Positions 1-64,000 of a DNA stretch of 64,000 nt are shown here, one piece after another. Below the pieces are notes generated by a model. That model had not been told where the DNA came from, did not search any database, and worked only from the letters and a program-made list of their open reading frames with translations. The stretch spans positions 37,839 to 101,838 of the forward strand of contig MHTJ01000004.1 in the NCBI GenBank assembly GCA_001823065.1, in the 5' to 3' direction. This DNA is from Candidatus Vogelbacteria bacterium RIFOXYD1_FULL_44_32 (lineage in GTDB: Bacteria > Patescibacteriota > Minisyncoccia > Phycocordibacterales > XYD1-FULL-46-19). Positions within the stretch are counted from its first letter, which is position 1. The number at the start of each line of letters is the position of its first letter. The position numbers were made by a program, and so were the translations under genes.

Positions 1-783
1 GTAAAAAAACCGCTTAATATTGCGGTGGTTGGAAAATATTTTGATTCGGGTGATTTCGTTTTGTCCGATGTCTATATTTCGGTGTTGGAAGCGCTAAAAT
101 TGTCGGCCTATCACAACGGGATAAAGCCGGTTCTAACTTATATCAATTCTAAAAATATTGAAACGGGAAAAATGAAGGTGGCCGAGCTTGCCAAATACGA
201 CGGCATTTTGGTCCCGGGCGGTTTTGGGACGGCTGGTATCGAGGGGATTATTAAAGCCATTCAATATGCCCGCGAAAAAAAGATACCTTATTTTGGTTTG
301 TGCTACGGTATGCAGTTGGCAGTGATTGAATATGCGCGACATATGGCGGGTATTACCGGTGCTACTTCGCGCGAAATCAATCCTGAAGCTAAAGAATTAG
401 TGATAGATATTATGGAGGAGCAGAAAAAATTGTTGGAGAATAAAAACTATGGGGGCACGATGCGCCTCGGGGCCTATCCAGCATATTTGAAAAAGGGGAC
501 GATTGCCCGTGGTGCCTACAAAGCCGAGATGGTGTCCGAGCGCCATCGCCATCGCTATGAGGTCAACAATGCCTATGTGGAAAAATTGGAAAAGGCTGGC
601 TTGGTTTTTTCTGGTACCTCGCCGAGCGGCAAACTAATGGAGATTGCCGAACTACCAAAATCAAAACACCCATTTTTTCTTGGTACCCAATTTCATCCCG
701 AATTTACCGCTCGACCTTTTGCTCCTCACCCCTTGTTTACCGAATTTGTGAAGGCGGCTAAGGCGAGAAGTGGGAAGAAATAA
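1..783 (+). CDS. pyrG: CTP synthase, C-terminal glutamine-amidotransferase part (5'-truncated by window edge)
   Basis: Frame 1 is open from base 1 and translates ...IAVVGKYF... The ORF carries the GATase signature GLCYGMQLAVIEYARH and RHRHRYEVN. Confidence 0.85.
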   Translation, partial: VKKPLNIAVVGKYFDSGDFVLSDVYISVLEALKLSAYHNGIKPVLTYINSKNIETGKMKVAELAKYDGILVPGGFGTAGIEGIIKAIQYAREKKIPYFGLCYGMQLAVIEYARHMAGITGATSREINPEAKELVIDIMEEQKKLLENKNYGGTMRLGAYPAYLKKGTIARGAYKAEMVSERHRHRYEVNNAYVEKLEKAGLVFSGTSPSGKLMEIAELPKSKHPFFLGTQFHPEFTARPFAPHPLFTEFVKAAKARSGKK

Positions 784-796
784 TTCAGACAATAAA

Positions 797-826
797 TCAG
801 GCCGCGCTCCGCGCGGCCTGATTTAT
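797..826 (+). terminator. Rho-independent terminator after pyrG
   Basis: Perfect hairpin tcaggccgcgc-tcc-gcgcggcctga followed by a weak T tract (atttatcc). Confidence 0.6.
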
Positions 827-876
827 CCTAGTCAAATCATCATTTTTTTGTTAAAACTATAGGGTATTTACGATTT

Positions 877-947
877 TGCCAGATCGTCTAATGGTAGGAC
901 TTCGCCCTCTGAAGGCGAGTATCTTGGTTCGAATCCAAGTCTGGCAG
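877..947 (+). tRNA. tRNA-Gln (anticodon CUG)
   Basis: Cloverleaf folded by hand: acceptor TGCCAGA/TCTGGCA, U8, D stem GTCT/GGAC. Anticodon stem TCGCC/GGCGA with loop CT-CTG-AA. T arm CTTGG-TTCGAAT-CCAAG. U1:A72 pair and G73 discriminator match Gln identity; no encoded CCA. Confidence 0.8.
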
Positions 948-949
948 CT

Positions 950-1190
950 AGGAGTTTTTGGTAAAAAACGACGAGACAGCTAGACTTGGATTTGAACGGG
1001 AAAGGGGTCGGGGAAACGGGAGTTTCCCCGTGGTGGAGGCAGCGAAGCGTTGGAACCGCAAGGTGCCAAAGCGCAGTCCGCTTTCGGGCGGACGAGCAGG
1101 GGAGGTTCCAAGTCCCGCAGCTTTGCACCGAAAAATCAGAAATAGGGCCTTCTCAGGGGCAGTGGTAACAGTTGGAAAGTTCGGGATTAT
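950..1190. ncRNA. Candidate structured non-coding RNA downstream of tRNA-Gln (unassigned family)
   Basis: A ~240 nt GC-rich stretch in an otherwise AT-rich intergenic region, with no consistent ORF on either strand. It has a perfect hairpin ggggaaac-GGGA-gtttcccc (GNRA loop), a hairpin gtccgc-tttcgg-gcggac and further paired segments. Strand and class are unknown. Confidence 0.3.
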
Positions 1191-1243
1191 TTGACGAAAA
1201 GAAGCTTTAAACAAAAATCAGAAGTAGTGCTAAACTATAGCCA

Positions 1244-1672
1244 ATGACCGAAGTCACTAAAAACCCGCGAGTGGGTGTGGGAGTATTTGTCTTTAAGAGT
1301 GGTAAGTTTTTAATGGGCAAGAGGTTGGGCTCGCATGGGGAGGGGAGCTGGTCAGTGCCGGGTGGGCATTTGGAATTTAGTGAATCTTTTGCCGACACAG
1401 CCAAACGAGAAGTGCTAGAAGAGACGGGCCTGAAAATAAAAAATATTAGATTTGGAGCCGTAACAAATGATTATTTTAAAGATGAAAATAAACATTATGT
1501 GACAGTGTGGATGGTCTCTGATTATGAAAGTGGCGAAGCCACTATATTAGAGCCAGACAAGTATGTAGAACAAGATTGGTTTGATTTTAATAATCTACCG
1601 GCACCTCTTTTTCTGCCATGGGAACAACTGCTAAAGTCGGAGTTTATAAATAATATAAGAAAGCAAAACTGA
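1244..1672 (+). CDS. NUDIX hydrolase
   Basis: Nudix box GGHLEFSESFADTAKREVLEETGL (Gx5Ex7REUxEExGU). The start codon lies 9 nt after a TGcTAAACT extended -10, so the mRNA is probably leaderless. Confidence 0.8.
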   Translation: MTEVTKNPRVGVGVFVFKSGKFLMGKRLGSHGEGSWSVPGGHLEFSESFADTAKREVLEETGLKIKNIRFGAVTNDYFKDENKHYVTVWMVSDYESGEATILEPDKYVEQDWFDFNNLPAPLFLPWEQLLKSEFINNIRKQN

Positions 1673-1704
1673 AATATATTACCTAGAAGTTTGTATTATG
1701 TATA

Positions 1705-2247
1705 TTGAAGAATAATATAAATTCAATATATTTTATGAAACCATATATTCCAGCGGTATTTATTTTAGGTTTAGTTTTGGTTTCCATTGGTGGTTTTGGT
1801 TATTATCAAAGTGTTAATTTGGCCACTAGTGACAATGGTGCCGAGGTGGTGGTAGCCGATAAGGGTGGCGATCAAACTCCTACCCCAGTGGTGGCAAAGC
1901 CCACTCCGGCACCAAAACCAGTATCCACTCCAGCGCCGACCCCAAAACTTGTGCCTACACCGGTCCCAACTCCAACCCCCGTGGTTCCTGCTCCTATTCC
2001 TACCCCAACTCCTACCCCGTCTGGCTACACTTTAGCTGATGTTTCTATTCACGGTGGTCGTGGCTCTTGCTGGACAGCAATAAATGGTCAGGTTTATGAT
2101 ATTACTAGTTATATCAATCAGCACCCGGGTGGCTCGGCTATTTTGCGGGGGTGTGGGGTCGATGGTACCCATCTCTTTAATGGGGTCGGGGCGCATCGTG
2201 GAACAATTGGTCAGCTTTCTTCATATATTATCGGTAATTTGATTTGA
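1705..2247 (+). CDS. Membrane-anchored cytochrome b5-like heme-binding domain protein with Pro/Thr-rich linker
   Basis: N-terminal transmembrane helix, PTPxP low-complexity linker and a C-terminal b5-like domain with the HPGG motif (VYDITSYINQHPGGSAIL). Confidence 0.65.
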   Translation: MKNNINSIYFMKPYIPAVFILGLVLVSIGGFGYYQSVNLATSDNGAEVVVADKGGDQTPTPVVAKPTPAPKPVSTPAPTPKLVPTPVPTPTPVVPAPIPTPTPTPSGYTLADVSIHGGRGSCWTAINGQVYDITSYINQHPGGSAILRGCGVDGTHLFNGVGAHRGTIGQLSSYIIGNLI

Positions 2248-3539
2248 TGAATAAGACGGTTTTGTATTTAGTGTTAGTTGTAAATTTTATTGTGACTGGT
2301 TTTTTCTGGTGGGCGGGTTCTAGTGAATTGTTTGGTTTGGGTGGCGAGGGGGCACTTAAAGCCTTCGGTCGACTATTTGGTTTAATTGGTCAACTGCTAA
2401 TTTTGTTAGAGTTGGCTTTGGTCAGCCGTGTTCCCTTTATTGAAAAAGCAATCAGTCTCGATCGACGGGTCCAGCTCCACCGCTTTGTGGGTTATGGTAT
2501 TTTGTCGGCCTTTCTGATGCATCCACTTTTACTATCTTTTGGTTATGATGGTGGGGCGGGGGCGACGAACCAGTTTGTGAGTTTTATTTTAAATTGGGAA
2601 GATATTTTTAATGCCTTGGTGGCATTGGTAATTTTTATTTTTGTCATCATTATTTCCATCCCAGTGGTCCGGCGGAAGTTGCGCTACGACACTTGGTATT
2701 TTATGCATCTTCTGATGTATGTTGCTTTGTTTTTGTCATTTGGTCACCAAACTAAATCAGGCGACTTGGTGGCTGGTCCAGCTTTGTATTATTGGCTTGG
2801 TTTAAACTTCGCTGTTATTGGTTTGTTTTTAGCTTACCGGCTATTGCATCCAATTTATCTTTATTATCAACATCGTTTTGTGGTCGATGAAGTGGTGGCC
2901 GAGGGGCCAAATATTTGTTCGGTTTATATTAAAGGGCAAAATTTAGCCAGTTTTAAATATGAAGCAGGGCAATTTGCCAGCCTTATTTTTCTAGCGCGCG
3001 GACTGTGGTATCACCACCCGTTTTCTTTTTCTTTGCCCCCAGGCGGGGACCGTCTCCGTTTTACCATGAAGGCGCTGGGTGATTTTACAGTTCAAGCCGA
3101 TAAACTAAAACCGGGGACTAAAGTGTTGATTGATGGTCCGTTTGGCCACTTCACCACTATTTTTGGCTATAATACTAAATATTTACTAGTGGCTGGGGGG
3201 ATTGGGATTACCCCGATTCGTTCGCTCTTAGAAAAATTAAGGAAACAAAATAAAGATGTAAAATTTATTTACGGTGCTAAAACCGAGGCGGAGTTGGCAT
3301 TAAAATCAGAAATAGATCAGTTGGGGGCCAGTGGTGAATATGTTTTGTCGCAAGAAAAGAAAACTGGTTTTGGCGAGGGGATTATTGATTTACCTAAAAT
3401 TAAAAATTTAGCCCCCGATTTTCTGGAGCGAGATATTTATATTTGTGGGCCACACCTGATGACCAAAAACTTGCGTCAGAGTTTGGCCCTAGCTGGTGTG
3501 CCTAAAAATCAGATTCACTTTGAGGAGTTTAGTTTTTAG
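2244..3539 (+). CDS. Ferric-reductase/NOX-like transmembrane heme + FAD/NAD(P)-binding oxidoreductase
   Basis: Six-helix transmembrane N-terminus with conserved His residues. FAD-binding HPFSFS motif and NAD-binding LLVAGGIGITP. The start overlaps the upstream stop (ATGA), implying an operon with the b5 gene. Confidence 0.7.
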   Translation: MMNKTVLYLVLVVNFIVTGFFWWAGSSELFGLGGEGALKAFGRLFGLIGQLLILLELALVSRVPFIEKAISLDRRVQLHRFVGYGILSAFLMHPLLLSFGYDGGAGATNQFVSFILNWEDIFNALVALVIFIFVIIISIPVVRRKLRYDTWYFMHLLMYVALFLSFGHQTKSGDLVAGPALYYWLGLNFAVIGLFLAYRLLHPIYLYYQHRFVVDEVVAEGPNICSVYIKGQNLASFKYEAGQFASLIFLARGLWYHHPFSFSLPPGGDRLRFTMKALGDFTVQADKLKPGTKVLIDGPFGHFTTIFGYNTKYLLVAGGIGITPIRSLLEKLRKQNKDVKFIYGAKTEAELALKSEIDQLGASGEYVLSQEKKTGFGEGIIDLPKIKNLAPDFLERDIYICGPHLMTKNLRQSLALAGVPKNQIHFEEFSF

Positions 3540-3604
3540 GTGGCTCTAAATATAGTTGAAGTTGCTATTTTGACGATGGTCTTTAGGTGTGTTATACTTG
3601 GCAG

Positions 3605-5113
3605 ATGACCGAAATTCCCATCAAAATCTTAAAAGAACGTTTGGTGGAGATTTCTCACCTTACTTCTATTCTCAATCTCCTCGAGTGGGATCAAGAAGTA
3701 AATATGCCCCGCAAAGCCGGTGACGCGCGCGCCGAGGCCTTTGCTCACCTGGCGGGGATTATTCACAGTAAAATCCTTGCTTTAAACGAGGGGGGACATT
3801 TGGTCCAGCTTAAAAAATTATTTGATAGCGGAAAAATTAGTGGTGGTAATGGGGTAATTGTGAACGAAACTTGGCGGACCTATGACCGTGAAAAAAAGTT
3901 GCCGGCCAGTTTTGTGCAGGAACTAGCGACAACTATTTCCAAAGCCCAAGGGGTATGGGCTGAAGCCCGTACCAAAAATGATTTTGCAATTTTTCTACCT
4001 CATCTTGAAAAAATAGTGAAACTGAAAAAACAAGAAGCCGAGCTGGTGGGCTATACCGCTTCACCTTATGATGCCCTGCTCGATGCCTACGAGCCAGGGA
4101 TAGACACCGCGACGTTTTCAGCAATATTGTTGGACCTTAAAGAGTTTCTGGTACCATTTTTGAAGCGGATTAAAGAGTCGACGGTAAAAATAAAACCCGA
4201 GCGGGTGAAAGGGCGGTTTAAACTGCATCAGCAAATTATATTTAATGAATTAGTGTTAAATCAAATTGGTTTTGATTTAGAAGCGGGCCGGCTCGATGCC
4301 AGTGTACACCCCTTTTCGAGTGGTTTTCATCCGTATGACGTGCGCCTCACCACTCGGTATAAAGAAAATGATGTTTTGTATTCTTTGGGCTCGACTATTC
4401 ATGAAGCGGGGCACGGTTTGTATGAGCAGGGCTTGCCGGTGGAACACTTTGGCACACCGCTGGCCGAGACAGTGTCGCTTGGTATTCACGAATCGCAGTC
4501 ACGCTTGTGGGAAAATCAGATTGGTAAGAGTCGGCCGTTTTGGAAATTTTTTTATCCGAAATTACAACAGGCTTTCTCTAAACCGTTTCAGAATATTTTA
4601 CCAGCTGAATTTTATCAGATTATCAATCGGGTTCAGCCGTCACTTATTCGCACCGAGGCCGACGAGGTGACTTATAATCTGCATATTATTTTACGGTTTG
4701 AAATTGAAAAAGATTTAATTGAAGGCAAGATCAAAGCCAAAGATTTGCCGGCGCTTTGGCGAGCTAAAATGAAAGAATATTTAGATATTGAGGTCCCGTC
4801 CGATACTTTAGGTGTTTTACAAGATGTGCACTGGTCAGCTGGGTTGTTTGGCTACTTTCCGACCTATAGTTTTGGCAATTTATACGCGGCGCAGTTTTAT
4901 GCCAAAATGGAGAAAGACATTCCTAACTTAGACCGTAAAATCGCCATCGGCGATTTTACGGTGGTCATCGAGTGGCTCCGGCGCCATATTCACCTGACCG
5001 GCAAAACTGACACCGCTAGTGACTTGGTCAAAAAAGTGACCGGCGAGGCCCTTGATCCCAAATATTTCAACCAATATTTAGAAGAAAAATATAGTGAGAT
5101 TTATAATCTTTAA
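3605..5113 (+). CDS. Carboxypeptidase Taq-like M32 metallopeptidase
   Basis: HESQSRLWEN and HEAGHGLYE (HExxH) motifs characteristic of family M32. The start is taken at MTEIP, 7 nt after a TATACT box. Confidence 0.8.
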   Translation: MTEIPIKILKERLVEISHLTSILNLLEWDQEVNMPRKAGDARAEAFAHLAGIIHSKILALNEGGHLVQLKKLFDSGKISGGNGVIVNETWRTYDREKKLPASFVQELATTISKAQGVWAEARTKNDFAIFLPHLEKIVKLKKQEAELVGYTASPYDALLDAYEPGIDTATFSAILLDLKEFLVPFLKRIKESTVKIKPERVKGRFKLHQQIIFNELVLNQIGFDLEAGRLDASVHPFSSGFHPYDVRLTTRYKENDVLYSLGSTIHEAGHGLYEQGLPVEHFGTPLAETVSLGIHESQSRLWENQIGKSRPFWKFFYPKLQQAFSKPFQNILPAEFYQIINRVQPSLIRTEADEVTYNLHIILRFEIEKDLIEGKIKAKDLPALWRAKMKEYLDIEVPSDTLGVLQDVHWSAGLFGYFPTYSFGNLYAAQFYAKMEKDIPNLDRKIAIGDFTVVIEWLRRHIHLTGKTDTASDLVKKVTGEALDPKYFNQYLEEKYSEIYNL

Positions 5114-5137
5114 CTAATTATTAATTTACCGCATCTT

Positions 5138-6385
5138 ATGGCTGAAGTGAAAATATACGACCTGATTGTGATCGGCGGTGGGGCGTCGGGGATGATGGCG
5201 GCTGGCCGAGCGGCCGAGCGCGGTAAAAGTGTTTTGTTGCTGGAAAAAAATAAAAAATTAGGCGAAAAACTAAAGATTACCGGTGGTGGGCGGTGTAATA
5301 TTACCAATGCCGAAGAAGACGAACATATTTTACTAAAAAAGTATGGTTTGGCCGAACCATTTTTATATTCGACTTTTGCTCAGTTTGGAGTAAGCGACAC
5401 TTTCAAATTTTTCGAGCGACATGGCTTACCGCTGGTGGTACAAGCTGGTCAGCGGGTTTTTCCCCAGACAGAAAAAGCGGACGATGTTTTTAAAGTACTC
5501 GAAAAATATCTCACCACCGGTAAGGTAGTGGTCAAAGTTGGCCAGCCGGTGACGGCTATAACCAAAGAGGGGAATAAAATAAAAAATGTCGTGGTTGGGC
5601 AAACAGAATATTCAGCTTTGCATTATATTTTGGCCACTGGTGGTGTCTCGCATCCGGCCACCGGCTCGACTGGTGATGGTTTCACTTGGCTAGCCAAGCT
5701 GGGACATACTGTCATCCCACCGTCACCGACCATTGTGCCGCTTTCGGTTTCAGACCAGTGGGTGAAAAGTTCGGCGGGCGTAACTTTAGTGGATATGAAA
5801 ATTACTTTTTATGTGGACGGCGTTAAAAAATTTAACAAGCGAGGGTCACTTTTATTTACTCATTTTGGTTTGTCTGGTCCGCTAATTTTAAATAGTGCTA
5901 AAAAAGTGAGCGATCTTTTGCATGAGGGGGTAGTGACGGCCACGATTGATCTTTTTCCCACTCTTGATTTGGGTGAACTAGAGAAAAAAGTGGTAGCAAT
6001 TTTTGATAATAATAAAAATAAAAGTTTTAAAAATGTGTTGAAAGATATTTTGCCAGCTGGTTTAGCCTCTAGTTTACTGGGTGCAAAAATTTTAGCCATT
6101 GAGGCCGACAAAAAAATGCACAGTGTGACCAAAGAGGAAAGGAAAGCACTGGTTCGTCAATTAAAATTTTTACCGTTAACTATCACGGGGCTAATGGGTT
6201 TGGATCGAGCGGTGGTGGCCGATGGCGGGGTGTCACTGGCGGAAATTGATATGCGCACGATGCAGTCTAAAATTATTAACAACTTGTCGCTGACTGGTGA
6301 CTTGTTGCACATTACCCGCCCATCTGGTGGCTATTCGCTCCAGCTTTGCTGGACCACCGGCTATGTGGCGGGGAGTAATAACTAG
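5138..6385 (+). CDS. HI0933/YhiN-family FAD-dependent flavoprotein (aminoacetone-oxidase family)
   Basis: N-terminal dinucleotide-binding motif DLIVIGGGASGMMAAGRAA followed by ITGGGRCNITN. Confidence 0.75.
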   Translation: MAEVKIYDLIVIGGGASGMMAAGRAAERGKSVLLLEKNKKLGEKLKITGGGRCNITNAEEDEHILLKKYGLAEPFLYSTFAQFGVSDTFKFFERHGLPLVVQAGQRVFPQTEKADDVFKVLEKYLTTGKVVVKVGQPVTAITKEGNKIKNVVVGQTEYSALHYILATGGVSHPATGSTGDGFTWLAKLGHTVIPPSPTIVPLSVSDQWVKSSAGVTLVDMKITFYVDGVKKFNKRGSLLFTHFGLSGPLILNSAKKVSDLLHEGVVTATIDLFPTLDLGELEKKVVAIFDNNKNKSFKNVLKDILPAGLASSLLGAKILAIEADKKMHSVTKEERKALVRQLKFLPLTITGLMGLDRAVVADGGVSLAEIDMRTMQSKIINNLSLTGDLLHITRPSGGYSLQLCWTTGYVAGSNN

Positions 6386-6426
6386 TTTTGTAGCTTTACT
6401 AGTTAAATTGATCTAAAATTATAACT

Positions 6427-6783
6427 ATGGAAAAAATACCAACAAATGAAATGAATAATGGGGAGGGAGGAATAGAAAAAGTAGAAACTAAAGTTGAAAA
6501 AGCCGATTTAATTAAAGCCTTAGCGGAGAAAGGATTGTCTGACCCAGAGACCCAGGAAATGCTTACCCGCTGGACCGAGGAGCAAGAAAAATATGTCGAG
6601 AGCCAACCTCGACCAGATGCAGAAATTAAATTTAATATTGATCGGGCTGATTTGTATATAGCTCTAAATGATGTAACAGGGGCGCTTGAATGTTTGGAAG
6701 ATGCTCGTGTACAAGCGTCTCAAGAAAGTCGAGATGACTTATACAATCAAATCTGTGACAAGATGGATGAAATAGAAAAGTAA
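6427..6783 (+). CDS. Hypothetical acidic protein
   Basis: Clean ORF in an intergenic gap with no recognisable motif. Confidence 0.45.
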   Translation: MEKIPTNEMNNGEGGIEKVETKVEKADLIKALAEKGLSDPETQEMLTRWTEEQEKYVESQPRPDAEIKFNIDRADLYIALNDVTGALECLEDARVQASQESRDDLYNQICDKMDEIEK

Positions 6784-6847
6784 AAAATAAAATATTTCGG
6801 ACCAGAGAGTATTTTTAAAAGTAAAAACCGTGTTATAATAGCGCCTC

Positions 6848-8305
6848 ATGGTAAACGACGGCTCCATTGTGCGTTTCGAAGGCGTGTTTTTTGAACACGG
6901 CCCCAACAAACCCATTCTCAAAGATGTGGGTTTTTCGGTTCGGCGGGGGGCCAAAGTTACCCTTATGGGTCAAAACGGGGCTGGTAAAAGCACTATCTTT
7001 GGTCTAATCACGGGGGCACTAACACCCGATAGTGGTGAGATAAATATCGCGACTCGTCTGACTATTGCCACGGCTCGCCAAGTTTTTCCGCGTGCGGAGC
7101 TAGACCTCACCTTGCGCGAGTTTTTTCAAAAACAATTTAAGGAAAAAATATATGATATAGACCCACGGATTGAGGCCGTACTAGAAGCGGTCAACCTCGA
7201 GGCTGACCACGACCGCCTAGTACGGTCCTTTTCTGGTGGCCAGCAAGCGCGACTTCTGCTCGCCTCGGCCCTTATCCAAGATCCCGACCTTTTGCTTTTA
7301 GATGAGCCGACAAATAATCTCGACCGAGCGGGGATCGAGCATCTCACCAATTTTTTGGTGAACTATAAAAAATCTTGCATTGTTATTTCCCATGATGCCG
7401 ACTTTTTAAATTCATTTACTCACGGCGTGCTTTATCTCGATGTTTATACCCATCAGATTGAGCAATATGTGGGTGACTATTTCGATGTGATGAAAGAAAT
7501 CAGTGTCCGGATTGAGAAAGAAAATATGAAGAACGCCCAACTAGCGAAGGAGGTGCAGGCCAACAAAGACAAAGCCAACTTTTTTGCCCAAAAGGGTGGC
7601 CGGATGCGCGTGGTGGCGAAAAAAATGCGAACTAAAGCCGAGGAGCTTGAAGAAGCCAAAGTTGATGTGCGCAAAGAAGACCGCACTATTCGGCCGTTTA
7701 CTATTCCCGCTCAACCTCCAGAGGAGCTGGCCGGTGAGGTCCTGGGTTTGACGGCTTATACTATTGTTAAAAAAAGTAAAACGGTTGATAAAAAAACTAA
7801 AATTTCTTTGCGCAAAAATCAGCATCTACTTTTGGCGGGGCCTAATGGGATTGGCAAAAGTACTCTGCTCGAGAAAATTGCGACTGGTACGGCTTATGGG
7901 GCGACGATTGCGCCCCAAGTAAAAGTGGGTTACTACCGTCAAGATTTTTCGACACTCAATTTTGAGGATACAGTTTTTCGGTCACTAATGTCGGCCATGG
8001 TTAAACCCGATGAAGAACATATGCGAGCAGTCGCTGCCGGGTTTCTTATTCGGGGCGAACTAATTGATACTAAAATTGGTCATTTGTCCGAAGGACAAAA
8101 GGGGTTAGTGGCTTTTGCTCGTTTGGTGCTAGAGCGGCCAGGACTTCTTATTTTAGATGAACCGACCAATCATATTAACTTTCGCCACTTGCCGGTGATT
8201 GCCAAGGCTTTAAGCCAATACGAAGGGGCGATGATTTTAGTAAGTCATGTGCCCGAGTTTGTGGCGCAGATAAGGATTGATGAGGTGTTGGATTTGGAAA
8301 AATAG
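6848..8305 (+). CDS. ABC-F family tandem-ATPase protein (no transmembrane domain)
   Basis: Two ABC cassettes: GQNGAGKST...LSGGQQARLLLA...LLLDEPTNNLD and GPNGIGKST...LSEGQKGLVAFA...LILDEPTNH. The start is leaderless-like, 9 nt after TGTTATAAT. Confidence 0.8.
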   Translation: MVNDGSIVRFEGVFFEHGPNKPILKDVGFSVRRGAKVTLMGQNGAGKSTIFGLITGALTPDSGEINIATRLTIATARQVFPRAELDLTLREFFQKQFKEKIYDIDPRIEAVLEAVNLEADHDRLVRSFSGGQQARLLLASALIQDPDLLLLDEPTNNLDRAGIEHLTNFLVNYKKSCIVISHDADFLNSFTHGVLYLDVYTHQIEQYVGDYFDVMKEISVRIEKENMKNAQLAKEVQANKDKANFFAQKGGRMRVVAKKMRTKAEELEEAKVDVRKEDRTIRPFTIPAQPPEELAGEVLGLTAYTIVKKSKTVDKKTKISLRKNQHLLLAGPNGIGKSTLLEKIATGTAYGATIAPQVKVGYYRQDFSTLNFEDTVFRSLMSAMVKPDEEHMRAVAAGFLIRGELIDTKIGHLSEGQKGLVAFARLVLERPGLLILDEPTNHINFRHLPVIAKALSQYEGAMILVSHVPEFVAQIRIDEVLDLEK

Positions 8306-8312
8306 GACGCTC

Positions 8313-8439
8313 GGAAATGTTTTTCGGCGAGCACACATAATTTTCTGCTGAAAATTTGCTCTGCTCGGGCCGCCCGCCTGCCATGCGAGGCACGAGCGGG
8401 CAGGTCGCCCTTGCGCAAGGCTCGGCGAAAAACATTTCC
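8313..8439. repeat. Structured intergenic repeat, family A copy 1 (conserved core enclosed by 20-bp inverted arms)
   Basis: Arms ggaaatgtttttcggcgagc (8313-8332) and gctcggcgaaaaacatttcc (8420-8439) enclose the core cacacataattttctgctgaaaatttgctctgctcgggccg...tcgcccttgcgcaagg. The same core is found at 17191-17250. Confidence 0.7.
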
Positions 8440-8811
8440 TCGCTTAGTTGGAATAGAAACTTATTTGACTCAAACAGATGAAGTTTCCTGTTCGTCTCAT
8501 TGATTTTTAAACTAGCTCCCACGAAAGCGCCAAAAGGTGAGGGTTCGTTGGGGTGATGGGAAGAAGGGGGGGATTAAATACAGTTAATGAAAAGGCCACC
8601 AACCCCCCAAAAAACGCCCTAGACCGGACGTTTTTTGGAGGCAAAATTACCTTGACAAAACAGCATTTTATGTGCTAGGAATGGGTGGTACTTTTGATCG
8701 TTGAAATAACTCCGACCAGCCTATCGCTGGGCGGAGAACCATATAGATAGAAGAAGGGAAGAAGGAAAGAAACAAAGTTTTCGCCGTGAGGCTAAAACAG
8801 GAGGAAGCGTC

Positions 8812-10956
8812 ATGAAGAAGAGTCTGTCGTCGCTGGCCACCCTGGTGGCATTTGTTACAGTTTTGTCGGGTTGTGTCGGGGGGTGTTGCGTGGCTTTCGT
8901 GTCGTGGACAGACGAGTTCACAGATGATGCCGGCCGCATCCTCTTTCCAGTGCAGGTGGACGAAGTCCAGGGTCAAGGTGGCAACACCATGGCCCAGGAG
9001 TCGGCCGAAGTTCGGCTCATGAGGGTCGATTCACAAGGACGTGCCTTTGAGGTGGCGTCCAAAGTGGATGTGACCTTTGGGTCGCTCGGAGATGTTGAGG
9101 CCTACCCGATTTACTCGGGTGCCAAAGGTGCCAAAGATCTCCTGCCGTATGGCTACGTCACTCCTGGTGGCGTGGTCATGCAGAATTTTGGCATCGGCGG
9201 ACACGCCGTGCCGGCGATGTCTGGACAATTCCAGATTGTGAGCTGGGCGAGCGTTGTGCAGGAACACCCAGGTGCCTTTATCGGCGCCGCGTTGGTTTTA
9301 CTAACAGATGTTGAGTTGGTCCGCCCCGATTTTGGCGGACGGCTTTCCGTCTTGTTTACGATCAGCCAGCCTGGGGATTACTTGATTGAGGTTGATGGTT
9401 TTGCCAGCCCGATTTTGGGGGGTAGAGTCATTAGCTTTCTTACTTGCAACTTCTCTTGGACCTCGGAGGTGTTCACCCTGAACCCGCCGGGAATTGAGCC
9501 AGATCGTGATGGCGATGGTGTGCCGGACAGCGAAGATAACTGTCCAGCCACTTGGAATCCTGATCAACAAGATTCCGACCATGACGGTATTGGTGACGCG
9601 TGTGAACGTGACACCGACGGTGACGGCATTTCCGATGATGAGGACAACTGTCCTTTCATCTCCAATCCAAATCAGCTTGATACAGATGGAGATGGTGTTG
9701 GGGATGTTTGTGATAATTCTTCTGGTGAAGGTGAAGGTGAAGGTGAAGGTGAAGGTGAAGGTGAAGGTGAAGGTGAAGGTGAAGGTGAAGGTGAAGGTGA
9801 AGGTGAAGGTGAAGGTGAAGAACTCACGCTCGACTTGTCGATTAAAGAAGGTGGCAACACTTTCGAAGTCGGCGAAGATTTCACGTTGAAGCTTGATATT
9901 GACGGGGCGACAGAGCCTTACAATGTCACATTGCGTGGAACTGGGGCGGAGTTCGTCGCCTTTCGTTTTGAAGACGGTGTCATAACCGTCACGGACCGAA
10001 TCTTGGCCAACGACGTCATCGGCGAGCCAGTGCTTGTTGGTAGCAATATCGAATTGAATTACTTGCCAAAGGTGACGACTGGCGGTGAGTTTGCTTCGAT
10101 TGAGGCCCAGGTAACGGATGCCCAAAGCAACCAAGCCCAGGACTCAGTTGATGTCAAAGTCGTCGTGGCGACCGGTATCGTTCCCAATGTCATCGACCTC
10201 CCTCAACAAGAAGGAGGGGATGATGTCGAAGGAGCCGGTTTTGTAGTTGGTACAATCACGACCCGTTGCAGTGACACCATTGCCGCTGGCCGGATTATCG
10301 ACTACAACCCCAAGGGTGTTCAGCCTTTGGGCACCGCCATTAATCTGGTGGTTTCCACCGGGCCCTGTGGACCGGAGATGACCACCGTGCCCAACGTGGT
10401 TGGTGACTTACTGGTGAATGCGGATGCCGAAATCACTGGTGCCAACCTCGAGGTCGGTAATGTGACGGAAGTCTTCAGTACCGCACCAGTCGGGCAGGTG
10501 ACAATCCAAAGTCCTGTCGGTGGGACGCAAGTGCCCGTCGGTAGTGCGGTGAACCTCACTGTTTCGAAAGGTGAGGAACCGGTGCCTGGGCCATTGGCGC
10601 TAGTTGTTACTTCGGCCGACGAAGATTTTCCCAATAGTTACCAAACTAACGGGACGATGACGTTCAGGGCCAAGATCAACGGCGACGTGCCCGCTCCGTA
10701 TACCGTGCGGTTCCGTGGGTTGCAGAGTGATCAAATTACCGTCACTCTCAATGTCGATGGGTCGGTGACGTTTGTCAGCCGTTCTGGCGGGGCGACGATC
10801 ACCTACGACAGACATCCTTCCGACCCCCGGTCGGTGATGTTTTCCCAGATGATCTTGTTTTCGACGCAGGGTCAGCCAGCTGGTCTCTACTTCCAAGCCG
10901 AGGCAGGCGGGCAAACCGCTGATGTTGGAAACATCTCCGTCGTCGTGACGGATTAG
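8812..10956 (+). CDS. Surface lipoprotein with thrombospondin-type-3-like Ca-binding repeats, (Gly-Glu)16 tract and PASTA/Ig-like C-terminal domains
   Basis: Lipobox signal [21 protein letters not shown] and an AGGAGG SD. Repeated DxDxDGxxDxxDNCP motifs, a (GE)16 tract, and VPNVVGDLL...-type repeats. Confidence 0.75.
9724..9819 (+). repeat. Perfect (GGTGAA)16 hexanucleotide microsatellite inside the lipoprotein gene
   Basis: Read directly as ggtgaa x16; it encodes (GE)16 in frame. Confidence 0.95.
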
Positions 10957-10967
10957 TTTCTAATTGC

Positions 10968-11008
10968 ATCCCGAGGAGTTGCGTAAGCGACTCCTCGGGA
11001 TTTTTTTG
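10968..11008 (+). terminator. Rho-independent terminator
   Basis: Hairpin atcccgaggagt-tgcgtaagcg-actcctcgggat followed by TTTTTTT. Confidence 0.85.
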
Positions 11009-11157
11009 TCTAAAATGAGGTTACCATAACTACTTGCATTATTTTTCCATATGTGGTAGAAATACCCGGGTAAGCATTTACGCCTAAAATCCATTAAAAA
11101 GGGCGCGATTGCCAGTATAAGTCGATTTATTATAAATTTAAGTAAAATAGGCAAATT

Positions 11158-11784
11158 ATGACTATTCGTACTTTCGCAAAAGGAGCTCTTGTAGCAATGC
11201 TTGCTGTTGCGGTCATCGCGCCGTCGCTTGTACTTGCTGCCGCTCTTAATGTTCAGGTTACTACCCCTGCTAATAACGTAGTAGTGGGAGTAAATGAGAA
11301 TGTGTCTTTTGATGTGTCTGCAACCGGTGGGAACCCTGCTTCTTATGGTTACAGCTGGACTTTTGGTGATGGCCAAGGTGCTAACATCAAGAATCCAACT
11401 CACGCATATACATCTACTGGTACAACTACTGCCAGAGTTCAAGTGACTGATATCGCTGGTAATACTGGTGACGCCCAAGTTACCGTTGTTGTTACCGCCG
11501 GTGGTCCTTGCACCCCGCTGATTGTTGAGACTCCAGTTGAGGCCCAACCAAAAGCTACCAATGTTACCAAAGATAGTGCCACTATTGTTTGGACAACTTG
11601 TGAAGCTTCAACCAGCCGGGTTGTATATGACACTGTTTCTCATCCAACCGTAACTGATACTGCTAACCTAGGTTATGCAAACTCAACTACGATTGACAAC
11701 ACCAAAGTTACTACGCACTCGGTAAACTTGACTGGCCTTTCCGCCAACACCAAGTATTACTTCCGTGTTCTTTCGGCTCGCTAA
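11158..11784 (+). CDS. Secreted PKD-domain / fibronectin-III-like protein
   Basis: Signal peptide, then WTFGDGQGANIKNPTHAYTSTGTTTARVQVTD (PKD motif) and a TKYYFRV FN3-like C-terminus. Confidence 0.7.
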   Translation: MTIRTFAKGALVAMLAVAVIAPSLVLAAALNVQVTTPANNVVVGVNENVSFDVSATGGNPASYGYSWTFGDGQGANIKNPTHAYTSTGTTTARVQVTDIAGNTGDAQVTVVVTAGGPCTPLIVETPVEAQPKATNVTKDSATIVWTTCEASTSRVVYDTVSHPTVTDTANLGYANSTTIDNTKVTTHSVNLTGLSANTKYYFRVLSAR

Positions 11785-11816
11785 TTTAGATTAGCTAGTA
11801 GAAAAAAGTAAAAAAG

Positions 11817-11852
11817 AAAACCCCCGCGGCCTACGGCCGCGGGGGTTTTTGG
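11817..11852 (+). terminator. Rho-independent terminator
   Basis: Hairpin aaaacccccgcggcc-tac-ggccgcgggggtttttgg. Confidence 0.85.
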
Positions 11853-11885
11853 TTACCCCAAACGCTGGTGTTATACTATTAATTC

Positions 11886-12839
11886 ATGCAGGCCAAATTG
11901 CTAAAAAAAATATTTCCCGAACTTAAAACTAAGGTAAAAATTGCTCCTTTTACCGCTTTTGACATTGGTGGAACTGCCCCATTTTGGCTAGAAATCAGAG
12001 ATAAACACAAGCTGGTCGAGGTCATAAAAAAAGCCCAGGCCAACCATTTACCTTATTTTGTCTTTGCGGGCGGGAGCAACCTGGTTTTTCCTGACAAATT
12101 GCCCAAAAAAATTTTCATTTGTTATCGCGCTAAACCTCGTGCGGGAGTTACTCATTTTATTGAGAGTAAGTTGGTTTATGCCGAGGCGGGCTTGCCGCTG
12201 GCGATTTTGGTTGGGGCGACAATTAAAAATGGGTTGGCTGGGTTCGAGGCCTTGTCGGGTATCCCGGGTACAGTTGGTGGAGCAATTTTTGGTAATGCTG
12301 GCGCTTATGGCCAGACTATTAGTGACAAGCTGGTTGAGATAGAAATTTTTGATGGCCAAGATATAAAGTGGGTACCAGTGGCAACTGGTCAGTTTAGTTA
12401 TCGCGCTAGTATCTTTAAGAAAAAAGATTGGCTTATTTTGGGTGGTCGGTGGAGTCTGGCCAAAGGTGAAGCAAAAACTCTTAACCAAAAATCACGAGAA
12501 ATTATAAAAATGCGAAATAAAAAATACGCGCCTGGTATCAAATGTCCTGGTAGCTATTTTAAAAATCTTTTAGCCAGCGATTTGCCTAAAAAGGTGCTCA
12601 AGCAAATTCCAGCGGAAAAAATAATTGGGGGCAAGGTACCAACTGGTTATCTACTAGAGGTGGTGGGGGTCAAGGGTCTTAAGCGGGGGAAAATTATGGT
12701 GCCTGACTATCACGCTAATCTTATTTTAAACACCGGTGGGGGTAAGGCGGTTGATGTCTTGGCGCTCGCTAATATTATGAAGCAAAAGGTCAAAGACCGT
12801 TTTAATATCAAAATTGAAGAAGAAGTTAGGGTGATATAA
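11886..12839 (+). CDS. murB: UDP-N-acetylenolpyruvoylglucosamine reductase
   Basis: FAD-binding PCMH-type N-terminus (FDIGGTAPFW...FAGGSNLVFPD) and LSGIPGTVGGAIFGNAGAYG. Confidence 0.85.
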   Translation: MQAKLLKKIFPELKTKVKIAPFTAFDIGGTAPFWLEIRDKHKLVEVIKKAQANHLPYFVFAGGSNLVFPDKLPKKIFICYRAKPRAGVTHFIESKLVYAEAGLPLAILVGATIKNGLAGFEALSGIPGTVGGAIFGNAGAYGQTISDKLVEIEIFDGQDIKWVPVATGQFSYRASIFKKKDWLILGGRWSLAKGEAKTLNQKSREIIKMRNKKYAPGIKCPGSYFKNLLASDLPKKVLKQIPAEKIIGGKVPTGYLLEVVGVKGLKRGKIMVPDYHANLILNTGGGKAVDVLALANIMKQKVKDRFNIKIEEEVRVI

Positions 12840-12884
12840 GCCAAATGACAAGCTGGGGTTTTTCGTCTATACTTGGCCTAATAT

Positions 12885-14300
12885 ATGACAGAATCTAAAT
12901 ATACTTTAACTGTGGGTCTCGAAATTCATGTCGAGTTAAAAACCAAAACCAAGATGTTTTGTGCTTGCCATAATGACCCCGACGAGAAAGAACCAAATGT
13001 TAATATTTGCCCGATTTGTACCGCCCAGCCGGGGACTCTGCCGGTTATTAATAAGGAAGCGGTTAAAAGTGTGCTGAGGGTGGGGACCGCCTTGGGCAGT
13101 AATCTGGCTGACTTTACCGAGTTTGACCGTAAAAACTATTTTTACCCGGATATTCCCAAGGCCTATCAGATTAGCCAATACAAATACCCGCTGGTGTCGG
13201 GAGGTTCGTTGCGAGGGGTAGAGATTACCCGGGTGCACCTAGAGGAGGATACGGCGAGTTCTCAACACGACCCGGCCAACGATTTATCAATGGTCAATTT
13301 TAACCGGGCGGGGGTACCGCTAATGGAGCTGGTCACCGAGCCGGTCATGCATAGTGCCAAAGAGGCGGGCGATTTTGCACGTGAATTACAACTCCTTTTA
13401 TCTCCGCTCTATTTAAATGTATCAGAGGCCAATATGGAAAAAGGCGAGATGCGGGTGGAGGCAAACATTTCTATTTCCGCTGACCCAAATACATTAGGTA
13501 CCAAAGTAGAAGTAAAAAATCTCAATTCGTTTCGGACGATGGAAAAAGCCATTGAATATGAATACAAACGCCAAGTGAAAATTTTAGACGAAGGTGGCCA
13601 AGTGGAACAAGAGACGCTAGGTTGGGACGAAAACAAACAAGCAACTTTTTCCCAACGCAAAAAAGAATCTTCGCACGACTATCGCTATTTTCCTGACCCC
13701 GATTTACCAAAACTTTATATTAGTGAAATTGCTGAATTTCAAAATCTAACTGAAACTTTACCGGAGTTGCCGAGTGAAAAAAGGGTTCGTTATGCCAAAG
13801 ACTATGGGGTGAAGAGTGAGGATGTTGAGGTATTTTTGGTGAATCAAAAATATGCCGAAGTTTTTGAAGGAACGGTGGCTAAGGTGGGCAAAGACAAGGC
13901 GCAACTAGTGGCCAATTATCTTACTTCCGACCTGGCTGGTTTACATAAAAATGGAGCCACTCTGGTACCGACAACCGAAGCCATGATTGAATTGATGGAA
14001 TTGATTTCGGCCGGCGAGATTTCTTCCCGCGGGGCGAAAGATATTTTGGCGGTGCTCGCCAAAGACGGTGGCGCCCCGCGGGCCATTGCCGAGACCAAAG
14101 GCCTATTCCAAAAAAGTGATGAGGGGGAAATTCTAAAAATTGTGGAGCAGGTAATTGCGGAAAACGAAACAGTAGTCGCCGATTATAAAGCCGGCAATGA
14201 GAAGTCCCTGCAATTTCTCGTCGGCCAAGGGATGAAGCTGTCGAAGGGCTCGGCTAATCCGGGAGTACTAACTAAAATACTTAAGGATAAATTAACATAA
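12885..14300 (+). CDS. gatB: Asp/Glu-tRNA amidotransferase subunit B
   Basis: N-terminal VGLEIHVELKTKTKMFCAC and a GatB/YqeY C-terminal region. Confidence 0.9.
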   Translation: MTESKYTLTVGLEIHVELKTKTKMFCACHNDPDEKEPNVNICPICTAQPGTLPVINKEAVKSVLRVGTALGSNLADFTEFDRKNYFYPDIPKAYQISQYKYPLVSGGSLRGVEITRVHLEEDTASSQHDPANDLSMVNFNRAGVPLMELVTEPVMHSAKEAGDFARELQLLLSPLYLNVSEANMEKGEMRVEANISISADPNTLGTKVEVKNLNSFRTMEKAIEYEYKRQVKILDEGGQVEQETLGWDENKQATFSQRKKESSHDYRYFPDPDLPKLYISEIAEFQNLTETLPELPSEKRVRYAKDYGVKSEDVEVFLVNQKYAEVFEGTVAKVGKDKAQLVANYLTSDLAGLHKNGATLVPTTEAMIELMELISAGEISSRGAKDILAVLAKDGGAPRAIAETKGLFQKSDEGEILKIVEQVIAENETVVADYKAGNEKSLQFLVGQGMKLSKGSANPGVLTKILKDKLT

Positions 14301-14307
14301 TTTTTTT

Positions 14308-14841
14308 ATGATAATAAAGGAAGAAGGAATAATAAAAGATGGTAAGATTATAGTCCAAATAGGTAAGGGTTTGGGTGCTAGGTCTTTGGAATTTTGCTTT
14401 ACTGATTTTTTTAGTAGTATTAGTTTCCTTAAGGAACAAGAAAAAACCCCAGTCAAATCTGACGGTCTTCGCGCTGGGAGTTGGTTTTTTAAATCAAAAA
14501 TGTATATTGTTTCTGGGCAGACACCATATAGTGATGAAGAGATTAAACTGAGAATTAAACATTTTGTTATTAAAAAGGAAAAAGAACTCACTAAAATTTC
14601 AAAAGAAGTTGAGGCCTTTGAAAATTTTGACCAAGCACGGAGTGCCAGAAGAGGAAGAATTCCAGATGATGTACGATTATTTGTATGGCAAAGGGATGAG
14701 GGTAAGTGTATAAAATGTGGTACAAAAGAAAAATTAGAATTTGATCATATAATACCGGTCGTTGCTGGGGGAGCAAATACACAAAGAAACATTCAACTTT
14801 TGTGCGAATTGTGCAATAGAACTAAAGGTAAAAATATCTAA
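14308..14841 (+). CDS. HNH endonuclease domain protein (AT-rich, probably acquired)
   Basis: C-terminal HNH motif CIKCGTKEKLEFDHIIPVVAGGANTQRNIQLLCELCN. GC content is visibly lower than in the neighbouring genes. Confidence 0.7.
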   Translation: MIIKEEGIIKDGKIIVQIGKGLGARSLEFCFTDFFSSISFLKEQEKTPVKSDGLRAGSWFFKSKMYIVSGQTPYSDEEIKLRIKHFVIKKEKELTKISKEVEAFENFDQARSARRGRIPDDVRLFVWQRDEGKCIKCGTKEKLEFDHIIPVVAGGANTQRNIQLLCELCNRTKGKNI

Positions 14842-14983
14842 TATATGGCATATCAGACACCCATGTATAATGCTCCAGAAAATAATAAGACATATAACAT
14901 ATTACTTGTAATATTGGGTTTTATAACTATTTTAATCCCGATTGTTTTGTGGATACTTGATAAGTATTTGGTATAATAAATCT

Positions 14984-16003
14984 ATGCGTAAAACTAAAGT
15001 TGCTATCAACGGTTTAGGGCGGATTGGGCGTGCGTTTTTAAAGCTGGCTATCAAAAGACCGGAGATAGAAATAGTGGCGGTCAACGACTTGGGCGAGCTG
15101 GAAAACTTGGCTTATCTTTTAAAGTACGACAGTGCTTATGTCCGGTCGCGCCTAGATATCGATACTGCCGATGCTAATTTAAATATCGGTCCGCACGCGA
15201 TTAAATTTCTGCAAATTAAAGATCCGGCTCAGCTACCGTGGCGCGAGCTAGATATTGATGTCGTGGTCGAAGCAACGGGTGTCTTTGAAAGCTACGCCAA
15301 GTCCAAAGCGCACATTGATGCTGGGGCGCGCAAGGTAGTTATTTCCGCGCCGGTGAAAGACGAGCCACCAGTAGGCATACCCGGGGGCACTGTTTTAATG
15401 GGAGTCAATGATGAAAAATTAGCGAGTTGTCAGATTACCTCCAATGCCTCCTGCACGACCAACTCGGCTAGTCCCCTGATTGCGATTTTAAATGAGAAAA
15501 TTGGGATTGAAAAAGCTTTACTCAATACTGTTCACGGCTACACCGCCAGTCAGTCGCTGGTGGATGCACCCATGAAAGGCGACTGGCGGCGGGGTCGCGC
15601 GGCCGCTCATAATATTGTCCCGTCTTCCACGGGAGCGGCGGTCGCGGTGACCCAGGTGGTAACCGATCTGAAAGACAAGTTTGATGGTATCGCGATGAGG
15701 GTACCAGTCATTACTGGTTCACTAGTGGACATCACCTTTATTGCCAAAAGAAAAACTAGTGTGGAAGAAATAAATAATTTGCTTAAAGCCGGGGCGGAGG
15801 AAGGGCGTTGGCAAGATATTTTTATGGTGACCGAGGAACCTTTGGTTTCCTCAGATATTGCGGGCAATACTCACGCCTCGATTGCTGATCTATCTTTTAC
15901 CCGCGTGGTGGGGGGCAATTTGTGCAAGGTGCTCGCTTGGTATGACAATGAAATGGGGTATGCCAACACTTTAGTCGAGCATGTAATTAAAACGGGAAAA
16001 TAA
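14984..16003 (+). CDS. gap: Glyceraldehyde-3-phosphate dehydrogenase
   Basis: KVAINGLGRIGR NAD-binding motif and the active-site stretch SNASCTTNS. Start taken at MRKTKV, 6 nt after TGgTATAAT (leaderless). Confidence 0.9.
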   Translation: MRKTKVAINGLGRIGRAFLKLAIKRPEIEIVAVNDLGELENLAYLLKYDSAYVRSRLDIDTADANLNIGPHAIKFLQIKDPAQLPWRELDIDVVVEATGVFESYAKSKAHIDAGARKVVISAPVKDEPPVGIPGGTVLMGVNDEKLASCQITSNASCTTNSASPLIAILNEKIGIEKALLNTVHGYTASQSLVDAPMKGDWRRGRAAAHNIVPSSTGAAVAVTQVVTDLKDKFDGIAMRVPVITGSLVDITFIAKRKTSVEEINNLLKAGAEEGRWQDIFMVTEEPLVSSDIAGNTHASIADLSFTRVVGGNLCKVLAWYDNEMGYANTLVEHVIKTGK

Positions 16004-16527
16004 TGGCAGATTTAATTAATGATATGGAGTTGGGAGTGTCTGAAAATCAAATAGCAAAAACCGTTCTGTTGGCGACTGACCATGCTGGGTTTGAACTAAA
16101 AGAAAAAATCAAAAGTTTTTTGCGGGCCAATAATTTTGTCGTCGAAGATTTGGGTGCTTTTAGTATGGACGAGACCGACGACTATCCGGTGTATGTGCAT
16201 ATGGCGGGGAAAAGGGTTAGTGCCGAACCGGAAAAATATGTGGCCATAATTTTTGGTGGCTCGGGCCAAGGGGAGGCCATTGTGGCCAACCGCTACAAAA
16301 ATGTGCGAGCAGTGGTGTGTTACGAGATTAAAGAAGATATTGTCAAAATTGCGCGCGAGCACAACGATGCCAATGTCTTGTCGCTCGGTTCACGGTTTGG
16401 GCTCGACGAGGACGAGGCCAAAGAGGCGGTGCTCAAGTTTTTGACCACCCCTTTTTCGGGGGATAAGAGGCATATGAGGCGGATTGCCCAAATTGACAGT
16501 GAACCACGGAGTGAAAATTCTTTTTAA
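16003..16527 (+). CDS. rpiB: Ribose-5-phosphate isomerase B
   Basis: RpiB/LacAB-family motifs TDHAGFELKEKI and GGSGQGEAIVANR. Confidence 0.85.
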   Translation: MADLINDMELGVSENQIAKTVLLATDHAGFELKEKIKSFLRANNFVVEDLGAFSMDETDDYPVYVHMAGKRVSAEPEKYVAIIFGGSGQGEAIVANRYKNVRAVVCYEIKEDIVKIAREHNDANVLSLGSRFGLDEDEAKEAVLKFLTTPFSGDKRHMRRIAQIDSEPRSENSF

Positions 16528-16532
16528 ATATT

Positions 16533-17162
16533 ATGATTGAAATCACACCGGCAATTTTATCGAACACTTGGGGCGATATCGCAGATAAAATCAAAGAAAT
16601 TGGTGATGCTACCACTTGGGTGCAGATTGATGTCTGTGATGGTCATTTTGTACCCAATATTACTTGGGGAGCGCCCGATGATTTGGAACTATTGGATGGT
16701 AAAGCTAAGATTGAAATTCATTTAATGGTGGAGCGCCCTGAAGAAGTGGTGGCGGTGTGGATGAATGTCGCCGACCGACTGGTGGTGCATTTGGAAGCGA
16801 CCGAGAAAATTGAAGATTTGGTGGATGCTTTTCAGTCGACCAATGTTAAATTGGGTTTGGCTTTGCTTGTGGAAACACCAATCGATGATGTGGTGCCTTA
16901 TGTCGACAAAATAGATGTGGTGCAACTAATGGGAATAAAAAAGATAGGGTTTCAGGGTGAAAAATTTGACCCTCTAGTGTTGGAAAAAATAAAAGAGCTA
17001 AGGGCCAAGGCCCCAAATACAAAGATTCAAATTGATGGAGGAATAAATCTAGCCACCGGTCGCGACTGTGTCGCGGCCGGCGCCGACACCCTTGTTGTTG
17101 GCTCGACCTTGTGGGAAAGTGGGGATGTGGTGGATATGATTCATAAGTTTAAAGCGTTATAA
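16533..17162 (+). CDS. rpe: Ribulose-phosphate 3-epimerase
   Basis: Motifs DVCDGHFVPNIT, HLMVERPE and IDGGIN typical of Rpe. Confidence 0.85.
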   Translation: MIEITPAILSNTWGDIADKIKEIGDATTWVQIDVCDGHFVPNITWGAPDDLELLDGKAKIEIHLMVERPEEVVAVWMNVADRLVVHLEATEKIEDLVDAFQSTNVKLGLALLVETPIDDVVPYVDKIDVVQLMGIKKIGFQGEKFDPLVLEKIKELRAKAPNTKIQIDGGINLATGRDCVAAGADTLVVGSTLWESGDVVDMIHKFKAL

Positions 17163-17168
17163 TAAACA

Positions 17169-17275
17169 GAACGCCAGAAGTTAATTTTCATCACACACAT
17201 AATTTTCTGCTGAAAATTTGCTCTGCTCGGGCCGTCGCCCTTGCGCAAGGTTCTGAAAATTAACTTCTGGCGTTC
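17169..17275. repeat. Structured intergenic repeat, family A copy 2 (same core, different perfect 22-bp inverted arms)
   Basis: Arms gaacgccagaagttaattttca (17169-17190) and its exact reverse complement (17254-17275) enclose the family-A core. Confidence 0.7.
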
Positions 17276-17409
17276 CGTGTAGTTTTAAAACTAAAGGAGT
17301 ATCAAAACCTAAATTTGAGAAACTAGGGAGCGCGACGGCGCGAGCTCGAGGAATTTTTTAGCAAAAAAATATCCGTATTCTCAAAATTAGCGTTTTGATG
17401 TGACTCACC

Positions 17410-18279
17410 ATGCAAACCCTCACTGACGACAAGAAAAAATTATTAGCCGAAAAAGCTGGCGACATCCGCCGGTCGGTTATTGAGATGTTGGTGCAAGCGG
17501 GTTCAGGCCACACCGCGGGACCACTGGGGATGGCGGATATTTTTACTGCATTATATTTTCATGTTTTAGAACACGAACCAAGAAACCCCAGCTGGAGCGA
17601 GCGGGACCGGCTGGTGCTGTCCAATGGCCATATTTGTCCGGTGTATTACGCCACTTTGGCGCACGCTGGCTATTTTCCCGTGGAGGAACTGAAAACTTTA
17701 CGTCAGTTTGGGTCACGCTTGCAGGGGCACCCCCACCGCGAATATTTGCCTTATGTGGAGACTAGCTCTGGTCCCTTGGGGTCGGGGCTGTCGCAGGCTT
17801 GTGGTATGGCGCTCGCGGAGAAAATGGATCATGGCCAAAATTCCAACAAATATATTTATTGCCTAATGTCCGACGGCGAGTTGCAAGAAGGCAACACGTG
17901 GGAGGCGGTGCTCTTTGCCGGCAAACAGAAATTTTCTAATCTAATCGTTATTATTGACCGCAACAATATTCAGATTGATGGTTTTACGGAAGACATTATG
18001 CCGCTGGAACCCTTGGCCGAAAAATTTAGCGCATTTAATTGGCATGTCATAGAAATTGATGGTCACAACTTCGACGACATTATCTCGGCGGTGGGCGAGG
18101 GGCAAGCGGTATTTGGCCGGCCGGTGGTGATAATTGCTCACACCACGCCGGGCAAAGGTGTACCGGCTTTTGAGAAAAAGTACGAGTGGCATGGTAAACC
18201 ACCAACCAAAGAGGAGGGGGAGATGGCGTTAAAAGAATTGCGGACATTAGGAGGTAAAATTAAAAGTGAAAATGATTGA
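17410..18279 (+). CDS. Transketolase, N-terminal subunit (split transketolase)
   Basis: Thiamine-diphosphate-binding motifs GSGHTAGPLGMADIF and SNGH. Confidence 0.85.
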   Translation: MQTLTDDKKKLLAEKAGDIRRSVIEMLVQAGSGHTAGPLGMADIFTALYFHVLEHEPRNPSWSERDRLVLSNGHICPVYYATLAHAGYFPVEELKTLRQFGSRLQGHPHREYLPYVETSSGPLGSGLSQACGMALAEKMDHGQNSNKYIYCLMSDGELQEGNTWEAVLFAGKQKFSNLIVIIDRNNIQIDGFTEDIMPLEPLAEKFSAFNWHVIEIDGHNFDDIISAVGEGQAVFGRPVVIIAHTTPGKGVPAFEKKYEWHGKPPTKEEGEMALKELRTLGGKIKSEND

Positions 18280-18943
18280 TATGGAAAATAACTTTCAACA
18301 TTTTCCACTGACCGAAAAGCTTCACACTGATGTTTTGGAAGAAAAATATGGGCCAGTTAGAGCCGAGGTTTTAAGGCATGATAATGAAATTAGAGAAGTA
18401 CATATTGTTGATGAAAGTGGAGTGTCTAGGACTTATGCCCTTACTTTTTTAACTTTTGATAAAAATAATAAGGAAATAGCTGAAATTGATCAGGAAATAA
18501 AAAATGGAGGACTAATTGGTAAGACTTTTCGTGACCATGGTTATGAAATTAGAAAGAATGTTATTCACGTCTACACTGTGGAATTGCCTGATTGGCTTAA
18601 ATCTAGATTTGAAAATGAATCAAACGAAGCTAAAGCTCGACTGTCGGAATTTTATGCTAAAAAGAAAGATGAATCACCGCTAATTTATGGTATTGTAACT
18701 GAAATATATAGTCCAGATTTTAGAGAACCTGAAATAAATAACATTGATACTAAACAAGATAATCCTTCTACCAACGCTTTTGAGTTGGTGGGTATAACAA
18801 AAGGCGAGATTTGGGACAGGATTGGCGATGGTAATTTGTGGAGCGGTTTGCAAGAAAAATTAGACCGAGCCAAAGAATTGGCGAAAACTGAAGAAAATAA
18901 TTTGGCGGAGCGGGTGGCAAGATATTTAAATAAAGATAATTAA
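18266..18943 (+). CDS. Hypothetical protein inserted between the two transketolase subunit genes
   Basis: AT-rich ORF with no recognised motif. Its start overlaps the tkt-N stop by 14 nt and its stop abuts the tkt-C start. Confidence 0.55.
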   Translation: MKMIDMENNFQHFPLTEKLHTDVLEEKYGPVRAEVLRHDNEIREVHIVDESGVSRTYALTFLTFDKNNKEIAEIDQEIKNGGLIGKTFRDHGYEIRKNVIHVYTVELPDWLKSRFENESNEAKARLSEFYAKKKDESPLIYGIVTEIYSPDFREPEINNIDTKQDNPSTNAFELVGITKGEIWDRIGDGNLWSGLQEKLDRAKELAKTEENNLAERVARYLNKDN

Positions 18944-18944
18944 T

Positions 18945-19940
18945 ATGTTAAATACTTCCCAAAAACTAAACCCAAAACTTTTTGACCTCAATGTGGAGCA
19001 GGTGCCTATTCGTGACGGGTTTGGGCAGGGGTTGGTGGAAGCGGGCGAGAAAAACGAGCAAGTAGTGGCGCTGTGTGCCGACCTTGTTGAGTCCACACGC
19101 ATCGAAAAATTTGCCAAACAGTTTCCCGAGCGATTTGTGGAAATGGGGGTGGCTGAACAAAACTTGGTGACGGTCGCTTCGGGGCTCGCTTCGATGGGCA
19201 AAATCCCTTTTACCGCCTCGTACGCTTGTTTTTCGCCAGGGCGCAACTGGGAACAGATTCGTACGACCATTACCTACAACGATGTACCGGTGAAAATTGT
19301 GGGGGCTCATGCTGGTATCTCGGTTGGCCCCGATGGGGGCACCCACCAAATGCTTGAAGACATTGCCCTAATGCGGGTGTTACCCAATATGGTGGTGGTG
19401 GTGCCGTGCGACAGTGTGGAAGCCAAGAAGGCGACACTCGCAATAGCGGAAAATGGTAAACCTAGCTATATACGCCTCGCTCGCAACAAGTCGGCTGTGG
19501 TTACTACCGCCACGTCGCCGTTTGAAGTGGGGAAAGCTAATGTGCTAGTTGACCCGGATCGGGCCGAAGTGGCGGTGATTGCTTGTGGGCAAATGGTCTA
19601 CTATGCCCTAATGGCGGCGCGCCAACTGGAGGCCGAGGGGATAAAAGTCTCGGTGACCAATTTGCATACTATTAAGCCACTAGACATGGAAACTATTCAC
19701 CGCGTCGCCGCCAACTCGGGCGCGGTGGTGACAGTCGAGGAACACCAAGTGGTTGGTGGGATGGGGAGCGCGGTGGCGGAAAGTTTGGCAAAAACTTTTC
19801 CGGTGCCGATAGAGTTTCTCGGGGTGCAAGATAAATATGGCCAGTCGGGCGAGCCAGGCGAACTTTTGGAGCACTATGGTTTGGGGGTGAAAGATATTGT
19901 TGGGGCCGTGAAGAAAGTCATAGGACGGAAGAAACGGTAG
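18945..19940 (+). CDS. Transketolase, C-terminal subunit
   Basis: Transketolase pyrimidine-binding domain FVEMGVAEQNLVTVASGLA. Confidence 0.85.
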   Translation: MLNTSQKLNPKLFDLNVEQVPIRDGFGQGLVEAGEKNEQVVALCADLVESTRIEKFAKQFPERFVEMGVAEQNLVTVASGLASMGKIPFTASYACFSPGRNWEQIRTTITYNDVPVKIVGAHAGISVGPDGGTHQMLEDIALMRVLPNMVVVVPCDSVEAKKATLAIAENGKPSYIRLARNKSAVVTTATSPFEVGKANVLVDPDRAEVAVIACGQMVYYALMAARQLEAEGIKVSVTNLHTIKPLDMETIHRVAANSGAVVTVEEHQVVGGMGSAVAESLAKTFPVPIEFLGVQDKYGQSGEPGELLEHYGLGVKDIVGAVKKVIGRKKR

Positions 19941-19989
19941 ACATTTTGAGAGTTATTGCTATATTAAAAATAGAGAAAAGGAGGTGCGT

Positions 19990-20088
19990 ATGGGCCGTTT
20001 TAAAACAAGGGATTGGCTGGTGGCGGTGATTTTTGGAACGGTACTTTTTTTGTGTATTTTTGTTTCCGTTTACATTTTGGTTCGCTAG
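19990..20088 (+). CDS. Small hydrophobic protein (32 aa) with strong SD
   Basis: AAGGAGG 5 nt upstream of the ATG. Translation MGRFKTRDWLVAVIFGTVLFLCIFVSVYILVR. A strong terminator follows. Confidence 0.4.
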   Translation: MGRFKTRDWLVAVIFGTVLFLCIFVSVYILVR

Positions 20089-20112
20089 CGAATCAGAAAA
20101 CTGGCGGTGATA

Positions 20113-20170
20113 GCGCGGGCAAGGTTGGATGGCGGGTGCGCCATCCAACCTTGCCCGCGCTTTTTTGTTT
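20113..20170 (+). terminator. Rho-independent terminator (long GC hairpin + T tract)
   Basis: Hairpin gcgcgggcaaggttggatggcgggtgcgccatccaaccttgcccgcgc followed by ttttttg. Confidence 0.85.
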
Positions 20171-20195
20171 TGGTTATAAATAGTATAATTTTGAT

Positions 20196-21077
20196 ATGAA
20201 AAAAATCCTTATTATTGGGGGCGGGGAAATAGGCCAAGCCCTCGCCCAGCTTCTATTGGTTCACGAGCCAGTGATTTTTGATAAAGATGAAACTAAAAAT
20301 AAGGCCGGTCGGCCTTTAGCCGAATTATTAGCGGAAGCGGCCATTGTTTTTCTGGCGGTTCCAACTCAGGCCTTAGCGTCGGTTGGCAAGGAGATATCTT
20401 CGCATCTAAAAACCGAAGCTGTGGTCGTTTCTGTTTCTAAAGGCGCTAGTGCCAACGGAAATTTTTCTTTCGAAATTTTAGCCGAAGTATTACCCAATAA
20501 CCCGTTGGTGTTTATGGGTGGGCCGATGCTCGCTGCAGAAATTAAGGCGGGTAAAAAAGCGGGGGCCACCCTTGGTAGTGAATCAGCCGAGGCTCGTCTG
20601 GTGGTACGGGAGATTTTTGCCCACTCCAATCTGTTACTCAAAGAGTCGGATGATGCCACTGGGGTGGCCTTGGCTGGATTGTTAAAAAATTTTTATGCTT
20701 TGGGCCTGGCGGTAGCCGAAGAAGTTGGGGTCGGTGCCAATACTAAAGGGGCTTTAGTGGCCTCGGCCTTGGCTGAAATTACCGAGCTTTTGGTGTCATT
20801 TGGGGGTAAGGCCGAAACCGCTTATTCTTTAGCTGGTCTAGGCGACCTGGTGGCCACTGCTTCCAGTGAACATAGTCGCAATCGGACTGCTGGTCGCGAC
20901 CTAGTGAGGATTGGTAAATGTCCTATCGAAAGTGAGGGTAGCCTAGCCTTGCCTCTAGTTTGGCCACGGCTAGAAAGCAAGTTGGCGGGCATGCCATTTT
21001 TGGCAGCCATTGGCGAGGTGGTAGTCCACGGTAAAAATCCAAAAAATGTTTTTGAAAATATTCTCGAGAGGCTCTAA
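20196..21077 (+). CDS. gpsA: NAD(P)H-dependent glycerol-3-phosphate dehydrogenase
   Basis: IIGGGEIGQAL NAD-binding motif and the GpsA signature LAGLGDLVATASSEHSRNR. Confidence 0.75.
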   Translation: MKKILIIGGGEIGQALAQLLLVHEPVIFDKDETKNKAGRPLAELLAEAAIVFLAVPTQALASVGKEISSHLKTEAVVVSVSKGASANGNFSFEILAEVLPNNPLVFMGGPMLAAEIKAGKKAGATLGSESAEARLVVREIFAHSNLLLKESDDATGVALAGLLKNFYALGLAVAEEVGVGANTKGALVASALAEITELLVSFGGKAETAYSLAGLGDLVATASSEHSRNRTAGRDLVRIGKCPIESEGSLALPLVWPRLESKLAGMPFLAAIGEVVVHGKNPKNVFENILERL

Positions 21078-22260
21078 ATCTAAACAAAAAAAATTTCTAG
21101 TCCTTGATGTTGGTACTACTGGCGTCAAGGGTATTGTGTTTGCCGACGATGGTACTGTTTTAGCCAAGTCTTATCGTTTTTTAAAAAAGAATCATCCCAA
21201 GAAAGGTTGGGTTGAGCAAGACCCAATGGAAATGGTCTCGGCTAGTATTTTTGTTTTGCGCAATGCCCTAGATTTAGCCAAACTGACGGCTACAGATATT
21301 ACCGCTTGTGGTATTACCAACCAGCGCGAAACGACTATTTTGTGGGATAAAAATACCGGTTTGCCGGTTTGTCCGGCTATTGTGTGGGAAGATAATCGGA
21401 CCAAAGATTGGTGCGATGATCTGGCGCAAAAACATGGACCATTGGTTAGAGAAAAAACCGGACTTTTGATAGAACCATATTTTTCCGCTTCCAAAATTCG
21501 CTGGATTTTAAAAAATTCAGCTCAAGCCGAAAAGTTAAAACGGGAAGGTAATTTACTTTTTGGCACGGTCGACTCGTGGATTTTGTGGAACTTGTCCGAC
21601 GAGGCTGTTCATGCCACCGACTATACCAATGCTTCGCGGACCCTTTTGTATGATATTAAAGAGAAAAAATGGAACTCGGAATTGTTGGAAATTTTTTCAA
21701 TACCAAGCAATATCTTACCGCAAGTTTTAGATTCGGCCGGGCGTTTTGGTAGTCTACGTCGCGATATTGTTAGTGGGGAGATACCGATTGGAGCGATCAT
21801 TGGTGATCAAGAAGCCAGTGCTGTGGCTGCCGCGCTCGAGCGGGGGGTGACCAAAGTCACTTATGGTACCGGGGCGTTTATTGCCCAAGGGTTAGGCCAA
21901 AATTTTGAACTTCATGATGGTTTTTACACCACTTTAGTACCCGGCTTGTATGGGCCCGAGTATATGCTAGAGGCCAAAGTCAGTGGCTATGGCGACCAGG
22001 TAGGAAAATATTTAAAAGACCCAGTCAAACTAAAAGAAGTTTTGGAAAGTCTAACCAAAGAAGTGGGACAAGTGTTAGAGCGTCTGCCTTTACCGGTGTC
22101 TAAAGTTATGGCTGACGGAGGGATTACCCAAGCCGAGTTTTTGTTGGCGGAACAAGAACGAGTTTCGGGAATAAAAATGGTTAAACAAAAAATATACGAT
22201 GGTACCAGTCTGGGGGTGCTATATCTACTGCAAGACTTTTTGAAACAACCAAAAGTTTGA
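21046..22260 (+). CDS. glpK: Glycerol kinase-like FGGY carbohydrate kinase (short form)
   Basis: FGGY N-terminus LVLDVGTTGVKG and GlpK-like ITNQRETTILWDKNTG. It overlaps gpsA by 32 nt; the start is uncertain. Confidence 0.7.
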   Translation: MFLKIFSRGSKSKQKKFLVLDVGTTGVKGIVFADDGTVLAKSYRFLKKNHPKKGWVEQDPMEMVSASIFVLRNALDLAKLTATDITACGITNQRETTILWDKNTGLPVCPAIVWEDNRTKDWCDDLAQKHGPLVREKTGLLIEPYFSASKIRWILKNSAQAEKLKREGNLLFGTVDSWILWNLSDEAVHATDYTNASRTLLYDIKEKKWNSELLEIFSIPSNILPQVLDSAGRFGSLRRDIVSGEIPIGAIIGDQEASAVAAALERGVTKVTYGTGAFIAQGLGQNFELHDGFYTTLVPGLYGPEYMLEAKVSGYGDQVGKYLKDPVKLKEVLESLTKEVGQVLERLPLPVSKVMADGGITQAEFLLAEQERVSGIKMVKQKIYDGTSLGVLYLLQDFLKQPKV

Positions 22261-22297
22261 CAAATTTTATAAGAAGTATATAAAGAGAGAAGATTTT

Positions 22298-22458
22298 TCT
22301 CGTGGGCGACGCCAGCAATGCCGCAACGTGCTGGGATGCTCCCTCCTTGTTTGTCGCCCACGAGAACCTTTGGCCACCTTTCCCTATCCGGAAGAGAGGA
22401 CTTGCTGGTTTTACCCCATTCCAGCTCCTTACTCTCTTTCGGATAGGGGTTTTATTTT
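22298..22458 (+). terminator. Two nested long inverted repeats downstream of glpK, the second ending in a T tract
   Basis: Inverted repeat tctcgtgggcgac/gtcgcccacgaga (22298-22365), and ccctatccggaagagag/ctctctttcggataggg (22382-22449) followed by ttttatttt. Confidence 0.5.
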
Positions 22459-22463
22459 GCCTA

Positions 22464-22491
22464 TTGACAAAAAAGTAGGGGGTGCTATAAT
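22464..22491 (+). promoter_or_regulatory. Consensus sigma70-type promoter (TTGACA-16nt-TATAAT)
   Basis: TTGACA at 22464-22469 and TATAAT at 22486-22491. Confidence 0.6.
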
Positions 22492-22497
22492 GGGGAT

Positions 22498-22790
22498 TGA
22501 ACAAGTGAATGACCAACTGACGGAAGGAGGTGATGTCTATGTTGGCCACGAAGTCCCTTGAACATTATTTTGATATGAAGACGACGGCAACCACCGCCAC
22601 GGCCTGACCGGCCATCGGCGCGCGCCCCAACAAACCGGGCATAGGGCCCGGGGAGGAATACCCATGAACATTCGGCGTCCGCGCGACTCAGCCGGCTAGG
22701 TACTCTAGCCATCTGCGTCGCAAATAAATTTGCCGTCCCCCGACCACGTGCCTTTATGGCAATCGCGCACGGGGGGCGGCTTTTCTTTTA
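22498..22790 (+). ncRNA. Candidate ~290-nt GC-rich transcript (promoter to terminator), possibly dual-function with a micro-ORF
   Basis: The unit starts at a consensus promoter and ends at the hairpin gccgtccccc...ggggggcggc plus a T tract (22732-22790). It is GC-rich with several internal hairpins and contains no long ORF. Confidence 0.3.
22539..22607 (+). CDS. SD-led 22-codon micro-ORF (MLATKSLEHYFDMKTTATTATA)
   Basis: AGGAGG at 22525-22530, 8 nt before the ATG at 22539; TGA stop at 22605. Confidence 0.25.
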   Translation: MLATKSLEHYFDMKTTATTATA

Positions 22791-23783
22791 CAATTTTTTA
22801 GGAGCGTAATCAGCTGGAGCTTCAGCTAAATATTTTTCAATTTTTTCTTTGGTCAAAAGGCCAGATTGGGCACCAACAGATTGCACTACTGACATCGAGT
22901 TTATCGGCGCGCGCTTGAGCGCCTCCGGGACACTCATTCCTAAAGCAATAAAAGAAGTAAAGGTCGAGGCAAAAGCGTCACCGGCTCCCGTGCGACTTAT
23001 TGGTGATTTTGGGTCGGGGTAAATTGGCATTTGCCACATGTCGGTACCGTCAAAAGTGTAGGCGCCATTTGGCCCGTCAGTCAGACCCACTATTTTGGGA
23101 CCCAAATTTTTAATGCTGGTCAATAGATTTTTCACATCAGTCTCGTCTGGAGTTTTTAATATTCGCCGTGCTTCTTCTAGGTTGCAGACAAATATTTCGG
23201 TCCGAGCAAAAATATCGGGCAGTTTATCTGGGCCCAAATTTATTTGAAAAGTCCCTGGTTGAAAGGCTAATTTGGTTTCGGGGTGAGCCAAAAGCCAGGT
23301 CGCCAACTGGTGGTGAAAATCAAGCGAGTTTTCACCTAGCGAGCTAAGGTAAATCCAGCGCGGGTTGCCAATATCCGGCAAACTATAATCATATTTTTCG
23401 TGCTTAATTAAAATAGTCCGTTCGGCGCCATACCACAAAACATAATGATAATTGGTTTTTTGGCCGGCATTGGTTTTTACCAAATCAGTCGCGACATTTT
23501 CCTTAGCTAAACTTGCTAGGGCTTCTTTACCTTCGTCGTCATCACCAATATTAGTCAGAAGACCAGTAGTAAGGCCCAGACGGGAAGCCGAGACAGCGGC
23601 ATTGGGCGAATTGCCGACCGCAGGCACAATGGTGACCGACTCGTAGGGGATTTTGTCACCGAAAGCCAGACAGATTTTGCAATTGTCTTTATTAATATCA
23701 CAATTGACCTCGGCCTCTTGCAGTTTAATAAAAGCATCAGTAGTAATATCGCCAATTGCTAAAATGTCTAGTTTTTTATTCAT
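22788..23783 (-). CDS. PfkB-family carbohydrate kinase (ribokinase-like)
   Basis: LDILAIGDITTD N-terminal motif and the GAGDAF anion hole. Start chosen at MNKKLD, which has an upstream TATAAT and AAAGG. Confidence 0.8.
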   Translation of the reverse strand: MNKKLDILAIGDITTDAFIKLQEAEVNCDINKDNCKICLAFGDKIPYESVTIVPAVGNSPNAAVSASRLGLTTGLLTNIGDDDEGKEALASLAKENVATDLVKTNAGQKTNYHYVLWYGAERTILIKHEKYDYSLPDIGNPRWIYLSSLGENSLDFHHQLATWLLAHPETKLAFQPGTFQINLGPDKLPDIFARTEIFVCNLEEARRILKTPDETDVKNLLTSIKNLGPKIVGLTDGPNGAYTFDGTDMWQMPIYPDPKSPISRTGAGDAFASTFTSFIALGMSVPEALKRAPINSMSVVQSVGAQSGLLTKEKIEKYLAEAPADYAPKKL

Positions 23784-23819
23784 TTCTAAATTATACCTTT
23801 CTCTGTAATTATTCCCAAA

Positions 23820-24554
23820 AATATTGGACACCGAGTGTCCAATATTTTAAACTTATGATAATGAGAAAGATAAAAATTTGTGAGGGGGAGTATTATCACA
23901 TTTACAATCGTGGAGTAGATAAAAAAGACATTTTTATTGATAAACGAGATTACGCCCGGTTCTTATTTTGTGTTTTGTTTTTCCAATCGCCACTTTCATT
24001 AGTTAATCCTCCCTCCTATATTAATTATTTTATTGGACACTCGGTGTTCAATATTTCTCAAAAAATTAAAAAACAAATAATTAGTGATAAGTATGTTGAG
24101 TTGGTGTCTTTTATATTTATGCCCAATCATTTCCATTTAATTGTTAAGGAAAAGGTGGCAGGGGGAATTTCTCAATATATGCAAAGAATTCAAAATTCTT
24201 TTACAAAATATTTTAATACAAAATATAAAAAGAATGGGCATTTATTTCAGGGGCCATATCAAATTGTTTATATTGAAGATGATGAACAGTTACTTTATTT
24301 ATCATCATATATACATCGGAATTGTCGGGTACTTAATGGTTGGAAGAATAAGGAGGAAAAGTATCCGTGGTCAAGCTACTCTGATTTTTTAGGCCCAAAT
24401 CGGTTTGGTGGTCTATTAGAACCAGAAATTATTATGTCCGAATTTAATAATGCTGGTGATTATAAAATAGAGGTTCAAAACAGTGGCGCCAAAGAGATAA
24501 TTGAAGATTTATTAATTGATAATTGATAATATTGGACACTCGGTGTCCAATATT
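23820..24554 (+). mobile_element. IS200/IS605-family (or RAYT-like) element with 27-bp palindromic termini
   Basis: aatattggacaccgagtgtccaatatt at 23820-23846 and its reverse complement at 24528-24554 flank a HuH tyrosine-transposase ORF. Confidence 0.7.
23855..24526 (+). CDS. tnpA: IS200-like HuH tyrosine transposase (TnpA / REP-associated-like)
   Basis: HIYNRG, HuH motif MPNHFHLIV and catalytic-Tyr motif YIHRN. Start taken at MIMRKIKI. Confidence 0.75.
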   Translation: MIMRKIKICEGEYYHIYNRGVDKKDIFIDKRDYARFLFCVLFFQSPLSLVNPPSYINYFIGHSVFNISQKIKKQIISDKYVELVSFIFMPNHFHLIVKEKVAGGISQYMQRIQNSFTKYFNTKYKKNGHLFQGPYQIVYIEDDEQLLYLSSYIHRNCRVLNGWKNKEEKYPWSSYSDFLGPNRFGGLLEPEIIMSEFNNAGDYKIEVQNSGAKEIIEDLLIDN

Positions 24555-24601
24555 TTGTTTTTCTAGAGAAGATGTAAAGTCTTTATGGTAGAATAGGAGG
24601 A

Positions 24602-25468
24602 ATGAAGACATTAATTGAATATATTCAGGAGGCAGATAAGGGAGGTTGGGCCCTGGGGCATTTTAATATTTCTAATATTGAGGGCCTGTGGGGGGTGTTT
24701 CGGGCGGCCGAGGCTGAAAAATTACCAGTCATTATTGGGGTGTCCGAAGGGGAACGAAATTTTATTGGTATTAAACAGGTTAAAGCTTTGGTTGATAGCT
24801 TGAAGGCCGAATATAACTATCCCATATTTTTAAATGCGGACCATACTTACTCCCTAGAAGAAATAAAAAAAGTGGTGGATGCGGGGTATGACTCAGTGGT
24901 GGTGGATGGGTCGAAACTAAGTTTGGAAGATAATATTACCCTAACGAAAACCGCGGTGGCTTATGCTAAAAGTGTGAACCCTAATATCTTGGTAGAAGGG
25001 GAGATTGGTTATATTGGCACTTCGAGCAAATTGCTGGACGAAATACCAGAGGAGGCCGCGATTTCAGGCGAGGCCTTGCCCTCGCCTGAAATCGCGGCCC
25101 AGTTTGTGCAAGCTACCGGCGTGGACTTGCTCGCTCCAGCAGTGGGTAATTTGCATGGTATGTTAAAGTCGGGGACTGATCCGCGTTTGGATATTGAATT
25201 GATAAAAAATATGCGAACCAAATGTGGGGTGCCACTGGTTTTGCATGGTGGGTCGGGTATTACCGATGAAGATTTTCGGTCGGCGATTAAAGCCGGTGTC
25301 TCGATGATTCATATTAATACCGAAATTAGGATAGTTTTTCGTGATGCTTTAAAAATATATTTGCAAAATAATCCAGACGAGATTGCACCGTACAAAATAA
25401 TGGCTCCGTCTATGCACGCGATTGAACAGAAAACCACCGAGCGATTGCGTTTATTTGCTGGGCGCTAA
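24602..25468 (+). CDS. fba: Class II fructose-bisphosphate aldolase
   Basis: Motifs GHFNISNIEG, LNADHT and LHGGSG. AGGAGG SD. Confidence 0.85.
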   Translation: MKTLIEYIQEADKGGWALGHFNISNIEGLWGVFRAAEAEKLPVIIGVSEGERNFIGIKQVKALVDSLKAEYNYPIFLNADHTYSLEEIKKVVDAGYDSVVVDGSKLSLEDNITLTKTAVAYAKSVNPNILVEGEIGYIGTSSKLLDEIPEEAAISGEALPSPEIAAQFVQATGVDLLAPAVGNLHGMLKSGTDPRLDIELIKNMRTKCGVPLVLHGGSGITDEDFRSAIKAGVSMIHINTEIRIVFRDALKIYLQNNPDEIAPYKIMAPSMHAIEQKTTERLRLFAGR

Positions 25469-25471
25469 GAT

Positions 25472-27121
25472 ATGGCTATTTCCCTTGACCTCCAAAAAGA
25501 GCTAGCCAAACAGTTTAAGGGTGAAATTTCGACTGACCCTAAAGTTTTAGCGACTTATAGCCATGATGCGAGTTTGTTTGAAGTTTTGCCGGCATTGGTG
25601 GTCTGGCCTAAAGACGAGGCTGATATTAAAGCTCTGGTTGATTTTGTTAATAAAAACAAATCAGATAATCCGGAGTTGGCGATTACGGTTCGGGCGGCCG
25701 GCACTTGTATGTCGGGCGGGGCCATTGGTGAGTCTATCGTGGCTGACACCACAAAATATATGCGTGGCGTGTTTGACCTAGAAACTGGTCGAGCCACAGT
25801 GTTGCCCGGGACTTTCTATCGGGATTTTGAGGTGGAGGCGAAAAAAACTGGTCAAATGTTACCCTCTTATACCGCCTCTAAAGATCTAAACGCGATTGGC
25901 GGGATGATTGGCAACAATTCTGGGGGTGAAAAAAACTTACGCTATGGCAAGACCGAAAAATATGTGGAAACTTTAGAGGTAGTACTCGCGGATGGTGAGA
26001 CTTATGAAATAAAAGCTTTGACCAAATTTGAACTAGATCAGCAAATGAATCAAGATAATTTTTTGGGTAAAATTTATCGTGAGGTTTTTAGTTTACTGGA
26101 AAATAATAAAGCGATAATCGAGAAAGCTAGGCCGCGGGTGTCTAAAAATTCCGCCGGCTATTATTTGTGGAATATTTGGGATGGTCAAACTTTTAATTTA
26201 AATAAACTTTTTACGGGTGCGCAAGGCACCTTGGGAATTGTAACCAAGGCGACCTTAAAGCTGGTTCCGATTGAAGAAAAATCGGAGTTGGTTGTAGTTT
26301 TTTTGTCCGATGTGGCTCAAGTGGCGGAGATTGTAAATGAGGCGCTTGTTTTTGCTCCAGACAGTATCGAGTCTTATGACGACAAAACTATGAAGTTGGC
26401 GCTACGTTTTTTGCCTGCCCTCGCTAAAAAATTAAAATTTGGCGGTTTATGGAAGCTGGGCTGGTCGTTTTGGCCAGAATTTAAAATGGCTATACGAACT
26501 GGTTTGCCTAAGTTGGTTTTGTTGGTTGAATTTACCGGGCGAGCCGACGAAGATTTAAACAGTAAAGCGGGTCAGTTTGTTCAAAAAATGGAAGCAATGG
26601 GCATAAAAGCTCACCAGACTACTGGTCCAGCTGAAACCGAAAAATATTGGACGATCAGGCGCGAGGCTTTTAGTCTTTTGCGCCAACATTTAGGCAAAAA
26701 ACGTACCGCGCCGTTTATTGACGATATTATTGTCGAGCCAGCCAAAATGCCTGAGTTTTTGCCTAAATTGCGGGCGATTTTAGATGAGTATAATTTATTT
26801 TATACTATTGCCGGCCACGCCGGTGATGGTAATTTTCATATTATTCCCCTGATGGATATGCGTAACCCCAAAAATGTGGAGATTATTATAGGATTGTCAG
26901 ATAGGGTTTATGATTTAGTGATTAGTTTTGGGGGTTCAATCACCGCCGAACACAACGATGGTATTATTCGCACGCCCTACCTGGAAAAGATGTATGGCCC
27001 GGAAATAGTCAGGCTTTTTGCCGAGTTAAAGCAAATCTTTGACCCCCAAAATATCTTTAATCCAGGCAAGAAGGTGGGGGGGAGTAAAGAGTACCTCAAA
27101 GACCATTTAGCCCGGTCATAA
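25472..27121 (+). CDS. FAD-linked oxidase (GlcD/D-lactate dehydrogenase-like)
   Basis: PCMH-type FAD-binding N-terminus (VVWPKDEADIKALV...RAAGTCMSGGAIG) and an FAD-oxidase C-terminal region. Confidence 0.75.
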   Translation: MAISLDLQKELAKQFKGEISTDPKVLATYSHDASLFEVLPALVVWPKDEADIKALVDFVNKNKSDNPELAITVRAAGTCMSGGAIGESIVADTTKYMRGVFDLETGRATVLPGTFYRDFEVEAKKTGQMLPSYTASKDLNAIGGMIGNNSGGEKNLRYGKTEKYVETLEVVLADGETYEIKALTKFELDQQMNQDNFLGKIYREVFSLLENNKAIIEKARPRVSKNSAGYYLWNIWDGQTFNLNKLFTGAQGTLGIVTKATLKLVPIEEKSELVVVFLSDVAQVAEIVNEALVFAPDSIESYDDKTMKLALRFLPALAKKLKFGGLWKLGWSFWPEFKMAIRTGLPKLVLLVEFTGRADEDLNSKAGQFVQKMEAMGIKAHQTTGPAETEKYWTIRREAFSLLRQHLGKKRTAPFIDDIIVEPAKMPEFLPKLRAILDEYNLFYTIAGHAGDGNFHIIPLMDMRNPKNVEIIIGLSDRVYDLVISFGGSITAEHNDGIIRTPYLEKMYGPEIVRLFAELKQIFDPQNIFNPGKKVGGSKEYLKDHLARS

Positions 27122-27170
27122 CAGAAATAGCCTTGCATATTTTTGAAATTTCTTATATATTGTCTCCGTT

Positions 27171-27833
27171 ATGTTAACCCTAAATGCGCAAAAAAGGGAG
27201 ACCTTTGGCAAGAAGCTAGAGGGAGCCAGAAAAGACGGGAAACTCCCGGTGGTTATTTATGGCCCCAAAGAAGACGCCTCGTCTTATTTTGTGGACACCA
27301 AAGAGTTTAATAAAGTTTATCGTGAAGCGGGTGAATCAACGGTGATTGAATTTAAAACCGAAGCTGGCGACCACGATGTGCTAATTAAGGAAACTGACCA
27401 CAACCCGATTTCCGGGGAAGTTATTCATGTTGATTTTTACGTCATTGAAAAAGGTAAAAAGGTAGAGGTAGAGGTCCCATTGGTGTTTGAGGGTGAATCA
27501 CCAGCGGTGGAAAATTTGGCCGGTATCTTGGTCAAGGTTATTCACGACTTGCCAATTGAGGCCATGCCGAAAGATTTACCTCACGATATTAAGGTGGATA
27601 TTTCAGCTCTAGTTGATTTTGATAGTCAGATTACGGTGGCCGATTTGGTTGTTCCGGCTGGGGTAACAGTGCTGATTGATGCAACAGAAGTGGTGGCCCT
27701 AGTAACTGAAGCTAAAGAGGAGCCCGTAGAAGCAGAGCCAATCGATATTTCCACGATTGAGGTAGAAAAGAAGGGTAAGAAAGATGAGGAAGGGGCGGAA
27801 GCTAAAGAAGGGGAAGATAAAACCGCTGAATAA
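27171..27833 (+). CDS. rplY: 50S ribosomal protein L25 (Ctc form)
   Basis: L25 N-terminus LNAQKRETFGK...VIYG and an acidic C-terminal extension. Confidence 0.85.
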   Translation: MLTLNAQKRETFGKKLEGARKDGKLPVVIYGPKEDASSYFVDTKEFNKVYREAGESTVIEFKTEAGDHDVLIKETDHNPISGEVIHVDFYVIEKGKKVEVEVPLVFEGESPAVENLAGILVKVIHDLPIEAMPKDLPHDIKVDISALVDFDSQITVADLVVPAGVTVLIDATEVVALVTEAKEEPVEAEPIDISTIEVEKKGKKDEEGAEAKEGEDKTAE

Positions 27834-27846
27834 ACTGCCAGACAGA

Positions 27847-27885
27847 AAACCCCCAGCGGCGCTTCGCGCCGCTGGGGGTTTTTTG
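27847..27885 (+). terminator. Rho-independent terminator
   Basis: Hairpin aaaacccccagcggcgcttcgcgccgctgggggtttttt. Confidence 0.9.
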
Positions 27886-27898
27886 CTATAATGTAATT

Positions 27899-29224
27899 AT
27901 GAATTTTAAGCCCAAATTAAATCATTTGGTTTTGTTTTTTTTGGTTTTTACTCTCCTGCCAAGCTTGGTTATAGCTGAAACTCCCGAGCAAAAAGAAGCG
28001 CGCGAGTCGGCTTTGCGGAAGGAGCTGGCTCAAGTCGAGGCCGACATTGCGGCTAATACAAAAAAACTGCAAATCAAACAGGGTGAAGCCTCGTCTATTA
28101 GTCGTGACATCCAGATTTTGACTTATCAAATCAATCAGGCCAAATTAAAAATTCGGCAAAAACAAATAGAGATTGAGCGTCTAGGCGGGGATATCACTAA
28201 ACGAGAAAAAACTATTACCACTTTGTCGACCAAGATTGAAGAAGAGAAGGAGTCGCTGGCCGAGCTTTTGCGAAAAACCAAAGAACTTGACCATGTGACC
28301 ATGCCGGAGGTTATTTTAGGTAATGATATTTTGTCGGATTTTTTTGTGGATTTAAATTCTTTTAATTTTATTCAGGCTAGTGTCCATGGTTCTTTCCTGG
28401 TGATGCGTGATACGCAAGTAGAAACGACTAAAGAAAAAATTACTCTAGAAAGAAGGCGTGACGCTGAACGTGATGCCAAAAGGGTGATTGAGGAGGAAAC
28501 AAAAAAAATTCAAACGGCGGAAGCCGAGAAAAAACGGTTATTGGCTTTGACTAATCAAGCGGCCGCCTCGTATAAAGGGATTATCGCTGAGCGGGAAGCT
28601 AGGCGAGCTGTGATCCGGAGTGCCCTATTTAAATTGCGTGATACCACTAGTATTTCTTTTGGGGAAGCGGTTGATATGGCTATTCGTCTGTCTAAACAAA
28701 CTGGAGTCCGGCCGGCTTTTGCGCTCGCTATTTTAAAACAAGAAACAAATATTGGTCAAAATGTGGGGACATGTAATCGAGCCGGCGACCCACCAGAGAA
28801 ACACTGGAAAATGATTATGCATCCAACCCGTGACCAGGCTCCATATTTGAGGATAGTGACCGAATTGGGGCTTGATCCCGAGGCTACCCCACTTTCCTGT
28901 GCTATGAGTTATGGCTATGGTGGGGCCATGGGTCCAGCTCAATTTATTCCTTCAACTTGGGAGCCCTATAAGGCGCGTATTTCGGCTGTGACAGGCAATA
29001 CCCCACCAAACCCTTGGCGACCATTCGATGCCTTTGCTGCTTCCCAGCTTCTACTACGTGATCTGGGGGCGGCCGGTGGGGGCTATACCTCCGAGCGGAC
29101 GGCGGCCTTGCGGTACTATGCTGGTGGCAACTGGGCCGATCCCCGCAATGCTTTTTATGGGGACTCGGTGATGAGGTTGGCCACTGAAATGCAAGCCCAA
29201 ATTGACATCTTGCAGACCAACTAG
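27899..29224 (+). CDS. Secreted coiled-coil protein with C-terminal MltB-type lytic transglycosylase-like domain
   Basis: Signal peptide, a long coiled coil, then GAMGPAQFIPSTWEPY (SLT_2-like GAMGQxQFMPST motif). Start is 6 nt after TGCTATAAT. Confidence 0.65.
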   Translation: MNFKPKLNHLVLFFLVFTLLPSLVIAETPEQKEARESALRKELAQVEADIAANTKKLQIKQGEASSISRDIQILTYQINQAKLKIRQKQIEIERLGGDITKREKTITTLSTKIEEEKESLAELLRKTKELDHVTMPEVILGNDILSDFFVDLNSFNFIQASVHGSFLVMRDTQVETTKEKITLERRRDAERDAKRVIEEETKKIQTAEAEKKRLLALTNQAAASYKGIIAEREARRAVIRSALFKLRDTTSISFGEAVDMAIRLSKQTGVRPAFALAILKQETNIGQNVGTCNRAGDPPEKHWKMIMHPTRDQAPYLRIVTELGLDPEATPLSCAMSYGYGGAMGPAQFIPSTWEPYKARISAVTGNTPPNPWRPFDAFAASQLLLRDLGAAGGGYTSERTAALRYYAGGNWADPRNAFYGDSVMRLATEMQAQIDILQTN

Positions 29225-29245
29225 TCGTGTGTTAAACTCAAACCC

Positions 29246-29515
29246 ATGCAAAAAGACATCCACCCTACTTACTATCCGGATGCGAAAGTGACCTGCGCTT
29301 GCGGGAATTCTTTTACGGTGGGTTCAACTAAAGAAACCATTAGCGTGGAAGTTTGTGCCGCTTGTCACCCCTTTTTCACTGGTAATGAAAAAGTGATGGA
29401 TACGGCTGGCCGAGTGGAAAAATTCAAGGCTCGAGCCAAACAAGCGACCGCTCCTAAAAACAAAAAGACGGCGACCAAAAAAAAGGAGACCAAGCAGGCT
29501 GAAACAGAAGCTTAA
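29246..29515 (+). CDS. rpmE: 50S ribosomal protein L31
   Basis: [10 protein letters not shown]...CACGN...[10 protein letters not shown]. Confidence 0.9.
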
Positions 29516-29590
29516 ATTAAATCACTACCACCAACGCATTCATTTGATATGCGTTGGTTTCGTTTTGGCCTAGCGGTATAATGAAGCCAT

Positions 29591-30592
29591 ATGATAAATA
29601 TTGATGAGCAAAACTTAAATTTAGCTGATTACCGGCAAAATCAAAAGACGGCTTTTTTGATGATGGAATATGATCGTCTAACCAAAAAAATTAGCGAAGC
29701 CGAAACAGTGGCCGACGGTGATAAAGATCTGGCCGAATTGGTGGCGACCGAAATCAATGATTTACAGCGTCAGAGGGGGGATATTTTAACCAGTATTCAA
29801 AATATTGTCGCCAAGGAAGTGGCCGATGATGAAGTGATCAATGAAGTGATTATGGAAATTAGAGCTGGCGCGGGCGGAGAAGAATCGGCTTTGTTTGCGA
29901 CCAATCTTAAAGAAATGTACGAGGCCTACGCGGTGGTGCAGGGCTGGGTTTTTCAAGTTTTAGATGAATCGCCGTCAGAACTAGGTGGCTACAAAGAAGT
30001 TTCAATTGAAATAAAAGGGAGAAATATTTATGATAATTTGCGTTATGAAACTGGGGTGCATCGGGTGCAGAGAATTCCCGCGACCGAAAAGCAGGGCCGG
30101 GTCCATACCTCCACGGCCTCGGTGGCGGTGATGCCGATTCGCAAAAAAACCAAAGTAGTTATTAACCCGGCTGATCTGGAAATAGAGACAACCCGCTCGG
30201 GTGGGGCGGGTGGCCAAAATGTGAACAAGGTGGAAACGGCGGTGCGGATAGTACACAAGCCAACTGGTATTGCTGTCCGTAGCCAAAGTGAGCGATTTCA
30301 GCAAAGAAATCGCGAAAAGGCGATGTTAATTTTGGAAGCCAAATTAAATGAGTTACAAGAGGTGGCTGACAAAAAAGAGGAGACAGACGAAAGGCGGAGC
30401 CAGATTGGCACAGGCGACCGAAGTGAAAAAATCAGGACCTATAATATTTTACAAGACCGAGTCACCGACCATCGCATCAAGGAATCTTGGCATGGGATTG
30501 AACGGATTTTAGCCGGTGACATCGGGCCGATTGTGAGGGCCCTGGCCGAGGCTGGTGGGGGCGTGATTGTCGCCGGGGAAGAGGAGGAGTAA
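29591..30592 (+). CDS. prfA: Peptide chain release factor 1
   Basis: GGQ motif ([11 protein letters not shown]) and the RF1-type PAT tripeptide ([14 protein letters not shown]). Confidence 0.9.
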
Positions 30593-30645
30593 TTTGGGGT
30601 CTAAATATTGCCAATTTCCCTGATATTTGTTAGACTACTTGCCGT

Positions 30646-31410
30646 ATGCAAAATACCCCGACTAATGAAAAAACAACCGCGGTAGGCGATCTAGTGCACA
30701 ATCTTTTTAAGCTTGGTGCTCATTTTGGTTACAGTCGGGTGCGTCGTCACCCTTCGGCTGACAAGTTTATTTTTGGTTACAAAAACAAGACGGCCATTAT
30801 TGATTTGGAAAAGACAATTATTTCACTAACCAAAGCCAAAGATTTTGTGCGGACTTTGGGTAGCGAAGGTAAGGCAGTGTTGCTAGTTGGTAATAAAAAT
30901 GAAGCCCGAGTGGCAGTCAAAAAAGCGGCTCAATTGGCTGGGTTGCCTTATTCGGCCGAGCGTTGGATAGGTGGTACTCTCACCAACACTAAACAAATTA
31001 AGACCCGACTGAAACGGTTGGAGGAAATAAAAGCCGCTGAAACTTCGGGTGAGATAATGAAATATACTAAAAAAGAAAGAGGATTAATTAGTAAAGAAAA
31101 AAATGATTTAGAGCGTCACTTTGGTGGAATTGTGGAGATGGCCAAAATGCCGGCCGCCCTGTTTGTGATTGATTCTACCGCGGAGGCAATTGCGATTGCG
31201 GAAGCTAACAAATTAAATATTCCGGTGATTGCCTTGTCTAATTCTGATTGCGATATTCGTGGTATTGCCTATCCGATTATTGGCAATGACGGTTCGGTGG
31301 GAACGATTGCTTTTTTTGCCAATGAAATTGCGGGGGCCTATATTGAAGGCCAGAAAAACCCGGTGACTAAACCAGCCGAGGTCAAAGTGGAAAACAAAGA
31401 GGCAGAGTAA
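30646..31410 (+). CDS. rpsB: 30S ribosomal protein S2
   Basis: GAHFGYSRVRRHP...AIIDLEKT. Confidence 0.9.
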   Translation: MQNTPTNEKTTAVGDLVHNLFKLGAHFGYSRVRRHPSADKFIFGYKNKTAIIDLEKTIISLTKAKDFVRTLGSEGKAVLLVGNKNEARVAVKKAAQLAGLPYSAERWIGGTLTNTKQIKTRLKRLEEIKAAETSGEIMKYTKKERGLISKEKNDLERHFGGIVEMAKMPAALFVIDSTAEAIAIAEANKLNIPVIALSNSDCDIRGIAYPIIGNDGSVGTIAFFANEIAGAYIEGQKNPVTKPAEVKVENKEAE

Positions 31411-31438
31411 TGTTTTTTGTAATATAATTTTACACATT

Positions 31439-31894
31439 ATGGCAGATACCCAATCAATTAAAGTTCTGCGCGATCAGACGGGAATTTCTCTAGCCGAATG
31501 CAAGAAAGCGCTAGATGAGGCTGGTGGCGATTTGGCCAAAGCCCAGGTGGTTTTGAAAGCGAAGGGGGCTGAAACGGCGGACAAAAAATCTGACCGGAAC
31601 CTTGGTTCCGGGGTAGTGGAGTGTTATATTCACGGGGCAGGGGCGATTGGGGCTATGGTAGAATTGGCTTGCGAGACCGACTTTGTGGCCAAAAATGTTG
31701 ATTTTAAAGCTTTAGCTTCGGATATTGCACTACATATAGTGGCCAGTGCTCCCGAAACGGTAGCCGAGTTGCTGGCTCAAGAATTTGTCAAAGACCCGAG
31801 TCAGACGGTGGAGACGCTTATCCAACAGGGAACTCAAAAATTTGGCGAAAGGATTGTGCTCACTCGCTTTGCGCGCTTTGCTCTAGGGGCTTAG
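31439..31894 (+). CDS. tsf: Elongation factor Ts (short form)
   Basis: LRDQTGISLAECKKALDEAGGDLAKA UBA-like N-terminus. Confidence 0.85.
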   Translation: MADTQSIKVLRDQTGISLAECKKALDEAGGDLAKAQVVLKAKGAETADKKSDRNLGSGVVECYIHGAGAIGAMVELACETDFVAKNVDFKALASDIALHIVASAPETVAELLAQEFVKDPSQTVETLIQQGTQKFGERIVLTRFARFALGA

Positions 31895-31900
31895 TTTTCT

Positions 31901-32320
31901 ATGATTTTTCTTATTACTATGACGGTTATATGTTTTGGGCTGGTCGCCTACTTAGTAGGTCGTCAGCTTTTGTTGTTACGCCGAGGTGAAGTGCAATTAA
32001 ACCAAGAAGCACCCACCTTATCTTTTGCTGATTATTTAAGTCTTAGTCTTGATAAAATGGCCGGCCAACTTTCCCACTTTAGCCACGAGCTAATGCACTT
32101 GGTGTCTATTCTATCTTTACTGGGGGCAAAAAAGGTGGCGGCGGTGGTCAAGCATAACACCGGGCGGATTGAGCGAGTCTTGGGTCAGGTTTTGCGGGCG
32201 ACCCATGAGAGGCGCAAGCGGGGCCGAGGGGAGCGGGGCTCGACGTCTATGTTTCTGCGCGAGATTGAGTTGCATCAGTCGAAGGTAAAGGAAAATTTAA
32301 ATACTTATTCTAGGAATTAG
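31901..32320 (+). CDS. Hypothetical membrane protein
   Basis: N-terminal transmembrane helix followed by a basic C-terminus; no recognised motif. Confidence 0.45.
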   Translation: MIFLITMTVICFGLVAYLVGRQLLLLRRGEVQLNQEAPTLSFADYLSLSLDKMAGQLSHFSHELMHLVSILSLLGAKKVAAVVKHNTGRIERVLGQVLRATHERRKRGRGERGSTSMFLREIELHQSKVKENLNTYSRN

Positions 32321-32363
32321 AATTTGTCGATGTTTGTTAAAAAATAGGTTATAGTAGATTTTT

Positions 32364-32436
32364 GCCGGCATAGCTCAGTTGGTAGAGCGCCACTTTTGTA
32401 AAGTGGATGTCCGGGGTTCGAACCCTCGTGCCGGCT
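32364..32436 (+). tRNA. tRNA-Thr (anticodon UGU)
   Basis: Cloverleaf: acceptor GCCGGCA/TGCCGGC, D arm GCTC-AGTTGGTA-GAGC, anticodon stem CCACT/AGTGG with loop TT-TGT-AA, T arm CGGGG-TTCGAAC-CCTCG. Confidence 0.85.
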
Positions 32437-32570
32437 CAGAGAGACGACAAAGCAAGCAAACTGCTTTGCTTGTGTGAGGGTGAGAAAAGATTTTTGTTGT
32501 TTTTCCAGCCGGGAAAATCAAAAATCTGGGGTTGAGGAAAAAACTTTTGGCGAAAAGTTTTTGAGGTGAC

Positions 32571-32592
32571 CGAACCCTCGTGCCGGCTCAGA
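32571..32592 (+). repeat. Exact 22-nt direct repeat of the tRNA-Thr 3' end (att-like)
   Basis: cgaaccctcgtgccggctcaga occurs at 32419-32440 (within/after the tRNA) and again at 32571-32592. Confidence 0.8.
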
Positions 32593-32626
32593 AGGATCTT
32601 TTGGGAAGTAAGAAAAGAGAAAGGAA

Positions 32627-32827
32627 TTGATTATGACCGAGACAGAAGAAATGATTCACCAGCGTTTTAAGAAGGCACTGGAAGAACACGGTCGGCGTTT
32701 GGACGATCCCGATTATCGCCGAAGATTGGAGATCTCGGCACTCCAGACCTCTGTCGCCGTTTCAGTATCAATCCAGGCGCAAAGACAGGCGGCGGCTATG
32801 GAGCACAGAAGTGGTCGCCGATATTAG
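32627..32827 (+). CDS. Small hypothetical protein (66 aa)
   Basis: AAAGGAA SD; a terminator follows (acggcccacagttgtgggccgtttctttttt, 32838-32872). Confidence 0.45.
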   Translation: MIMTETEEMIHQRFKKALEEHGRRLDDPDYRRRLEISALQTSVAVSVSIQAQRQAAAMEHRSGRRY

Positions 32828-32894
32828 GACGAACTAAACGGCCCACAGTTGTGGGCCGTTTCTTTTTTGGGTTTTTTTCGCTATACTCACCTCT

Positions 32895-33602
32895 ATGGAA
32901 GAAACTAAACAGTTGGGACACCTACACCCTCTCACCCAAATGATGAGTGAGATGTCGGATATTTTTCGCGAAATGGGTTTTCGGGTGGCCGATGGGCCCG
33001 AGAAAGAGTCCGAATGGAATAACTTCGACGCTTTAAATATCCCGGCCAATCACCCGGCGCGAGCGATGCAAGATACCTTCTGGGTAAAGCCGCATACAGC
33101 TGGCCAGCTGCTTCGAACTCATACCACTTCAGTATCACTACGGGAATTGGCAAAAAAACAGCTGCCACTACGGGTAGTGTCGCCTGGTCGTGTTTTCCGT
33201 AATGAAGCGACTGATGCTACTCATGAGGCGCAGTTCTATCAGTTTGATGGTCTCGCTATCGACCGACCCGGGGTAATTTCGATGGCTCACCTGAAAGGGG
33301 TGTTGTCGACTTTGTATAAAAGACTTTTTGGCGAAAATATCGAGATGCGCTTCCGGGCTAGCTTCTTTCCGTTTGTGGAGCCGGGAGTAGAAGTGGATAT
33401 TAAATGGGGCGACCGCTGGCTGGAAGTGGTCGGTGCCGGACTTTTGCACCCCAATGTTTTTAAAGCAGCCGGGATAGACCCGAATGAGTGGCAGGGGCTC
33501 GCGTTTGGTGGTGGGGTGGACCGCTTGGCGATGATCAAATACGGTATTGAGGATGTCCGGCATTTTTACCAAGGGGATACGCGTTTTCTCAAACAATTTT
33601 AA
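32895..33602 (+). CDS. pheS: Phenylalanine-tRNA ligase alpha subunit (compact)
   Basis: Class II aaRS motifs FRNEATDATHEAQFYQFDG and FFPFVEPGVEVD. Start is 7 nt after TATACT. Confidence 0.9.
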   Translation: MEETKQLGHLHPLTQMMSEMSDIFREMGFRVADGPEKESEWNNFDALNIPANHPARAMQDTFWVKPHTAGQLLRTHTTSVSLRELAKKQLPLRVVSPGRVFRNEATDATHEAQFYQFDGLAIDRPGVISMAHLKGVLSTLYKRLFGENIEMRFRASFFPFVEPGVEVDIKWGDRWLEVVGAGLLHPNVFKAAGIDPNEWQGLAFGGGVDRLAMIKYGIEDVRHFYQGDTRFLKQF

Positions 33603-33604
33603 TT

Positions 33605-34870
33605 ATGTGGTTCAAATATAAAGAAATCGAGAGTCATTTTGTGACGTCCTTGCCGGGAGTAGGAGCGGTGGCCGAGGCGCTTATTAACCATGCATTTGAG
33701 GTGGAAGAAATGGTAGAAAAAGATGGTGATATGGAAATGGATATTAAAATTTTGCCTGATAGGGCTAGTGACGCTAAAAGTGTGTTAGGTGTCGCGCGAG
33801 AAGTATCGGCTGTTATGAATTTGCCGCTTAAAGATGAATATAAATTTACAACGACCAAAGAATCGGCTCGAACTACGATAGAATTTTCGGCCAAAGTCAT
33901 TTCCGATCTGGTTGGTGTCGAATTTTCAGTTGAAGATATAAAGAGTTACCTCTCTCGAGTAGGAGTACTCGTTGAAGGAGAAGAAACACTGACAGCTCAT
34001 ATCCCCGCTGAGCGACAAGATTTAAATATTAAAGAAGATTTGGCCGATGAGGTGGCTCGCCTTTATGGTTACGCTAATGTACCGGCGCGGGCACTGCTTG
34101 CGCCGGTTGTCGCCCCTGTCGACCACCCTGACTTTATCCTTTCTAACCAAATTCGTGAATTCTTCGCCCGCGGTGGCTTTACGGAAGTTTATGGCTACTC
34201 TTTTACCGCAAAAGGCGTGGTGGAAATTGAAAAACCCTTGGCTTCCGATAAGGCATATCTGCGCACTAATTTAACTGATTGGATGTCAGCTACTTTAGTT
34301 TCTAATATCAAGCACTCACTATTTCCCAAAGATGAAGTAAAACTTTTTGAGATTGGTAATGTTTTTGTTTCCGAAGACGAAGAACAAAAGCGGATTTGCG
34401 TGGCTGCTAATATTTCACTTCAGTCTGTTATTAACGAACTAAAACAAGAATTTAATATCACCGAATTACCCGAGATTAAAAAGATCGAAGGTGGAGAAGT
34501 AGTTGAACTTTTGCTTTCAAGCTTAAAAGCTAAGGACGGCGCGGCCGATCTTTCGCCGTTTATTAAATCCGATGTCAACTATAAACCAGTCTCGGTCTAC
34601 CCCCGCATTGTCCGTGATATCGCTCTTTTTGTACCAGCCGGTACTGCTAGTAGCGAAGTGGGGGAGATGATTAAACAAAACGCAGGCCCGCTCCTTGCCG
34701 AAGGTCCTATCCTTTTTGATGAATTCACGAAGCCGGGCGAAGACCGTACTTCGCTCGCATACCGCCTGGCTTTCCAGGCTTCCGATCGGACATTGGAAGA
34801 TGCTGAAGTAAATACCCTAATGGAAAAAGTTTATAAGGTGGTGAAGGAAAGAGGTTGGGAAGTCAGATAA
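33605..34870 (+). CDS. pheT: Phenylalanine-tRNA ligase beta subunit (compact, lacks N-terminal tRNA-binding domain)
   Basis: B3/4-like region and a C-terminal FDX-ACB-like domain (SLAYRLAFQASDRTLEDAEV). It immediately follows pheS. Confidence 0.8.
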   Translation: MWFKYKEIESHFVTSLPGVGAVAEALINHAFEVEEMVEKDGDMEMDIKILPDRASDAKSVLGVAREVSAVMNLPLKDEYKFTTTKESARTTIEFSAKVISDLVGVEFSVEDIKSYLSRVGVLVEGEETLTAHIPAERQDLNIKEDLADEVARLYGYANVPARALLAPVVAPVDHPDFILSNQIREFFARGGFTEVYGYSFTAKGVVEIEKPLASDKAYLRTNLTDWMSATLVSNIKHSLFPKDEVKLFEIGNVFVSEDEEQKRICVAANISLQSVINELKQEFNITELPEIKKIEGGEVVELLLSSLKAKDGAADLSPFIKSDVNYKPVSVYPRIVRDIALFVPAGTASSEVGEMIKQNAGPLLAEGPILFDEFTKPGEDRTSLAYRLAFQASDRTLEDAEVNTLMEKVYKVVKERGWEVR

Positions 34871-34987
34871 GTGTGGCTAAATCGCCTTCGGCGATTACCC
34901 GGCCTTACCGGATTTTTTGGCAAGGTTTAGGGGAAGTGAGATAAAAAAGTAAAAAATAAACAGAAAAAGCCCTGTAGGCAGGACTTT

Positions 34988-35015
34988 TTCTGTTTATTGA
35001 CAAAAAATATAGATA
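34988..35015 (+). promoter_or_regulatory. Consensus sigma70-type promoter (TTGACA-16nt-TATAAT)
   Basis: TTGACA at 34988-34993 and TATAAT at 35010-35015; it is preceded by a hairpin terminator at ~34960-34985. Confidence 0.6.
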
Positions 35016-35149
35016 GTGTATAATATACTCAGACTGATTTCTGCTCCAAAGAAGGTTTAAAAAAATTGGTCGGAGCGCTGTTGCTTTGGCCACTCACTGG
35101 GACGTAAAGTTTTTTGCCGGCCATTGTGCGATGGTTAAGGAGGTATGAG

Positions 35150-35476
35150 TTGAATTTTTTTAGGCTCCTGTCAAAGAACCTGATAAACTTATTTGACACG
35201 TTCTTTGTCAGTAAGTTTATGGTGGGGGCGATGGTGTTTTTGTTCATCCTTGTCTCCTACACAGCAGGGCGTGTCCCAGCTTGGGAAAAACCTTGGACCA
35301 CCATGGAGAAATTCATGGAAGGGGGAAAAGTGCTGGCGGCGTTTGGGTTACTCGTAGTGATCGCAACCGTGATGTTGGCGGTTGGGTACGCTCTACGGGG
35401 CGAGGAAGTCGTCAGTGATACCCCAGAGGGATGGAGGAGGTGGTTGAAGAGGAACGATAATAAAAGTAGAAAATAA
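35150..35476 (+). CDS. Small membrane protein (island cargo)
   Basis: AGGAGG 6 nt upstream of a TTG start. Two predicted transmembrane helices (MVGAMVFLFILVSY and VLAAFGLLVVIATVMLAVGYAL). Confidence 0.5.
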   Translation: MNFFRLLSKNLINLFDTFFVSKFMVGAMVFLFILVSYTAGRVPAWEKPWTTMEKFMEGGKVLAAFGLLVVIATVMLAVGYALRGEEVVSDTPEGWRRWLKRNDNKSRK

Positions 35477-35576
35477 TATGAGCCGTGGGATGATGTTCAT
35501 CCCACGGCCTTTGCATGTATAATCCAATTGATAAAATAAGGAAAAATGCTAGTATAAATTAAAATAATAAGATTTT

Positions 35577-37595
35577 ATGCCATTAAAGGAAGATAAATAT
35601 AAGCTCTACTTGGCTTCTGGCATCCGCCTGTGGACGCTATTTTTCAAAGATGGTTATTCCCCTTATTTCAATAAAAAAGTTTCCCTGTTTGAACCGGCGC
35701 TCATAGACAATCAGTACACCGGTGAGCATCGCAAAATACCGATCAAAATTGCGACTAAGGACTTGGGTGAGATAAACAAATGCGATGCGGTGTTAGCCTA
35801 TATGAAAATGTACGATACCCAAGGCAATGGGCCAACGGGTACCGACAGCTCTTGGGAATGTGGTTATGCTATTGGGCAGGAAAAACCGACTATTATGCTG
35901 GTGGAAGATTTGGAACACCTCGACTATTACACATCCCAGTGGATGGTGACTTTTAGTATTGGTGCCATTTTAACTACAGATAAAGAGGTGGCGGAAAGTG
36001 CCCGGCACAGTGATAAGTTTACCCATACCGCCATTTTACTCTGCGAAAACAAAGAGCAGTTTGAAGACAAAATTATAGAGTATTTAGACAAATACTACCG
36101 CTCTATCTATGCACGTGAAGGCGAGATAAACTATTCCGTTGACCAGGAAATTAGAAAGTATGTCGACGAGAAAAATTTGCAGGAGTTTTTTGAGGAGTGC
36201 CAGAGTGGTATACCAGTTGAAGATAAACCCACCACTTGGTATTACGACAAAAAAACTAAATATAATGACCCCACCACCTATCTGGCGGTCTGCACGTCCG
36301 AGGTGGAGCGGGCCGGGCGTCTGGAAAACATAATTGAAAATAATTTTAACGACTTGCCACAGGTCCTTAAAAGTGAAATCGGACAGTTGCTGGAGCAGAT
36401 GGAAAATGACGGAGCCAGTCACGTGGCCGAGATGGCAAGCTACTGGCTTAATATTCCAGCGGCCAAGGTTAAAGACCGCCGGCAGGGCAAGAAAAAAACT
36501 CGCCCAACTATTTTTTATGAGTTATTTGATTTGGTCAGCCACCACATTGTCGCTTCGGAAAGATATTTTGAAGCAGATTTTGTTTATAAAGCCGGAGCAG
36601 TAATTGAAATATATAATTGGCTAAATACCTATGCCATAGATGATGTGTTTGACAGTTCGGCCACTAGGCAGGGTGAGTCGACACTGCATGAAAAATATGG
36701 CAGCCGGCGCAATGCTCTTCTGGTGGGAGGTATTGGCCATTGTCTTGCTCTTTATTTACTGTACGAGTTGACCAAAAAACAACCGGAAGCAGCCAAGGAC
36801 CTGCTTTCGAGCTTAAACAATGTTCAGAAACTAATGTATCTGGGGCAACCTCACGACATTGCTCTCACTTTTGACAGTCGTTGGCAATTAAAATCTTTTA
36901 TAAAAAAGAATAGTTTAGATACGGCCTTACAGCTTTATTTTAAAAGAATATACGGCATTTGCGGGGCGTTTTACGAGGAGATTGGTCGGATGGCGATGAA
37001 GGCGACCAATGTTGGTGCACAATTTTATGATCAAGAGGAAGTCGAGGAAGCCTGTGTTTCCATTGCGCGGCAATTTGGCTTAGTGCAGATGATTCGCAAC
37101 GATCTCGGCGATTTTATTACGGCGGCAGATATGCCGGGGATGAGCAAGGGGATGAAAGATACCTCTCATAACGACATCGCCGAAGGCAAGCTAACACTAC
37201 CTGTCATCTATACACTATTTAGTCCAGAGGTGTCGACGCGCGATAAAAAAATAGTTATCCGGGCACTTGGTAATCGACGACTGAAAGATTCGGCACGAGC
37301 GGAAATCAGTCGAATCATCTGGGAAAGTGGGGCGATAGAATTTTCCCTGCAGTTTATCGACTACTATGTGCGGGCGGTGCGAAGACAATATGTGCGCCAT
37401 ATTAACGAGACGCCGACCCGTTTGAAATGGATTTTGAAGCTGATGGATATTACCCCGCTCATTGATATTTCTTTTCGGCGGGTGGCTTTGGACAGAAAGT
37501 GGCGCAAACTAGAGCCCTTGCCTTTTTCGGACGACATGGTCGGTGAGTTGGATAAACTGGCCGAGAGGGGTAATTTTTTGGAATCACGGAAGTAA
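35577..37595 (+). CDS. Fusion protein: N-terminal nucleoside 2-deoxyribosyltransferase/LOG-like domain + C-terminal trans-isoprenyl-diphosphate-synthase-like domain
   Basis: N-terminus YKLYLASGI...DLGEINKCDAVLAYMKMYD...GTDSSWECGYAIGQEKPTIML matches the NDT motif DxxLGxYIPDEEDxGxxxELGYAxxxGK, including the catalytic Glu. C-terminus has an FARM-like AIDDVFD...RRN, a SARM-like VQMIRNDLGDF and GKxxxxDIAEGKLTLPVIY. Confidence 0.7.
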   Translation: MPLKEDKYKLYLASGIRLWTLFFKDGYSPYFNKKVSLFEPALIDNQYTGEHRKIPIKIATKDLGEINKCDAVLAYMKMYDTQGNGPTGTDSSWECGYAIGQEKPTIMLVEDLEHLDYYTSQWMVTFSIGAILTTDKEVAESARHSDKFTHTAILLCENKEQFEDKIIEYLDKYYRSIYAREGEINYSVDQEIRKYVDEKNLQEFFEECQSGIPVEDKPTTWYYDKKTKYNDPTTYLAVCTSEVERAGRLENIIENNFNDLPQVLKSEIGQLLEQMENDGASHVAEMASYWLNIPAAKVKDRRQGKKKTRPTIFYELFDLVSHHIVASERYFEADFVYKAGAVIEIYNWLNTYAIDDVFDSSATRQGESTLHEKYGSRRNALLVGGIGHCLALYLLYELTKKQPEAAKDLLSSLNNVQKLMYLGQPHDIALTFDSRWQLKSFIKKNSLDTALQLYFKRIYGICGAFYEEIGRMAMKATNVGAQFYDQEEVEEACVSIARQFGLVQMIRNDLGDFITAADMPGMSKGMKDTSHNDIAEGKLTLPVIYTLFSPEVSTRDKKIVIRALGNRRLKDSARAEISRIIWESGAIEFSLQFIDYYVRAVRRQYVRHINETPTRLKWILKLMDITPLIDISFRRVALDRKWRKLEPLPFSDDMVGELDKLAERGNFLESRK

Positions 37596-37653
37596 ATACC
37601 CTAATGGAAAAAATTTATATGGTGATGAAGGAAAAGGGGTACGAAGTTAGATA
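37588..37653 (+). repeat. Second, diverged copy of the pheT 3' end (direct repeat of 34805-34870, ~80% identity, ORF-preserving)
   Basis: ggaagtaaataccctaatggaaaaaatttatatggtgatgaaggaaaaggggtacgaagttagatag corresponds to gaagtaaataccctaatggaaaaagtttataaggtggtgaaggaaagaggttgggaagtcagataa. In the pheT frame it translates EVNTLMEKIYMVMKEKGYEVR*. Confidence 0.85.
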
Positions 37654-37666
37654 GTCTAAAACTACA

Positions 37667-38392
37667 ATGAAAATTATCGGTGTTAAGACGCCTCTGTTAA
37701 AAGCAGGAGATGATCTAATTCAGTTTATAATAAAAAACATCCCATCTCTCTCGGAGGGAAGTGTTGTTGTGGTCACATCAAAAATTGTAGCCTTGGCTGA
37801 AGGTCGGCTTGCTCCTTTGTCGGCAAAGGAAGCTATTATCAAGCGCGAGTCAAAGGAGGTGATTGAAACTCCCTATGGTTTCCTAACACTAACTAAAGAT
37901 GGCTGGTGTGTAAATGCCGGCGTTGATGAATCTAATGCTAAAGATGGTCTTATTTTACTACCCCTTGATGCTTTTCAGTCGGCCGAAGTTTTGTGTCGCT
38001 CTTTGCGTCAGAAATTTAAAATAAAAAAACTGGGTGTGCTTATTACTGATACTAAGAGTGTGCCGCTTCGCGTGGGCACAGTTGGGCGGGCGCTTGGTTT
38101 TGCTGGCTTTCAGCCACTGCGGAGCTATATCAACAAGCGTGATCTTTTTGGCCGTAAAAGTCGTTTTACAGAAAGTAATCTGGCAGACTCTCTCGCGGCG
38201 GCGGCAGTACTTCTGATGGGCGAGGGAAGCGAGCGTGTTCCACTGGCTGTCATACAGGAGGCACCTGTTACTTTTGTGGGAGTTGGCACTAGTCAGACTA
38301 CTAAACTGTCGTTACCGCCACAGCTAGATATTTTTCGTTACGTTTTTAGTCGGGCGTCTTCACCTCGTGCAAAGAAAAAACCGAAACGCTAG
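37667..38392 (+). CDS. CofE-like F420-0:gamma-glutamyl ligase family protein
   Basis: VVTSKIVALAEGR and NAGVDESN-type motif GVDESNAK characteristic of the CofE/FbiB N-domain family. Confidence 0.55.
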   Translation: MKIIGVKTPLLKAGDDLIQFIIKNIPSLSEGSVVVVTSKIVALAEGRLAPLSAKEAIIKRESKEVIETPYGFLTLTKDGWCVNAGVDESNAKDGLILLPLDAFQSAEVLCRSLRQKFKIKKLGVLITDTKSVPLRVGTVGRALGFAGFQPLRSYINKRDLFGRKSRFTESNLADSLAAAAVLLMGEGSERVPLAVIQEAPVTFVGVGTSQTTKLSLPPQLDIFRYVFSRASSPRAKKKPKR

Positions 38393-38422
38393 GTCGCGTT
38401 TCGGCTCTAGGGGCCGATATGG

Positions 38423-39438
38423 TTACAGCCCCTTTTCCAAGCTCTTCAAGACTTTCAGGTAAAGTCTTTTCACGATTTCCTCCTGCTTCTTGCCGGAGGC
38501 GGCATAGTGGTCTAGACCGGGGGCGGCGTTGATCTCAATGACGGTGTAGCGACCGGGCGCTTTTGTGATGTCGCTTTTTACCATGAGGTCGACACCGCAC
38601 ATTCGCAGACCCATGTCGGCTGTCAGTCGGATTGCGATTTTCTTAAACTCAGGATGGACGGCACCGGTGACATCCACCGAGTCGCCGCCGGTAGACAGGT
38701 TGGCATTGTCGAGCAGGTAGACTACTTCGCCCAGTTTTGGCACCGAGGAAAAGGCGAGTCCTTGCCGAGCCAGTTTTCCCGCAATGCGAGGGTCTCGCAC
38801 CTTTATCTTGGTGTCACGGCTTGAAGCGATGAAGTTTTCCTGCTTTTTGCGCAGGAGGGCGCGGATACTCAAACGCCCGTCGCCTGTGACGCTAAGTGGT
38901 TGCCGCTCATAGGCCGAGATCAGCTCGCCATCAAGGATGACCAGTCGATAGTCTTTGCCGGCGATCGGTCTCTGGACGAGGGCGATCTTGTCGCGGGTAA
39001 ATATGTAGCGCATCGCTTCATAAAATTCCCGCCTGTTGTGGACAAAAGCCACGCCGGTGCCTTGGCTGCCGCTGTTTGGTTTTACGACCACCGGAAAGCC
39101 AATTTTCTTGGCGTATTGGTAGGCGGCAGACAGGTTGCGCTCGGATCCGATTGCCTTGCACCACCAGTCGGCATAAAATGCCTCGCCGGGGACAGTGGGG
39201 TAGCCCATCTTCTTCATAAAGAAGTTGGCCCAATCCTTATCCTTGGCGATGTCCGAGGCACCGACCGGGTTTAGGTCCACCGTATTGTACCGGATGTACC
39301 GTTTGCGCCCACTTTTGTAGACGATCTGGCCGACGATGCCCCATGTGGGTTCCATCAATACTTTCGCCCCGATCAAGGGAGCGATTTCTTGGAGTAGGGT
39401 GCCGACGAGCGGCGTGGTGTTGCGCTTTTTCTTCTTCA
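38423..39438 (-). CDS. Stand-alone ATP-grasp ligase with cyanophycin-synthetase-type ATP-grasp domain
   Basis: VVVKPNSGSQGTGV...NANLSTGGDSVDVTGAVHPEF...GVDLMV...VIEINAAPGLDHY. Start chosen at MKKKKRNTTP (RBS GAAGGA); a longer N-terminus is possible. Confidence 0.65.
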
Positions 39439-39776
39439 TAGGGTTAATCCTTCTTTCTGCTTTTTTCTGCTTTGTTTCAAAATCTTGTTCATTCATACCA
39501 CAAATAATAGTAGCTGGCAAAGATTTGAACTCCTGTTTCTGTGATAAAATATGACTACTTTGTCTAATTACCGTTCTCTCTAAATAGGACTTTTTGTACC
39601 TAATGGGTATAAATTGGCTAAAATGGTGGCAGAGATGGGAGGGGGAAATAAGTACTAATTTGACTTTGTTTTTAGTGACTAAATATGCTAAAATGGAGGT
39701 ATAAAAATAGTATTTTTTGACCATATTTTAAGCCAATTTTACCCCGTCTTGTCGAGGTATTTATTTACATATTAAG

Positions 39777-41849
39777 ATGCCTAAAAAACCTGAAACTACC
39801 AAACGCCACTATGGGGCCGATGATATTGTGGTCCTAGAGGGCCTAGAAGCCGTGCGCAAGCGCCCCGGCATGTATATTGGCTCAACCGGCGAAGAGGGTC
39901 TCCAGCACCTCATGGTGGAGATTTTTGACAACTCGCGTGACGAAGCGATGAACGGCTATGCCGATGAAATTGAGGTGGCCATTTTGCCGGGCAATGTTAT
40001 CCGCGTGGTGGACAATGGGACTGGTATCCCCGTGGAAAAGCATAAAAAAACTGGGGTTTCCACTTTGGAAACCGTGCTCACAGTGTTGCACGCTGGAGGT
40101 AAATTTGAGGGTGATAGCTACAAAATATCGGGTGGTCTACACGGGGTGGGTGCCTCGGTGGTAAACGCCCTGTCCGAGTGGCTCTCGGCCGAGGTGCACC
40201 GCGATGGTGGCCGGTTTGTCCAGAGTTTTAAAATTGGTAAGAAAGACAAAGATGTTAAAAAGGCGGGCGCTTCTGACAAGCATGGTACGATTATTGCTTT
40301 CAAACCCGACGCGACCATTTTTTCGGAAACAGTTTTTGATTGGCAGAAGGTGGTAAACCACTTGCGCGGGCAGGCTTATCTCGTAAAGGGGGTGCGTATT
40401 CGCGCCATTGATGCGCGTGACTATGCGGGAAAAATAGACACCGACGGTGTGTTTTATTTGTCCGAGCTAAAACTGCCGGTCCCATCTCAAACTTTCTATT
40501 TTGAAGGTGGACTTTTGTCACTTATCAAATTTTACAATCAAAAAGAAAAGCTGGCTCATCGCAATATTTTTTATGTGGAAAAAGAGGCGAGCAATATTAT
40601 GGTGGAAATTGCTTTGCAATATATCGATGATATAGACGCCAAAGAAATTACTTATACCAACAACACTCGTACGCCCGAAGGTGGTACGCACCTCACTGGT
40701 TTCCGCACGGCGCTGACACGAACACTCAACGACTACGGCCGGAAAAATAATTTGATTAAAGAAAACGAAGACAACTTTACCGGCGACGACGTGCGCGAGG
40801 GTATTGTGTGCGTAGTTTCGGTCAAATTGCGTGACCCGCAGTTTGAAGGCCAGACCAAAGCCAAGCTCGGTAGTGTCGAGGCGCGCGGGGCGGTGGAAAC
40901 AGTTTTTGGCGAATCTTTCCAGATGTTTTTGGAAGAAAACCCCGATGACGCCAAGTCGATTATTTCCAAGGTGGTGCTAGCTCTCAAGGCGCGGAAGGCC
41001 GCCAAAGCCGCCAAGGATTCGGTTTTGCGCAAGGGTGCCCTCGATGGCCTAGCCCTACCGGGGAAGCTCGCTGATTGCCAGACGAGGAATGCCGAAGAAT
41101 CTGAGCTATTTATTGTGGAGGGAGACTCGGCTGGTGGTACGGCCAAGACGGGGCGGGATCGGCGGACGCAAGCCATTTTGCCACTGCGGGGCAAGATTTT
41201 GAATGTGGAAAAAGCCCGGCTCGATAAAATGTTGGCCTCCAAAGAAGTGAAGTCACTGGTGATTGCACTCGGCGCTGCTATTGGGGACACTTTTGATATT
41301 TCTAAACTTCGTTATCACAAAATAATTCTGGCCTCCGATGCCGACGTGGACGGGGCGCATATTCGCACTCTATTGCTGACGCTTTTCTACCGCTACTACC
41401 GACCACTTATCGAGGCGGGGCATTTGTATATTGCGCTACCACCTTTGTATATGATTAAAAAAGGTAAGGAGGTGGCCTATGCCTACAATGATGACCAGAA
41501 GGATGAAATAGTGGCCGCCATGGGGGGTATGGCGGCCGAGGCGGTCGTGGAAGTAAGTGATGGTCCGGCCGATGAAGTCGAAGAAGAATCGGCTGACGCG
41601 GTGGAGGAAGCCGAAACCAAAAAACGTTTTGCCAAAATACAGCTCCAGCGCTACAAGGGTCTCGGGGAAATGAATGCCGAACAGCTGTGGGAAACTACCA
41701 TGGATCCGGACACGCGCATTTTAAAACAAGTTACCATTGAGGACGCTGAAGTAGCTGACGGGGTGTTTGATGTTTTAATGGGCGCCGAGGTAGAACCCCG
41801 CCGGCTGTTTATTCAGACGCATGCCAAGATGGCGAATTTGGATATCTAG
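39777..41849 (+). CDS. gyrB: DNA gyrase / topoisomerase IV subunit B
   Basis: GHKL ATPase N-terminus (LEAVRKRPGMYIGS...LHAGGKF), Toprim EGDSAGG, and a C-terminal QRYKGLGEM. Confidence 0.9.
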   Translation: MPKKPETTKRHYGADDIVVLEGLEAVRKRPGMYIGSTGEEGLQHLMVEIFDNSRDEAMNGYADEIEVAILPGNVIRVVDNGTGIPVEKHKKTGVSTLETVLTVLHAGGKFEGDSYKISGGLHGVGASVVNALSEWLSAEVHRDGGRFVQSFKIGKKDKDVKKAGASDKHGTIIAFKPDATIFSETVFDWQKVVNHLRGQAYLVKGVRIRAIDARDYAGKIDTDGVFYLSELKLPVPSQTFYFEGGLLSLIKFYNQKEKLAHRNIFYVEKEASNIMVEIALQYIDDIDAKEITYTNNTRTPEGGTHLTGFRTALTRTLNDYGRKNNLIKENEDNFTGDDVREGIVCVVSVKLRDPQFEGQTKAKLGSVEARGAVETVFGESFQMFLEENPDDAKSIISKVVLALKARKAAKAAKDSVLRKGALDGLALPGKLADCQTRNAEESELFIVEGDSAGGTAKTGRDRRTQAILPLRGKILNVEKARLDKMLASKEVKSLVIALGAAIGDTFDISKLRYHKIILASDADVDGAHIRTLLLTLFYRYYRPLIEAGHLYIALPPLYMIKKGKEVAYAYNDDQKDEIVAAMGGMAAEAVVEVSDGPADEVEEESADAVEEAETKKRFAKIQLQRYKGLGEMNAEQLWETTMDPDTRILKQVTIEDAEVADGVFDVLMGAEVEPRRLFIQTHAKMANLDI

Positions 41850-41860
41850 CATCTTGCCCA

Positions 41861-41894
41861 CAAAAAATCCCGACTACTGGTCGGGATTTTTTGT
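41861..41894 (+). terminator. Rho-independent terminator
   Basis: Hairpin aaaaaatcccgac-tact-ggtcgggattttttg. Confidence 0.85.
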
Positions 41895-42007
41895 GGTTGC
41901 AAATGCTTGACCCAGCCCCTGCCCAGGCCGAGGGCGGGTGCCGAATAGGCACATCTCCCTTGTGTGTGAAGCGCGAGGCCGTATGACCTCTGGGGCTTGG
42001 GTATTAG

Positions 42008-42228
42008 GGCGCTCGCCTAGCTTCCCTTTCAAAACACATCGCCACACCTCTAGAGGTGTGGCGATTCTGCTCCACCGTGGCCGTTTGGCCTTGCCCCTGC
42101 TGGGGCAAAATACCTAAGGCCAAAACCCTGCCGGCCGACAGCTCCGCAAGGTTTTGGAAAGGGAACTAGGCTCACTAACTCGAAAAAGATAAATGGTCAG
42201 CAAAAGGAGTAAGCTCGCTGGGTTGGGG
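42008..42228. repeat. Structured intergenic repeat, family B copy 1
   Basis: Shares a ~170-nt core with 51637-51810 and 54513-54690 (cctttccaaacaca...ctgctccagcggggccgtttggcc...ggccaaaaccctgccggccg...ccgcaaggtttggaaaggg...ctcgctgggttgg). This copy has an extra ~35-nt insert before the 3' tail. Confidence 0.75.
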
Positions 42229-42262
42229 GATTACGAAGCGCGCAGTAGAGCTTGTCTTAGGG

Positions 42263-42706
42263 TTATTCAGCCAAAGGCGAGCCAATTCGTTTCTCCTTTC
42301 TTTTAATATGAGATTCGATCAAATAATAGATAATAGGGTACCACAGTGGGAGCCAGACAAAGATATATAAATATTTAATCTCAACAATTCTTTGTAAATA
42401 TAAGCCGATTGGTAGTACCCAGTATAACAGACCCAAATATATGCGTAGGCCCATGGTCTGCATAACCAATGTCGTTTGTTTTTTGTCTTGATCTGATACT
42501 TTACCGCTTGCTAGTCCTATGGCTACTGCTACTCGTATCATTGTGAGATTGAGGAGTACGGTGACGATAACGATAACGTGAATACCGATAAATATATAGT
42601 TGATCAGGTTATTACTTATAACCAACTGCAATAGTAAATAAACAACAGATAAGCAGTAAGAAATTATACCTAAAGTAAGACTGGATTGTTTGCTGGTTGA
42701 ATTCAA
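42263..42706 (-). CDS. Hypothetical multi-pass membrane protein
   Basis: Four hydrophobic segments; no recognised motif. Confidence 0.45.
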   Translation of the reverse strand: MNSTSKQSSLTLGIISYCLSVVYLLLQLVISNNLINYIFIGIHVIVIVTVLLNLTMIRVAVAIGLASGKVSDQDKKQTTLVMQTMGLRIYLGLLYWVLPIGLYLQRIVEIKYLYIFVWLPLWYPIIYYLIESHIKRKEKRIGSPLAE

Positions 42707-42737
42707 AGTCCTTGTTTATTAAATAGATACAAAGGGT

Positions 42738-44486
42738 TCAGGAACGATTTTTTATTTCGGTTTGGAGTTTCTCAACCAATTTTTCAGTTAATATTTCTTC
42801 TTTATCTCCCGCGCGGTTTTCAATGGTCAAGTTGCCCGAATCTTTTTCCTTGTCGCCGATGACAACAAAATAGGGGACCTTGGAAGTTTTGACGGAGCGG
42901 ATGCGTTTGCCGAGGGAGTCACCACTGGCTAAATATTCCACGCGAACGCCAGCCTCTTTTAATTTTGTCACCACCTCTTCGGCAAATTTATCATGAGCTT
43001 CGGCTACCGGTAAAATAGCGACCTGGACAGGTGAGAGCCAAGTGGGGAAGGCACCGGCATAGTGTTCGATGAGGAAAGCCATAAAACGTTCGTGAGTAGA
43101 AAGAGGGGCACGATGAATAACAAACACCTCGTTGTTGTCCTTGCCTTCATTGTCGATATAAGTAAGTCCAAAGCGAGTTTTAGCCACAAAGTCGAGCTGG
43201 ATAGTGGACATAGTTTCCTCGCGACCAATGGCCGATTTAAATTGGACATCAACTTTTGGCCCATAAAAGGCGGCTTCATCTTCTACCTCGGTAAATTTTA
43301 CACCGAGTTCAACTAAAACTTCTCGCAAAACCGTCTCCGCAAAATCCCAGTTGGCTGGCTCATTGATATATTTATCCAAATGCTCGGGGCTCCACTTGGA
43401 CAAGCGAAACCAATAATCGGAAAGGTTAAATATTTTAAAATATTCCATTACTAAAGCCATCACATTTTTGAATTCGTCTTTGATTTGATCTTTACGACAG
43501 TAAATATGGGCATCGTTCATCGCTAAACCCCGAACCCGCAGGAGCCCAGCTAAAGTGCCAGATAATTCATTGCGATAGACGGTGCCGTATTCAGCGTAGC
43601 GGATTGGTAATTCGCGGTAGCTATGGGGCAGGTGTAAATAAATAGTGTGATGATGAGGACAATTCATCGCTCGCAGGTAATAGGTGCCATCGTCCATAAC
43701 CATTGGTGGGTACATTCCATCTTTATAGTAAGGTAAATGTCCTGAACGGAGGAAAAGTTCTTCTTTGGCGAGGTGAGGAGTAGAGACCCGCTGATAATTA
43801 CCCTTGTCTTCCATGGCTATCGCTAATTTTTCAATCTCATTGCGCATAATGGTACCGTTTGGTAGCCACATAATAAGACCCTTGCCCACTGTGTCGTCGA
43901 CAAAAAATAGATTTAGTTCTTTGCCGAGTTTGCGATGGTCTCTTTTTTCGGCCTCCTCGCGTTTGGCGACATAGTCTTCCAGTTCAACCTGGTTATCAAA
44001 GGCCAAGCCATAAATGCGGGTGAGCATAGTGTTGTTAGAGTCACCGCGCCAATAGGCACCGGCGAGGCGGTCTAACTTAAAGCCGGCTGGGTCAATATCG
44101 GTATTGGGAGCTTCCGAATGACCACCTCGACACAAGTCCGTAAAGTTTCCAATCGTGTATAAAGTAATTGGTTCGCCCTTGGCCACAATTTCGTCGATGA
44201 GTTCTAGCTTGTAGGGGTTGTTGGTGTAAATTACTTTGGCTTCTTTGTCGGTAACTTCTCGATGTTTAAATTGCGACCAAGAGGGGAGAATTTCCCGCAT
44301 CTTGGTTTCTATTTTTACTAGATCGTTTTCGGACAGGGGAGAAGTAAATTCAAAATCGTAGTAAAAGCCATTGTCGATGGCTGGTCCGATGGTGTTTTTT
44401 GCATCGGGATAAAGCTCGAGGATGGTTGCCGCGAGGAGGTGGGCGAGCGTGTGACGTTTATTAGCTAAAATATCAGCATTAGACAT
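42738..44486 (-). CDS. thrS: Threonine-tRNA ligase
   Basis: Class II aaRS core with HRKLGKELNLFF...MWLPNG and a C-terminal anticodon-binding domain. Start chosen at MSNADIL. Confidence 0.9.
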   Translation of the reverse strand: MSNADILANKRHTLAHLLAATILELYPDAKNTIGPAIDNGFYYDFEFTSPLSENDLVKIETKMREILPSWSQFKHREVTDKEAKVIYTNNPYKLELIDEIVAKGEPITLYTIGNFTDLCRGGHSEAPNTDIDPAGFKLDRLAGAYWRGDSNNTMLTRIYGLAFDNQVELEDYVAKREEAEKRDHRKLGKELNLFFVDDTVGKGLIMWLPNGTIMRNEIEKLAIAMEDKGNYQRVSTPHLAKEELFLRSGHLPYYKDGMYPPMVMDDGTYYLRAMNCPHHHTIYLHLPHSYRELPIRYAEYGTVYRNELSGTLAGLLRVRGLAMNDAHIYCRKDQIKDEFKNVMALVMEYFKIFNLSDYWFRLSKWSPEHLDKYINEPANWDFAETVLREVLVELGVKFTEVEDEAAFYGPKVDVQFKSAIGREETMSTIQLDFVAKTRFGLTYIDNEGKDNNEVFVIHRAPLSTHERFMAFLIEHYAGAFPTWLSPVQVAILPVAEAHDKFAEEVVTKLKEAGVRVEYLASGDSLGKRIRSVKTSKVPYFVVIGDKEKDSGNLTIENRAGDKEEILTEKLVEKLQTEIKNRS

Positions 44487-44616
44487 TTGTTTATAATAAC
44501 AGAAAGGCCTATTTTTCAAAATAGACAGGTCTTGCAAAAAAACTACAAATATGGTATGGTTGAGAAACAAACGGGTTCTGAGGCATCAATAGACGACTTA
44601 ATAAAAACTCATAAAT

Positions 44617-45378
44617 ATGACCAATAAACTTAAAACCATAATCCTAGCCCTTATTTTAGGCCTTTTAGTGGTGCCCACGGCTGGTCAGGCTATATCATTG
44701 TCTGACTTGGAACGGGAACTTTTACGTCTGCAGGGTTTATATGAAGCGCAGTTACTAAAAGTGGGCCGAGAAGAAAATTATGTGATACCAAAAACACCAA
44801 CGCTTATTACTACGGCCGATTATGACTGTACCAAAATAGAAACTACACTTCGCTACCAAATGGTGGATTATCGTGGCCATGAACCAATCAAGGCTCTCCA
44901 AAATTTTCTCAAAGCCAATGGTGATTATACTTTTCCTAGTGCCACTGGCTACTTTGGTAATGAAACCAAAAAAGCGGTGACTCGTTTTCAACAGCGGGTA
45001 GGGATTGTGCCGGCTGATGGTTATGGAGTAGTCGAAGCGACAACCCGAAATCGGATTGAAAGTATTTCCTGTGCAGATGATAAATTGGCTATTAAGCCAG
45101 CTATCCTACCTAGTACAATTGTTGGTGCCAATTATGACACGCTAATTTACGCCACCAATTTTCGGGGTGACCCATCTTTTTTAATTATAAATGGGCGGTT
45201 GCCAGTCGGTCTTAAGCTCATAAATTTGGCCGATGGCCAAGCGACTATTTCTGGTCGGACTCGCCGGGCTGGGGTTTACACTTTTACGGTGAAAGCGATT
45301 GGTACTGGTGAACAAGAAACTGAACGGACGTATACCATAATTTCTAATGATCGAGATGGAGCGTTGTTTGGACCGTAA
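44617..45378 (+). CDS. Secreted peptidoglycan-binding / putative-Ig-domain protein
   Basis: Signal peptide, a PG_binding_1-like region LQNFLKANGDY...GYFGNETKKAVTRFQQRVGIVPADGYGVV, and a He_PIG-like LPVGLKLINLADGQATISGRTRRAGVYTFTV. Confidence 0.65.
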   Translation: MTNKLKTIILALILGLLVVPTAGQAISLSDLERELLRLQGLYEAQLLKVGREENYVIPKTPTLITTADYDCTKIETTLRYQMVDYRGHEPIKALQNFLKANGDYTFPSATGYFGNETKKAVTRFQQRVGIVPADGYGVVEATTRNRIESISCADDKLAIKPAILPSTIVGANYDTLIYATNFRGDPSFLIINGRLPVGLKLINLADGQATISGRTRRAGVYTFTVKAIGTGEQETERTYTIISNDRDGALFGP

Positions 45379-45390
45379 AAATAAATAGAA

Positions 45391-45430
45391 AACCCGCCGC
45401 CGGCTCTGGTGCCGGCGGCGGGTTTTTATT
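45391..45430 (+). terminator. Rho-independent terminator
   Basis: Hairpin aaaacccgccgccggc-tctggt-gccggcggcgggttttt. Confidence 0.85.
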
Positions 45431-45444
45431 TTCCAACCAAGCGA

Positions 45445-45464
45445 GGAAATGTTTTTCGCCGAGC
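45445..45464. repeat. Solo copy of the family-A1 20-bp arm (ggaaatgtttttcgccgagc)
   Basis: Exact reverse complement of 8420-8439 with no partner arm or core nearby. Confidence 0.7.
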
Positions 45465-45491
45465 CTTTGATATATTTCCCAACCCAGCGAA

Positions 45492-45733
45492 CATTCTAAT
45501 TTTGGACTTTCGCGAGAGTGAATTTGGAAATCAAGGAAGCGAGCAGTAAATTCCATCTGTTTGACCCTGTGGAATAAGTAGACAAACTTTTTTAAGCAAT
45601 TAATATTCTGTTCTGAAGTTATATAATCACTAAATGTTAAAGTCTCTATTCCACGGGGGAGTTATGGAATTTGCGTCGTGAGATGAGTATGATTTCCAAT
45701 TTACGAAGCGTCCCCAGTCCAAAAATTAGAATG
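45492..45733. repeat. MITE-like nested inverted-repeat element abutting the dnaE stop
   Basis: Outer inverted repeat cattctaattttggact (45492-45508) / agtccaaaaattagaatg (45716-45733); inner repeat tgaatttggaaatca (45519-45533) / tgatttccaatttac (45690-45704). Confidence 0.5.
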
Positions 45734-45741
45734 TGAGCGCC

Positions 45742-48700
45742 CTATTCTAAGACTTTCACCGCTTCTACCAACAGACTGGGCTCGCCATTGCGATGATTTA
45801 TTTTTCCCTTTAGAGCCAGACAGGTATCGGGGACCAAAATATCTTTAAAATTTAGATAGCGGTCAGAAAAGAATACGGTTTCAATTTTGTCGGTTAGGTC
45901 GGCAATGCGGACAAAAGCCATAGCGTCACCTTTTTTAGTGTAAATGACTTTTACTTCCTCTACTATCCCGCCAATCGTGGTAGTGGTCCCGTCGTGGAGG
46001 TGTTTGTTATGGTGAATAGTATTTTCTGCTCGCGTAAATTTGTCTCGAAAAGCATCGAGGGGGTGGCCAGAAATATACAAGCCAAGTAATTCTTTTTCCC
46101 AAACTAGACGTTCTTTAGTTTCGATCGCCGGGTATGGTTTCAGGCGAAAAGCAGGGACGCTCGACTGGTCTGACATGGCGCCAAAGAGGGAATCTTGCCC
46201 ACCCGAGTGGATAGTCTGTTTGGCGTACTCTAAAGCGATTTCCATATTGCCGAGCATAGTGCCCCGGTCTTCGCCCAAAGAGTCGAGAGCGCCAGATTTT
46301 ATCAAAGCTTCTAATGATTTTTTGTTTAAATTCTTATGATTTATGCGGTCGAGAAATTCAGTAAAGTTTTTAAATAGCCCACCTCGTTTACGTTCGGCGA
46401 CAATCGCGTCACCAATGTCTTTGCCAAAGTTTTTAATTGTATACAAACCAAAACGAATTGCCCGACTAGTTTCAATCGTTTTATCGTCTTCGGCGACCAC
46501 AGTGAAATAGCCAAAACTTTCGTTCACATCAGGGGGCAATATTTTTATACCCATTCTTTTACCCTCGTCCACATAGATCGCCACTTGGTCAATATCACCC
46601 GATTCGGCGGTTAGACAGGCACACATGTAGGCGACTGGGAAGTTGGCTTTCATATAGGCCGTTTGATAGGCGACCCGACCGTATGAGGCGGAGTGCGCTT
46701 TGTTGAAACCATATGCCGCAAACGGCTCGAGCCAAGTCCAGATCTCGGTCGCTTTGTCTTTAGTCCAGCCGGTGTGTTCGATACAGCCCTTGATAAATTT
46801 CTCTCGTTGTTCGGCCATCAGTTCGGGAATTTTTTTACCCACCGCTTTGCGAAATTTGTCCACTTCACCCCAAGTGTAGCCAGCCAAGTCGTGGGCCATA
46901 ATCAAGAGGTCATCTTGATAAACCAACACCCCATAGGATTGTTTCAAAATATTTTCCAAAGCCGGGTCTAGATAGGAAATAAGTTTAGGATTGTGTTTTC
47001 TGGCAATATAGTCGGGGATAAATTGCATTGGTCCCGGTCGATAAAGAGCCACCATGGCGTTGATATCGTGGATAGTGCTGGGCTTTAATTCTTTTAGCCA
47101 GCGGGTCATGCCGGCGCCGTTTAGCTGGAACAAACCTTCGGTCTCACCTCGGGCCAACATGGCGAAAGTTGTTTTGTCATCCATCGGGATTGTTTCCAAA
47201 TCAACTTTGTGACCATAAATTTTGGCCACCAGTTTGACCGCATCGGCCAAAATAGATAGGTTGCGCAAACCCAAAAAATCAAATTTGGTTAGGCCGACAC
47301 CGTCTTCGCCCACACTGTACATATCGTATTGGGTAATAAGGGACTCACCTTTGGGGTCCCACTGGATCGGTACATATTCCAAAAGAGGCGAGGGGGCAAT
47401 GACCACGCCAGCGGCGTGGACCGAGATGTGGCGGGCCGAGCCTTCTATTTTTTTAGCCAAGTCTAAAATATTTTTAGTATCGTTTTCGTTGTCATAGGCC
47501 TCTTTTAGCTCGGGGACCATTTCCAGAGCGCGGTCAATTGTCATCGGGAAACCTTGGGAACCCATCGGGATCATTTTGGATAAGCGGTCGCCGACCGAGT
47601 AGGGGTAGCTCAGCGCGCGGGCCACATCGCGTACCGAGCCGCGCGCCATCATTGTTCCAAATGTTCCAATCTGAGCAACTTTGTCGGCGCCATATTTTTG
47701 TTTAGCATATTCAATAATCTCGTCGCGACGATTGTCGGCAAAGTCCATATCGATATCGGGGGCCGAGGGGCGCTCGGGGTTTAGGAAACGCTCAAAGGGG
47801 ATTTGATATTCCAGCGGATTAATCTTGGTAATATCTAGAGCATAAGTAGTGATCGAACCAGCCACCGACCCTCGAATATTATAATAAATATCATTTTCCC
47901 GAGCATAGCGGATTAGGTCTTCTACTACCAAAAAATAGCCGGCATAACCTTTAAATTTAATAATATCTAATTCGTATTCTAGGCGTTTGAGTGCCTCTTC
48001 ACTACTTGCTAGTTCGCGGTTAGCTAAACCAGCTAAAGCGAGTTTTTTAAGTTGGGTGTCAGCGGTTTCGCCCGCGGGTAATTGAAACTCAGGGAAAACA
48101 AATTTACCCAAAGTCATTTCGACTTTACATTTTTCCGCAATCTTTATTGTATTGGCCACAGCTTCGGGCCAGTCGGCATAAATTTCTTCCGCTTCAGCGG
48201 GACTAATGAAAGAATAGTCACCAGCCTTCATCGACATCCCACTTTTGCCGACTTCGGCGCCGGTGTTGATTGCGACTAGAGTGTCTTGGGCTTCGGCATC
48301 GGCTTTGTCTAAATAGTGTGAGTCCCAAGTGGCGACATATGGTAGGTCATATTCCTTGGCCAAAGTTTCTAGACCAGCATGAATATTTTGGATATTTTCT
48401 ACTTCTTTATGATTCATTACTTCTAAATAGAAATTATCGCGGCCAAAAATGGATAACCATTCATCTATTACCTTGCGACCACGGTCGAGATTGTTGGCCG
48501 CCAGCGCCTCGGCTAGTTCGCCCCCCGGACAGCCAGACAAACAGATCAGGCCATCGGCACATTCACGCAATAAGTCCTTGTCGACTCGCGGTTTGTAGTA
48601 ATAGCCCTCGGTGTGGGCCAGGGTGGTAAGTTTGATGAGGTTTCTGTAACCAGTATTGTCTTTAGCCAAGAGGGTGAGGTGGTAACGTTTAGAGTCGATA

Positions 48701-48939
48701 CCTGGTTCTTTGTCGTGGCGACTGCGGACAGCGACATAGACCTCGACCCCGATGACGGGATTTAGACCCTCCTTGGTACATTTTTCATAAAACTCAATAA
48801 TCCCGTACATTGTGCCGTGGTCGGTCAGACCGATAGCTGGCATACCCAAACTCTTGGCCTTTTTGACCAAGGCATCAATTTTAGACAGTCCGTCCAAAAG
48901 GGAATAATGACTATGAGTATGTAAGTGGACAAATGACAT
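45742..48939 (-). CDS. dnaE: DNA polymerase III alpha subunit
   Basis: PHP domain N-terminus MSFVHLHTHSHYSLLDG and the pol IIIα core. Confidence 0.9.
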   Translation of the reverse strand: MSFVHLHTHSHYSLLDGLSKIDALVKKAKSLGMPAIGLTDHGTMYGIIEFYEKCTKEGLNPVIGVEVYVAVRSRHDKEPGIDSKRYHLTLLAKDNTGYRNLIKLTTLAHTEGYYYKPRVDKDLLRECADGLICLSGCPGGELAEALAANNLDRGRKVIDEWLSIFGRDNFYLEVMNHKEVENIQNIHAGLETLAKEYDLPYVATWDSHYLDKADAEAQDTLVAINTGAEVGKSGMSMKAGDYSFISPAEAEEIYADWPEAVANTIKIAEKCKVEMTLGKFVFPEFQLPAGETADTQLKKLALAGLANRELASSEEALKRLEYELDIIKFKGYAGYFLVVEDLIRYARENDIYYNIRGSVAGSITTYALDITKINPLEYQIPFERFLNPERPSAPDIDMDFADNRRDEIIEYAKQKYGADKVAQIGTFGTMMARGSVRDVARALSYPYSVGDRLSKMIPMGSQGFPMTIDRALEMVPELKEAYDNENDTKNILDLAKKIEGSARHISVHAAGVVIAPSPLLEYVPIQWDPKGESLITQYDMYSVGEDGVGLTKFDFLGLRNLSILADAVKLVAKIYGHKVDLETIPMDDKTTFAMLARGETEGLFQLNGAGMTRWLKELKPSTIHDINAMVALYRPGPMQFIPDYIARKHNPKLISYLDPALENILKQSYGVLVYQDDLLIMAHDLAGYTWGEVDKFRKAVGKKIPELMAEQREKFIKGCIEHTGWTKDKATEIWTWLEPFAAYGFNKAHSASYGRVAYQTAYMKANFPVAYMCACLTAESGDIDQVAIYVDEGKRMGIKILPPDVNESFGYFTVVAEDDKTIETSRAIRFGLYTIKNFGKDIGDAIVAERKRGGLFKNFTEFLDRINHKNLNKKSLEALIKSGALDSLGEDRGTMLGNMEIALEYAKQTIHSGGQDSLFGAMSDQSSVPAFRLKPYPAIETKERLVWEKELLGLYISGHPLDAFRDKFTRAENTIHHNKHLHDGTTTTIGGIVEEVKVIYTKKGDAMAFVRIADLTDKIETVFFSDRYLNFKDILVPDTCLALKGKINHRNGEPSLLVEAVKVLE

Positions 48940-49043
48940 AGAGGTAAAGGTGGCTTGCCCCGTTAGATACGAGCTCGCGAGCTATCTAATGGGGACAAAA
49001 GACATTCCGCCTATTATAGCAGAGCCCGTGGTAGAATTTTAGG

Positions 49044-49700
49044 ATGGCAAAAAAGGAGAACATAAAATGGCTAATTGGGGTAGACGAAGCCGGGCGGGGG
49101 CCGGTCGCAGGGCCAGTGACAGTGGGGCTTCTAGCGATAAAATCAAAAAAACTAAATTTTCTAAAAAATAAATTTTTTGCTGGCGGGGTCAGAGATTCTA
49201 AAAAACTGTCAGCCAAAAAGCGGGAAGCAATTTTAGCCGAATTAAATATTTTGCAAAAAGAAGGTTGGCTGAAATTTGTTTGTGCTCATATCGAATCCAA
49301 AAAAATAGATAGCGAGGGTATTAATCAGTCGATAAAAAATGGCATCGTCCAAGTTTTAAATAAGATAAAAATTTCACCCAAAGAGTGTGAAGTTCGCCTC
49401 GATGGTCTTTTAAAGGCACCGGCCGTATTTACCAATCAAACCACTATTATAAAAGGCGATGAAACTGAGGTGGTGATAGCGCTGGCCTCGGTGGTGGCCA
49501 AAGTCAGTCGGGACCAATTGATGGTAAAATTGGCCCTAAAATACCCCGATTATGGTTTGGAGAGACACAAGGGTTATGGCACTAGGTTGCACCTAAAAGC
49601 CCTAAAAAGGCATGGTTTAAGCCCGATTCACCGTCAGACGTATCTTGGTCGGCTAGTTGGTTTGGTCCCGACTGGGGATTTGCATAAAAGAGGTAAATAA
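49044..49700 (+). CDS. rnhB: Ribonuclease HII
   Basis: LIGVDEAGRGPVAGPV motif. Start is 6 nt after TAGAAT. Confidence 0.85.
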   Translation: MAKKENIKWLIGVDEAGRGPVAGPVTVGLLAIKSKKLNFLKNKFFAGGVRDSKKLSAKKREAILAELNILQKEGWLKFVCAHIESKKIDSEGINQSIKNGIVQVLNKIKISPKECEVRLDGLLKAPAVFTNQTTIIKGDETEVVIALASVVAKVSRDQLMVKLALKYPDYGLERHKGYGTRLHLKALKRHGLSPIHRQTYLGRLVGLVPTGDLHKRGK

Positions 49701-49715
49701 TATATAGTTTCCGAT

Positions 49716-49952
49716 ATGTCAGTCCGAATGAGACACACTAGGGCCCACACCGGCAATCGCCGGTCACATCACGCGCTTACTACCGCGCGTCTTTCCAAGT
49801 GCACCAAATGTGGCGAGCTTCATCTGCGCCACCGGGCTTGTTTGTCTTGTGGTTCATACCGCGGTAAAGAAGTAGTAGATGTAGTGGCCAAAGCCGAGAA
49901 GAAAAATAAGAAAAGCCAAGCGCGTGCCAAAGTGGCGGGTGGTGTCAAATAG
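49716..49952 (+). CDS. rpmF: 50S ribosomal protein L32
   Basis: Basic N-terminus RHTRAHTGNRRSHHAL and the zinc ribbon CTKCGELHLRHRACLSCGSYRG. Confidence 0.75.
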   Translation: MSVRMRHTRAHTGNRRSHHALTTARLSKCTKCGELHLRHRACLSCGSYRGKEVVDVVAKAEKKNKKSQARAKVAGGVK

Positions 49953-50020
49953 TTTTTAGGTTTTTGGCTGGGGTTGGCAGTAGAGTTTTAATAAGTTTTT
50001 TAAAAACAGATCTTTCCCAT

Positions 50021-50935
50021 ATGGCCAATCGTCATTTATCGAGAAGCGTGGCAATGCAGGCCCTTTTCGAGTGGGATTTTAATGATATTTCAGCGTCTAA
50101 AGCTGATGAGCTAGTTAATCGGGTGATAGCCGACTTTGCCCCGGGTTTAGACAACCCGGGTTTTGCGCGGGAGCTAGTGACAGGGGTGGCCGAAAAGCAA
50201 GACAAGCTTGACGCGATTATTGAAAAGGCCGCCCCCGAGTGGCCACTCCAGCATATTGCGATTGTGGACCGTAATGTCTTGCGTCTGGGTCTCTATGAGC
50301 TTTTATTTGGCGACAAAAAAGAGGTGCCGGCGCGGGTCGCGATCAATGAAGCGATTGAACTCGCCAAAACTTTTGGTGGGGAAAATAGCGGTCGGTTTGT
50401 CAATGGGGTACTGGGGGCAGTTTATAAAGAAATGGGCGAGCCGGGTAAATTTGATGTTCCAGCCAAGAAAAAGCGCCCGAAAGATGTCCCCTATGAAGAA
50501 ATGCCGATTGAAAAGCTGGGTGGGGCGGTGGTTTTTTGTGAACATGACAGTGAAATATATTTAGCACTCGTGCATGATATTTTTGGCTACTGGACCTTGT
50601 CCAAGGGGCATATTGAAGCTGGTTTGGCAGTCGAGGACGGGACGGCCCAAGAGATTTTAGAGGAATTGTCGGTGCCGATTATAATCAAAGATAGTCTAGG
50701 AAAAAATGAATATATCGCGTCGGATCCAGAGAAAGGGAAAATTCGTAAACAGGTCAATTATTTTCTCGCCGAATGTACCGATGAAAATTTTGCCAAGCTA
50801 AAACTAGCCGCGGATAAGGGCGGATTAGATGATTTACGTTGGTTTAAACTGGAGGAAATTGCCGATTTGAAAATGTATGACGACATTTTACCTTTCGTGA
50901 CAAAAGGGATAAAACTTGTTATGGATAGTAGATAA
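50021..50935 (+). CDS. nusB: NusB antitermination factor fused to a C-terminal NUDIX-like domain
   Basis: NusB region SRSVAMQALFEWDF...LRLGLYELLF...AINEAIELAKTFGGE. C-terminal ~150 aa contain a degenerate Nudix-box-like GHIEAGLAVEDGTAQEILEELSV. Confidence 0.7.
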   Translation: MANRHLSRSVAMQALFEWDFNDISASKADELVNRVIADFAPGLDNPGFARELVTGVAEKQDKLDAIIEKAAPEWPLQHIAIVDRNVLRLGLYELLFGDKKEVPARVAINEAIELAKTFGGENSGRFVNGVLGAVYKEMGEPGKFDVPAKKKRPKDVPYEEMPIEKLGGAVVFCEHDSEIYLALVHDIFGYWTLSKGHIEAGLAVEDGTAQEILEELSVPIIIKDSLGKNEYIASDPEKGKIRKQVNYFLAECTDENFAKLKLAADKGGLDDLRWFKLEEIADLKMYDDILPFVTKGIKLVMDSR

Positions 50936-50940
50936 AAGAT

Positions 50941-51636
50941 ATGAATACAGAACCCCAGAAATTTGCAGAGGCCATTGGTATTGGTTTCACTAATATAGAT
51001 TTTTTGATTCAGGCCTTTACGCATCGGTCTTATTTAAATGAGCATCGGGAAATTAGCCACGACCACAACGAACGGCTCGAGTTTTTGGGTGACGCCGTCC
51101 TCGAGCTAGTGGTCACCAATTTTCTATACAAAACTTTTCCCGGGAAACCCGAGGGCGAGCTGACGGCCTACCGGGCCGCTTTGGTCAACACCACTACTCT
51201 GTCGGATGCGGCCAAAAAACTAGGGATGAATGATTATTTGCTATTGTCCAAAGGGGAAGCCAAAGACACCGGCCGGGCCCGCCAATATATTTTAGCCAAC
51301 ACTTTCGAGGCGGTGATTGGCGCCATTTATCTTGACCAGGGTTATGATGTGGCCACGGACTTTATCACGACCAACTTATTGTATTTGATTAAGGAAATTG
51401 TGGCCAAAAATTTGTGGCAAGATGCCAAAAGTTTTTTTCAAGAAAAGGCGCAGGAGGTAGAGGGGGTGACACCGGCTTATGAAGTATTGAAACAGATTGG
51501 ACCCGACCACAACAAATGCTTTACTGTTGGCGTGTATTTGCGGGACGAACTAGTCGCCGAAGGGGAGGGACACTCGAAACAAGAGGCGGAACAGGAGGCC
51601 GCAAAGGGGGGATTGGAGAAAAAGGGGTGGGGGTAA
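50941..51636 (+). CDS. rnc: Ribonuclease III
   Basis: RNase III signature ERLEFLGDAVLEL and a C-terminal dsRBD. Confidence 0.9.
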   Translation: MNTEPQKFAEAIGIGFTNIDFLIQAFTHRSYLNEHREISHDHNERLEFLGDAVLELVVTNFLYKTFPGKPEGELTAYRAALVNTTTLSDAAKKLGMNDYLLLSKGEAKDTGRARQYILANTFEAVIGAIYLDQGYDVATDFITTNLLYLIKEIVAKNLWQDAKSFFQEKAQEVEGVTPAYEVLKQIGPDHNKCFTVGVYLRDELVAEGEGHSKQEAEQEAAKGGLEKKGWG

Positions 51637-51810
51637 GCACTCGCCTAGCTTCCCTTTCCAAACACAGAAAAAGCCCCAGCGGGCTTTTCCTTCTGCTCCA
51701 GCGGGGCCGTTTGGCCTAGTGCCTACTGGCACAAAATTCTCCAAAGGCCAAAACCCTGCCGGCCGACACCTCCGCAAGGTTTGGAAAGGGAACTAGGCTC
51801 GCTGGGTTGG
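51637..51810. repeat. Structured intergenic repeat, family B copy 2
   Basis: Starts immediately after the rnc stop. Same core as copies 1 and 3 but with different hairpin inserts (aaaagccccagcgggctttt; gtgcctactggcac). Confidence 0.75.
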
Positions 51811-51843
51811 ATAATAAAGTAGAAGTATAGGTGTTTTTTGTCT

Positions 51844-51871
51844 TGACAGATTATCTGTGCATTCTATAATT
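51844..51871 (+). promoter_or_regulatory. Consensus sigma70-type promoter (TTGACA-16nt-TATAAT)
   Basis: TTGACA at 51844-51849 and TATAAT at 51866-51871. Confidence 0.6.
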
Positions 51872-51933
51872 TTACAAGAATAAAATTCAACCATCCTTGA
51901 GACTTTGTCAAAAGGACGAGAAGGAGAAGATAT

Positions 51934-52179
51934 ATGCATGGGTTCCCGGATGAAGACGACAATGATGTCGTCTTGGTTAGTCACGATCCACTGGTGTATT
52001 TGATAAAACCAGAAGGAGTGACCATTGGTCGATTTGAGGCTTATGAGGCCTTTGCTGGTGCTGTTGGTCGCCTTCGGAAACTTTGCCCGGATGTGAAGTT
52101 TCAATTCATTTCAGCTGGATTTGAGACTATTGAAGGCGCAGACCCGGCTTTGTCGGTCATTATGGCGATTGCGGACTAA
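51934..52179 (+). CDS. Small acidic protein (81 aa) with strong promoter, SD and terminator
   Basis: AAGGAG 7 nt upstream of the ATG. Terminator gtcgccgcagg-tttta-cctgcggcgac + T8 at 52194-52230. No recognised motif. Confidence 0.55.
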   Translation: MHGFPDEDDNDVVLVSHDPLVYLIKPEGVTIGRFEAYEAFAGAVGRLRKLCPDVKFQFISAGFETIEGADPALSVIMAIAD

Positions 52180-52280
52180 GTGTCGCTGAATCAGTCGCCG
52201 CAGGTTTTACCTGCGGCGACTTTCTTTTTTATGTTAAAATAATACAGACAAATACAAGCTATACTTTATACTAATTTTCT

Positions 52281-54512
52281 ATGCGTCTCCTTTCCCTTGA
52301 ACTATCTGGTTTCAAGTCGTTTGCTAAAAAGACGACGCTTCTTTTTGAGTCGCAGGTCACTTCGATTGTCGGCCCCAATGGTAGTGGCAAGTCCAATGTG
52401 GCCGAGGCCTTTCGTTGGGTGTTGGGCGAGCAGTCGCTAAAGTCACTGCGGGGTAAGCGGGGCGAGGATTTAATTTTTAATGGCGGTGGCGGCCACAGCC
52501 AGCAAAGCAAAGCCAGTGCCACGGTGGTTTTTGACAATCGTGACAAGCGCCTCGCTTTTGACTTTGACGAAGTAGCTATCACCCGTAGTGTCTATCGTGA
52601 TGGGACCAATGAATATAAAATAAACAATTCGGTCGTGCGTTTGAAAGATGTGCTCGAGCTGTTGTCGGGGGTGTCACTGGGGCCATCGGGACATCATATT
52701 ATTAGTCAGGGTGAAGCGGACCGAATTTTGAACGCGAGCTTGAAAGAAAGGCGCGAGATGATTGAAGAGGCGCTGGGGCTAAAGGCCTATCAGTGGAAAA
52801 TTGAAGAGAGCGAAAGAAAGTTGGCCAAAACGGAAGAAAATATCCGGCAGGTGGAGTCACTGCGGCGGGAAATTGCGCCCCATATTAAATTTCTTAAAAA
52901 ACAGGTAGAAAAAATCGAAAAGATTGATGAATTACGGCGTGATTTAAAAAAGAAATATCTCGACTATTTTATTCGCGAGGATGACTATCTCAAAAGTGAG
53001 CAAGCCGAAATCAATTCTCGACGCGCTAAACCGGAAGCGGAGCTGGCCGGGGTAATAAATAAATTGGCGCAAGTTGAAAATTTGTTAGCCTCACCCGATG
53101 AGGTGACCAAGGACAAGATGCAGGCGCTAGCTACCGCCGACCGAACTTTGCGGGAAATGCAAAGTCAGAAAGATGAATTGGCGCGCTCTTTGGGCCGGTT
53201 GGAGGGGATGATCGAAATTAGGTCTGAGGAAAAGCCTCTTACCGAGGGCGGTCGTAGTGTCCCTTTTGGAGAAATAAAAGATTTCACCGGCCGGCTGGCG
53301 GAGAGTATTGTGCGGGCCGAAGAAGCTGGTGATTTTTCAGTGCTTAAAAATATTTTAGGGCAGATTAAGGTGGAAATAAAAAGTTTTGTTGACCGGTTTC
53401 GCGAGGCACCGGCTGTGCGAGACAACCAAGTGGCTCTCTCGAGTTTAGTGCAGGAAAAAGAAGAAGCGACAAGGGAACTGGGCGAACTGGAAGCGCGTGA
53501 ACTAAATTTGCGGGAGGAAAGAAAAAATATGGCCAGTAGTTTGGAAGCGGGGCGCGAGCGTCTCCACGGGGCCGAGCGGGAACGTTATGAATTGCGGGCC
53601 CAAAAAAGTGAGTGGCAGGCAGTGTTGCACGACTTGTCGGCGCGCGAGCAAACCTTGACCCGCGAGCGGGAAAATTTTACTAAAGAAATAGCTGAAGCCC
53701 GGGTGCTGGTGGACAGCGAAGTGGCAGATTTTCGGCGGTTGGTACCGCTGGTACCGGATATGAATGAAGCGCGTGATGCTCAATATGACCGCTTACGCGA
53801 AATTGAAAAAATCAAAATTCGACTAGAGGATATGGGGGTCGAGACTGGGGATGTGCTCGAAGAATACAAAGAGGTGACCGACCGGGACCTTTTTCTAGAA
53901 AAAGAATTGGTCGATTTACATCAAAGTGCTGATTCGTTGCAGAAAATAATGGCGGAATTAAAAGAAAAACTGACGGTCGAGTTTAAAGAGGGTATCGATA
54001 AGATTAATAAAGAATTTAGTAATTATTTTACCCTCATGTTTGGTGGTGGCACCGCCGAGCTGAAAGTGGTGGCCCAGCCTAAACGTCGTTCGTTGGCGGA
54101 TGAAATACTAGAAGGGACTAATCTCGGCGAGTATGCCGAGACGGCTAAACCTGAAGAGGGTATTGATATTGGCGTATCTTTACCGCGCAAAAAAGTCAAA
54201 GGGCTGGTGATGATGTCGGGTGGGGAAAGAGCGCTGACCTCGATTGCACTCCTTTTTGCAATGTCGCAAGTTAACCCACCACCGTTTATTATTTTAGATG
54301 AAACTGATGCGGCCCTCGATGAAGCCAATTCACGCAAGTATGGCGATATGATAGAACGGCTGGCCAAAGAGTCACAACTGATTTTGATTACGCACAACCG
54401 CGAGACCATGTCGCGAGCTGGCGTTTTGTACGGGGTGACGATGGGCGCCGACGGGGTGTCAAAATTACTCTCAATCAAGTTTGATGAGGCCGCTTCAACT
54501 TTTGCAAAGTAG
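52281..54512 (+). CDS. smc: SMC-family chromosome-segregation ATPase (compact, 743 aa, no obvious hinge)
   Basis: N-terminus MRLLSLELSGFKSFAKKTTLLFE...IVGPNGSGKSNV. C-terminus LSGGERALTSIALLFA...ILDETDAALDEAN. A long coiled-coil region lies between them. Confidence 0.75.
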   Translation: MRLLSLELSGFKSFAKKTTLLFESQVTSIVGPNGSGKSNVAEAFRWVLGEQSLKSLRGKRGEDLIFNGGGGHSQQSKASATVVFDNRDKRLAFDFDEVAITRSVYRDGTNEYKINNSVVRLKDVLELLSGVSLGPSGHHIISQGEADRILNASLKERREMIEEALGLKAYQWKIEESERKLAKTEENIRQVESLRREIAPHIKFLKKQVEKIEKIDELRRDLKKKYLDYFIREDDYLKSEQAEINSRRAKPEAELAGVINKLAQVENLLASPDEVTKDKMQALATADRTLREMQSQKDELARSLGRLEGMIEIRSEEKPLTEGGRSVPFGEIKDFTGRLAESIVRAEEAGDFSVLKNILGQIKVEIKSFVDRFREAPAVRDNQVALSSLVQEKEEATRELGELEARELNLREERKNMASSLEAGRERLHGAERERYELRAQKSEWQAVLHDLSAREQTLTRERENFTKEIAEARVLVDSEVADFRRLVPLVPDMNEARDAQYDRLREIEKIKIRLEDMGVETGDVLEEYKEVTDRDLFLEKELVDLHQSADSLQKIMAELKEKLTVEFKEGIDKINKEFSNYFTLMFGGGTAELKVVAQPKRRSLADEILEGTNLGEYAETAKPEEGIDIGVSLPRKKVKGLVMMSGGERALTSIALLFAMSQVNPPPFIILDETDAALDEANSRKYGDMIERLAKESQLILITHNRETMSRAGVLYGVTMGADGVSKLLSIKFDEAASTFAK

Positions 54513-54690
54513 GGCACTCACCTCACTTCCTTTTCCAAACACATCGCCACACCTCTAGAGGTGTGGCGATTTTGCTCCAGCGGGGCCGTTTGGCCTCGTG
54601 TCTGCTGACACAACAATACCTAAGGCCAAAACCCTGCCGGCCGCCACCTCCGCAAGGTTTGGAAAAGGAAGGAGGTTCGCTGGGCTGGGG
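54513..54690. repeat. Structured intergenic repeat, family B copy 3
   Basis: Starts immediately after the smc stop. The outer stem changed compensatorily relative to copies 1 and 2 (cacttccttttccaaac / gtttggaaaaggaagg). Confidence 0.75.
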
Positions 54691-54810
54691 AGGGGAAGGG
54701 GTAAATGGTAAAACTAGGTCAGTGGTGGTAGGATATTTGAGATGGATGAATTGGAAAAAGTTAAACAAAAATTGGCGGAAATATTGGGTAGCGATAAGTG
54801 ATTTAACAAA

Positions 54811-55407
54811 ATGAATACTGAAATCGAAGCCAAGTTTTTAAATATAGACCATGATGATATCCGCCGCCGCCTCACGGCGGCGGGTGCGACTTGTGTTTCC
54901 CCTATGCGTCTTATGCGGCGGGCGATTATCGACTATCCTGACCGGCGTCTGCAGATTGGGCCGCCTAATTCGTACATTCGGGTTCGAGACGAGGGTGACA
55001 AGGTTACCCTGACCTACAAACAGTTCAGTTCCCTGAGTGTGGCTGGTGCCGAAGAGGTGGAGGTAGTTGTTGATTTGTTTGAAGACACGATCAAAGTTTT
55101 TACTTCTATCGGTTTGGAGGTAGTTTCGTTGCAAGAGTCAAAACGCGAGACCTGGGAGTGTGACGGTTGTGAAGTGGTTCTCGACGAGTGGCCGTGGCTT
55201 TCGCCGTATATTGAGATCGAGGGCGATTCGGAAGGGGAGTTAAAAATGCTTGCCGCCAAACTTGCTCTTGATTGGAGTAGTGCGGTTTTTGGTGATGTGA
55301 TGGTGGCCTATCGGGCCGAATACCCGAATCTTATTGCCGACCAGACGGTGGGAAAGTTGCCGGAAGTTAAGTTTGATGTGCCACCACCAGAGTTTATGAA
55401 AAAGTAA
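54811..55407 (+). CDS. CYTH-domain protein (class IV adenylyl cyclase / triphosphatase fold)
   Basis: N-terminal EIEAKFL motif and the acidic beta-barrel pattern typical of CYTH domains. Confidence 0.65.
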   Translation: MNTEIEAKFLNIDHDDIRRRLTAAGATCVSPMRLMRRAIIDYPDRRLQIGPPNSYIRVRDEGDKVTLTYKQFSSLSVAGAEEVEVVVDLFEDTIKVFTSIGLEVVSLQESKRETWECDGCEVVLDEWPWLSPYIEIEGDSEGELKMLAAKLALDWSSAVFGDVMVAYRAEYPNLIADQTVGKLPEVKFDVPPPEFMKK

Positions 55408-55545
55408 AATAGTGGCGGTGGCGCTTATATTTACTTTCGGCTATTGGAAGGGCGAAAAACCGCGCTGGCAGTGGGGCCCACCAAAAGACAAGGAATAAAC
55501 TAGAATCTTTTCTAATACGTAGTCTACAAAAGCAGACTAAGAACT

Positions 55546-57222
55546 ATGCTAAAAGTTAAGAAAATCAGCAAGAGCTATGGTACAAAAGTCGTGTTCTCCG
55601 ACGTTTCCTTTATCTTGGAGCGTGGGCAGAGAGCGGCTTTAGTTGGTGGTAATGGGGTTGGCAAGACGACCCTGCTTAAAATTGTAGCTGGTTTGAACGA
55701 GGTAGAAAGTGGTCAAGTTGAAGTCAGTCGGGGTACTTGCCTTGGCTACTTGCCTCAAGATACCAGCCTAGCTGGAAATGAGACGATTTGGGACTATCTA
55801 CATCGAGTGACCGGTGTCAAAGCCTTGGAGGAAGAATTGGCCAAGCTTGAGAGTGGTTTGAGTAATAAAACAACAGATGAACAATACGCTCTGCTTCGCG
55901 AGCGCTACGATCATCTTGATGGTTACTCTCTCAAACATCGTGCCGAGGTCATGATGTCAGGTTTTAGTATGGACGATATTGGGCTCGATCGGCCTATATC
56001 TGATCTGTCTAGTGGCCAAAAGAGCAAGGTTGCCTTGATTGGCATCCTACTTGCTAGTGTTGATCTACTCCTACTGGACGAGCCAACGAACAACCTAGAT
56101 CTTCCTGCTCTGATTTGGCTCGAAGATTTCTTGTTGAAGTCTGATGTTGCGTGCATTATTGTATCTCACGACCGGCGCTTTTTGGATCGAGTAACTGACC
56201 GAGTTTTTGAACTTGATCGTCAAACCCATTCGTTGAACGTGAGCAATGGCTCATACAGCGAGTATCTCGAGAGGAAAGCAAAGGATCGAAACCGACAGAA
56301 AGAGCAGTATCGCCAACAACAAGAGGAGATTGGTCGACTTACTGAACAGGCTAGGGAAAAGAAGGAAGCAGCAACTCGCGGTTCTCGCTGGCAAGGAAAG
56401 GACAATGATAAGTTTCTCCGTGGCTTCAAACGGGACAAAGCATCAAAGTCAGGCAAGGTCGCTAAAGTCCTGGAAAAGCGCATTGAGCAGATGGACAAAG
56501 TCGAACGAGTTGTTGATCGTGAACCCTTGTCGATTTTGCTTGAAGCACATAGCAACGGAAGTCCAATGGATATCTTGCTTGATCAAGTCGTCGCTGGTTA
56601 TTCTGGTCGGTTCCAAATAGGACCTATCAGTTTGGCTATTAGTTACGGTAATCGGGTGGGATTTCTTGGACTAAACGGCAGTGGTAAGTCTACAATCTTG
56701 AAGACAATCACTGGTAGCCTAACCCCAATTTCGGGCCAAATATCAATTGGTTCTGGATTGAGAATAGGCAACATGATGCAAGAGCATGAGACTCTTCCTC
56801 GTGATGACACCCTGCTCTCTTTTGTCAAAAGGCGGACGGGACGGATTGACCAGGAAGTTTTTGCTGTATTAGTCAAGTTTGGCTTCGACGAGAAAGGTAT
56901 TCGGGGCAAAATTGCCGAGATCAGTCCTGGGGGGCGGGCTCGACTACTGCTCAGTCTATTCTCCCTGTTGTCGGTCAACGCTTTGGTACTGGATGAACCA
57001 ACAAACCATCTTGACGCAGAAGCAGTTGATGCGCTCGAGGAAGTGCTGTCGGACTATCGGGGAACGGTAATCCTTGTCTCGCACGATCGAGATTTTCTTG
57101 AAAAGGCGAGGATTGATTTCGCTTATCTGGTAGCCGACAACAAGTTGACCAAAGTTGACGACTTTCATCAGTATGTCGCCATGGCCGAACAAAAGGCGCG
57201 CAAGTTGCTTAGAACCATTTAA
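55546..57222 (+). CDS. ABC-F family tandem-ATPase protein
   Basis: Two ABC cassettes (GGNGVGKTT...LSSGQKSKVALIG...LLLDEPTNNLD; GLNGSGKST...SPGGRARLLLS...LVLDEPTNHLD) with an inter-domain linker. Confidence 0.8.
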   Translation: MLKVKKISKSYGTKVVFSDVSFILERGQRAALVGGNGVGKTTLLKIVAGLNEVESGQVEVSRGTCLGYLPQDTSLAGNETIWDYLHRVTGVKALEEELAKLESGLSNKTTDEQYALLRERYDHLDGYSLKHRAEVMMSGFSMDDIGLDRPISDLSSGQKSKVALIGILLASVDLLLLDEPTNNLDLPALIWLEDFLLKSDVACIIVSHDRRFLDRVTDRVFELDRQTHSLNVSNGSYSEYLERKAKDRNRQKEQYRQQQEEIGRLTEQAREKKEAATRGSRWQGKDNDKFLRGFKRDKASKSGKVAKVLEKRIEQMDKVERVVDREPLSILLEAHSNGSPMDILLDQVVAGYSGRFQIGPISLAISYGNRVGFLGLNGSGKSTILKTITGSLTPISGQISIGSGLRIGNMMQEHETLPRDDTLLSFVKRRTGRIDQEVFAVLVKFGFDEKGIRGKIAEISPGGRARLLLSLFSLLSVNALVLDEPTNHLDAEAVDALEEVLSDYRGTVILVSHDRDFLEKARIDFAYLVADNKLTKVDDFHQYVAMAEQKARKLLRTI

Positions 57223-57227
57223 CACAG

Positions 57228-57324
57228 GGTCTGCATGGATTTATTCCAAGCAGGCCCTTTCTTTACCCTTAATAGCTAGTATTTTTTATAAAAATTCCCC
57301 TGACGCGCGAAGCGCGTCAGGAGG
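57228..57324. terminator. Two hairpins (gggtctgc...gcaggccc + T tract; perfect palindrome ctgacgcgcgaagcgcgtcag), probably a bidirectional terminator region
   Basis: Read directly from the sequence. The second palindrome shares the gcgcttcgcgc core seen in the terminators at 27861 and 60755. Confidence 0.6.
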
Positions 57325-57358
57325 TGGGTGGGGGTGGTAGAGAGAAAAGTGGAAGAGG

Positions 57359-57541
57359 CTAACGACTGACCCACTGTTCTTCCTTTTGCAACTCCAAGCG
57401 ATAGAGTAGGGCGAGCACGTCGCCCGCAATAGCCAAGACAGGGTGCGGGTACGGGCTGATGCGCTCGCTCGAGGTGTCGGTCTTCGGGTTCCAGTCTGGT
57501 GACACCGGCGGGTGGATAGGGGGAGTGTTTCCTTCTACCAT
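57359..57541 (-). CDS. Small hypothetical protein (60 aa), SD-led, minus strand
   Basis: Reverse complement shows AAGGAG 8 nt upstream of the ATG. The palindrome at 57301-57321 follows as a terminator. Confidence 0.4.
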   Translation of the reverse strand: MVEGNTPPIHPPVSPDWNPKTDTSSERISPYPHPVLAIAGDVLALLYRLELQKEEQWVSR

Positions 57542-57749
57542 TTTCTATTCTCCTTCTTTGTGTAAAGACCAAAGCAAAAGCCCTCCGGGTGGAGGGCTTG
57601 CGGGTATTTGATTCCAGACTTCGGAATTACGCACCAGCAAAACCTCCACTAGAGGTGGCAAGGAGGAGCTGTAGCAAATTAACATAATTAGCTTTCATAT
57701 TTATAGGGTAGCAGAGTGAAAAAATCTGGCAAGACTATTTTCTCCACAA

Positions 57750-59696
57750 CTATTTCACAAATTCAAAATCAACGGTTTTTTTGGACAGGTCGGCGCCAAC
57801 CAATTTCATCTTTACTTTGTCACCCAGTCGAAAGGCAGTGCCGCGCTTTTTGCCGATTAGGGCAAACTTTTTCTCGTCATATTCGTAAAAGTCATCACCA
57901 AGAGAACCAAGGCGGACCAGCCCCTCGGTCTTGGTTTCGCTTTCTTCCACAAACATTCCCCAGTCAGTGACACCAGAAATTATACCAGCAAAAGTTTGGC
58001 CAATTTTCTCCAGCATAAATTCTACTTGTTTGTAGCGAATAGAGTCGCGCTCGGCTTCGGCAGCTTTAATTTCCATTTCGGTCGAGTGGACCACGTCTTC
58101 GGCGATCGAGGTGAGAGTGGCGGGAGTGGGTTTTTTATCAGCTAGATAATCAGCGAGCAAGCGGTGGACCAAAACATCGGGGTAGCGACGAATCGGTGAA
58201 GTAAAGTGGGTGTAATAGGTGAAAGCCAAACCCCAATGGCCAATATTACGGGTTGAATAAATTGCTTTAGACATGGCGCGGACGGCGGCCCGATTGATAA
58301 TATCTTCTTCGGGTTGGCCTGAAGCTTTGGTGAGCAAAGCGTTTAAATCAATCGGTGATATTTTCTCGTCAACAATTTTAATATTATAGCCCAAGGGGGT
58401 GAGAAAATTTTGTAAATTAATTATTTTTTCAATATTAGGGTAGTCGTGAATCCGATAGACGAAAGCATCGTCCTTGCCTTGGTGGGCCTTAGCCGCGTAC
58501 TCGGCTACTTTTTTATTGGCCAAAAGCATAAAGTCTTCAATCAGTAAGTTGGACTCAATCCGCTCTTTTTTATAAACCTCGAGGGGTTTACCATCTTTAT
58601 CTAATTTAAACCGGACTTCAGAGTCTTCAAAAGAAATTGCTCCCGCTTCAATTTTTTTGGCCCGAAGACCGCGGGCAATATCACGCAGAGCTAGTAGGTT
58701 GTCATATTGTTCACCAGCTCCGGCATCTAATATGTTTTGGACTTCCTCGTAAGTAAAACGACGGTCGGAGTTGATAATAGTGCGACCATACCACTGGTCT
58801 TTAATCTGGCCCGTGCGGTCTAAAACAAACACCGAAGCAAAAGTGAGGCGGTCTTCGTGGGGGACCAAACTGCAGACATTGTTGGATAGGACCTCGGGCA
58901 ACATCGGAATAGTGCGGTCGACCAAGTAAATAGAAGTAGCGCGTTTGCGGGCCTCGCGGTCAAGCGCCGTACCAGGGCGAACATAGTGTGATACGTCAGC
59001 AATGTGGATACCAACTTCGAAATCACCATTGGGTAAAGTTTTAATCGATAGGGCGTCGTCGAAGTCTTTGGCGTCCAGCGGGTCAATCGTGCAGGTAAAA
59101 GTATCTCGAAAGTCCCGGCGGTTTTTAGCGTCGGCTTGTATATGAGCAGTGGCATCTCTTTCGATTAGTTTGGCTTCAGTTTCGACCGCTTCGGGAAAAT
59201 CGAGATCAAAACCTCGTTCGAGGACAATCGCGCGCATTTCGGTTTCGTGGGCGCCGGGCTGGCCGATGACAGATACAATCTGGCCGCGCGGATTTTTTTC
59301 GCCTGCTGGCCAGTCGGTCATCTCGACCAAAATTTTGTCGCCAAGATTAGCCCCGGTGGCTTTTAGGTCGGGAGTCGGGGAGAGTAAAATATCGACGTAT
59401 AATTTTTTGTCGTCAGGAACCAAAAAATACGAACCGTTGTCTTCGTCGAGAATGCCGACAAATTGATTTTTGGCCCGTTTGATAATATTTAGCACTTCAC
59501 CAGTCTGATCTTCACCACGTTTAGGGTGAAGGAGGATAGAGACAGTGTCGCCGTTTAGAGCGGTGTGTAAGAAGCCATTTTCAATTTCGACAAAATTACC
59601 AGTTTGGTCATTGAGGACAAAACCTAGACCTTTGCCGTTGATTTTTATGATGCCTTCGAGGGATTGTTTAGCAGATTGTTCTTTTTTAATATTCAT
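57750..59696 (-). CDS. rnr: Ribonuclease R
   Basis: RNB domain (DPLDAKDFDDALSI) and a C-terminal S1 domain. Confidence 0.9.
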   Translation of the reverse strand: MNIKKEQSAKQSLEGIIKINGKGLGFVLNDQTGNFVEIENGFLHTALNGDTVSILLHPKRGEDQTGEVLNIIKRAKNQFVGILDEDNGSYFLVPDDKKLYVDILLSPTPDLKATGANLGDKILVEMTDWPAGEKNPRGQIVSVIGQPGAHETEMRAIVLERGFDLDFPEAVETEAKLIERDATAHIQADAKNRRDFRDTFTCTIDPLDAKDFDDALSIKTLPNGDFEVGIHIADVSHYVRPGTALDREARKRATSIYLVDRTIPMLPEVLSNNVCSLVPHEDRLTFASVFVLDRTGQIKDQWYGRTIINSDRRFTYEEVQNILDAGAGEQYDNLLALRDIARGLRAKKIEAGAISFEDSEVRFKLDKDGKPLEVYKKERIESNLLIEDFMLLANKKVAEYAAKAHQGKDDAFVYRIHDYPNIEKIINLQNFLTPLGYNIKIVDEKISPIDLNALLTKASGQPEEDIINRAAVRAMSKAIYSTRNIGHWGLAFTYYTHFTSPIRRYPDVLVHRLLADYLADKKPTPATLTSIAEDVVHSTEMEIKAAEAERDSIRYKQVEFMLEKIGQTFAGIISGVTDWGMFVEESETKTEGLVRLGSLGDDFYEYDEKKFALIGKKRGTAFRLGDKVKMKLVGADLSKKTVDFEFVK

Positions 59697-59758
59697 GTAA
59701 GTGTGAGTATAGCAGTAAATATTGACCTCGACTAGGATTTCTGCTACGATACGGCGGT

Positions 59759-60268
59759 ATGTTAAAACTAAGATTACAACGGGTAGGACGCAAAAATGAC
59801 CCCTCGTTTCGGGTGGTTGTTACTGAGTCCCAAAATGGCCCCCAGAGTGGGAAATTTTTAGAAGTGCTTGGTTCTTATGATGCTCGTCAAGGTGTACCCC
59901 AATTAAAGGGTGACCGGATTAAACATTGGATTGCCATGGGGGCCCAGGTTTCTGCTACGATGCATAATATGCTGGTGCGGTTTGGCGTCATTGAAGGTAA
60001 AAAGATAAATAACTTACCGGCGCTAAAACCAGTAGAGCCTAAAGCTGACAGCTCGGCCACGGAAGCAAAACCAGAAGCCAAGCCAGAGGGGGTGGAGGAA
60101 AAGACTGAGGAAGTAAAGGCGGAGGCAGAAGTGGTTGCTGAAGAGCCGGTAGCAGAAGCTCCAGTAGTAGAAGCCCCCGCCGAAGTTGCAGAACCAGCCG
60201 AGGCGGTACCTGCTCCAGCCGAGGTAGCCGAGGAAGTAGTGACAGCAGAAGAAAAACCAGCCGAATAA
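59759..60268 (+). CDS. rpsP: 30S ribosomal protein S16 with Ala/Glu/Pro-rich C-terminal extension
   Basis: MLKLRLQRVGRKNDPSFRVVV S16 N-terminus. Confidence 0.85.
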   Translation: MLKLRLQRVGRKNDPSFRVVVTESQNGPQSGKFLEVLGSYDARQGVPQLKGDRIKHWIAMGAQVSATMHNMLVRFGVIEGKKINNLPALKPVEPKADSSATEAKPEAKPEGVEEKTEEVKAEAEVVAEEPVAEAPVVEAPAEVAEPAEAVPAPAEVAEEVVTAEEKPAE

Positions 60269-60413
60269 ATTAATTTTTTCAGCCAGCACGCTAAGTCACT
60301 TTTTAGTGATTAGCGTGCTTTGACTTTTGACCGGCTTTTTTTTAGAATTAAGTAAACAGATGCCGCTGATGTGGGCATCTAAAATTAATAAGAGTTTTTT
60401 AGCAAATACTAAA

Positions 60414-60731
60414 ATGGCTGAAAATTACGCTGATAAAGATTTTCTAGAAATGGTAGTCAAAGCATTGGTTGATCACCCGCAAGATGTAAAAGTTGAGCGT
60501 AAGGTAGATGAAATGGGTGTGCTGGTTTCTCTAGATGTGCATGCCGAGGATATGGGTAAGATTATTGGTCGGCAAGGCAACACGGCGAAGGCGATCCGAA
60601 CTTTGTTGCGAGTAGTTGGTATGAAAAATAATGCGCGGGTTAATTTGAAAATAAATGAGCCAGCCGGTAGTTTGCGGGGGCAAAGTGCCGCCGCGTCGGT
60701 GGACCAAGTGATGGAGGATTTGAAGATGTAA
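60414..60731 (+). CDS. KH-domain RNA-binding protein (YlqC-like)
   Basis: KH motif IGRQGNTAKAIRTLL. It has the conserved position between rpsP and trmD. Confidence 0.7.
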   Translation: MAENYADKDFLEMVVKALVDHPQDVKVERKVDEMGVLVSLDVHAEDMGKIIGRQGNTAKAIRTLLRVVGMKNNARVNLKINEPAGSLRGQSAAASVDQVMEDLKM

Positions 60732-60738
60732 ATTTTTT

Positions 60739-60778
60739 AAAACCCCCCAACGGCGCTTCGCGCCGTTGGGGGGTTTTG
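60739..60778 (+). terminator. Rho-independent terminator
   Basis: Hairpin aaaaccccccaacggcgcttcgcgccgttggggggttttgg. Confidence 0.85.
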
Positions 60779-60825
60779 GTTTTGACTATTTTCAAAACAA
60801 AAAAAATGTGTTATTGTTTTAATCA

Positions 60826-61476
60826 ATGAATTTCCATATTATTTCGGTGGTACCCGAGGCGCTGGCGAGCTATTTAAATAGCTCGATTATTGGTCGCGCT
60901 GTGGGGACCAAAAAAATCAAGGTCAAAATTTTGAACCCGCGCGACTTTACGAAAGACAAACACAAAAAAGCGGATGAGCGCCCGTATGGCGGTGGGCCGG
61001 GGATGGTGCTAAAGGCTCTGCCTATTTTACAGGCCACCGAAAAAATCCTCGCGCGCAAAGACCCAAAGAAAACCAAGGTCATTATTTTTTCACCGGGCGG
61101 AAAGTTATTTACGAATGAGCTTGCGGCTCAGTGGGCAAAAAAATATACCGATATTGTGATGATTTCCGGTCGCTACGAAGGTATTGATGGCCGAGTGAAG
61201 AAAATTTTAAAGGCCGAAGAGATATCGGTTGGGCCGTATGTGCTCACTGGTGGGGAACTGCCGGCACTGATTGTTTTGGATACAGTGACGCGCAAGCTGC
61301 CGGGGGTGCTAGGTAAAGACGCGTCGGTGGAGGAAAGGCGGGTGGCCTCGGGCGAGGTTTATACTCGGCCGGAAATTTTGGAATATAAAAAGAAAAAGTA
61401 TCGGGTGCCGAAAGTCCTCTTGTCGGGCCACCACCAGAATATCGACGGCTGGCGCGGGGAGAGGAAGTCGCTCTAA
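60826..61476 (+). CDS. trmD: tRNA (guanine37-N1)-methyltransferase
   Basis: TrmD motifs PYGGGPGMV and ISGRYEGIDGRV. Confidence 0.9.
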   Translation: MNFHIISVVPEALASYLNSSIIGRAVGTKKIKVKILNPRDFTKDKHKKADERPYGGGPGMVLKALPILQATEKILARKDPKKTKVIIFSPGGKLFTNELAAQWAKKYTDIVMISGRYEGIDGRVKKILKAEEISVGPYVLTGGELPALIVLDTVTRKLPGVLGKDASVEERRVASGEVYTRPEILEYKKKKYRVPKVLLSGHHQNIDGWRGERKSL

Positions 61477-61511
61477 TTTAACCGAGCACCAAGACTTTAG
61501 CTGGTGCTTGG

Positions 61512-61539
61512 TTGACACTTTTTTACCGTCTGGTATACT
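61512..61539 (+). promoter_or_regulatory. Near-consensus sigma70-type promoter (TTGACA-16nt-TATACT) for the rpoB leader
   Basis: TTGACA at 61512-61517 and TATACT at 61534-61539. Confidence 0.55.
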
Positions 61540-61812
61540 GTCCCCAATTCGGCAAGATTGAGTTGCGACCGCCGTCCGAAGCAACGTTTCTTGCATTTAT
61601 CTCAGATGGTTTTAAGCCCGAAGCGTCAAGCAGAGGGAGTTCTGTGGTTTGGTTTCATTTGTCATTTCTTTTTCGGCAGATGTTTTCTGGAGTACGGATA
61701 TTTTCTTGCTAGAAAATTCCTCGAGCTCGCGCCGCCGCGCTCCCTAGTCTCCAGCAAACACCCGCCTTCAACGAAATGATTTTGGGTAATTATTTTTTAA
61801 TAATAATTTTTA

Positions 61813-64000
61813 ATGGAGCAAAAAACTTTTTCGCGGTTTAAAAAACCGCTCGCTGAGATCCCGAATCTAATGGAACTACAGACCACCTCGTATCAGTGGC
61901 TGGTGAAGTTGGGGCTAAAAGAATTGTTTGAAGAATTTTCGTCAATCAAAGATTACTCGGAAAAGAAGTTTCAACTTGATTTTACTAGTTTTCAGCTCGA
62001 TGAACCAAAATACGACGAGCATTATGCGAAGGAAAACAAACTTTCTTATGACGCTCCCTTGCGCGTCAAGGTCAAGCTCCACAACAAGACTTTAAATCAG
62101 GACAAAGAACAGGAAATCTTTTTGGCTGATTTCCCACTTATGACCGCACACGGGACGTTTATTATCAACGGTATCGAGCGGGTGGTTGTGCCCCAGCTAG
62201 CGCGGTCGTTTGGTGTCTTTTTTACCGACAATGATATTCGTGGGAATAAATATTTTGGGGCAAAAATCATTCCCTCACGCGGGGTTTGGATTGAATTTGA
62301 GACGGAAGCGGATGGAGCTATTTATGTCCGCATCGACCGCAAGCGCAAGTTTCCGGTGAGTTCGCTGTTGCGGATTTTAGGTGATTTGGCAGGGCAAAAG
62401 ATGGAGGGGGAGGATATGGAAAAATTGTTTGCTGACCAAGGGGTAGATATAAATTATATTAAAGCCACCTTAGCCAAAGACCACGCCAAAACGGCCGAAG
62501 ATTCCTATGTCGAGGTCTATAAACGTTTGCGTGATTCTGACCTAGCCACGGCGGCCAATTCGAAAGAATTTGTGTCTAGTCTTTTTACGCGGGAAAAATA
62601 TGACTTTTCAGTGGTGGGGCGGATGCGGTTTAACGAGCGCTTCAACTTACCAAATACCGATAAAACTAGAGAAAAAAGAATCATCGATTTAGCCGATGTG
62701 GTTTTGATTATTGCCCATGTTATTACCCTAAACACCACTAAAGGGGCTAAAGCCGACGATATTGACCACCTCGGATTTAGACGAGTGCGGTCAGTGGGGG
62801 AAATGTTACAACAGAAATTGAAAGTGGGTATGACCCAAATGAAGCGTAATATTCAAGATCGGATGTCGACCGTGGAAGCGACCACTTTGCTTCCTATTCA
62901 ACTGATCTCACCTCGCCCCCTTCAGGCCCGCTTGAAAGAATTTTTTACGACTAACCAGCTGTCTCAATTTATGGGGCAGGAAAACGTCTTGGCCGAAATC
63001 GAGCACCTGCGTCGTTTGTCCGCTCTCGGACCGGGCGGTCTTACTCGCGAACGGGCTGGGCTCGAGGTACGTGATGTGCACACCTCCCACTATGGTCGGG
63101 TGTGTCCGATTCACACCCCCGAAGGGCCAAATATTGGTCTGATTCTTTATTTATCTTCTTACGCTCGAGTCAATGAATACGGTATTATTGAATCGCCTTA
63201 TCGCAAAGTGCTCAATGGTAAAATTACCGAGGAGCTAATATTCCTCAATGCTTTAGAGGAAGAAAAATATAATATTGCGCATGCGGGGGTACGTTACGAC
63301 GACACGGGCAAACTTTTAGATGAAATGGTGGAGGTGCGGGTAAATGCCAAACCGGGTTTGATTGCTGCCAAAGAGGTGAATTTGATTGATGTCGCTCCAA
63401 ACCAGGCGTACTCGATTGCTACTTCGATGATTCCATTTCTGGAGCACGATGATGCCAACCGCGCGCTGATGGGTTCAAATATGCAGAAACAGTCCGTACC
63501 TCTTTTGGTACCAGAAGCCCCCTTGGTTGCGACTGGAGTAGAAGGTAAAGTGGCTCGCGACTCGGGACGCATAATTTGTGCCCAGCGGAGCGGGGTGGTA
63601 AGCAAAGTTGATGGTCGTCATGTGGCGGTCAAAAATGATGATGGGAAAGTGGAAGCTTATGATTTGGTTACTTTTTCTAAAACTAATAATGACTCAATCT
63701 TTCACCAGCGAGCAGTGGTGGGGATTGGCCAGAAAGTGAAAAAAGGGGATTTGTTGGTAGACACCTCATCTTCAGACCAGGGCCAAGCGGCCGTGGGTCA
63801 AAATGCCTTGGTGGCTTTTATGTCTTGGTATGGGGCCAACTACGAAGATGCGATTATTATTTCCGAACGGTTGGTAAAAAACAGTAAATTTTCTTCTGTT
63901 TGTATTGAAGAATTTCAAGCCGATGTCCGTGATACTAAACTAGGGCCAGAAATTACGACCCATGATATTCCTAATGTGGGTGAAGGTAAGTTGCGCAATC
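61813..64000 (+). CDS. rpoB: DNA-directed RNA polymerase beta subunit (3'-truncated by window edge)
   Basis: Frame open from ATG 61813 to the window end. N-terminus LMELQTTSYQWL, then FFTTNQLSQFMGQEN and the signature GRVCPIHTPEGPNIGLI. Confidence 0.9.
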   Translation, partial: MEQKTFSRFKKPLAEIPNLMELQTTSYQWLVKLGLKELFEEFSSIKDYSEKKFQLDFTSFQLDEPKYDEHYAKENKLSYDAPLRVKVKLHNKTLNQDKEQEIFLADFPLMTAHGTFIINGIERVVVPQLARSFGVFFTDNDIRGNKYFGAKIIPSRGVWIEFETEADGAIYVRIDRKRKFPVSSLLRILGDLAGQKMEGEDMEKLFADQGVDINYIKATLAKDHAKTAEDSYVEVYKRLRDSDLATAANSKEFVSSLFTREKYDFSVVGRMRFNERFNLPNTDKTREKRIIDLADVVLIIAHVITLNTTKGAKADDIDHLGFRRVRSVGEMLQQKLKVGMTQMKRNIQDRMSTVEATTLLPIQLISPRPLQARLKEFFTTNQLSQFMGQENVLAEIEHLRRLSALGPGGLTRERAGLEVRDVHTSHYGRVCPIHTPEGPNIGLILYLSSYARVNEYGIIESPYRKVLNGKITEELIFLNALEEEKYNIAHAGVRYDDTGKLLDEMVEVRVNAKPGLIAAKEVNLIDVAPNQAYSIATSMIPFLEHDDANRALMGSNMQKQSVPLLVPEAPLVATGVEGKVARDSGRIICAQRSGVVSKVDGRHVAVKNDDGKVEAYDLVTFSKTNNDSIFHQRAVVGIGQKVKKGDLLVDTSSSDQGQAAVGQNALVAFMSWYGANYEDAIIISERLVKNSKFSSVCIEEFQADVRDTKLGPEITTHDIPNVGEGKLRN

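Follow-up and report, generated by a model that had tools for sequence, protein, structure and literature searches.

The window analysed here, a stretch of 64,000 nucleotides from Candidatus Vogelbacteria bacterium RIFOXYD1_FULL_44_32, carries three copies of a structured repeat, family B, which is a previously undescribed, lineage-specific family of intergenic repeats in a small Candidatus Vogelbacteria subclade (CPR). These elements are non-coding repeats at the 3′ ends of housekeeping genes, and the same end always points towards the gene. The preliminary description had counted three copies, which is right for the window but understates the family, since 12 copies are now at hand and family B is one of a superfamily of four (A-D), joined by a weaker candidate, E. 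The explanation that we hold to be probable, if only just, is that of modular, rod-shaped REP/MITE-like palindromic repeats, which would be co-transcribed as the terminator-bearing 3′ ends of their upstream genes and kept by selection.

The three window copies (c1, c2 and c3, numbered along the forward strand, on which all of them lie) were found where they had been placed before, with their boundaries now refined (Table 1), and an exhaustive, filter-free scan with a covariance model finds no other family-B copy in the window. The 20-mer GGCCAAAACCCTGCCGGCCG, present in all of them, has three exact occurrences in the window, where 0.01 would be expected. The neighbouring genes also bear the names proposed for them: the rnc product matches a protein named ribonuclease III at 100% identity, the smc product contains an SMC_N domain, and gyrB shares 79-91% identity with genes that encode gyrase B domains. 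The earlier claim that every copy begins right after a stop codon or a terminator holds for c2, which starts on the next base, and for c3, which overlaps the smc stop, but not for c1, which starts ~109 nt past a terminator. Independent assemblies are 100% identical to the window sequence, and short-read contigs break off within c1, c2 and a family-A fragment, as genome-wide repeats would make them do.

Each copy folds into a closing stem of ~20 bp (GCCTAGCTTCCCTTTCCAAAC / GTTTGGAAAGGGAACTAGGC) that encloses a branched core with three inner parts: a first hairpin, a GGCC-rich two-helix core bearing a second small hairpin, and a conserved, largely unpaired block with a GCAAGG end. For c2, which scores 193.9 bits with the covariance model, the fold reaches -79.1 kcal/mol (z -3.9), and the GCA of its block ACACCTCCGCAAGG pairs with UGC at 51693-51695. 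In c2 the first hairpin reads GAAAAAGCCCCAGCGGGCTTTTC, whereas c1 and c3 have a perfect palindrome of 28 nt, ATCGCCACACCTCTAGAGGTGTGGCGAT, in its place; the palindrome is 100% identical between c1 and c3, the remainder of which is 87% identical, and it is absent from the other ten family-B copies. The conserved blocks quoted in the preliminary description, the swapped first hairpin, the second hairpin with its covarying point changes and the covarying outer stem are all present. Allowing up to two mismatches, the 3′ flank motif CTCGCTGGGTTGG matches the window seven times against 1.1 expected, and six of these matches lie at element ends, the seventh (45260) falling inside ORF 44617-45378.

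Table 1. Elements of the superfamily, their parts and adjoining signals (positions are those of the window)
Feature	Position	Strand	Remarks
Family-A element	8302-8452	+	After ORF 6848-8305 (stop TAG); A-D flanks and architecture; family-B model 50 bits, E 3e-10; z -5.4
Family-C 3′ remnant	8469-8560	+	Behind the family-A copy; matches the complete C element at the orthologous L002 site
Short family-A element	17164-17281	+	After ORF 16533-17162; 33.8 bits; z -8.2
Candidate family E	17291-17408	-	21.6 bits; weakly detected by the family-B model
Inserted segment X, 155 nt	41850-42004	+	Bidirectional terminator 41858-41896 and GC-rich hairpin ending CTCTGGGGCTTGGGTAT
Family-B copy c1	42005-42229	+	Downstream of gyrB, without abutting its stop
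c1 unused TAG	42005-42007		In register
28-nt palindrome in c1	42038-42065
c1 first 3′ motif, CTCACTAACTCG	42171-42182
c1 extra 31-nt module	42183-42213		Separates the body from the terminal CTCGCTGGGTTGG
c1 second (terminal) 3′ motif, CTCGCTGGGTTGG	42214-42226
Family-A 3′ fragment	45425-45467	-	Behind the family-C copy; canonical terminator 45389-45426 follows
Family-C element	45478-45744	-	Directly after the dnaE stop (TAG 45742-45744, minus strand); relatives in L034, L044 and L002
Family-B copy c2	51637-51810	+	Adjoins the rnc stop TAA (51634-51636)
c2 closing stem, 5′ arm GCCTAGCTTCCCTTTCCAAAC	51643-51663	+	Partner is 51779-51798
c2 hairpin 1	51667-51689	+	GC stem with CAGC loop between an A-tract and a U-tract; resembles a terminator in either direction; swappable module
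c2 core	51703-51765	+	GGGGCCGTTTGGCC, hairpin 2 (51719-51732), A-rich spacer, GGCCAAAACCCTGCCGGCCG; sequence-invariant helices
c2 conserved block ACACCTCCGCAAGG	51766-51779	+	Mostly unpaired; holds anti-Shine-Dalgarno-like CACCUCC
c2 closing stem, 3′ arm GTTTGGAAAGGGAACTAGGC	51779-51798	+	Pairs with 51643-51663
c2 3′ flank motif CTCGCTGGGTTGG	51798-51810	+	Common to families A-D
Sigma-70 promoter, 12/12 consensus	51843-51870	+	33 nt past c2
Family-B copy c3	54510-54688	+	Opens with the smc stop TAG (54510-54512)
28-nt palindrome in c3	54543-54570
Candidate family E	61664-61779		10.5 bits; weakly detected by the family-B model
Family D (L030)			55 bits over full length with the family-B covariance model

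Exact-pattern scans and look-ups around orthologous genes raised family B to 12 copies in five genomes. To the three copies in the window they added nine: CAZIIR01 contributed four, CAYHFD01 two, and JAUPVZ01 and Vogelbacteria RIFOXYD1_FULL_46_19 one each, and a further copy lies in the source genome behind argS (L043). The genes on the 5′ side are argS (four times), gyrB (twice), rnc, smc, lysS, recG, ndk and one unnamed gene. The sites are not always occupied. In syntenic relatives with 74% Rnc identity, the rnc-smc spacer measures 48-72 nt, and neither an element of any family nor the flank motif is found in ~60 kb of their DNA; the rnc-smc and smc-rnr spacers are empty of elements in L036 and L039. 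At ORF 6848-8305 the window has no element in the preceding spacer, whereas in L002 a family-B copy lies just upstream of the orthologous gene, following a different neighbour. Orthologous sites thus differ in the presence or absence of these elements, as they do with classical MITEs. Of the 22 matches from a genome-collection scan, 17 were chance hits in GC-rich coding DNA, a metagenome scan gave one true match among seven, and family B had no match in the viral contigs, phage records or plasmid records searched, nor a further copy in the 7.5 kb to the right of the window. With Rfam (release 15), only two tRNAs reach the gathering threshold in the window, the element itself gives nothing above chance at E values up to 10, and nothing was found in five related loci. 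In the literature on repeats, MITEs and ncRNAs of Patescibacteria and Vogelbacteria we found no description of these elements.

All 12 family-B copies are co-oriented with the gene on their 5′ side, and 11 of them abut its stop codon. Across the four families, the CTC of the 5′ flank is separated from the stop codon by exactly 4 nt in 13 of the 20 elements next to a gene, and by 0-6 nt in every case. TAA, TAG and TGA all serve as stops beside the elements, TAG being the stop in 10 of 20 element-adjacent genes versus 20% of other ORFs (P = 0.002). This over-representation, together with the unused TAG that the displaced copy c1 keeps in register, suggests that the element often brings the stop codon with it; Rnc ends at the same place, give or take three residues, whether or not a genome has the element. 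The orientation tracks the gene rather than the replichore, as the family-C copy behind dnaE, on the minus strand, follows the orientation of dnaE. Since a consensus promoter comes shortly after c2 and the ileS promoter region is next after the argS copies, the elements stand at the ends of transcription units. Hairpin 1 consists, in 10 of the 12 family-B copies, of a GC stem of 4-6 bp extended by A/U pairs and followed by UUUUCUUCU, and it resembles the stand-alone terminator at 34955-34998; a simple terminator scan flagged only the palindrome variant, on the minus strand.

Copy c1 starts 156 nt behind the gyrB stop (41847-41849), and its orthologue (L007:2627-2805) sits directly on the gyrB stop in a locus without segment X, which in the window is inserted precisely at that stop, displacing c1 downstream. 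Segment X has a TAG on both sides, and stop triplets also stand on both sides of other elements, as TAA...TAA around c2 and TGA...TGA in L008. In 11 of 20 cases, where 7.9 would be expected (P = 0.11), the first stop-like triplet past the 3′ motif repeats the stop of the gene, so that a target-site duplication of the stop triplet is suggestive and not significant. A duplication of CTCGC was discarded, because the positions that vary in it do so together, as a base pair would (G-C to A-T, columns 13/177), and form no direct repeat. Coding potential was also rejected, as the interchangeable modules differ by non-triplet lengths and the ORFs on either strand run past the element.

Compensatory changes in the stems had been taken, in the preliminary description, as a sign of selection on structure and thus of a functional RNA or a structure-recognised mobile DNA. 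We examined a MAFFT alignment of the 12 copies against a consensus structure of 54 pairs (648 cells), where 95.4% of the cells are paired versus 86.3% in shuffles. Double changes occur in 22 of the 54 pairs, a number reached by none of 500 shuffles, with slid-partner controls giving 3-6, and this statistical check bears out the covariation, which is real. The variation is limited to the closing stem (helix 1, double changes in 8 of 22 pairs) and the two small hairpins (all seven pairs of helix 2, that is, hairpin 1); a pair of helix 4, 69-154, changes from U-A to C-G in L042. Helices 5 and 6, with the 13 pairs of the GGCC core, show no variation in 12 copies from five genomes.

The same data say little about which nucleic acid is the functional one. 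One-sided (G-U) changes number zero in 648 cells, so that the covariation is purely Watson-Crick, and the mismatches on the sense strand are A.C (8) rather than G.U (1). In all 20 elements the antisense strand has the more stable fold, the difference averaging 9.0 kcal/mol, an offset that follows from the C+A-rich composition of the sense strand, whose unpaired regions are A/C-rich. Any strand call from folding energy is therefore a composition artefact: paired dinucleotide shuffles reproduce the offset (8.4 kcal/mol) and the z-scores are practically equal (-6.6 on the plus strand, -6.7 on the minus strand). Neither G-U intermediates nor a strand-specific folding signal, the marks of a structured RNA, are seen, and with A.C mismatches and equal z-scores the covariation does not point to RNA; RNA and DNA are indistinguishable from it. 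Selection for pairing on either strand, recognition of a DNA hairpin and arm-to-arm correction fit equally well, and the last of these, acting in DNA quasi-palindromes, could produce covariation without selection on RNA. What stands of the earlier inference is a structured element under constraint.

The copies are conserved far beyond neutral DNA. Four-fold degenerate sites of argS are 35-40% identical among the four genomes with a family-B copy after this gene (35-44% including the family-C genome L044) and are thus saturated, whereas the elements after argS are 73-88% identical. Pairwise, the 12 copies share 70-89% identity and do not cluster by genome or by locus; no pair within a genome exceeds 84%, which leaves no sign of recent transposition. 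With these identities, no clustering and saturated neutral sites, a recent burst, neutral decay and simple within-genome homogenisation are ruled out, and the earlier opinion that this is no neutral repeat is upheld by nine additional, covarying and non-identical copies. The pattern speaks for purifying selection acting on the individual copies, or else for ongoing exchange between these co-occurring organisms.

The search with the covariance model, which had been proposed as a check, recovered more than family B. Besides the three known copies it found family A and candidate E in the window, and family D in L030; A and D were detected over their full length, while family C was recognised by its flanks. 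Families A-D have their flanks in common (stop-NNNG-CTCRC on the 5′ side, TCGCTGGGTTGG on the 3′ side), which are missing from the short family-A copy at 17164 and from family E. They are all built alike: the closing stem is long, the junction reads ACA(C), the first hairpin is A/U-rich and carries a 4-nt loop, and one or two GC hairpins complete the structure. Families A, D and E each include two copies whose cores are 94-100% identical although their closing stems are unrelated and copy-specific; the core of 17164-17281, for instance, holds a 41-nt stretch 100% identical to 8332-8372, within an unrelated stem. Unrelated stems around near-identical cores cannot come from gradual divergence, which indicates that modules are being recombined. 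Turnover at the DNA level has other signs: the orthologous site after rnc is occupied by B, D or C depending on the genome, and that after argS by B in four genomes, D in one contig and C in one. Downstream of complete elements, truncated older ones occur at 8469-8560 and 45425-45467, and also in L007. The insertion of segment X and the palindrome shared by c1 and c3 are signs of the same kind.

A separate observation concerns contigs L041 and L042, which are 99.98% identical up to the 5′ flank of the element and then divergent; as this could be a true recombination junction or an assembly join, we left it out as evidence of cassette exchange. Regarding a machinery for such movements, no transposase, RAYT or integrase was found among the window ORFs (Pfam) or in ~250 kb of related DNA, and no parent IS in the window or the related loci.

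Several known systems come close to these elements. Rickettsia palindromic elements (RPE) form families of hairpin repeats of ~100-150 nt in reduced, host-dependent genomes, with no identified transposase; they often sit in frame inside ORFs, whereas the elements described here stay outside ORFs, at the stop codon and in one orientation. Another likeness is to REP/BIME and REPIN-RAYT systems of Enterobacteria and Pseudomonas, with palindromes after stop codons, mosaics and compensatory changes. REP/BIME are extragenic palindromic repeats located just 3′ of stop codons within transcription units, where they form mosaics, and the pairing of their hairpins is kept by compensatory change over a long persistence by vertical descent (PMC3116915; bioRxiv 10.1101/2021.07.10.451892). 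REPs are, however, only 20-40 nt long with a conserved GTAG, a REPIN being two inverted REPs, while our elements span 100-250 nt with a branched core on a single long stem, have no GTAG at the feet of their hairpins, and show conserved non-complementary flanks, near-fixed stop spacing and no visible RAYT. ERIC/IRU and YPAL from Enterobacteria and Yersinia, and Correia from Neisseria, are imperfect palindromes of 100-170 nt, co-transcribed with their neighbours, that can act as terminators or RNase III substrates (PMC3184786, PMC2229807, PMC10969869). None of them has sequence similarity to the elements, and Correia repeats carry conserved 26-bp terminal repeats and a TA duplication, in contrast with the variable terminal stems and conserved interior found here. 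A classical MITE, which conserves the terminal repeats of its parent IS, shows the reverse of this design, as the terminal stems are here the variable part and the core the conserved one.

Integron attC sites are also imperfect palindromes, more conserved in structure than in sequence, directly 3′ of a co-oriented ORF. The 5′ flank GGCGCTC nevertheless lacks AAC, GTTGG stays unpaired ~10 nt outside the stem and no integrase lies nearby; we rejected an attC-like reading, as the R″/R′ core sites are absent and the upstream genes are syntenic housekeeping genes, not cassettes. Within the same genome, the bidirectional terminators at 34955-34998, 41858-41896 and 45389-45426 share with hairpin 1 its design (AAACACAGAAAA-stem-UUUUCUUCUG) and its position, but the element adds to them a closing stem of ~20 bp, a 60-nt invariant core and conserved flanks, none of which a terminator needs. 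By analogy, the elements resemble REP/BIME, ERIC, Correia or RPE repeats in the way they may work, and they lack the defining features of classical MITEs (terminal repeats that are conserved, a parent IS), of REPINs (REP doublets with GTAG) and of attC sites (R″/R′ cores), and match no Rfam family.

The favoured explanation of modular, REP/MITE-like repeats would involve spread at the DNA level with exchange of modules, and insertion or recombination at the stop-codon junction, with the element often supplying a TAG. Once inserted, it would be co-transcribed with the upstream gene and retained by selection as a terminator and 3′-end-protecting hairpin, insulating the gene from the next promoter. 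In such a scheme, hairpin 1 would be a terminator of the same design as the stand-alone bidirectional ones, and protection or insulation of the 3′ end would fall to the closing stem. A role in mRNA 3′-end protection has been proposed for REPs. A terminator role does not explain the invariant core of family B (GGCCGTTTGGCC ... GGCCAAAACCCNGCCGGCC) or the fixed 4-nt spacing, which leaves some probability to the readings as a translation-coupled 3′-UTR RNA with a specific partner or as a structure-recognised DNA. Only tentatively do we put forward that this is a new class of elements, in which conserved branched cores top copy-specific stems of ~20 bp, the stop codon lies at a near-constant distance of 4 nt and purifying selection in these CPR bacteria is strong; they would be either 3′-UTR RNAs coupled to translation termination, with a dedicated partner, or “mobile terminators” with a structure-guided, so far undescribed way of homing to the ends of genes.

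Taken on its own, a cis-acting structured 3′-UTR RNA seems to us rather unlikely. In that case, a dedicated protein or RNA partner would read the invariant core and the unpaired blocks (ACAC, UCUGCUC, CACCUCCGCAAGG), and the 4-nt spacing would tie the fold to the ribosome as it terminates, perhaps to serve its release or the decay or processing of the mRNA. The invariance of core and blocks across genomes with saturated neutral sites, the strict co-orientation and spacing whichever the stop codon, the variable stems with conserved junctions typical of functional RNAs, and the A/C-rich unpaired regions of the sense strand would all suit such an RNA. However, this strand shows no G-U pairs or one-sided changes and its mismatches are A.C, the folding z-scores have no strand preference, the loops are neither GNRA nor UNCG and Rfam has no match; moreover, the 3′ arm would stay untranscribed if hairpin 1 terminates, and unrelated families interchange at one site. 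This last fact, with one site holding different “cassettes”, would rather fit a mobile element whose folded single-stranded DNA is recognised, as happens with IS200/IS605-derived palindrome-associated elements, RAYT-moved REPINs or attC sites, with the hairpins as recognition features for a Y1 transposase or a tyrosine recombinase. Watson-Crick-only covariation and strand-symmetric stability suit DNA hairpins, as do a structure kept while its stem sequence varies, directly 3′ of co-oriented ORFs like attC, and the contig pair that parts beyond the 5′ flank. We nonetheless judge it distinctly improbable, given that the DNA inspected shows no Y1 transposase, RAYT or integrase, that the ends carry neither the GTAG tetranucleotide nor the R″/R′ pair (RYYYAAC / GTTRRRY), that the elements point along the gene and not along replication, even where the gene lies on the opposite strand (family C after dnaE), and that the flanking genes are housekeeping genes in conserved synteny and not cassettes.

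The discrete novel ncRNA of ~180 nt suggested in the preliminary description is a weaker proposal still. Multicopy sRNA families exist, the fold is stable and the unpaired CACCUCC block is conserved, so each copy might be an independent trans-acting small-RNA gene working through this anti-Shine-Dalgarno-like motif. With starts 0-6 nt past the stop codon there is, however, neither room nor a conserved promoter in between, and the sole nearby consensus promoter is downstream and points away; the terminator-like hairpin, the covariation devoid of an RNA signature and the mosaic superfamily, with copies truncated or nested as repeats are, make such a gene very unlikely. Hardly credible, lastly, is a neutral decaying repeat or an assembly artefact, with compensation due to chance or shared ancestry. 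Related sequences can exceed shuffles without any structure, and some shared variants are subfamily signatures, such as those of c1 with L006, but the slid-partner controls stay far below the 22 double-change pairs, element identity (73-88%) is well above that of four-fold sites (35-44%), and the sequence is identical in independent assemblies, with copies in five genomes.

Genomes of CPR/Patescibacteria are very small and usually held to be poor in repeats and mobile DNA. In 86 kb, the source genome carries some four copies of family B and roughly as many relatives, which by rough extrapolation would bring the elements to the order of 1-2% of a 0.7-Mb genome. In practical terms, they break short-read assemblies of these organisms and could be used as strain markers. 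For the biology of the group, the result is a superfamily of structured repeats at many gene 3′ ends of a CPR genome. If the elements are functional terminators or 3′-UTR modules, they show how a reduced genome gains and swaps the boundaries of its transcription units; if they are mobile, their stop-codon precision and their design of variable stems around a conserved core would imply a targeting mechanism not described for bacterial MITEs.

Of the family-B copies, only c1 and c3 have their first, swappable hairpin replaced by a 28-nt perfect palindrome centred on CTAG. The palindrome is identical in both copies despite a 13% difference between the host copies themselves, which suggests either a recent conversion or a nested mini-insertion. 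Two related contigs, L041 and L042, have identical ArgS and 99.98% identity across 11,730 bp, as far as ...TAGGGCGCTCG (position 11730), beyond which L041 carries a family-D element and L042 a family-B one, and the ileS genes are just 86% identical. The divergence point falls exactly at the element 5′ flank and marks either a junction left by recombination or a join made in assembly.

To families A-D, the modular hairpin-forming repeats found at stop codons, a possible fifth family, E, could be added. Its two candidate copies share the conserved core TACGGATATTTTCTTGCTAGAAAATTCCTCGAGCTCGCGCCGCCGCGCTCCCTAGT within unrelated closing stems, and neither adjoins a stop codon; no element of this type was found in the rpoB leader of L036, an element-free syntenic relative.

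Features in the window and in related loci (L-numbers)
Feature	Positions	Strand	Remarks
Family-E candidate copy	17291-17408	-	Ends 2 nt ahead of ORF 17410 start
Family-E candidate copy	61664-61779	+	Within rpoB leader
Palindrome TATTGGACACYSRGTGTCCAATA, 3 copies	23811-23847, 24020-24056, 24519-24555		pfkB-fba intergenic region
28-nt CTAG palindrome	42038-42065		c1
28-nt CTAG palindrome	54543-54570		c3
Promoter-ORF-terminator unit	51843-52221		Between c2 and smc; 12/12 consensus promoter
Small ORF (81 aa)	51934-52179		Between c2 and smc
Strong terminator	52193-52221		Between c2 and smc
Long-arm perfect palindrome	20112-20161		
Long-arm perfect palindrome	25054-25099		Within ORF
Long-arm perfect palindrome	L043 8782-8826		Within ORF
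Long-arm perfect palindrome	L034 661-703		

Between c2, the family-B copy that follows rnc, and smc lies a promoter-ORF-terminator unit, whose ORF has no Pfam match; relatives at 74% identity lack the unit, their rnc-smc gap being 48-72 nt. G-runs occur downstream of the 3′ flank, the motif closing families A-D, at 42214-42229 and 54676-54708 (c3, GGGCTGGGGAGGGGAAGGGG), with similar runs behind the copies in L007, L008 and L044, and could form a sense-strand G-quadruplex. Elsewhere, ORF 8812-10956, the product of which has thrombospondin type-3 and PASTA domains, contains a (GGTGAA)n tandem repeat (9688-9831) that specifies a Gly-Glu run.

The MAGs behind L002, L004 and L006-L008 (CAZIIR01, CAYHFD01) are titled “uncultured Candidatus Saccharibacteria”, a label that looks wrong given the 83-91% identity of their GyrB, DnaE and Rnc to those of the Vogelbacteria window.

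The three palindrome copies between pfkB and fba look like operators, and comparable GACAC-N4-GTGTC hairpins stand ahead of TCGCT..GTTGG motifs in L030 (~8005-8025) and L034 (~4062-4080). This clade is rich in perfect palindromes whose arms measure 18-23 nt and whose loops measure 1-6 nt; several, at gene ends, look like terminators, and some lie within ORFs. Their arms match the closing stems of the elements in length, which raises the idea that resident palindromes may receive element cores at their apex.
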